A stretch of 57,037 nucleotides of DNA, the filler included, from Dugesia japonica (lineage: Eukaryota): assembly GCA_001938525.1 (NCBI GenBank). It is 5 parts of 5 records of this genome, joined end to end, with 100 filler letters (N's around TTAATTAATTAA, not from the genome) between each part and the next. Parts side by side here need not be neighbours in the genome. Positions count along the whole stretch, not along the records: positions 1 to 15,701 come from MQRL01598963.1; 4 more parts are not named here. One strand, given 5' to 3'. Of this stretch, positions 1 through 57,037 are shown piece after piece. Position 1 is the first letter of the stretch, and every line of letters starts with the position of its first letter. Made by a program: the position numbers and the translations under genes. The notes below the pieces were generated by a model that ran no database searches, was not told the origin of the DNA, and saw only the letters and a list, made by a program, of their open reading frames with translations.

Positions 1-115
1 TTTGTAATTATTTCTTTTTCTGTTAGTCGTTTTCTTTATTAATTTTATTAATTCTTTCGATTATTATAATTAATTCAACTGAATTTAATCGTCTGAGTCT
101 TTCAATTTTCATTTA

Positions 116-2041
116 TTAATATGATCCTGGTTCTTCTTGTTTGATTTTCCATTTTCCTTCCCGTAATATTATTCTTGTTTTGATAGTGAATGATTTNTGA
201 CCCCCTTTGATTTTATTTCTCATTCCACTGGGTGTTTCACCCAACAATATGAACAACAGTTTTTTCAGTACAGTTACCATTTCTGGTGAATGTTTTGTAG
301 ATAGCATCAATAAATCTCTCTTATTTTGCCATGTTAAGACTTATACCATTTTCATTTTCTCGCGCGGTAACTACTCCACGTTTTAATTTTTGGATCTACT
401 TGTTTTAGATTTCTTTCGCAGGTTATGCACACTAAGTGTGTGTGCATTGTAATTATTTTTTTCCGACACGCCAACACTTGTGTATCAACTATCTGTGTAT
501 ATAGTAGTGCCATTGACCGAATTATCTTTACAAGGAGACTTTAAAATCTCAGACAATTTTTTTCCAGATATTCGATTTACATTTTCGTCTTTGTTCAGTA
601 GATTTGAAATGAATAAGCGTATCCTGGCCTACTACATAATTGAAAAACTTATTCCATACTTGTGATGTTTTTGTTTTAAATTTTGACGAAATACTATGCG
701 TCCTCAAAATCGCACTAATAACTCATTCACACACAACATTTCATTTAGATTATAATATTAAAAACCACTGTTTAGATAATCAATAATACGAATAATTTTT
801 GGTTATCTATTATAAGTATCATTTTCGTCATTATTGCTAAAATGAACATACCAAAAAAGTAATTAGAATCGATTTCTTGATATAACAGTACGTGGATATG
901 TCTGATTATTTATAGGGTTGCCAGGTAAAACCGTAAAATTGCCGGTAAAAATTTTAAATAAAACTATGCTTATTTATTTTTTTTATATTTTTTATTTTGG
1001 GAAGTAGCTTTTAGCAGTATTTTATTTTTAGAAAATATTTCTCTGTTATTTTGGCATGTATAAGGAATGTTAAAGAAGATAAAAAGTTCACTTTTAACAA
1101 AATTCAACGACCTTCGATTACGTTCGTTGGTCCATTACGCTAAAAATCCTTACAACATTCGCATTCGAAACTGGAATAAAAAAGACGAACTGAGCTTTTT
1201 TTAATAAATTTGGTGTGGATCTTTTTGAAAGAAATAGTTCCACTTTTCAAGAGAAGATGTTCCTTCAAACGTTTCCATTTAAATACTACTTTAATATGTA
1301 AAATATTAAACTATAATTTTTATAAAATAGAATTTTCCATAGCCTACCGAGGTAAAAAAAAATTTTAATTTAAAAGTTTTGAACAGTCGGAAGGAATATC
1401 GGACAAATGTACGCCCAGTTCTTCTATATTTTTCAGCCGGACAAGCATTTGAATTAATGGAGTGTCCGGTTCAAAATCGGATACCTGGCACCCGTAATTA
1501 TATACTTAAATGTGTGATCTTGGTTTGATTACCCAAAGGAATATGCCAATTCATATCAGACTACTTTTGTTATCATCAACTTCAGTTTCATTGTAAGACT
1601 TAATTCAGCGCTGACGTACTATCGAAGCCCTTATCATAATAAGATAAACTACTTGATGAACTTTTCTCATTATCTGATAGAAGTTGATTTAGTTTGGAGG
1701 ATTTTTGTAAAACTGCATCTTCAGATGAAGTATTTGACACATAATCTTAATTTGAAGTCATTTTTAAGGGCTAATTAAAACATTTAACAAAAAGTATGAA
1801 ATGCAAAATCGTATATAAAGTGAAAAGGTATAACAAACGCACTTACTTGATTGTTGAAATTATTTAAAATAAGTGATAATCATAAAAATGGTGAACCACA
1901 CCACGAAAAATGCTTTAAACTTAATTAGACAATTCAATTTATCTGCTGTAAATAATATTTTAACATAATGCTTTTGCATAATAAAAAATTCATCTTGGTG
2001 CCATGGGCTAACCACGTAAAATCCGCGCAGCAGTCAACGTG
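116..2041 (-). mobile_element. Decayed piggyBac DNA transposon (PGBD4-like transposase relic)
   Basis: Minus-strand translation across stops and frameshifts gives QTYPRTVISRNRF*LL..HFSNND, LCVNELLVRF*GRIVFRQNLKQKHHKYGI, TIYTDS*YTS and KLKRGVVTARENENG..WQNKRDLLMLSTKH, all typical piggyBac DDD transposase motifs. A TIR-like CACGTTGACTGC ends at 2041 next to a TTAA-like site (tgaa on +). Confidence 0.85.
913..1496. mobile_element. Non-autonomous hAT element (MITE) inserted in the piggyBac relic
   Basis: Left end TAGGGTTGCCAGG (913) and right end CCTGGCACCCGTA (1484-1496) form an imperfect TIR. The 8-bp flanks attattta / attatata match 7/8, consistent with a hAT-type TSD. The piggyBac reading frame resumes on both sides. 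Confidence 0.75.
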
Positions 2042-5000
2042 TGAACGCTATNNNNNNNNNNNNNNNNNNNNNNNNNNNNNNNNNNNNNNNNNNNNNNNNN
2101 NNNNNNNNNNNNNNNCTCCAAATATATATATTTCAAAATAAAACGGCGTATAGGTGATTAATTTTAATTATAAATAATAAATAAAATAAATAAAAATATA
2201 TTAATAAGTCAAAACGATTTGTTATTAAAACTTTTATTAATATATTTAAAAATTAATTATCATTAAATAAATAAAATTAATTAATCAAAATGTAACTTTT
2301 AGGGGACGCTAACTAGCAGTAAGTCGCTCCTATATAAATTTTAAAGAAAGAAACTCCAGTAATACTTACTGACCTAATTAAAAAGCTTTCAGGCGGTGGC
2401 AACTAACACCAGTTGAAANNNNNNNNNNNNNNNNNNNNNNNNNNNNNNNNNNNNNNNNNNNNNNNNNNNNNNNNNNNNNNNNNNNNNNNNNNNNNNNNNN
2501 NNNNNNNNNNNNNNNNNNNNNNNNNNNNNNNNNNNNNNNNNNNNNNNNNNNNNNNNNNNNNNNNNNNNNNNNNNNNNNNNNNNNNNNNNNNNNNNNNNNN
2601 NNNNNNNNNNNNNNNNNNNNNNNNNNNNNNNNNNNNNNNNNNNNNNNNNNNNNNNNTGCAGCAAATAAAAAATATAACAATAAAAATATTAAAAAGATAA
2701 TAACAACCTGTATTATTAATCACACAAAAAATATATAATCTCAAATTCTAAATCAACTTATTAAAACTAACTTAATAAATTCAATAAAATTAACACATTC
2801 AATTATTTGATACAATTAAGACCTATAATATAATTAATCTACATAATACATCTAATATAATCTATCGAGTCATCAAATTTACCTAATTTAATAAAAGCAT
2901 TTAATGAATTCGACCTATTTATTTCATCAAGATTACCTGATTACTTTATTAAATACAGTCATAAAGCCAATGAACAAGCCAAGCATAATACACCTTATAA
3001 TCTAAGTCAAATATACTTAATAAACTAAAAACACTCAAAAATCTAAATAAATCAAATATAATACATTCATAAAGCTAATACAGTGTATGTACTAAACTAA
3101 TCACCATAGTTAACTAATTTAATATGTTTACTTCATCAAATACAATTAATTTAATACAATTTAATTTATACGTTTAATTTATTTTACCCTTCCTAATTAA
3201 TAAATTAATTAAATTATTCAAATTCTTTACCAAATACGTTGAACCCTAATATAGCAAATGAACTCCAAATTTTAGAGTTATATAAACATAGAAGAAATAT
3301 TAACAGATGCAAAAATTTAAAATATCACTAGTGGCAAAAATTTTAAGAAAAACTTTGTAAAAATGAACTATTCACTTATATTAAATTAAATACTTCGAGA
3401 GAAAATTAACCGATGAAAATATCAATCAAATAAAAATTAAATACTGTCAGGAAAAATTAATTGATGAAAAATGTTATCAGTGAAAAAATCTTATATATTA
3501 CTATATGAAAATATTAAATACAAACCATAGAAAAATTTAAAAAATCAGAAGCAAAATTAAAATACCAACAGTGAAACTTAACCGATGAAAAAATGCTACC
3601 AGCTACAAAATTTTAAAATATTACTAGAGGTAAAAATTAAAATATGTAAGTTGTAAAACTCAAAAATACTATTAAGGCAAAAATTAAAAATAAAATCTTA
3701 CATTCTCAAAATTCAAAGCCAGTTCACTAAAAATTAACCTATTTGAAAATTCTAAAATAAACACATGAAAAATCTTATATAGAAAATTAAATACCAAAGG
3801 TGAAAATAAACTGAATAAAATTCAAATATAAAAATTAAAATTAAATCTATTAATAATAAATTATAAATACAAAATAAAATTATTAATACACAATAAACAC
3901 ATTTTAAATTTCGCCAGCAATTTTTAAATTAAATCTACGCAAATCTTAAATAAAAAAATATACACAATAGAAATTAATCTAAGTTAACCTACTTAGAATT
4001 AATTGCTTAAAATATTACCTTTAATAGAGTAAAATTAGCCGAGTAAAATTCTAATATTATACTTTATTGATATTTCTTATTTATTATTATTTTGGTATCT
4101 TTGATTATTATTATTTTTATGTATGCATTATATGTTGTATTTATTATGTATTTATAATTTTATTTTGTGTTTATAATTTATTATTATTATTTGCTATTTA
4201 TAAAAAATATATTTATGAAATTTAAAAGTTTAATGTAAAGTTGATTAAAAATTGAAATATTCAAACAAGGGAAAAATGCTTAGATAAATAACAAAATTTT
4301 AAATTAAATTTATAAATAAAAATTTCTCGCGAAATTGGAAAAATTTCAAAAAAATTCGGTAAACTATTCAAATATCAAAAAATTGAATGTCATAATTCCA
4401 TCTCTTTGTTTTATTGTTAGACATCCAATTTAAATTTTCGTTGGGGAAAACATTAACCAGTAAATTAAAAGCAGTCACTAAGTAACAATAATTTCCCAAG
4501 CTACTAATATTTAATAATTTTTAATGAATTTAATAAAAATTTCTACTAAAGATTTTCATTTTAAAACCTTTTTAAAAAAACCTTTTTAAATATTTATTTC
4601 AGAAAAACAAAATTTGTTTGTTTAGCAAAAATATTATCACATAAACAAATGAATAATGCTTAAAAAATTATTGAAAAAATTGAAAATTTATAAAAACACC
4701 GAAATTCCAGACGAAATTGTTTCATTTGAAATTCATTCCGACATCATCCATGAGTATTTTCAAATTCAATATTTAAATCCCAAAAAAATAAATAATTTCA
4801 ATTTAACAGTTGAGAAAATGGATAATTGTTTTGAAAAGTCAAGTAACAATGTATGTAAGTAAATGCCATCAATTCGATAATAAAACATTTTTAATTAATC
4901 TGAATTGTTTTAATTTTCATATTTTATTCACATTCATTTTGTTTATTATTAACAATTTTGTTACGGAGTTTTTTCAAGGTCGTATTTGTCTGAATACGTA

Positions 5001-8000
5001 TTTATATTGGTTTTATAAAAAAAACATTTTTTTCACAATAAACATATTTAGAAAGCAAATATTTACATTTCTCAATCGAAAATATACGTTATTCATTTAT
5101 GAAGCCCACTTATATAAAAATGTATACATGCGCTTCTAATAACACAATGGTTAATAATATTAAAAATTGTTGGGCTTCGAAGCTTTTGATGTTGTTAATT
5201 CTTTCTATGATGGACATTTTCTTTCTTCTAACTGGTCTTCTGTATATATTTCTCATTTGGATAGATATCTCTTTAGGGTAGATACTCCAAAGCCGGCAGA
5301 AATTAGAAAATGCCTCGTGCATTGTTTTATCTACCCTGGGTCCATTCGGGACTATGCGGTTTCCCGTCTTATAGTTTCAATTTGAATGTTGGCTGCAGTT
5401 TCTTCAAGTCAACCTAAATATTCTTTGTAGAATAAATAAATATCCTAAATATCCTTAAACTTCTTTAAAATAAACACATAACTTTGCTGATGGCATTCAA
5501 ATTTTATTTACAACAAAGAATCGTCTATCAATTATCCAAATCGACTATTTTCTTGCCGCTTCTTCTATCTTCTTCTGTCTCCATCTTTGACACTTGACTG
5601 AGAGTTCAGACTGTCAATATCAAGGCTTTCTTTCAATCGGCGTAAGATTTAATGATGTCGGCCATTGCTCGAGTGGTTTGAGAGACTGCCAAGAGTGCGA
5701 GCATTTCTGCGTTGGAGTTTCAATATCTCAGCTTGCATCTTTTTATGTTTTACCAAGCACAAATTCTTTAACTCCGTTACCGAACATCCAAATGTGGTAT
5801 TGGTTGCTTTAGACACTAAATAATAGAATAGTTTATCTTGATTTATTAAATGTACATATCATTAATAGTGTATATCATTTAATGTGATATTACAATTTTA
5901 TTATTATTCGAATTAGTAATTAAAGAATTTCTATTTGATGCGGTTTAGAATTAGGATTTATCTAAAAGAAAACTCAACTGATACAACGGTAGAACACTGT
6001 ATTAATTTTACAATAAAATTTCAATCACACTACTGTTTCTTTAGTGTCTTTAGTCCTATCTGACGAGAGAAGAAAATGTCGGAGAGCAGTTTTAATACTT
6101 GACGAAAGCCGGTCTGATCTCTTTGAGTACTCTTCTGCTTCCAATTGGGTGTTTCGCATTTGGACGCTCAACTGCTGCTGCTGCTGTGAGAGAGCCGTTT
6201 AGTCGAAGAGCAACTTGATCAATTCCTTCTCTTTCTCCATCTGTCAGGTGAAGATTTCCGTAAGTTTTGATTTGAAACATTCTCCTTACTCATCGACTCG
6301 GATATGCAACTTTTTCAATTGGTCGGTTCTTTTGGTGAACATCTAATCTTGTAACTGTATGTTTTCTTTTAATGCGGTGATTTTAATATCCTTCTGCTGC
6401 AGTCTAACCTGAATGAATCACCAGGGATCGGTGTCGATTCCTTCCAGCCCCAGAAAATTCCAATAGTTGGGCATATCGCTGCTGGAATTGGAACTGGTAT
6501 TGTTAAACATAGTTAATTTCAACGTTACNATTTANTTAAGTTGAATAGATTTGTTATTTACTTCAAATACCTGATTGTTATTTTATTTACTTTAACATCA
6601 CTCAAGGGTATGGTAGTCCATCACACATCATCACAAGCGGAGCTGGAGTTTGGCATAATGTTTATTGATATTGCATTTATTATTCATTAATGTCCCTCCC
6701 GGTTATCGAGATTATTGATCATAGAAACTTGCTTTCCTTTATTAATTTATATTTGATTTGCCTCTTTACATTTCATGCGAGTCAAGCTCCCTTGGGATGA
6801 TAAATGATCTCTCCGTCCGTGCTCATAATTACTCTAAATCAAAATTGTAATTTAAACTTTTATCAATAAAGTAAATTAATCACAACTAAAATAATTCGAA
6901 CATAATTAAGAAAAATGCAATTAATACTAATGCAAATAATAAGAAGTCATAACACAACATCATAAAATTAAGCTGTGATATTTTTCTCTAAATATACACC
7001 GGTAATTTCATCAGTTATCACTCTTAATTTAATGTCAAGGAGAAGGGTTTAACCACCGTGCATCAATTGTGAAGACTTATTTCGACAATGATTTATCATA
7101 CTAACTCAATTCGTCGTTTATTTGCATAATCACTTGTGTCCAATCTATATTATCAACACTTAATTTCACTAACTCAATAACTAGATTTTTCACTCTTTAT
7201 TATCTATTGTAACCATGCGTCTTTCCGATTTTTCATTCATCTATATATATTGGCATTCCTCTTTATTTATAATCACTCAATACTCGTAATTCAACTTTAT
7301 ACAATGATGGATAATATCAAATAATGGTGACCCAGCGGGGCCGACTGATATCAATTCTCACATTGGTGCGCTTCTTCTCATTTGTTTCATATTATTCTAA
7401 TATCTAAATAAACAACTTATTTTCCTCAATTATAGATAATGGAATTTTGCTAAAAAGAAAAAATGCTACTTGCGATTTTTAACTATAAATCAACAAAACT
7501 ATATTGAAACTTTATTAAGAGAAATGATTTTCTGAAAAATGCCTTTTCTTTTATACTTCACTATATCGTCAAATATTGACCGATACAGTTAGTGTCCACT
7601 TCAGATTTCTGTTAATCCCAAGAATCATACGGTGTTCACCCGTAGATTCTACAGAAATGTCTCAATATGGACATGATTTTTTATTTTTGTAGTGTATTTA
7701 TGATTTCTACCAAGCTGAACCACTTAACAAAAAATAATATTTTTGTGAAAAATAATAATTTTCCCACAACTTTTAATAGTTTTATAAATAACGCTAACTA
7801 CAAGTAAATACATGTAAATATGAAAATATCAATACTAAATTCTTACATAAAGTCATCAGACCTTCTTGCACATATGACTTTCCTGTTTTAAATCCTCCTT
7901 GTTCATGATAAATAATAATATTTATTTAATAATAATAATTTTTATTATATTTATAGATAATAACAATAATTTCCCATTTTAATATTTTTTAAAAAATTAT

Positions 8001-9006
8001 AATAACACAATTCTTCTACTTTAATCTGATTAATATTTTAATAATTTATTATTTATAATGATGATGATGATTTATTTCACTTTGCTTTTCCTATCATATC
8101 TCTTTAAAATATCAAAATATTTTAAAATAATTAGTTGTTTTAATCTTTACCTTTCTCTCATTATTAGTAAGAAAAACGCTATCCTCATCAAATATTTATT
8201 TAAGGAAAAGTTTCTATAAATTGAAAAACTGAATTAGAATAGTTTTAATTTTCAATCAAATATACACAATAATTATTAAAATTATTTTCTTGAAATATTT
8301 TAAATTTCTAAAACTTTATAAATATTTTAATTGCGCATATAAATTTGAAATTAAACAATTTAAATATCATTCTCACACTCATTAATATAATTTTATTTTA
8401 ATATATGGATACTTTTAATACATTTATATCAATTATAAATAATGATATATATTCCTGGTTTTATTTACATTCTCCTTTTTGATAACTTAAATAATTTGAT
8501 TTATGATAATTTTAATAATTAAAAAAAATTTCAATAAATTAAATTTATTAAAAAACGAAAAATTAAAAAATTTAGAAAATTTAGAAAATTATGTATTTTT
8601 ATTAATTATAACATAAATAAAATATTAAACATTTATATAAAAAATATAAATAAAACATTAAATAAAACACAAATTCTAAAAATAAAATTTTAAATAATAA
8701 AAATAATATAATATAATAATTTTATATGTTTTCCTTTTCAATTGAATAAAATTAATATAATTCATGATAATTATAATTTAATAAACTTTTACAAATTGAA
8801 AGAATTTTTAAAAATTTAAAAATAAAATACTAATTAAATAATAAAATTTTTTAATGTATTTAGAATTTTGAGATTAAATTTAAAGTTAAATTTAAATTGG
8901 AATATAATTTAAATTTTATTAAAAAAATCTAATAAAATGTTAATAAAATATAAACAATTTTATAATAATGTTCTAATATTGGTTAAATGTTTGAAAAAGT
9001 CATAAT

Positions 9007-9040
9007 AATCCTAAAGAAGGCAAAAGTCGAAAATTTGAAT
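9007..9040 (+). ncRNA. Degenerate Penelope-type hammerhead motif (family B), probably inactive
   Basis: aatc CTAAAGA a GGC AAAA GTC GAAA AT TT gaat. Same layout as the copy at 26131, but the core CUGA is changed to CUAA. Confidence 0.4.
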
Positions 9041-12000
9041 ATCTATAAACAAAAATTTAAATTGATCGAAACTATTACTTGATTTAAACGAAATCTAAAA
9101 TTATAAAATCATTTAAACAAATATCAATGCATTANTTTACAAAGTTTCTTTTAAAAATAGGTAGTCACATTTCAATTAAATTTATCCTGTTTAAAATATA
9201 AAAAGTTTTTATAATTACCAGTAAAAATTATTTAAAATAAAAAATACAAAAAAATACAGTAAAAGTTTTACCAAAGAAATACATTATTAAAAATTATACT
9301 AAATGATTTATTATAATTACCAGTAAAAATTATTAAAAATAAAAAGTACAAAAAAATACATAAAAAATTATCAATTAAAAAATGTGTCGATTTGTCTGTG
9401 TCAATTTTTCATGTGTCGAATTGTCTGGTCACCGTATTTTTGTATCCTCTTACTAATTAAAGATATTGTAGTCTGAGATATGTGATGTGTGTTTCAAAAT
9501 ACATATATGCCTATTTTAAATGAAATATAATTTTTATATAAACTGATCGTACANAATGATGCAAGATATTCTAATCTGTTATNAATTAATGTTAACCTAA
9601 AAAAGTAAAATTTGATATCTTCATCGATCTTAACTTATAATACCCGGGCAACACTGAAGAATCAGTGGACATTGACTTCAATACAATGGAACAGGTTAAT
9701 ATGAAATCTGATGTTAAATCTGAAATCAATAATTAAAATGAAAATCATTAAATCAAAAGAGTTTCAATCAAACGTAAATTTGTAAAAACTGTGTATTTGC
9801 TTTTTTTTTATCATTTCTCTTCCATTTCCTTCTTTATTCTAGCAAGATCTTCTGAATCTAACGACGCTATGGTAACAAATTGTTCTTGATATCTTAGCAT
9901 CGTGTAAAAATGCAGTTATCAAATAAAACTTTGCTTAACGAGCTGATTAGTTCTCATTTAATTAATGAAAAAATAAGCAAATTAGCCCCTTTTTGTACTA
10001 CTTTCCTCATTTTAAAAACTTGAAAAACTATAACACTTGAACTTAACTAAAATTTAGAGACATCTCTCTTCATCTGAAAAACTGCAAAAACATTTATTCA
10101 CAAAACAAATGTCAATCGCTGACTGAAACTTTAACCATGCTGCTAGATCCATCTTCCTATCTGTTATGAATATTCTCAGAAAAAGTAAAAAAGAAAGAAA
10201 AGTCCGTCGGCGGAAATACTAATCAGAATAATCATTTTTGAGTAGTGTAAAACATTTATTAGAAATAAATTTACAATAAAACAAAAACATGATATAATAA
10301 AAGTAGAAATGTAAACTTTGATACAACTTTTAAAAAAATATAAAAATTTTTTATAAAAATATTTATGCATAGATTAAAACAAAGCAACTTTAATAAATTA
10401 TAGTACTATTCATAGAAAATTCTCAGAAATACAATAACAGACAAACTTAAGTATAATAAGCGATCAACAACTGTTTGATATAATAATAAATTGTCTTATG
10501 ATTGACCATGCAATTTCGAATTCATGTAAAAATACAATTTAGATGTACATTATTTTCTACAAATTCTTTTCAAAATACTTGAAACTCATATATTATTTTA
10601 TAAAATATTTACACGTTTTTCAACAAAATTTTAAAATAGTTGCAAATTTTACAATTACAATTGTTACAAGAATTATTGTTATTCCGAATTCCCAGTTACT
10701 TTATTGGTAAAAACGTATATCTTAGAGTCCCGAATTCCGCACTTCTAAATCTGATCACAATATTACAATAGGTACTTTTAGATTGTGAACAACAAAATTT
10801 GAACACCTTTAATTTAAAAATAATCATATTAATAATCTTTCTAAAATTTTTAACTCCCAACTCACCTTCTAATATTGTCGCCCCAAAATACAAAAATAGT
10901 ATAGTATTCATACTTTGTCTATTCTATATGTAGAATGATGTAACTGCTAAAATGATAATTTATTTTATTTTTGGGTGAATAAAAATCAGCAACAGAATTT
11001 AAATTTTTGATTAATATCGGTATTTTTAAAATGTTTTCACCATTTTTAGTAATTTACGATTTTAATCATAATTCTTTATTATTAATATAAGTAAAACTTG
11101 CAATTTTACCAAACATATAATCTCAACAAAATAATACAAATTGGAAGTTAAAACTAAAATAATTTCCCTGATAAATAATACAGAGTCTACAAATTTACAA
11201 TAATATTTTTTTACAATGCACCCATTCTTTCTTAAATTGATATGTTTACAGACAAAAATATAAAAATGATTTAAAAATCAATTACTTCGTACAATAATTT
11301 TATTAGTTTAATTGTGATTGTTAAAAATTTATCAACCTAATGTTATTCAGTGTTTAATAGCTGCTGGCTCTAATAACTAGGTTCAAATAAAGAAACTAAT
11401 AAATCATAATTTAATATCCCGAAATCGGTATTTTTAAAAGCAACGTATAAGCATGTGGTTCTCATACTGGAATCCAATAATTTTCATTTGAAATTTGTAT
11501 GATCTACACATTTAGAAGTTTTAAGCAAATTTGCGGTGATATAGAAACGTTTCAAAAAATCTGCATTATTCTAACACTAATATTATTCAACTATTTTATT
11601 TTCAGGCATTCAATAAAAATCTAATTTAAAATTTGTTAATAAAAAATTATAAAAAATAAAATAAATATTCATACAAAACTATAAATTCAATAAATTATTT
11701 ATTTTTGCATGTGAATTTGTTTATATATTATCAATTTTATTAATTTAATTTTGAATTCTAGTGTACCTAGTTTTTATATGCCAATAAATAAACCTACAAT
11801 TTCGGTTAGTATTATTATTATTATTATTAGTAGTAGTTTTTATTTATTTATTAAATTGAACATAAACTATTTAATTTATCAAACTATCTTAAAATCCTCA
11901 CGAAGAACAAGTTAACAATTTAATTAATAAAGAATTAGAATAAACCATTTTAGAGTATTTATTTTAACAGAAACCTGGGGAATTTTATAGATTCATAAAA

Positions 12001-12789
12001 CATCTCTTATACTAATTTGAAAAAATGTATTAAACGTTTGCGTAATGTTCTTCTGAAGGTGAATTTAAAAATTTATATTTTACAGTAATTTATAATATTA
12101 ACAAATTATATTTATCACTTGAAATAAGAAAAATTAAAGAATTAATTTTGATACAATAATTTTATTTGATTATTTATGCGGTTACTAAAATCGTGTTTTA
12201 ATTTAATTTATCGAATTATTTAAAAAATTTCAAAAAAATACGAAAAATAAAAATTTATTTGTACTTTTTGTCAGAAAAATAATTTGGATTAATCAATCAA
12301 TTACGATTGTAATTGATGAAAAATTGGTACAAAACAACGTTATTTTAATTTTTTATTTTTACTATTTTATTTTATTTATTATTTTATTTTGTGTAATTTA
12401 TTTTACATTTTTTCATCATCATCGCTATTTTCGTGGTTCCGTTTGAGTCGAGGCTGTGATTGAAGCGTCTTGACTATTCTGTACTTGTACTTGTAGACAT
12501 AACTCAATTAATTGCTCTGTGTGCTCTTTGCAGAGCTTCGCCACCTCGCTGTTTCGATTAGTCCCCCTTTGCTGCGCTAATCTCTAACGTATTGAAGGCA
12601 TCTTTACCCTTCAATTGAAGAAATATAAACAAGTATAAAGACTCTCCATGCATTCTCTGAATAGACGGTTGTTCTGCTGCTCCATCTCCCGACTCTCAAT
12701 CGTCCTCTCCCACAGCTGGTGGAGGTGAGTAGTTGTAGGCTCCGCAGTTGGAACACTTTACCAATCAACTATCTTGTTATTTCTTACTA

Positions 12790-13342
12790 TAATATACAAG
12801 AGTATTAATTAATTAGTTTAAGAAAAATTATCAGTTTTTTAATAGTTATCATAACTATTTAAATTATTTATTAAACGCCATGTTTTTATCAATGATAAAA
12901 TTATAAATGACAAAAAATCTCATAATTATTACATAACCAACACTGAACAATACGAAAAGTACTCTCAGTAAAAATATTAAATCATCATCTTGGTAGAATT
13001 GAATGAGAACTTCCTCTCAAACAGCTTCGTGTGGACAATATGCAGCATCTTCATAACTTCTGAGAATTCTCCAGGAAAATATTTGGCAACATTTTCATTT
13101 GCCGAGCAACCTTGTTCATAATCTTCACGTTATATAGTGCATTCCTTTTTTAAAGCCGAAAATTCCCTATTCCTTTCTCTAATATACAAGAGTATTAATT
13201 CATTTTAGTTTAAAAAAATGATCAGTTTTTTAATCGTTACCATAATTATTTAAATTATTTATAAAACGCCATGTTTTTATCAATGATAAAATTATAAATG
13301 ACAAATAATCTCATAATTAATGCATAACCAACACTGAACAAT
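12790..13342. repeat. ~160-bp direct duplication (12790-12951 and 13179-13342)
   Basis: Both copies read taatatacaagagtattaatt...cgccatgtttttatcaatgataaaattataaatgaca...cataaccaacactgaacaat with few differences. Confidence 0.9.
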
Positions 13343-14838
13343 CAACATTAAATTTTATGTTTAAATTCTTCGTCAACAGATCATATATTAATAAAATTCA
13401 TATTCGGTAAAGGCATTTCACCCCTGCTTTAGATTCATACTCATGATCATTTTGGTAATAACTGAAATTATAATAAACTATTATTAGATTATGGAGATTT
13501 TTTCCAAATCTAATGATTTTATCTTATGATTTTTTCAAAATTCCATATTTGTTTTTATGAATGGTGTGATTTTTCTGGAATTCGATTTTAATTTCGGCTT
13601 ACTAAATTAAGGAAATTTATTATTTAATATTTTCCAACTAAGTTTTCGTCTATCATAAACCTTTGGGGTTCTACAATAAAATTTTAACATAAAACGATAC
13701 CAGAAAAACATCTATAAAACAAATTATCACGAAATATTAATAATTAAATACACACAAGTACTCCGTTACATCAGTGAAAACCTGACTCATGTCAATGATC
13801 AACACTACTATTAGTTTAATTATTACTCGGAAAAATATAAGAGGAAAGACGCCATTGAATTTCAGCGAATTAGATGGATCGATAACAAAAATTATTTATC
13901 TATTCTCAACTGTCCACCTCATTATACTCGTTGGAATCTTAAATGCGTTAATTTAATTTAACTAAACCCAGCTAGGTGCTCAACATTGATTAATCTGCAA
14001 AATTTTTATTGGGATAATTCTTTTTTATATAGAAAAGAATTATATATTAAAGAATTTATTTCAAATCATATCATATCTTTCGTTGATTTTAATTAGTCTG
14101 GATTNNNNNNNNNNNNNNNNNNNNNNNNNNNNNNNNNNNNNNNNNNNNNNNNNNNNNNNNNNNNNNNNNNNNNNNNNNNNNNNNNNNNNNNNNNNNNNNN
14201 NNNNNNNNNNNNNNNNNNNNNNNNNNNNNNNNNNNNNNNNNNNNNNNAAATATTTGAAAGGGAAAATATCATATATAAATGAATTTCTTATCAAAAATTT
14301 ATAAAATCTGGAGGATAAATAATGTTATGTAATGGTTCAATTGGATTATTGGTTGAAATGTAATGAAATGGTAGGAAGTTTATGGTATTTAATATATATT
14401 TATTGAAATTCTAAGTGACTTAAAGAAAATTTACAAATATTTTAAAACTTAGTCTATATTTTGTATGTTGTAAGTAAAATTAATTAAAAATTTAATAAGA
14501 AAATCCAAGGAAATTTATAGAACTTAATGTATTAAGCGAGGGATTAAAATTAGAGGGTCTATTTTCAAAGGAATTTACTATATTAATTTAAAAATTTGGA
14601 ATAATTAACCGGTTTATTTGAATTTATTGTCTGTAAAGTATAGATTAAGTGTTAATATTTGAATTATATAGCTGGTTATATGGGAAAAGCGATAAACAGA
14701 TTAAACCATTAACTGCATAATCAATATGCAAATGATGATAACAAGTATTGTATATGTTAGTACGTGATGATAGTGAGAGTTGTATATGTTAAGAGTTGTT
14801 GTTAGCGGATATTGTATATGTTTAAATACCTGAGAATA

Positions 14839-15401
14839 TTAGCATTTTAAATCAAGATATTTTACTAAGTAATTATATGAATGAATCAGTGGGTCATAAA
14901 ACTTGTCACTATTGATTATATTTCTTAGCTTTAATCTTGCACAACAGTCGCATCTATTTGAACATCTGATTGTATCACATAAGTATGTTTTGATTATTGT
15001 ATGAACATTGATCTTTGTGTATTGGTTGATTTTGTACCAGTATACTTCTGGTGCCCAGTATACTGATTTATTCTTAAGATTTGGGAACTGTTAGTTTAAT
15101 ATTTCGAGAATTATTTCTAAAAACAATGAATTAATTAAATGATTCAATTACATTAATTATTACTTTTTTCTGATACATATTTATCTTCAATAAATTTCTC
15201 TATTTCTTTTCCTACAATTGGTTCAATAACTTTATCATTTGATATTCCTTCAGAATCATCATATTCAGTATAATCATCATCGTTATATTCAAAAACTATA
15301 TCAGCAGAACATGTTGACTCTAACCATTCCTTTTCTTCATCACTTTAATTCGACCATGTTTCCTGTTGTACTTCAAATTTTTCTTGAGTGTAATCATTCA
15401 T
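14839..15401 (-). pseudogene. Decayed gene of an unrecognised Cys-motif family (copy A), acidic N-terminus
   Basis: MNDYTQEKFEVQQETWSN*SDEEKEWLESTCSADIVFEYNDDDYTEYDD...EKFIEDKYVSEK, then a frameshift, then LFLEIILEILN*QFPNLKNKSVYWAPEVYWYKINQYTKINVHTIIKTYLCDTIRCSNRCDCCARLKLRNII. Aligns with the relic at 47351-47692. TATATAAA lies ~29 nt upstream of the ATG. Confidence 0.7.
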
Positions 15402-15648
15402 TTTCTGAAATAATACTAATTTAATTTAGTTTATATACGTCCTATATAATTAAATTCAACCAATGAAGTTTATCCTAGATTTTATTGGTAATTAATCACA
15501 GAAGAAACTATTAAATACTCTTGAGTATGTAATGATTTTCTAATTTAATAATTTTAACTAATTACTTTTATAATTAAATTTAAATAAATAATTATGTTTG
15601 TTTTAATTTATTATTCGTATGAAATGAAAAAACTTTCAAATTTATTTA

Positions 15649-15649
<1 letters not shown>

Positions 15650-15701
<52 letters not shown>
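15650..15701. repeat. (AAT)n microsatellite
   Basis: Perfect trinucleotide run into a gap. Similar runs occur at ~17353-17580, 19450-19516, 23335-23397, 26883-26938, 29987-30164, 54716-54775 and 56971-57037. Confidence 0.95.
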
Positions 15702-15801
15702 NNNNNNNNNNNNNNNNNNNNNNNNNNNNNNNNNNNNNNNNNNNNTTAATTAATTAANNNNNNNNNNNNNNNNNNNNNNNNNNNNNNNNNNNNNNNNNNN
15801 N
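15702..15801. other. Artificial scaffold linker N44-TTAATTAATTAA-N44
   Basis: The same 100-nt construct with a six-frame stop spacer recurs at 26939-27038, 38678-38777 and 47876-47975. Confidence 0.9.
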
Positions 15802-17353
15802 TGTTTAATCACCTTTGTTATGAAATATATTATTTTACAACTCAAGTGTTAATTTTTATGGAACCAAATAACAAATAACCAAATAAGATTCTGAGGAAAC
15901 TACTTACAATTATTATTATTTTTATTATTACTATTATTATTATTATTATATATTTATTTATTTATTATATGTTTATTATTTATATGATATTCTGAAAACA
16001 AATCAAATGATTTATGGTGTTTTACGTATCATTGATTTTAAATTAATAAATAAAAAATCGAATATTTATTTATGTAAATATTGTCTTATGAATTTAATAT
16101 CTAATATTCTTACTTTGTTACAAAAAAAGATGATTTCATCAAACATTAATATTTTTATTTTGAAAATTATCTTATTATTTTCGTATTATTTTCATAAAAT
16201 TTATTAATTTAATTTGGTTTTAATAAACCTAATAATAAACAATATAAACAAGTTGTGGGGGAAAAATGTATGTTGTTTATTGTAAATAAAGATAAGTCTC
16301 AAATTAATAGTTGTAATTTCTAAAAGAAATTATCTTTAGAAGATTTAGTTAACATAACTTTAATTTAGAGCAGATTTATTCAAAAATGAAATGAAATATT
16401 AATTAGAATTTATGAATTTATATTTTTATAAAATTTATTTGCTAATAAACATAAATGAAAGTTTAATAAATATAATAAAGTTTCCAAAATACTTCACTCA
16501 CCATTTTACGATTTTAAAAATGTAAAAAATTAAAACAAATAACATTTAAGACTGAAAAATCTTTCTTTAGTTTTAATTATTAATTTTAATTAATTTTTTT
16601 TCTTTTCTTCATTTAAATTTAAAATCTATTCTTCTATTTTGAATATATTTAACTATAATTATATTAATTGTTTTATAACCAAAGTATTATTGAGATAAAA
16701 ATGTTAAACTAAAAAAAACATGAAATATTTAAATGTAAAATTTATCTTGTCAGATTTAAACATATTTCAAAACAAATTCGAAATTAATATTATTTCCGAG
16801 AAACTAGAAATTTTCTTTGAAATAATTTGGAAATGAATAATTTATTTGGTTTCATTTGATAAGAATATTGATTGAATTATAACTGTATGTGTGTTAACAT
16901 ATCAAATATATTATATTGATTCTATTTGAGGAATCTGAAAAGAAATTTTGCTTCTATAATAGATTTGTTCAGAGATTTAAATCAACAAACAAATAACGTA
17001 AGGGATTTTAATTAAAAACATTTAAAAAACATCGTTTCTTGAAAAATTTTAAATTAAAATAAATTATAACCTAATCAAGTTTTTTATTTGAAAATCTAAG
17101 ATAAATAATCTTCTCGTGCAATTTGAGTTGGTGCGTTATTAACGTGTTTAAGACAAACAGCAATAAAATTAAACCAGTTGCTTTCTCTCTGAATACAACT
17201 TTTTCATTTTTTGATATGAATTTTAATGAAATTTTTACGAATACACTTGAAAACAGAAACATTTCTCTGAATTAAATTTATTTCTATTATTTCATATCTC
17301 CTTAGAATTTTGATAGAAATATTTAGATTTATTTTATATTAATATTGTAATCA

Positions 17354-17421
<68 letters not shown>

Positions 17422-19448
17422 NNNNNNNNNNNNNNNNNNNNNNNNNNNNNNNNNNNNNNNNNNNNNNNNNNNNNNNNNNNNNNNNNNNNNNNNNNNNNNN
17501 NNNNNNNNNNNNNNNNNNNNNNNNNNNNNNNNNNNNNNNNNNNNNNNNNNNNNNNNNNNNNNNNNNNNTTATTATTATTAACATTGGTATTAGTATTAAT
17601 ATTTGTATTTGTATTAATAACAGTCTAGATTATCTCAGTAAAAGTAAGAATGCGTATCCATACACAGTAAATCATTAAAGACTGGGAACCTAATTAGGGT
17701 GTGGGACATAATTTCCAAAATGTAAAACCCGGACAAAACGTCTCCAGAGTTGAATTTTTCATAAATATTCCAACCATCTCATAAAAATATTAAAAAGATA
17801 CAACAATAAATAAAAATAATAGAAATATTCAACTCTAGAGAAATTTAGATCTCGTTTTTCACTCGGAGACTTTTTGTTCAGGGACCTTTTGTCTGGTTAC
17901 TATCTAATTGATGTTATGATTTGAGATCCACAAATTACACAACCAATTTCAACATTCAATAACAACACACTATGAGTATCATCAATCCCATTTCTTCCAA
18001 ACAATTTGGATATGCTATTCGATATTTCATAACACTTTAGTACTAATACTTCTATATATTTTTAACTTCTATTATGCGTTTTATCGAATATAATATACGA
18101 ATCAATGTATCGCTTTTCTTGTTTGTTTCTAAAATCAATAGTTCTACAAACTTTATCTAAAATGATGAAATTTTGTGTGTATTATATTTTTTAGCTTTTT
18201 GCTTTTTTCTTTTATAAAAAATTCATTATTTAGTTTGAAATAATTCTGTTGGTGTAAAGTTTATTCAAGCCTACAAATTTGCTAAATTTATTTTCTAAAG
18301 CATTTCAAAATTTTCGACTTCATAATAAATTCTAATAGATAAAAAAAAATTTCTAAAAGTTCTGGAAAAATCTTTATTAACCAGATCAATTCTAGAAAAT
18401 ATATATTATTTCCTGTATTTGTTATTTAAAATGTTTAAAGAAAATCTAAAAATGTTAATTTTAGAAATTTTCCATCATTTTCATTGTATATTGTTTTTCT
18501 TCTCGACCTAATTCTCAATTTCAAATATTTTTCTTTAAACATAATTTTAAATGTTTTAAAATGCTTCATAAATTTATGACACGTGACATAATTCCTATTT
18601 CTAGTAAATTATAATCTAGCTTGATTCTACTCAATAAACCAATTATCTGCAATTTGGTTACTAGTTGGAATAGATTTCAAAATCTTCTTTATTTACTATG
18701 TTGAAAGTGAAACTAGCTAATCTTCATTTTCTGTTGATTTTCTGTCTGCTTTTCTATATTCTTACCTGACAAATTCGCAAATTGAGACTATTCCGATATA
18801 AATGCAGAGTATTGGTGACGAAAGTTTCGTTAATAGTAGATAATTACTTTTTGTTTTACAATTACAATTATAGCGATAATAATTGTTGGACTTAACCATT
18901 GATCGCATTTGAAATTTCATTGAATTAAAAGTTTCAATATCGAAACTTTTAATTCAATTAAATTTTATTTTACAGTTTAACGATGCATTATTTAATAATG
19001 AACAAAATAAACTTTTATAAAATAAAAGTTAATCATTATTTCTTTATAATTAATTAATTATTATATAGAAAATTTTAAAAGAATATTTTTAAAATAACCT
19101 AAAAATTCTTAGTTTCATGTTATTCTAAAGTATTAGAAATTTACCCTAGAAGTAAACTTCAAATTTTAATTATAAAAAACTTTAGTTTATTTTTTTTATA
19201 ATAAAAAATCGTAACCAGAAAAAGGAGTTGATTTATTGATTTACGATACTGGATAATTTAATAGTTATTAAATTTATCGATAATTTTAATATTTAGCGAT
19301 ATTAATAATTTCTTTTTACACTTTTTAATCTAATAACTTTCGTTTTAAAATTTAATTTAATAAAAATTAACTTTACCATTGATATGTGTATAATAAAATG
19401 TGTATATGTAAAATAAATTTTATTTAAATTGGTTTTTCAAAATATTTG

Positions 19449-19516
<68 letters not shown>

Positions 19517-19766
19517 NNNNNNNNNNNNNNNNNNNNNNNNNNNNNNNNNNNNNNNNNNNNNNNNNNNNNNNNNNNNNNNNNNNNNNNNNNNNNNNNNNNN
19601 NNNNNNNNNNNNNNNNNNNNNNNNNNNNNNNNNNNNNNNNNNNNNNNNNNNNNNNNNNNNNNNNNNNNNNNNNNNNNNNNNNNNNNNNNNNNNNNNNNNN
19701 NNNNNNNNNNNNNNNNNNNNNNNNNNNNNNNNNNNNNNNNNNNNNNNNNNNNNNNNNNNNNNNNNN

Positions 19767-22700
19767 CATTAAATTCAATAAATTTTTATTTATAACACAA
19801 AATTTCAAATCTTCAAATCTTCAAAAAACTCTGTTTTTAAGCAGCTGAATATTTAAACAAACATTTTAAATATTTTTAAAAATTCTTGAAATCTTTTATA
19901 ACGTTTTCTTTAAACTTTAAATTGCAATTTTCAATTTTTAATCCTTACACCCCTCTCGATTAAAAGAATTTTTTAAGCTTTTCTACGTTCTTTTCTAGCT
20001 CTTTTCCCTTTGTATTTCTTATACGATATCTTCTCTCATGTACCTTATCCGTGATCTTGTATGAACCAGCATATCTTTCATCGTCTTTTGTTCTAGTTTC
20101 TAGTTTTATCAATACTTCGTCTCCCACCTGAAATTGTCTTTTTATAGGTGTTTCTTCTATCGACTATTTCTCACCTTTTTGGCTGTTGAACCATTGTTCT
20201 CTGTGAATTCTTCTACCGAATACTTATTCTGCAGGTGATATCCCCAATGTCTTTTGCCTTGTCGCATTCATCATGTATTCAATCTCTGGTGTCCTGTTAC
20301 TCCAATTCTTTCTTTTATCTTCATCTGCGACAGCGTTAATACAGTCTCTAATTGTGCGAAATTGTCTCTCTATAATTTTGTTTGTATTTTGGTGATACGG
20401 ACTTGAAAAGTGTATTTCTATATTCATCGATTTCATAAGATTCTTGAAGTATTTTGATTCAAATGTCTTACTACTGTCTACGTGAACTTCTCTTGGTGCT
20501 CCAAATCTCAGGATCCATTTTTCCATTATCACATTTTTTTAATTGTCTCATCATCTTGCTTGCTGATTGCCGTTACGCTTACGTATCGACTGAATTGGTC
20601 TATTATTTTAAATATATATTTTCGTCTGTTCACAGTCTCTCAAAAAGACCCATATATATATCTTTTCAAATGGACAATTTGAGCTTAAGTTTAATGTTTT
20701 CTCTTTTGTTGCCACCGTATTAACTTTGTTCTTTTGGCACGCTTTACACTGTCTTATCACTTCTGTGATTGTCTTCTTCAGTTATCCGATGTTGTAGTTG
20801 CTGATTATATAGCTGATCATTTTCTCTGTCCCTGCATGTATTAACAATGTACCTATTTCTTTGATCATTGATATTCTTTTCTCTTTTGGAATCCAAATTT
20901 TCCCATCACTTGTTTTCACTATATTACTTTCGACTCTATATTTTGAATCCTTTCTTTCTTGAATATCTCGTTTGATTAGTTTGATTATTATCTTTATTTC
21001 CTCTTGCCATTTACATCTCTCTATCTTTATCATCTGATTTATCGGTCTTATTCTCATTTTCTCTATCTTTGGATTTTTATGTTGCATTTGACATTGAGTG
21101 CACGTTCCGCATTTCATTCTTGAGACCATATCTGCGTTTGTGTGTTTTTAGCCTTGTCCATATATTAGTTTAATGTCTAAGCTGCTAAGGTAATTCATTC
21201 ATGTCTGGAATTGAGGTGTTATCGGTTTGTTCGTTTTTTCATGAATTGGATGGCTTTGTGATCTATTCTCGTTATGAATTCTTTTCCATTAATACTTGTC
21301 TAAAGTGATTGCAGAAGTAGTATATTGCTAGTAATTCCTTCCGTGTGATACAGTAACTCTTTTCATGTGATGTCATTGCATGTGGGCCGTAAGCAATCAC
21401 TCTTTTTCTTTTGTAGTCATCATTTTGTGATAGGACCATTTCTAATGCGTCGAAGCTGATGTCAGTATCTAAAATAAATGTCTTCTTTATATCAGGGAAT
21501 CCTAAAATAGGTCCTTCTATCAGTGCTTGTTTCATTTCTGTGAAAGCTTTTTCACATCCATCTGATCATATTAGCTTTGTGCTGTTGCTTCCACATAATT
21601 CTTCTAGGGCTCTTGATTTCTTTGAATAATTTTTGATGAATCTTTTGTAATAATTGTATATTCGGAGGAAGCTTCTCAGGTTCTTTACGCATTTGGGTTT
21701 CTCAAAATTTTTGATAGCTTCGATTTTCATTGGATCTGTTTGAATTCATCCTTTATCTATTATGTGACCAAGAAATCTCACTTCTTTGCGTAATAGGTGA
21801 CATTTTTTTGGATTCACTCGCAACCCTGCCGTTTGTATCCGCTCTAATACCTGACCCAGAGTTAGATAATGTTCTTTTAGTCATTCTGAGAATATCATTA
21901 TGCCATCCATATACAACATTGCTCCATCTAAACCGTCCAATACTTTTTTCATTAGTTTTTGGGATGTTCCTGGGGCTGCTGCTATGCCGAATGGCATTCT
22001 TCTGAAGCAATATTGACCATTTTTTGTCGAAAAGACTGTTTTCTTTTGTGACTCTTTTTCTAACGGTACCTGGTAATGCGCGTTTTCCAAGTCTATGGTA
22101 CTGAACTATTTGGCTCTATACAAATTGTCTAACATTTCTTCTACGTTTGGAATCGGGAAGGCCTGTCGTTCCGTAACTGTATTTAGTTTCATGAAGTCCA
22201 ACCAAATACTCACATCTTTTTTTTCTTTCTTTCGGACGCATAGCAGTGATGTGTTCCACTGCGAATTATATTTTCTTATAATATTAGCGTCCGCTAAATT
22301 TTTTATGGACGTATCTATTTTTCTTCTAGATTCATGGGTTGTCTTCAAAGCTTCGTATTTATTTAGTTACCCTTTGTCACTATCTTGTGTTCTACCAACG
22401 TTGTGCATCCGACATCCCAGTTATCTGCCATGAATAATCCTCGATGTTTTACTATTACCTTTTCTTGAATCCATTATTAACTGATGTCTTCCTACTTGGT
22501 TTTGGGAATCTGTTATTATCGTCATTTCTTCTGTTTGATTCTTCTCTTCAGTTGTATTGTGCTATTTTGTTTCTTTATTCGTTATTCTGCTGACTTCTAT
22601 CATTAGTCCACTCACCTGTTTTCTCCAAATTAATATAACATTATTCTGTATGATGTCCATCCTTTGCGCATCTTGAATGTCTAATTTTGTCGCAATTCCT

Positions 22701-23124
22701 TTTTATATGATTTCCTGATCCGCATGCGTAACACATTTTTTTCTTTTCCGGACAATTTCTGCTGATATGACCTATTTTCTGACATGACCAACGTGTGATT
22801 TCTTTTTTAGCTTTACTTTGAGTTCCGGCAACTCCTGAGAAACGCCCTTTTGCCATGCCTCTTTTTACTGCATTCTGTAACTCTCCACCGTATTTATATT
22901 ATATTTTTCTTTCAGGTCCTCCTTTAGTTCATCATTTGTTTTTATTGTTTCAAATATCTCTTCCAAGTTATCTAGTTTGCTTCCTTTAATCTTTATTTGC
23001 ATTCTTATATTAGTTACTGATAAACTTTCTGAAAAATCCATTAAATTCAATAAATTTTTATTTATAACACAAAATTTCAAAACTCTGTTTTTAAAAGCTG
23101 AATATTTAAACAAACATTTTAAAT
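19767..23124 (-). mobile_element. Decayed Ty3/Gypsy LTR retrotransposon with internal deletions
   Basis: Gag CCHC knuckles (CYACGSGNHIKRNC; 22641-22856). RT motifs LDFMKLN..AFPIPNVEEMLDNL, RMPFGIAAAPGT and LYMDG (degenerate YxDD). RNase H FILDTD..VLSQ..ELLAI. Integrase WILRFGAPREVHVD..SSPYHQNTN..ERQFRT. PPT GAGAGGGG is followed by TGTAAGG, the LTR start at 19949. The same LTR sequence occurs at 19767-19870 and 23039-23124. No protease or PBS was recognised. Confidence 0.92.
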
Positions 23125-23334
23125 NNNNNNNNNNNNNNNNNNNNNNNNNNNNNNNNNNNNNNNNNNNNNNNNNNNNNNNNNNNNNNNNNNNNNNNNNNNN
23201 NNNNNNNNNNNNNNNNNNNNNNNNNNNNNNNNNNNNNNNNNNNNNNNNNNNNNNNNNNNNNNNNNNNNNNNNNNNNNNNNNNNNNNNNNNNNNNNNNNNN
23301 NNNNNNNNNNNNNNNNNNNNNNNNNNNNNNNNNN

Positions 23335-23401
<67 letters not shown>

Positions 23402-24969
23402 AACAAAAGCAGTAATAATAAATAATTAATATGAAAATTAAAGTTATCATTAAATATTTATTATAAAAGAAAAATTGAAATTATCATTAAGATCATTTGT
23501 AAGAAGACATGAAATCTTTATGAGGATTAAAAGTAAAAACATTCCATTAAAAAAATACTTAATCAATGTTAATTAATAAAATGCAATTATGGAAAAGTCT
23601 GTTTAGCAAAAGCAAGCAATATTAGATTTTTCTTATGAGATTCAGCAGGTAATTAGTTTACCTACTTTTAAGCTATCAATTTAAATAATCTAATTAAAAT
23701 TTTTAACAGTTAGTAAATATGGTTTAATTCAAATAATTAATTTTTCAATGAAATTTGTTTTTGATTGAAAAATGTCAACTTTATTTATTTTAAGTATGAT
23801 AAAAGAAAAGAAATGTTAATAAAGCTAATTTGATTTTATTTTTCAGTCAATTTGATTTTTAAATTAATCATTATATTTATATAATCTATTTATTTCATTT
23901 ATTTATTATTTGTTCGTTTATTTTTTTTTATATATATACATTTGTTCTATTTAGTTAATTAATTAATTTATAATTTATTTAAATTTATCTACCTATTTAA
24001 TTATAACAATGTTTTTCCAATACATTCAAAATATTAAAATAAAATATTATTTTCTTAAATTTCAGTTACGATTAAATAATTAATATTTATTCGTAAATTG
24101 ATCTTCATGTTTAAACTCGAAAATTTTGATTGAATCAAACTTAGGTAATTTTGTATTAATAATAATATTAATAATATTATATTTTAATAATATTAATAAT
24201 ATTATATTTTAATAATAATTTAAAACGTTTTATTAGGTTTTCTCTAGATTATCAGAAGTTTAAAATAAATATATTTAAAATAATAAATGAATCGGAATTC
24301 GTTGATATTCTCTTCACAATGAAATTCTTTCAGACAAATTTCATAAATTATAATATTTTAAAATAATTAAAGATACTTGAGAATTCTTCACGATAATTTA
24401 AAATGTAATATTTTATTCATTTGAAATTATATGGAAATGACAGAAATTTTGACTGGTTTTGTTTAAATTGAAAAACTTTTACTTGTAAGATATGAAATTT
24501 CATCAGAACGAAATAAATTTAAATTGACTAGAATAGAATAGATTTTTTGGTAAATACCAACATAAATTTCTTCTATTATTGTCATAAATGGCATTAACTA
24601 GAATTGTAGGAATCTTTTTAACTAAACCCTTTTTAGTCATTTTTAAAATGTCTTCAAGTATGAATTTAGTTTTGAAATTTTTTCATTGTTTCAATTATTT
24701 TATTTTTTTACAAAACATATCTTGTAATTTTAACAAGTTGACTGTCCGCTACGACTATATTTATATATACCGCAGTCACTTATTACGAGTTTACTCGTAT
24801 ATTGTTATTTACTACAAACCAATATGCGGGTATCAGCATGCATTTTTTTATACACAAACTAAGAAATAAAACCGGCGCATTTTTTAAAACATTTAAAATA
24901 TTATATAAGAAAACACTAAAGACTGAATTTTATTAGTTAGACAGGATTGTCAGCCAATTGTTCAAAGAA

Positions 24970-25830
24970 TTGCATTTATCTGGCCTCAGAGTTAGATAGT
25001 TTAAGTTTGGCCGAGCGTTTAAATGAATATTGCGTACAGTCAGTTTCTTGTTTTTATAACTTGATATATTATAAGGACATTAAACCAAGAAATCTTACAA
25101 GAGACGAATTATGTAAATTGACAGGATGTTTAGATTTTAGCATAGCTTTAGAGAAAAAGAAATAGATGGTGGTTCAAAATAGCTACGAATTTTTATTTTC
25201 TAAAAAAGAGCAACAATATTAATTTTAAATTTAAAAAATGAAAAACATCACATATTTTGTGCTTCTGTCCTAAAATTATGAAATTAGTTATCGCAAGACA
25301 TAACCAGATTTTATATATATATATATATATATATGATATGGAAATTTAATGATGAAAGAAAAAGATATGAAGATAATAAGAAAAGGCATCCCAGTATTTT
25401 GTCATCACCATCTGTAATCGGGCATTTCAAATAATAGATCACCTATTATGTATTATGATTTATTTATATTTCTTCTATAATAGATCTATTTAAGAAGAAA
25501 TACAAAGTCGTTGATGAAAAACGTCCATTTGAATAAAATTTAAGCTATGAAGGTGCAAATAATAAGAATAAAGAAATATATAATGAAATTATGAGAAAAA
25601 CAGAAAAATCACTAGGTTCAATATGACAACTCTCGCTGCACACCTTTATCATTGGAATATATGGGTCTTGGTATATGAAAAAAAGAAAATTATTATAATC
25701 AATAGAATCTATACTACCAAAGTAGATGAAATTTCATATGATTGTGGATTTTCTGCAAAAAAAGAGCTCTCGGAAAATGTGGAAAATTTTTTAACTTATG
25801 CAGAAAAAGATAAGAAATATTAGGAATCTA
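24970..25830 (+). pseudogene. Possible highly degraded protein kinase fragments
   Basis: IYLASELDSLSLAERL...IYYKDIKPRNL..CKL..DFSIA resembles kinase subdomains V-VII, and YTTKVDEISYDC resembles subdomain IX. Heavily eroded. Confidence 0.35.
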
Positions 25831-26130
25831 GAAAAGAAAAAATAGATTAGAAAAAAGAGAAAACCAAGTTTGTGAATGGTCGGTTGCGTTCCAATAAGCA
25901 AATAATAATCCAATGAGTCAGTGTAACGTTGTCTAGGACCTCAGTTTTATGTTTTGTTTAATAAAACTTTGTCAACTTGTATATTTTCCAATTACAGATA
26001 TTGCGAAGATAGTTGTTGGATTTAACAATGGATCGCATTTGAGATTTTATTAGATTTAAAGCTTCGATCAAAATTTTATTTTGTTTTTTTTAATTCTTTT
26101 TAGCTAGTTATCCGAATAGGTAAGAAGGTA

Positions 26131-26164
26131 ATTCCTGAAGAAGACGATAGTCGAAAATTTGGAT
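26131..26164 (+). ncRNA. Penelope-type minimal hammerhead ribozyme motif (family B)
   Basis: attc CTGAAGA a GAC GATA GTC GAAA AT TT ggat. Conserved core, 3-bp stem II, loopless palindromic AATT stem III and a weak 4-bp stem I. Confidence 0.55.
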
Positions 26165-26876
26165 AGCTACTAAAAAATAAATAAAAAGAAACAAAACAAC
26201 ATTTTGATTGAACCTTTTAATTTAATGAAAACTAGTAAAATGTTGTTTACTTCCGACCAATAGGCTAGCATCAGCACACACATTTTTTATTAAAAAATCA
26301 AACTGAGAAATAATTCGAACTCATTTTTTATAACTATTATAGAGAAATAAGTTATATTATATTAGAAAGTATGACAAATAATATCGAGTTCTTTTAAATA
26401 AAACTAAATCTTCAGAATATTAAGAATAATATAATGAAAAGTAAATGTTTTTAAGGTCAATTATCCAAAATAAAATTACAATAATTAATAAATTTTTATG
26501 GATAACTTTGATAATATTGTTCTTAACTAATATTGTCTGTGATTTATAGTGATTTATGATTATATTCTATATATTTAAAAAATGAGTTTTCAAATTTATT
26601 TGATCTACTGCACCATCTTTAGAAATAATTTGAATTGTTCTAGCTCACTGACAGTTTAGAGGCGGCGACATCGCGTTCATAAAATTCTAGATTAAACTAA
26701 ACGTGCTGATAGGCGGATGTTAATATAATATATATTTGAACTCATATCGTAAAGAGTGGAACAAACATTAAATTTCCTAATTGTATAAAATTTAATCTTA
26801 GTATTCCTTTATAATGTAATTTTAAATTATTATTATTATCATACTGAAATTTTTATTATTAATAAAATTATTTATT

Positions 26877-26938
<62 letters not shown>

Positions 26939-27524
26939 NNNNNNNNNNNNNNNNNNNNNNNNNNNNNNNNNNNNNNNNNNNNTTAATTAATTAANNNNNN
27001 NNNNNNNNNNNNNNNNNNNNNNNNNNNNNNNNNNNNNNACTATTAAACATTTAAACACTAACGGCCGGAAAACCGGTATTTACATAATATCGGCATAAGT
27101 GCGAAAGTTTATAATGTCAATCAAACTAATTAATGCATTTGATTGGACAATAAAAATATCTTTAAAAGCCAATAAAATATTAAACCACGCCTTTTTTATC
27201 CTAGAAAAAGTCTAGAATGCATTTTCCTAGAAATTTAATGTTAAATATTGCACTTGTTAACCTATTCACAATACGACAAATAATCTTGATTTTTGGTACA
27301 TAAAAATGCATTATATATTGTTTTATAGTATTATTGTAATGTAAGTATTTTATTTCAAAAATATAAAACAATATTATTGGGCTTTTTGTTTCTACAGATC
27401 AAAATATAGGACAAAATATTACGTATTTTTGTTACGGCCGTTCTATTAGACTAATTAGTAATTTCCATTAGAATTATTACAGTATATTATATTAAAAGAG
27501 TGGTGTATTACTTTTATTGTATAA

Positions 27525-28060
27525 GGTAAGAACAAGCACCCTTCATGTAGGGAGCCTTTCAAATCCTACAAGAAATGCTCTTTTCATCTCGAAACTCAAG
27601 CCCATGTTTTCTGTTATTATGGGCCTACTTCTTCGTTCTGAATTGAAAGACACAATGATGTGCTTGAGCTGCTTGCCAGCTTTGTTAGATCACCAGCTAT
27701 AAGGTCATTCTCGACCAGACTTGTGAATTTGCCAACAGAACTGATCGCATCGATCTTCAGCTGATAAATAGCGGGACTAAGCGTATTATCCTTTTGGATG
27801 TGAATATTCCCATGACACTTGGAATAATATCCAACTATTCAGAGATAATAATATCATCAAATACACACAACTCAAGGAAGATATCTTGAAAAACTTGCCT
27901 GGATGGAAAGTTTTCCTTGAGACAATCTCAGTGAGGTGACTAGGAACGAACCTGTTCTAAAACAGATGGGTTTCAAGGCTAGTGTGATTAGGAAATTTGC
28001 GTTGATATCTATAAGGAAATGCATTGCCTGGTCGAGCAAAAATTGGCGCTTCCATAACGG
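27525..28060 (+). mobile_element. 3' end of an RLE-type (R2/NeSL/R4-like) non-LTR retrotransposon, decayed
   Basis: KCSFHLETQAHVFCY..*IERHNDVLELL is an eroded CCHC knuckle plus RHN. It is followed by DRIDLQLI..IILLDVNIP..IIKYTQLK..VFLETISVR*LGT, the restriction-like endonuclease layout. Confidence 0.75.
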
Positions 28061-29440
28061 ACAAGCTGGTGCAATAGACAATTCTGATAAAGAATGTGGA
28101 ATTGTTTATGACAGTAAGTCTGAAATGGAAGAGTTGAAATAGGGTCCTAAATTTCGGGTGTTTTCTGAATTTTTTTTGTTTTCTTACAGCATCTTCGCTG
28201 GCCAAACCAGGACTCGATTAATCCTGGGAAGGGTTTTCTGGTCTGAAAAATGATCTTTGTATAGCTTGGCGTATTGATACGTGTGGTTTCAGGTAGTTAG
28301 CAAGAATATTTATTGATTATTACAAAAATTTATTTAACTGGCATAATTATAATATGGCTAAAAAACTATTCCAATTTAATTTATAGTCCATAAATTAATG
28401 ATATTCAATATCTATTAAAAAATTAAGTTTTTTAATATTTTGCAATTGAAAAGTTTTTTTCATCGCCTTTATCTCTAAAAATCCGAAAACTAAAAATGTA
28501 AACTCATCAAAAAAAAAACACCAATAAATCAGAATTATTTAATTAATTCTTTTAAAAAATCTAAAACCGAAAATTGAATTTACAGAATAAATTCGTTATT
28601 GAAAAACCATCTGGTAAAATAGAATATTGAAGTAAATACAGACTGATCTGAAAATAAATTATGATCTATTTTTAATTTAAATATCACCCAATAAAGCCAC
28701 ATGTTGGAAAAATTTGAATAATTTCAAACTGATAAAATCAGTAAACGACCCCTTTTATTAAAATTTTGATATTATGACTTGACATTTTCGCTATAATTAT
28801 AATATTTAACAGACGTTTGATTTAATAATGGCATTAGTAATTATGATTGATACATATATTTTCTTTCAATAACTCTTTCCCCGACCACTCTATTTTACAA
28901 CAGCGATGAAACACAACAGATATGGATGGACATTTAACAAACACGATCAAATTTGACATTCTCATATACAATATTTAAACAAATTTTTAAATTAAATTAC
29001 AATGAATTACTCAAAATTTAATCGTTTTTAGGTGAGTCTACCACTCTCAGAGTTGATTTTAAGAGTATTTGAAAAATATTCATTTGCATAAATATTTAGA
29101 AAAAAAAATAAAAAAAGATTTAATTTTGTTATTTTAAACAAATTAAAATAAATAAAATTTGAAATGCAGCTTTAAGTTTGAAAAATTTTCATAAAATTTT
29201 AAATATTATAAAATAAAATTTTTATTTTAATTAACCCTTGAATCTTTCTCTAATCCTCATTTAATAAACATTACGGAAGTTTCTATTTCAATAAAAAAAC
29301 TGGAATAATGTGATCATCACTGCATGTTTTTAAGAAGGATATATCAACTTCTTTTCGGCACAAGCTACAAATCAGTTTTGAATATCTTCAAAATATTCAA
29401 TGCAGGTAGAAAATTGCTAGATAAATAACAATGGCATATT

Positions 29441-29485
29441 TTTTGTGATATATTTCGACGGATCAACCGTCATCATCAGACAAAA
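29441..29485 (-). ncRNA. Minimal type I hammerhead ribozyme (Penelope-type, family A)
   Basis: Minus strand reads UUUUGU CUGAUGA U GACGG UUGAU CCGUC GAAA UAUA UC^ACAAAA. Intact core, 6-bp stem I, 5-bp stem II, palindromic stem III and AUC cleavage triplet. Confidence 0.85.
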
Positions 29486-29731
29486 TAAAAATATGAGATT
29501 ATTCAGTTTGTATTATACCAGATTTTAGCAATTATATTGAATATTAGATGGCTATAATAAAAATTCAAAATTTTTATTTAAAAAATTTTTGAAAAAAAAA
29601 TTTTTTATGAAATTTAAGACTATACTAAAATTTGAAAACATTAAAAATTTGTTTGAATAATACAGACTGAATAATCTCATAGTTTTCATTTTGTTTGATG
29701 ATGACGGCTGATCCGTCGAAATATATCACAA
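29443..29731. repeat. Inverted repeat with ~75-bp arms carrying the two hammerheads (probable inverted Penelope-like pseudo-LTRs)
   Basis: ttgtgatatatttcgacggatcaaccgtcatcatcagacaaaat...gagattattcagtttgtattat is mirrored at 29657-29731. Confidence 0.85.
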
Positions 29732-29733
29732 TA
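29689..29733 (+). ncRNA. Second family-A hammerhead, inverted orientation, C3U variant
   Basis: UUUUGU UUGAUGA U GACGG CUGAU CCGUC GAAA UAUA UC^ACAAUA, with AATAAA overlapping the end of stem I. Confidence 0.75.
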
Positions 29734-29986
29734 AAGTTTTATTTTAAATGGCGTTATTAATTTTTTATTTTAATATTTAAAATATTATATTCAAAATAGG
29801 TTAGAAGCTTCGATTAAAATATTGTTTTTTTTTAATAATTTTTAGTTGTAGCTAGTATTTCGAATTGTCGAATTTTATTTTCAGGAATTAACTATAGAAA
29901 GTAAAAGTTAATTCCTGAAAACAAAACTCGGAAATTCGAAATACTAATTAAAAAAATATAAAAAAAGACAGTTGTAATTTAATGAA

Positions 29987-30048
<62 letters not shown>

Positions 30049-30098
30049 NNNNNNNNNNNNNNNNNNNNNNNNNNNNNNNNNNNNNNNNNNNNNNNNNN

Positions 30099-30164
<66 letters not shown>

Positions 30165-32322
30165 TTACTTTCATTCAGTTTGCACTTTGATGTTACAAGT
30201 GCACATGTTCTATTATATTAGCACGCGATTAACATCTCGCTTAGTTTTATTCTGAATTGTATATAAGGTGACGCTGGAACCATTGAGTGGTGAATAACGT
30301 TTTATGAAAGAAAAGCCGTATACCGAATAGTTTTATCATAACGTAATAGTGAAGTAAAATAAATCTATTCAATTTTACAATAAAATTTAAATAATTCTTA
30401 ACAATTTAATTAATATATTTGTTCAAATATTGAACACGAGAGTACAGTCTGTCAAATTTGATCGCATTTGTTAAATGTTGATCGATATAAATGTGTTTCG
30501 GTGTTTTTAAAAAATAAAGAAAATAGAAGATCTACATTTTGAAGTCGAATTATAAAAAATATTTACAAAAATATTAAATGGAATAAAAAAAACTATTATT
30601 GAAAAGAATGTATGAGAAAAATTTTATGATATTAATATTGATTTTTACTAAGAATACTGACTAATAAAAAAATATATTGATTTCATTAATTATATAATAA
30701 TTTTATTATAAAGAATAATTTATTAATAACTTAATTTTAGTAACTATTTTATAAATATTTTATTTTAGTTTTATATTTAATTCTTATATTTAATTCTATG
30801 GTCTTAAGAACTGATTCCAATTTTAAAATATAAATCCAAAAGATCAATTCGATCTATGTCAACAATTCAGATTTCGTTCCATCTTGATGTATTATTATTT
30901 TGGCGTATTTTTATTTAATTTGGAAGAAAATCAATTTTAATACAGCCGGCGAAAATTCTAATATTAATGTTGCCGGGGGAAGTAATCTAATATTGATGCT
31001 CAACAGGGGTATATTTTATACATGTATGTTTCTTTTGTACTGTATAAAATATTAGAACGCTGTATGTGATTTTGTCAAATGGGATAGGGGGTCTGTGCAG
31101 AGGGCTAGCATCTATCTACTAACTAACCGGAACAAAAGTTAAATATTTTAATTATAAAAAATCTTTTTTTCTGTGTTTTCACAACATCATATTTTTATAG
31201 AACGTCAATGTTCTTCAGATAAACCAGAGTCTTTCATCATACCAAGGGAGTAAAATCTATCCTTTTGGAAAGCGACAAATTCTAATAATACCAATAAATG
31301 AAGAATAGAAATTCNTTTAAGTTTAATCGATAACAAGAATAAATAATATTAATCAACGTTAGTAGAAACCTGGGAAATTTAAAACACAAAAGTATTCATA
31401 TTGTCGTTTGAAAAATCTTTTTAAAAAAAAATCAATAATAATAGTAAATTATAAAAACAATTGTAATTTTTTATTAAGATTTAATTTATTTATCAATTTA
31501 ACAATATTTTACTTCGTAAAATTCATATTTTTAGAAAACTCCAAAACTAATAAGAGAAAAAAGAACTAGCAAATTAGAACAGTTTATATAAAGCATTATA
31601 AAATGCAAGAAATGAATCAAGCTATCAAACTTTATTGTTGAATCAATATATCTGTAATGTTAACTAATCAATAGCATTTTAAAATGGAAAATGCGAATTT
31701 ATTCCTAGTATAACGCGGTACTCTTACAACACATTTTTGATACAACAGGAGTTAAAAATTGAGGAAATTCTTGGTTAACGAACTTTTATAACGCCATTTC
31801 AGTACAACGCAAAATTTTAACTTCCATAACGCGAATTTAAAAAAATATTTTTTGTAAAAACATGATAAAATGAAGTATATTTATATTTTGTTGTTTTTTA
31901 AATTTTATTTTTTTAAATAAAGTTTATATTCTAATTTTGACTTGAAATATACATGCGTAATTCAGTATTTTATTTAGGAAAAAAAAATTAGAACATAACT
32001 CTCTACTTTATTTGAAAGTTGAGTCTTACATAACGCGGAATTTTTCTGGAACGTAACCTCCACGTTATACGATACCTGTAGTCTAGTAGTATTGAAATTT
32101 TTGTGTATCAATTACCTATTTTTTATCAATTACATTTGTTAGGTAAATCTTTAATTGGTAATTGATTATTCAAATCGAAACTATTATTTTTAGACATTAT
32201 TTATTTTTCTACTTCAACTCTAGATTTAATAAGAGAAATGATAATTGAATAGAAGCAAAAAAAATTTTATCCAGGATATACTCAATTTCTATTGGCTCAA
32301 AATTATTAAATAATAATTATTT

Positions 32323-32935
32323 CCTCATATCCCCCTTCTTAAGAAGTTTTCCACATTTCTTTCTAATCGCTATCCATTTTCTCCTTGTACCGCATACCGC
32401 CTTTCGTGAATTTTCTCAATTATTTGATAGGGTCCTTCAAATCTGTNNNNNNNNNNNNNNNNNNNNNNNNNNNNNNNNNNNNNNNNNNNNNNNNNNNNNN
32501 NNNNNNNNNNNNNNNNNNNNNNNNNNNNNNNNNNNNNNNNNNNNNNNNNNNNNNNNNNNNNNNNNNNNNNNNNNNNNNNNNNNNNNNNNNNNNNNNNNNN
32601 NNNNNNNNNNNNNNNNNNNNNNNNNNNNNNNNNNNNNNNNNNNNNNNNNNNNNNNNNNNNNNNNNNNNNAGCCCAATCTGTTGACTTTCTTTCCTGAAGT
32701 GTTGCATTAATCAAATCTCAAATTGTTCTGAACTGTCTTTCAACTTGTCCGTTAGCATTATGTTGATATGGACTCGAAAAGAAAAGTTTAATATCTAGCT
32801 TCTGTCCAAACTCTCATAACTCTGGATTCAAACGCTTTTCCACAATCTAATCTTATCTCTCTTGGACATCCAAATCTCAATATCCACTTTTCAAAAATAG
32901 CTTTTCGTATTGTTTCCTCGTCTTGTCTAGACAAA
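32323..32935 (-). mobile_element. Ty3/Gypsy integrase 3' fragment with PPT
   Basis: KWILRFGCPREIRLDCGKAFES..FSSPYQHNANGQVERQFRTI..RFEGPYQIIEKIHERRY, followed by the PPT AAGAAGGGGGA. Paralogous to the element at 20-23 kb. Confidence 0.85.
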
Positions 32936-33138
32936 TCTGATTATTTCAAAGCATTTATATGAATAACATGTTTAGTATAATAAAATTTAATAATTTTCAT
33001 ATTAACAAACAGCTGTTTAAGAAATTTATTATTTTTTTATATTTTGTTTAATGAGAAATAAAAAAAATTTAAATGGAATGTATATAATATATAAAATATA
33101 ATTTAAATTTCAAACAGAATATTTTAAATATTACTCAC

Positions 33139-33470
33139 GTGAATATCGTGTTTCCAAGGAATCATTTTCCAAAAACGATTCTTGTGAAGAAGTTTTCAAT
33201 ATAAGTAAACCGGGAGTTTCAATAAGTTGTAATAAACGAGAACAAATTCCAAAATAAGTTGGATATGAAACATTCATTTTTAACAAATCTGAAAGATTTC
33301 TAAATGCTTCTGTAATTGAATTTGAATTAAGATGAACACAGAAATCTGTAAGATATTTTTGACAGGTTTTTAAAGGTAGAAATTCGATATCTGATATTGC
33401 ATTAGGATATTCAAGTGTATTTAGTTTGACGATTTTATTGTATTTACGGATATACTTCTCTTTCTCAGGT
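33139..33470 (-). CDS. Isolated internal exon of an unidentified host gene
   Basis: Acceptor tttattttcag, donor gtgagt, 332 nt open (PEKEKYIRKYNKIVKLNTLEYPNAISD...DSLETRYS). No family recognised. Confidence 0.6.
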
Positions 33471-34679
33471 CTGAAAATAAAGTAAACTACATCTTCATAC
33501 ATATAATATAATAATACCAATACTACAACTAATTATGATAATAATATTTTAATTATAATAATAATCATAATAATAATAATAAATTTTTTTATTATAATCC
33601 ATAAAAAATTAACACAAGCAACTTTGTGGTTGTTTATATGTAGAGGACAANTAAACGAGTTTTTACTAGTTTATTTCTAAGGTATATTGAGATACTTGCA
33701 ATACTAATGAGAGGTCAATAACTAAAAACTCATCTATTAGTAGACAAACCATATTCAAATGGAATAATCTGAAATATTGATTTGCTAGTGCTACTAAATT
33801 AATTCATATATTAATAATATTTTAAAAGAATTTCAATAATAATAACAATAATAAAATAACAGAATAAACACTATTTAAAACTAAATTGGAAAAAAACAAC
33901 CGAAAAGTTAAAATTAATTTGAACGAAATAGTATTTCAAATAGAAAAATTGATTGCTGGAATATTTAATTATTTAAATAATTGTTTGAATAAATTACAAA
34001 TATATACAATTAAGCAGAACCAATCATAATTTCATTGAAATTTACATGACCGTCAATTTCTATCAAACATTTAAGCTTAATTATAAAAGAAAATGTTTTC
34101 TAATGACAAAGAATCTGATTTCATTGGATAAATATTGTTGCAATTTACGATAATTATAAAATAAATACATGGTGAATTTTCAATAAATATATAGTATGAT
34201 AAAATATATTATCAATAAACAGTAATATAGAACAATAAAATAAGCGATATGCTACAATTGAGTGATAAATCTACAATAAATCTTCCACAAATCATTGATA
34301 ATAGATGATAAATTAAGAGTAATATGGAATAAATACTGATTATATAAGACAAAATGCCGCGAATGTGCGATATTATCCAAATAACCTACATTTGGCACAT
34401 CGAAAGCCGTATGCACCAGTGTGCTTCACATATACATATAAAACAGAATTGCGACAGTAAACGTGTTAATTTTACAATTTTAAAAGATTAAAATATTTAA
34501 AAGTGTAGATGAAAAGAATTTTTTTGAATTTCTTATTAGAGATATGAATGTTCCATTAAGAAAACTAATGGTAAAAATTTAAATTTTAACACGAACTTAA
34601 TTTATTCATAGAATGACGACGAATAAAATTTAATATTTTTTCCGTTATCTGTCGATTCCACCTCAACAATTAACTATAC

Positions 34680-34785
34680 ACAATTCCACTCGGAAAATTC
34701 CACTAGACTCAATTCCCCTATCAATTAGAGTCAGGGGTTAGCGTTAGAGGAATTGAGTCTAGTGGAATTTTCCGAGTGGAATTGT
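34680..34785. repeat. Perfect 37-bp-arm foldback built from 15-bp subrepeats (MITE-like)
   Basis: acaattccactcggaaaattccactagactcaattcc ... ggaattgagtctagtggaattttccgagtggaattgt. The loop contains GGGGTTAGCGTTAG. Confidence 0.9.
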
Positions 34786-35419
34786 TCTAGTGGAATGACC
34801 CTAAAATCTTTCTTTCGTATATTTTAAAAACAATAAACTCTCGTAAAACGCGGAGATACGTTCTCCGTTGTAGGAAATCACGTAAATTTATCTTAAAATT
34901 AAAGTTATCTTATGCTTTATACAGGATTGTTAATCGCGCTATAATATTAGGGGTTACAAAATATTACTAGTCACAAAACATTTGTTGGATTATAAGGGAG
35001 TGCGTTATTCTAATGTCACTGTATATGATTTAATTATTAACTAAATTTTGTTATAAACAAGATCGTTTTTTTAAATTTTAATTTGTAATTTTTATAGCTT
35101 TAGTAATACAAACACAGAAACGTCATTTATGCAATTTTGTTTATTAATTTATTTGAATTGAGGTCCTTATTTACTTTACTCGTTTAATGTGATTTATAAT
35201 GAAATATTATTTTTGATTTGTTTATATACACACTTGCAATATATTACACTATCAAATCATAAACTAAATAAATTTAAAATTTAATTTATTCCACTATTTC
35301 CACTACTTTAAAACAATCATAGGAATATTCGGATATACTCACAACATTTTAATTAGAACAACATTAATATTATATTTGGAATAACTCTATAATTAAATAG
35401 CATAGTATAGAATGAAGAT

Positions 35420-35690
35420 TTTCTGCATTTTTGATGGCCATCATCTTTCAATAGTACAATCAAATGGTTTTCATTGAACTTGGATTGTCGACCGGAGTGG
35501 TCAATATCTTAAAAGTTAGATGTGTCACTTCAAAATTTGGTAGATCAATCATTAGCAGTACTTAAAGCCATTGCACATTTTCCATTCACAGCACAAATAT
35601 CTCGAATTGCTTCAACAACTTTTAGACTTCGATTAAAAGCGAATAAAAGAATGTCAAAAATGTTGTTTTTTTTATCTACTTAGCATTATA
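35420..35690 (-). mobile_element. Mariner transposase N-terminal (HTH) relic
   Basis: ILLFAFNRSLKVVEAIRDICAVNGKCA..DIDHSGRQSKFNENHL. Confidence 0.8.
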
Positions 35691-35884
35691 TTTCTCAAAG
35701 CTCTAAGATTTAAAAAAGATTTACTAACATAATAAAATTACTGAGATTTTCTAGAGCACAAAAAAGAATTTCAAATAATTGTTATTTTTCCATAATAAAC
35801 ACTGAAATAACTCGAAGGTAACTAAACTATTACAATCAACACATACCTACCAACGACAAACAAGCTCTTTGATTTCAGTATTAT

Positions 35885-36882
35885 ACCCAACTCTGGATTC
35901 AATGATGTCACGGGAAAAATTTGCACAAGAAGTTTGGTTTTTAAAGATTTTTCCATCCAGGAAAAGAGAAAGATGTTTAAAAAATAATAGTCAGTAGAGA
36001 AATCAGGCGAGTAAGGAAGATGGGGAAAAGTTTCGTAGCTCTAGTTATATAATCGACGTATTGTCATTTGTGCAGCATGTGACTGAGCATTGTTATGGAG
36101 AACGAATGGGCGTTTTCTGTTGACCAAAGCTGGATGAAGAAATTGGAACGTTTTTCACATCTTGTCAATTTCTTTACAATTATTCGCTGTAATAGTTTCA
36201 CCGGGGTACAGAAATGTATAATGGACAATGATTCCAGATTACCAAGAAGCGCTTAATGTAATATACAGTTTTCATCACACATTAGAATCTAATCGATGAA
36301 AGGGTCGCAGATATTCCGGATAAGTCACGAGGAAACTTCAAAACGCCGACTCTTTTGTTTTTTACTTGAGTCATGTGAAACCCATTTATCAAGCTTCTTC
36401 ACCTAGCTTTATTGTTTGAGATAATTCTAAATTGCCACATGACTGACATTTAACTCTTATAAAAGCTTTCGAATAGTTGTTCGCGGACTTGTCTTAACCA
36501 AGTCGTCCAATTTTTCATTATCCACGGAAGCTGGACGTCCACGACCTTCATTTCTAATCCCCATCTCTAAAAGTTTTGAACCACCTCCTCACCGAGCGCT
36601 CATTTATCGTTGCCTGGCTGAATGCGCGATTAATATTTCTATTTGCTTCTGTAAGCTAGTGGCCCAGTTTGTACTCGTTAAGATAAATAGTATTCAGTTG
36701 TTTTCCATATTTGAAATCTTCAATTGAAATGACGGAATGTTTTGAAATATTAAAACAAACACAGATATATATAAATCTTTTAATAAATAATTAAAATAAT
36801 TTAATAAAGTCTAGTTGCCTTTGAGTTACTTCAGTTTAATATTATTTAAGTCAAAAACGGACATTATTTTCTTACCAACCCG
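35885..36882 (-). mobile_element. Mariner element relic with 5' TIR
   Basis: TINERSVRRWFKTFRDGD, KKLDKWVSHD, MCDE, LHNNAQSH, HLPYSPDFS.DY. TIR-like ggttggtaagaaaataatgtccgtttt at ~36855-36882. Confidence 0.88.
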
Positions 36883-37182
36883 CTTTTATGATTTCTTTAT
36901 TTTGTCCATTTTTTAGCAGAAAAAGACCAGAAATAAAATTATTAATTTTGTATTAAATAAAACTGAAATCAATAAATCGATATGTAAGTAATATTGCTTT
37001 ATTCAAAAAGTATTTAGTTCATAACAATGAATTGTATATATAAGTGTATAATTTCTACATATTTTAACGCATTAAATATCGTTTGAAATTATTATATCAA
37101 TATTCATTTTAACAATTGATATTTTTAATATGATTTATTTTAAAAATATATCAAATATTCTTTAAGGTAGCATAATTGAAAC

Positions 37183-37945
37183 GAATGTTGAAAAACGGCA
37201 TTTTAGAAATTATTGCTTTATTACCGAAAAGGTAAAAATGCCATTTAATCGAGAACGAGATTATGTGACATATGGAAAATATTTCCTAACAAAACGCCAA
37301 TGCCAAAACTTGTTTCAAAGATTTCAAACCGGTAATTCCGATGTTAAAAAAGCACCATATTCAAGAAGATCCATTGGAGCTAATGAAGAGTTTCATTGGT
37401 TGAAACGACCAAATCACGACACAAAATAATACTATAAAATTAAATTTATCGAATTCAACCGTTTATAATCACACAAATGGGCTAGGTTTTGATTCAAAAC
37501 TCGATATATGGGTACTACACCTTCTTAAAGAACAAGATCTACTCCTTNGAATTGAAATCTGTGATTTGCTTCTGAAACGTCAAGTAGATGAAGTAATTCA
37601 TAGTTGGTGATAAAAAATGAATATTTTATAACAATATGAACTGTAAGCGATTATGGTGTAGAAAAGATGAACCTGGTCAAAGCACTTTCAAAGCCGATAT
37701 TCATAAAAAAGTGATGGTCTCTGTCTAGTGGGATTTTAAGGGAATTATTTATTTTGACCTTCTATCTGACAATACCACAATTGATTCGAAAGTGTACCGC
37801 AATGAACTGGATAAATTGAATGACACCAGGAAATAGAAGAGGCCAGATTTAATTACCAGAAAAGGTGTGGTGTTCCATAAGGATAATGCCAGACCTCACA
37901 AAATTAGACAACTCGTCAGAAGTTATTACAAATCGGATGAGATGA
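37183..37945 (+). mobile_element. Mariner transposase relic
   Basis: LTKRQCQNLFQRFQTGNSDVKKAP, DIWVLHLL, GDKK*IFYNN, KKVMVSV*WDFKGIIYFDLL, GVVFHKDNARPH. Confidence 0.88.
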
Positions 37946-38849
37946 AAATTTTTAAAAAAATACAATTATTTAAAAACTGGGTACAAATATTTATCAGTTC
38001 ATTGAAATTAATTTAATTAAATTTCAGTTGATAGATTTGAGAAAGTTAGATTAAAATTATTTGTACAAAAATTACAGAAATAAGAAATTACGAAAGTAAA
38101 CAATTTTTTAAATATATAAATATAGATTTAATTTTTATTTTTCCACGATAGAGAATTTTTATAACGAAAAATTCGAAAACAAAATTATTTTTATGAAATT
38201 ATATTTTTTAAATTTTCAAAATCTTCAAATTAATTTTCACTGGTATTTTTTTGTTAATTATAATTTACGTCGAATACATGAATAGTTTAATCAAAAAAAA
38301 TATTTATATATAACAATAAAAAATATATGAAATATTAATTAACCAGAATAATGAAAAATATAAATATCATATTCTTTTTATAAATAAAAGAAAAAATATA
38401 AAATCGTATTTAAATTTTCAAGAAGATTTTTTGTAATCTTAATGAGATTGTTTTATAAATCTTTCCTTGGATATCATATTCCTTTATTATCATTTTCTTT
38501 TAATTAATTATTTGGATTGATATTTCCAACAATTAATGATATTGAAGTACATAAATTACTGGAACATTCATCCAAATAGAAATTATATTTAACTATAATT
38601 ATTTGTAATTATATAATATATTTTTGTAAGAGCCAAAAAAAATCAAATCAAATGGAAATAATATGAATTATTTTAATNNNNNNNNNNNNNNNNNNNNNNN
38701 NNNNNNNNNNNNNNNNNNNNNTTAATTAATTAANNNNNNNNNNNNNNNNNNNNNNNNNNNNNNNNNNNNNNNNNNNNTTTTACTTTCAATAAAGTTCATA
38801 AAAATTATTGCCAAAATAGGAGACAAGTTGTTACCCATTGCCAGACCAC

Positions 38850-39113
38850 TTAAGACATAATAATTGTAATGTAATTTATATCTCTCAAACTTATTATGAC
38901 TTGGATATAAATAGTATAAGAAATAATAGCAACTGTTTTATATTTTTCAAATTAGGAAAACGTGATAAAGATAATGTTTGTCATGATCTTTTTAGTAACA
39001 TTTTTAATAATAAAGAAGAATATGATTTTGAAACTAATCATCATTGGAAAACAAAATACAATTATTTTTTTCTAGATAAAGAAAAGGAAGTATTGATGGA
39101 CTCAATAATTTAA
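38850..39113 (+). CDS. A32/FtsK-like packaging ATPase, C-terminal part
   Basis: LRHNNCNVIYISQTYYDLDINSIRNNSNCFIFFK..W..KYNYFFLD shows the RH / SQ / IRxN motifs. Walker A/B are not in view. Confidence 0.85.
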   Translation, partial: LRHNNCNVIYISQTYYDLDINSIRNNSNCFIFFKLGKRDKDNVCHDLFSNIFNNKEEYDFETNHHWKTKYNYFFLDKEKEVLMDSII

Positions 39114-39122
39114 TTAAAAGAA

Positions 39123-39575
39123 ATGGTTAACACCACAGAAAAAGAATTAGTAGAATTAATATTAGTAGAATTACTATAAAGAAAATAGTAACAAGTGTAA
39201 ATCAATAAAAATAAATGGTAAAAATAATTGGATAGGTAAAAAGGTAAAGGAACAACTTTTAAAAGAACATCATTATTAGCTTTAATACCAGGAATTTTAG
39301 CAGGAATAGTTGCAGCAGGAACTGTAGCTGCAGGTGTAGCCGGTGCAGCCACTGGGATTGCAAAAGCAGTTACTAATGCACGTGAAGCAGCTAATGAGAA
39401 AAAGAAGGGGGAATTATTAGGTAAACAATTGGGATCGAGTTTATATTTAAATCCTTATCAAGGAGCAACTATTCATAAATAATTAAAATCAATTGGGGGA
39501 GAGGGAATAAGAAATTTAAACAAGGAGTAGAAATTAAGTGGGAAGGTGAAGGATTATATTTAAATCCTTTTAATA
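39123..39575 (+). pseudogene. Gly/Ala-rich Polinton virion core-like protein (adenovirus pVII/pX-like by analogy)
   Basis: KGKG..LLALIPGILAGIVAAGTVAAGVAGAATGIAKAVTNARE..LGSSLYLNPY..EGEGLYLNPF. The ORF track reports only its antisense shadow. Confidence 0.7.
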
Positions 39576-39635
39576 TAAATAATAAATGATATTGAATAAA
39601 GATATTGGAAAATAAAGATATTGGAATATAAAAAA

Positions 39636-40770
39636 TGAATTTTAAACTTATCTTCTCTTAAACTTATCTCAACAATGATATTGATAATGATTATGTTATT
39701 CATGATTACAATGATGAGGATATTAATAATTCATACAATTTTTCTTGAATACAAATAAATTTTAATAAAAAATGGACACAGGATGCAAGATAGAATAAAA
39801 ATTTAAGTGAACAAATTAAGGCTCAAGAAAAGTATAATAAATTAATTCTTGATCAGGTTGGTTTTGAATTTGATATTCAAAATTTACAAAGAATACATGG
39901 AATACAAGGTATTTCAAATAAACTAGAACAAGGATTAATACAAGGTGAACAAGGATTACGAGGTTTAGAACAAGGTATTCAACAAGGTTTTCCCACTAAC
40001 CAGTTGGGTAGACTGGAACAAACTTTACCTAAATTAGTTGAACAAGGAATAGAACAAGTTATTCTTAAAAATCAAGGTTTAGTTAAACAAGGTTTTCAAC
40101 AAGGTTTAGAACAAGGAATACCTGAACCTTTTTTAGAGAACCTAGAGAACCTATTGAGGAACTTGAAGATATTACTAAAATAAAATATGACAATTTAAAA
40201 TTTAAAAAAGAAAATTATAAAATTACAAGAAAGTATGATTTACCTCCTAGTTTAACTCCTAATATTCAATATGATGATGATGATGAATTTGATAATTTAA
40301 TAATAGGTGGATCTATTATATTTTTAAAACAAAGATTATTACATAGTAGTTTCAAGTATTATTTCTTTGTTAATAATAAAAAAGAAATTCTATATAATGG
40401 GGAAGTATTTAAATTAATGTATGGATATGATTCAAATGATTTTGAAGCAAGAGAAAGTTATTTAAGAAATTTTGAAATTAATTTTCCAAACAATAGTAAT
40501 TATGTTAAAGTTTGTAAAACAAGTGAAATTTTTGATACTGGATTTAAAAAATTAAAGCCAGCACCAGAATATAAAGAAATCGAAACTAGTAGGAAAGGAG
40601 ATGGGAACCCAATAAAATTATTTGAACAACTTGTAAAAATAACTTCAGCTATTAAAGCAGGACATGATAATCTTAAAGAAGAATTTAAAAAGATTATTGA
40701 TAAACTTTTACAAAAAAAAATAATTGATGATGATAAATATTCTAGGTTGATTAAAAAATATATTAAATAA
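39636..40770 (+). pseudogene. Polinton protein with EQG repeats and a conserved C-terminal helical motif
   Basis: One frame with three stops to ~40140, then a frameshift into the frame of ORF 40417-40770. It ends KGDGNPIKLFEQLVKITSAIKAGHDNLKEEFKKIIDKLLQKKII, resembling the Polinton 'P.EL..RL..L.....AG' motif. Confidence 0.6.
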
Positions 40771-52750: not shown

Positions 52751-52854
52751 CTGATTTCTCCAATAGAAGAAACTTGAGCATTTTCAATTTGTCTTATTAT
52801 ATTGTTTGAAGATGTTAAGGCATTGTCTTTCTCCTTCAAATGCGATTCAATTGT
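52751..52854 (-). CDS. FAM81: FAM81-like protein, exon (104 nt)
   Basis: tatag|TIESHLKEKDNALTSSNNIIRQIENAQVSSIGEI(R)|gtaaat. A 58-nt phase-2 intron joins it in frame to the next exon. Confidence 0.78.
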
Positions 52855-53829
52855 CTATAAAGTTGAAAATAAAAAATGAATTTCTAAATGTATCAAGAAT
52901 TTCGATTTTCTTTGGATATCTAAAGATTTTAAAGTCGATTTTCTATTTCGAACAGCCACGAAATTATTACTTTTAGAGTGGAGAAAAAGCAATTTAACAT
53001 TAAAAGCAGATAAAAAAATAAATATAAATAATATAAACAAATTATAAATATAATTATGGTGCCCAACCCAGCTATCGCATGCCAAAGAGATATCATCTTT
53101 CAATATCAAAATGGATACTACCATTACAAAACTAAAGAATCACTCGGAGTACAGAATCATATTACTGAATGTGATGAGTTTAGAAGAATATAAATCCAAA
53201 GAAATACGGTAATGCTAATATGAATGATGTATACAAAGAATATTTGTTGATCATTAACATTTATGAAAAATAAAAAGGCCTCACATTGCAAAAACGTTTG
53301 GCACCAATGATATATGATAAATATTCTTGGAGTCCTATGAGGATTATCATACATCTTGCAAGATACAGGTTTTTTCATTTAATTTTGACAGTATTAAGAT
53401 TTATGGGAAGGATTGAACTACTGGAAATTTGTTTGGATTAAAATTCAAACAATTTTTATGTAATTTACAATTTACGCAAAAAGTTTGATACTTCTAAAGA
53501 AGTTGATCTTTTTTTCTCTTAAAAAATCTTTTATATTAATATTTTCACTGGAATATTTTAAAATTTCCACAACATCGTTTCAATTAGTAACCAATATTTG
53601 ATTTATTTTTTTCTCTATTATCATAGTATTCTATCTATTCTCTAAATGTAAAATATGTTTACTGCAATTGTATCATTTTATGTACTATCAATTACTTCTT
53701 ATGTATTAATATTTATAGTTTTATGTGTACATGTAGTTATGTACTCCAATCTCGTAATACTTCTCTTTTCTGTTACCAAATTTTCTTCTGATTTGTTTAC
53801 TCCCATTTTGATAACTTTCCTGTTTATTC

Positions 53830-54060
53830 ATATATTTACATCAATACTCAATGTGAGACATTTTTTGTTTTATCTTGAACAGCTGACTTTATTACTATCT
53901 CGTCTCAAATATTGATCTGGCATTCTTTCTATTCTTAGCTATTTCTACATACATGAATAATCTTGTTACATGTCCAACACGTAATTTGTCGTCTTCCTTT
54001 CCTTGTAGTTTGCTGTCTTAATTTTTTACGATAATTATTTACTTTTCATTGTTCGGGTAT
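53830..54060 (-). mobile_element. Gypsy gag zinc-knuckle relic
   Basis: RRQITCWTCNKIIHVCR..KVSCSR*NKK resembles the knuckles at 22641-22856. Confidence 0.5.
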
Positions 54061-54715
54061 TCTACGTATCGAATCCGTCAAGTATCGCATTTTATTTATA
54101 ATTTCAAGTTTTTCACTACTTCTTTAGAGTTCTTTCAAGCTTCTTTCCAATTTTTTTCTACTTTTTCAAATTTTCGGGGCTTGATTTTAAGCATTATCAT
54201 TATTTAATAGTAATTATTCAATATTAACTCCTTTATTAATTCTTCATTGTTCCATGTTTAAGATTTGCATAATATTTATGGGATGCTGAAAATAATTTTA
54301 ACAGATGAACTTTAAAATATTTTATTCAGAATGTAAAAATAATATTAAAATTTTGAAATTGAAAACAATTATGGACCAGGGATTTTTCGTGAAACGCCTC
54401 AAAGATAAGATGTCCAAACAATAAGTTATTAGCTTTTAACATTATAGGAAGGCATGAACTCCGAATAAAGAATGTAGAAAATAAAACAATGCAGAAAAAC
54501 TAACCAAAATACAAGCACACTCTTAATACTGGTGTAAATTATTACTGTAAATGAGCGCTTTAAAATATTTTGAGTATTTTAATTTTTGAGTGCGCTATAA
54601 CCTGTATAGGTTAATTTTCCTTTGAGATTTAGGTAATAATATACGATAATAATANNNNNNNNNNNNNNNNNNNNNNNNNNNNNNNNNNNNNNNNNNNNNN
54701 NNNNNNNNNNNNNNN

Positions 54716-54775
<60 letters not shown>

Positions 54776-56970
54776 TACTAATTTCCACCGTATGAATGTA
54801 TGTATTCAAAAGTTATACAATATTTAAGTTTATTTTACTTTAAAATAATGTAAATTTTATGAAAATGTTAATTTATATCAAAAATTAATGTAATTAAACT
54901 TTTTGAAGATATAATGTAGTAAAATTGTCATAGTGACACAAAAATAAATTAAATTTAAATTTACCGTTACAATTTTTACTCTCAGCCTAATTAACAATTT
55001 CATTGAAAGTATATTGAATATCAAAGTGCATTTCATCAAGACCACAAATTTAGTCAACAACCACAAAAGTTAAAAATAATTGAAAATTTTATTTAGGAAA
55101 TTTTATGAAAATAATAAATAACTTGGAATTTTAGAAATTTTTAAATGAATAATTGAATTTAAAAATTTTTTTGCAATTTATTTTTTAATCCTTAAAATTT
55201 AGTATTTTTTCAGATCATTATAAAATTGTTATACTACTAACATTTCATTTACAAACTGTTATTTTTGATGGGGGGTTATACCTAGTAATATTAACAATAA
55301 TAATAATAAACTACATCGAAACACTCAAATATTATAAAAATGAGAGTTAAGCACAAAATATAAAATTAAATTAAATATAAAAAATTAACAAAAGCCTTGT
55401 GCTAATTTGATAATGTGTATGAAGTGTAAATTTTTTGAAAATTTTAACATAGTAGAAAAATTATATCGCTATCATTTTTTTTCTTTAGATAAAGTACGTG
55501 TTATTCCAACAGAAACTTCTCATTTTTACATTAACATTTTCTTGCAAAACCCCTCTGACTTCTATAAAACCATTTCTTTTAATACTTGATTTCAGCATGA
55601 TAAAAATATTTATTTATACAACGTTAAAATTAGTTATCAAATTTAAACAAAATTTCAAATAATTAAAAGACTTCATACATGTAATTAAACTCCAGAACTT
55701 TAAGAATGTAGAGTAGTGAAAATTTATAGAGTAGGAGTCTAACAAATCGATATTATTATTTATTGATTTTAATAATTTCAATTATGAAATTATTCCATAT
55801 CATAAAAATATATATATATATATATAAAAATACGAATCACGAATTCTCTTTCAAGAAAAGTCCAAGTTTAATTCCTGTTAAAAGACGAAAAAATTAAATT
55901 TCCTGGTTTACTCAACAGATCGACAAATATATCATTATATTGAACTTCACATATTTACGTTCACGATAAGCATTAAAACAAAAGCCATAATTAAATGCAA
56001 ATTAAAACGAAAATTTCAAAATGAACCCAAATTCAATAATATAATTACAAAAATACTATTGCGTTATTTTCATTGAGTTATTATTTACACTTGCAAATGT
56101 CTATCGCAATTTTTGTGCAATATTATCTGTAAGTTTTATATAACATTTAATTATATTTATATATTGATTTTACGAAATTTTTGGTGAGATTGTATTCCTC
56201 AAATTCTATTAAGACCAATAACGNTATACCAATTTAAGACAATATATTTATTGGGCTGAACGATATAAAGACAACTGACTAAAGGTCTATCAATTCTTCT
56301 AGCGATATTAATTATTACTTAATCACTAAATATTGAGTTTTAGAAAAAAATAATTTCTTTCAGTTTTATTCATTTCATTATATAAGAACATAAAGAATCA
56401 ACTGATAGTGGCAGTTCTTACAAAAAGATTTCTAACAATTAAACTCAGAAATGACATCTACTGAAGGAAGTAATCTCTTGCGTACAAATTTTATTATCAT
56501 AAATTTGAAAGGCGACCCAATAGATTTCAAGACAATTGGAATTGTGCCTAATTAATCAATATTATTTATATATTTTAGGGTTTTTATTAGTTCTTTCTGG
56601 TATAAAAAGATAGAAAGATGACAAAGTCAAGTCGGATATCAAAATAAAGAAAATAACCAATCATAATTCTTCCATGTTTTATGAACATCTTTAATCACAG
56701 TTTTATTTATATCTATTCCAAATTGAGATTGAAAGCATGATAAGAAAAATTGTTATTCGAATCTTATTTCTTATTACCATTGTAGAATTATTTTAGAATT
56801 TTTGCAACTTGATTTCAAGTGTAAAGGTTGATAGTGTTTTTCAAGATAAGTTAATTAAAACTATTTTATTAATTTATAAAATATGAATTATTATTTATAA
56901 TTAATTGATAATGATTATCTGAAATGTATAATGTTGACTTTAATTAAAAGCAAATATATAATCACAAATG

Positions 56971-57037
<67 letters not shown>

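Follow-up and report, generated by a model that had tools for sequence, protein, structure and literature searches.

The stretch of DNA which we have analysed, called here the window, has 57,037 nt from Dugesia japonica (GenBank assembly GCA_001938525.1). It joins five scaffolds (1-15701, 15802-26938, 27039-38677, 38778-47875 and 47976-57037), separated by four linkers N44-TTAATTAATTAA-N44. The window has ~25% GC and contains TAA microsatellites. We have found in it two copies of a small gene, copy A in the first scaffold and copy B in the fourth. Their peptides lie where the first-pass annotation had placed them, and the linkers bear out its statement that the two copies are on different scaffolds. 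Copy B comes shortly after a decayed Polinton-like element. The features of both loci are given in Table 1.

Table 1. Positions of the features found around copies A and B, counted along the window
Feature	Position	Strand	Remarks
Three 32-nt tandem units, core TTGTATATGTT	14733..14828	.	directly after copy A stop codon
Copy A exon 2	14839..15116	-	conserved helical domain, YW-x-PE, CxxxCxxC
Copy A predicted intron	15117..15163	-	47 nt, GT-AG, phase 1, 15% GC
Copy A exon 1	15164..15401	-	ATG, 79 codons + 1 nt; in-frame TAA 15347-15345
TATATAAA box, putative Pol II promoter	15430..15437	-	starts 36 nt upstream of copy A ATG
Rest of decayed Polinton/adintovirus-like element	38778..44136	+	long frames listed in the next six lines
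ATPase-like C-terminus	38820	+	at scaffold start; PHROG terminase E 1e-3, no Pfam match
Hydrophobic pX-like frame	39240	+	presumed resemblance
Minor-capsid-like frame	40849-41535	+	presumed resemblance
Adenain-like protease	41557-41967	+	Peptidase_C5 E 0.036, stop read as X
Frames of unknown function	39794, 40126, 42330, 42790, 43195	+	in Polinton-like element
Decayed protein-primed DNA polymerase B (pPolB), N-terminal C2H2 zinc fingers	44137..47270	+	breaks off ~80 nt before copy B
Copy B exon 1	47351..47417	+	ATG, 22 codons + 1 nt
Copy B predicted intron	47418..47456	+	39 nt, GT-AG, phase 1, 10% GC, two in-frame stops inside
Copy B exon 2	47457..47692	+	conserved domain, open to TAA 47690-47692

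The Pfam matches found among 24 frames of the window belong to mobile DNA: Gypsy integrase and zinc knuckle, mariner HTH and pPolB with C2H2 fingers. Thirty further exon-like frames gave nothing convincing in Pfam. Away from the Polinton scaffold the recognisable coding remnants are Gypsy and mariner. There are two decayed remnants of Gypsy-type LTR retrotransposons, 19963-22898 (-) and 32367-32940 (-), the first of them with the integrase and zinc-knuckle matches. Several decayed pieces of mariner transposase are found in 35356-38013 (HTH_48, E 0.001), where we take other motifs to be of mariner type as well. Three more regions have what we assume to be resemblances: 5113-5376 (-) to a piece of CACTA-like transposase, 12428-12770 (-) to a gag-like region, in which the zinc knuckle is broken, and 27500-28300 (+) to a non-LTR restriction-like endonuclease; Pfam gives no support for these three frames. 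Other repeats are a tandem duplication of ~620 nt with 94.6% identity (49374-50675) and pieces of 80-100 nt, 71-80% identical, dispersed over three scaffolds (18854-18945, 24793-24890, 25984-26334, 29801-29879 and 48225-48371), which are perhaps a MITE family. A weak Pfam match to the N-terminus of a nepovirus coat protein in 52462-52728 (+), with an E of 0.008 which does not reach the cut-off, is probably due to chance.

The two copies and their surroundings

Copies A and B are homologous, as a hand alignment had suggested. With tblastn they share 29 residues over 74 columns, in which a single gap of 2 aa is opened (E 1.7e-11). BLASTP with the stop-free frames gives 21/58, that is 36% identity, with an E of 1e-12, so that the pairwise match on which the first-pass annotation had staked its proposal is significant; the overall identity is 32-36%. 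The local score of 129 is reached by none of 5,000 shuffles (mean 27.4, maximum 61), and outside the windows which overlap A or B the best score is 53 (2,274 six-frame windows). An ungapped block of 58 codons has nucleotide identities of 0.45, 0.71 and 0.41 in codon positions 1, 2 and 3, versus 0.29 expected from composition. Position 2 is the most conserved: selection has therefore acted on the protein, and the family has been under protein-level constraint in the past. At 36% identity synonymous sites are close to being saturated. A chance match in AT-rich DNA is ruled out by BLASTP, by the shuffles, by the codon-position identities and by three outside homologues, which we will describe below. 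A profile of five members detects no third copy in the window. If scaffolds as short as these are typical, the two copies, found in 55 kb once the N's are left out, would amount to ~36 per Mb (95% interval 4-131).

Copy A has 171 codons and two in-frame stops, one in exon 1 and the other in exon 2 (15093-15091), with a terminal TAA at 14841-14839. It has decayed at about the same rate as pPolB. Its acidic N-terminus, already recognised in the first-pass annotation, has 32% D/E over 79 codons. The same is true of the TATA box, which had been placed ~29 nt from the ATG: 28 nt are found between TATATAAA and the ATG. This octamer has a background of 0.26 per kb per strand in the window, and as a promoter of copy A it is suggestive only. 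The 11-nt core of the tandem units which follow copy A is found in these three places only within the window; a one-base variant is present at 47848 in the opposite strand, so that downstream of copy B it has the orientation of the units which follow A. Between the 3' flanks of A and B there is no significant similarity (292/1,000 shuffles reach the score). In the 1.45-kb contig of copy A no Polinton gene was seen, and near the copy there is no recognisable transposase, Rep or capsid frame. A penton-like remnant in its flank was rejected as chance, since 107/954 background windows score as high. We also rejected copy A as the first exon of a downstream host gene, as the region there shows what we take to be gag-like remnants.

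Copy B is an open two-exon gene model with 100 codons in all. Its exon 1 has neither the long acidic N-terminus of A nor a TATA box. T content is 0.52-0.64 across the gap of ~80 nt which separates its ATG from the broken-off pPolB. Copy B is co-oriented with the long frames of the element, which has a probability of 1 in 2 by chance. Over its about 1,040 codons pPolB has 9 stops and about 5 changes of frame; at this rate of lesions we estimate that ~27% of 100-codon stretches would be intact, so that the openness of B is uninformative. Exon 1 of copy B also has an LxxMYD stretch in 47381-47410 (+), which we take to match the ligand pattern of the Rb pocket AB groove; the pattern has 9 matches in 110,364 six-frame positions. 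LxxMYD is absent from copy A and is not compatible with P0003, one of the outside homologues.

The first-pass annotation had mentioned Polintons as a possible source of the gene, and one of the copies, B, does adjoin a Polinton-like element. Its pPolB matches PF03175 with an E of 3.7e-4 (profile 230-406 of 468), which falls short of the curated cut-off. The region starts with two C2H2 zinc fingers (44137-44436; zf-met E 1.5e-9) and stops before a D-T-D-type motif, which is found in none of the plus-strand frames of 46501-47875. Searches with pPolB gave no match in phage genomes and 0/463 in GTDB. The ATPase, pX and minor-capsid labels in Table 1 are putative. The minor-capsid-like frame has no PDB or Pfam match (model pLDDT 32) and the adenain-like frame has no PDB match. 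Two of the Polinton frames contain 12-nt coding repeats, 43750-43813 and 39969-40116 (+), which give Gln-Gly-rich peptide repeats. No TIR, integrase or major capsid is found in the 9.1-kb scaffold (38778-47875), whose end falls within the element or at its edge. GC3 is 0.13 in exon 1 of A and 0.18 in exon 2 of B, both inside the Polinton range of 0.08-0.19. In exon 2 of A it is 0.31 and in exon 1 of B, with its 22 codons, 0.32; these two values are outside that range and like those of the Gypsy and mariner remnants (0.22-0.39).

A predicted short intron

Copy A had been considered intronless in the first-pass annotation, and hence virus-like. We do not find it so: its two parts are in different frames, and the predicted 47-nt phase-1 GT-AG intron which joins them accounts for the frame change. 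The argument for a viral nature is thus lost, as the gene carries a conserved short predicted spliceosomal intron. In copy B two stops are found just 5' of the conserved part, in its frame. We enumerated the GT-AG pairs, 25 in A and 40 in B, and compared the best 8 of each: a single solution has equal phase and a homologous acceptor in both copies, 15163-15117 in A and 47418-47456 in B. The GC content of these predicted introns (Table 1) compares with 25-31% in the exons. When exon 1 is anchored at the junction, its last 16 residues match in A and B (P 0.007); in a free local alignment the similarity of the two exons 1 is not significant (2,304/5,000 shuffles reach the score). The intron sequences of A and B are not similar (467/2,000 shuffles reach the score). 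The beginnings LFLE and FLLE of the peptides in the first-pass annotation turn out to be intron read-through.

A third member of the family, the database protein P0003, has at its N-terminus a stretch formed only by F, L, I, V, N and Y, and then the conserved acceptor. Back-translated, it serves as an independent test of the prediction: the best of its 8 candidate GT donors gives a 43-nt intron where A and B have theirs, and in the upstream frame 6/8 exon-1 residues are compatible with A or B. This fit is equalled by 0.28% of 20,000 shuffles and by 30/17,936 9-mers of the window (P about 0.002); P becomes about 0.02 once the 8 donors are allowed for. As P0003 fits an intron at the same site, the sequences argue strongly for one predicted intron common to A, B and P0003. 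Such an intron would be older than the split of these three distant members.

Other solutions were discarded. Alternative introns of 89 and 104 nt in copy A would remove a segment which is conserved in B, P0001 and P0003. A ciliate-type code for the stops of A was tried with scaffold 4 only, where table 6 fails to join the Polinton frames cleanly. Because the intron is short, ORF callers miss the gene and protein databases hold just three truncated calls.

Relatives, conserved domain and function

These three calls, P0001, P0002 and P0003, are the relatives found when a profile of A and B is compared with 1.84 billion representative proteins (E 4e-6 to 3e-4). They are unnamed singletons on contigs of 1.1-2.0 kb and are probably partial. 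The first-pass annotation supposed a multi-copy gene, and three more relatives are available. The members of the family are 25-48% identical: A is 48% identical to P0001, versus 32-36% to B. Invariant in the five members are Y-W, a downstream Y and one C. The Cys motif which had been proposed is real but not universal: CxxxCxxC is present in 3/5 members and CxxC in 4/5, and P0001 keeps just one Cys of the cluster.

No known host or transposon domain is assigned to the family in Pfam, PHROGs and PDB searches. In Pfam we found no match for A, B or A exon 1; the five members give only two unrelated DUFs, one member each, with E 0.03 and 0.12. None of them matches a Pfam HTH family at E up to 10, and up to the same limit the first member has no Pfam match. 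PHROGs gave none for the conserved domain, and PDB sequences no assignment for the family. The five-member profile finds just the known three among 135 candidates of similar length and 0/4,964 proteins of 180-2000 aa (which is weak evidence). A word-index protein search with B gave one candidate and none scored; among the 1.84 billion representatives and in the word-index searches no named or annotated protein matches. ESM Atlas gave no assignment for B and P0003, phage genomes gave one match only (E 0.3), GTDB genomes 0/78 pattern matches and Rfam 0 matches. No description of this family was found in the literature by a text search, which is blind to unnamed proteins. The proposal of a multi-copy family of proteins which had escaped annotation, lacks any known domain and is placed in transposon-rich DNA is thus supported.

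The AlphaFold model of B exon 2 has four helices, with pLDDT 57 and pTM 0.38. Two of them, 20-31 and 35-46, are central helices with an HTH-like spacing in 5/5 members, by a pattern drawn after seeing the alignment. With this low-confidence model a BFVD fold search gave no match at E up to 0.001, and the best VIA-align Z of 6.4 is what unspecific helical bundles commonly give. In these fold searches with the model (pLDDT 57) HTH families were not prominent either; the outcome does not imply a novel fold.

As to function, the protein could be a small nuclear regulator, with an acidic region for activation or partner binding, an HTH-like core and an optional zinc site, which would act on transcription of the element or of the host; this assignment is doubtful. 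The Cys cluster may bind zinc with an outside ligand, and would be dispensable in P0001. It is a good deal more speculative, and in our opinion improbable, that the family represents a new class of spliced Polinton/adintovirus accessory genes which code for an E1A-like early regulator. Such a regulator would combine an acidic region with a motif of the Rb-groove type and a helical domain which binds zinc; its gene, whose intron would be retained by members of only 25-48% identity, would exist in many copies, and Mavericks would carry it from one invertebrate host to another.

Origin of the gene and comparison with known systems

We read A and B as paralogues, distant from each other, of a eukaryotic gene which is real, undescribed and lineage-restricted, with two exons and one short predicted phase-1 intron. 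With somewhat less than even confidence, we take it for a cargo or accessory gene, with intron, of Polinton/Maverick elements. Its carriage as cargo, which we infer from a single locus, is plausible: one of the two window copies is adjacent to a Polinton-like element, at a rearrangement junction. The orientation of B, the decay of A at the pace of pPolB and two of the four GC3 values speak for it; the other two GC3 values and the flank of A speak against it. The gene would code for a protein of 100-170 aa, with a variable acidic N-terminus followed by a domain of about four helices with YW-x-PE and, mostly, the Cys cluster. Transcription by Pol II and splicing would both depend on the host. 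A deletion would have placed B against the stump of pPolB, and decaying copies would be scattered as the elements break up.

It is possible, but unlikely, that the gene comes from some other mobile element which was inserted in pPolB. It could then be the accessory gene of a DNA transposon with two genes, or belong to a non-autonomous element or to a small DNA virus, and the 32-nt repeats would be subterminal binding sites or an origin. The abrupt end of pPolB before the ATG of B and the rise of T in the gap are as at an insertion edge, and copy A, followed by its three repeats, has a TATA box of its own, with no Polinton gene in its vicinity. The number of copies per Mb, if these short scaffolds are typical, points in the same direction. 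However the 3' flanks of A and B are not similar, no convincing terminal inverted repeats are found around either copy, and the frames near A include no recognisable transposase, Rep or capsid.

Improbable as well, in our estimate, is a lineage-specific host multigene family with pseudogenes, in which B would have come to lie next to the remains of the Polinton through chance or a rearrangement of the locus. Annotated host families are usually present in the databases which we have searched, and no named protein matches; a host gene is recognised in none of the 30 exon-like frames, and A is as broken as the neighbouring mobile DNA. Yet the conserved spliceosomal intron and the TATA promoter, both predicted, are host-like, and old paralogues would fit with A being closer to P0001 than to B.

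A chance match is ruled out above, and it is very improbable that the gene is a decayed piece of a family already known, be it RNase T2, C2H2 zinc finger or Tc1-type HTH: RNase T2 clusters come first in an Atlas feature search of P0003 (0.79 and 0.77) and C2H2 fingers in a PDB profile search (E 1.9 and 3.6), but by the calibration of the tools these scores are at chance level, none of the five members matches PF00445 or any Pfam entry other than the two unrelated DUFs, and what we take to be the catalytic His/Lys motif of RNase T2 is absent from the family alignment.

Polinton/Maverick cargo beyond the core genes has been characterised in few animal groups. If the Polinton reading is right, a new family of intron-bearing cargo would extend it to another lineage and would be a marker for tracing transfer. 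If it is instead a host family or the passenger of another transposon, it is still an undescribed family of small proteins.

The scaffold of copy B is like the Polinton/Maverick elements described in PMC6431247 by having pPolB, a candidate adenain-like protease and further co-oriented frames. It differs from them by being decayed and incomplete: integrase, major capsid and TIRs are not on the 9.1-kb scaffold. In a planarian Polintons are described as piRNA targets (PMC8532177). Introns can enter Polinton-like elements after integration, according to PMC11957031; unlike that case, the predicted intron found here would predate the split of three distant members.

There is also some likeness to the Oncoid and Adintoc proteins of adintoviruses (PMC8502044): our protein is likewise small, is encoded close to PolB and has paired Cys and an acidic region. 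Adintoc proteins are described there as conserved adintovirus proteins without known relatives. In the examined part of the supplement text of PMC8502044 the name Adintoc is present, and the motifs of our family and planarian names are absent. The LxxMYD of copy B exon 1 is close to the Rb-groove motif in the CR1 of Oncoids, (DEN)(LIMV)xx(LM)(FY) in PMC8502044; in its exact form this motif is absent from A and B and has one match, inside the helical core of P0002. Unlike the Oncoids, as given in that paper, our family has no LxCxE (0/5 members) and a single CxxC in 4/5 members, with no pair of CxxC. Oncoids are typically upstream of PolB (PMC8502044), whereas copy B is downstream.

The WASP and KRMA cargo of nematode Mavericks (10.1101/2022.07.12.499685) has several of the features found here: it bears introns, it is lineage-restricted and many of its members lie away from the elements; in our family the introns are predicted. 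In nematode Mavericks, as reported in the same work, core genes are intronless, a point in favour of the host origin discussed above, and cargo genes have introns. Only part of a cargo family stays with the elements, as is the case for krma, with 121/532 copies on them (10.1101/2022.07.12.499685). Our family differs from WASP and KRMA in that it consists of one small helical protein, with a single Polinton-adjacent locus which is downstream of pPolB. The nematode cargo is reported to move between species and to seed selfish toxin-antidote elements (10.1101/2022.07.12.499685).
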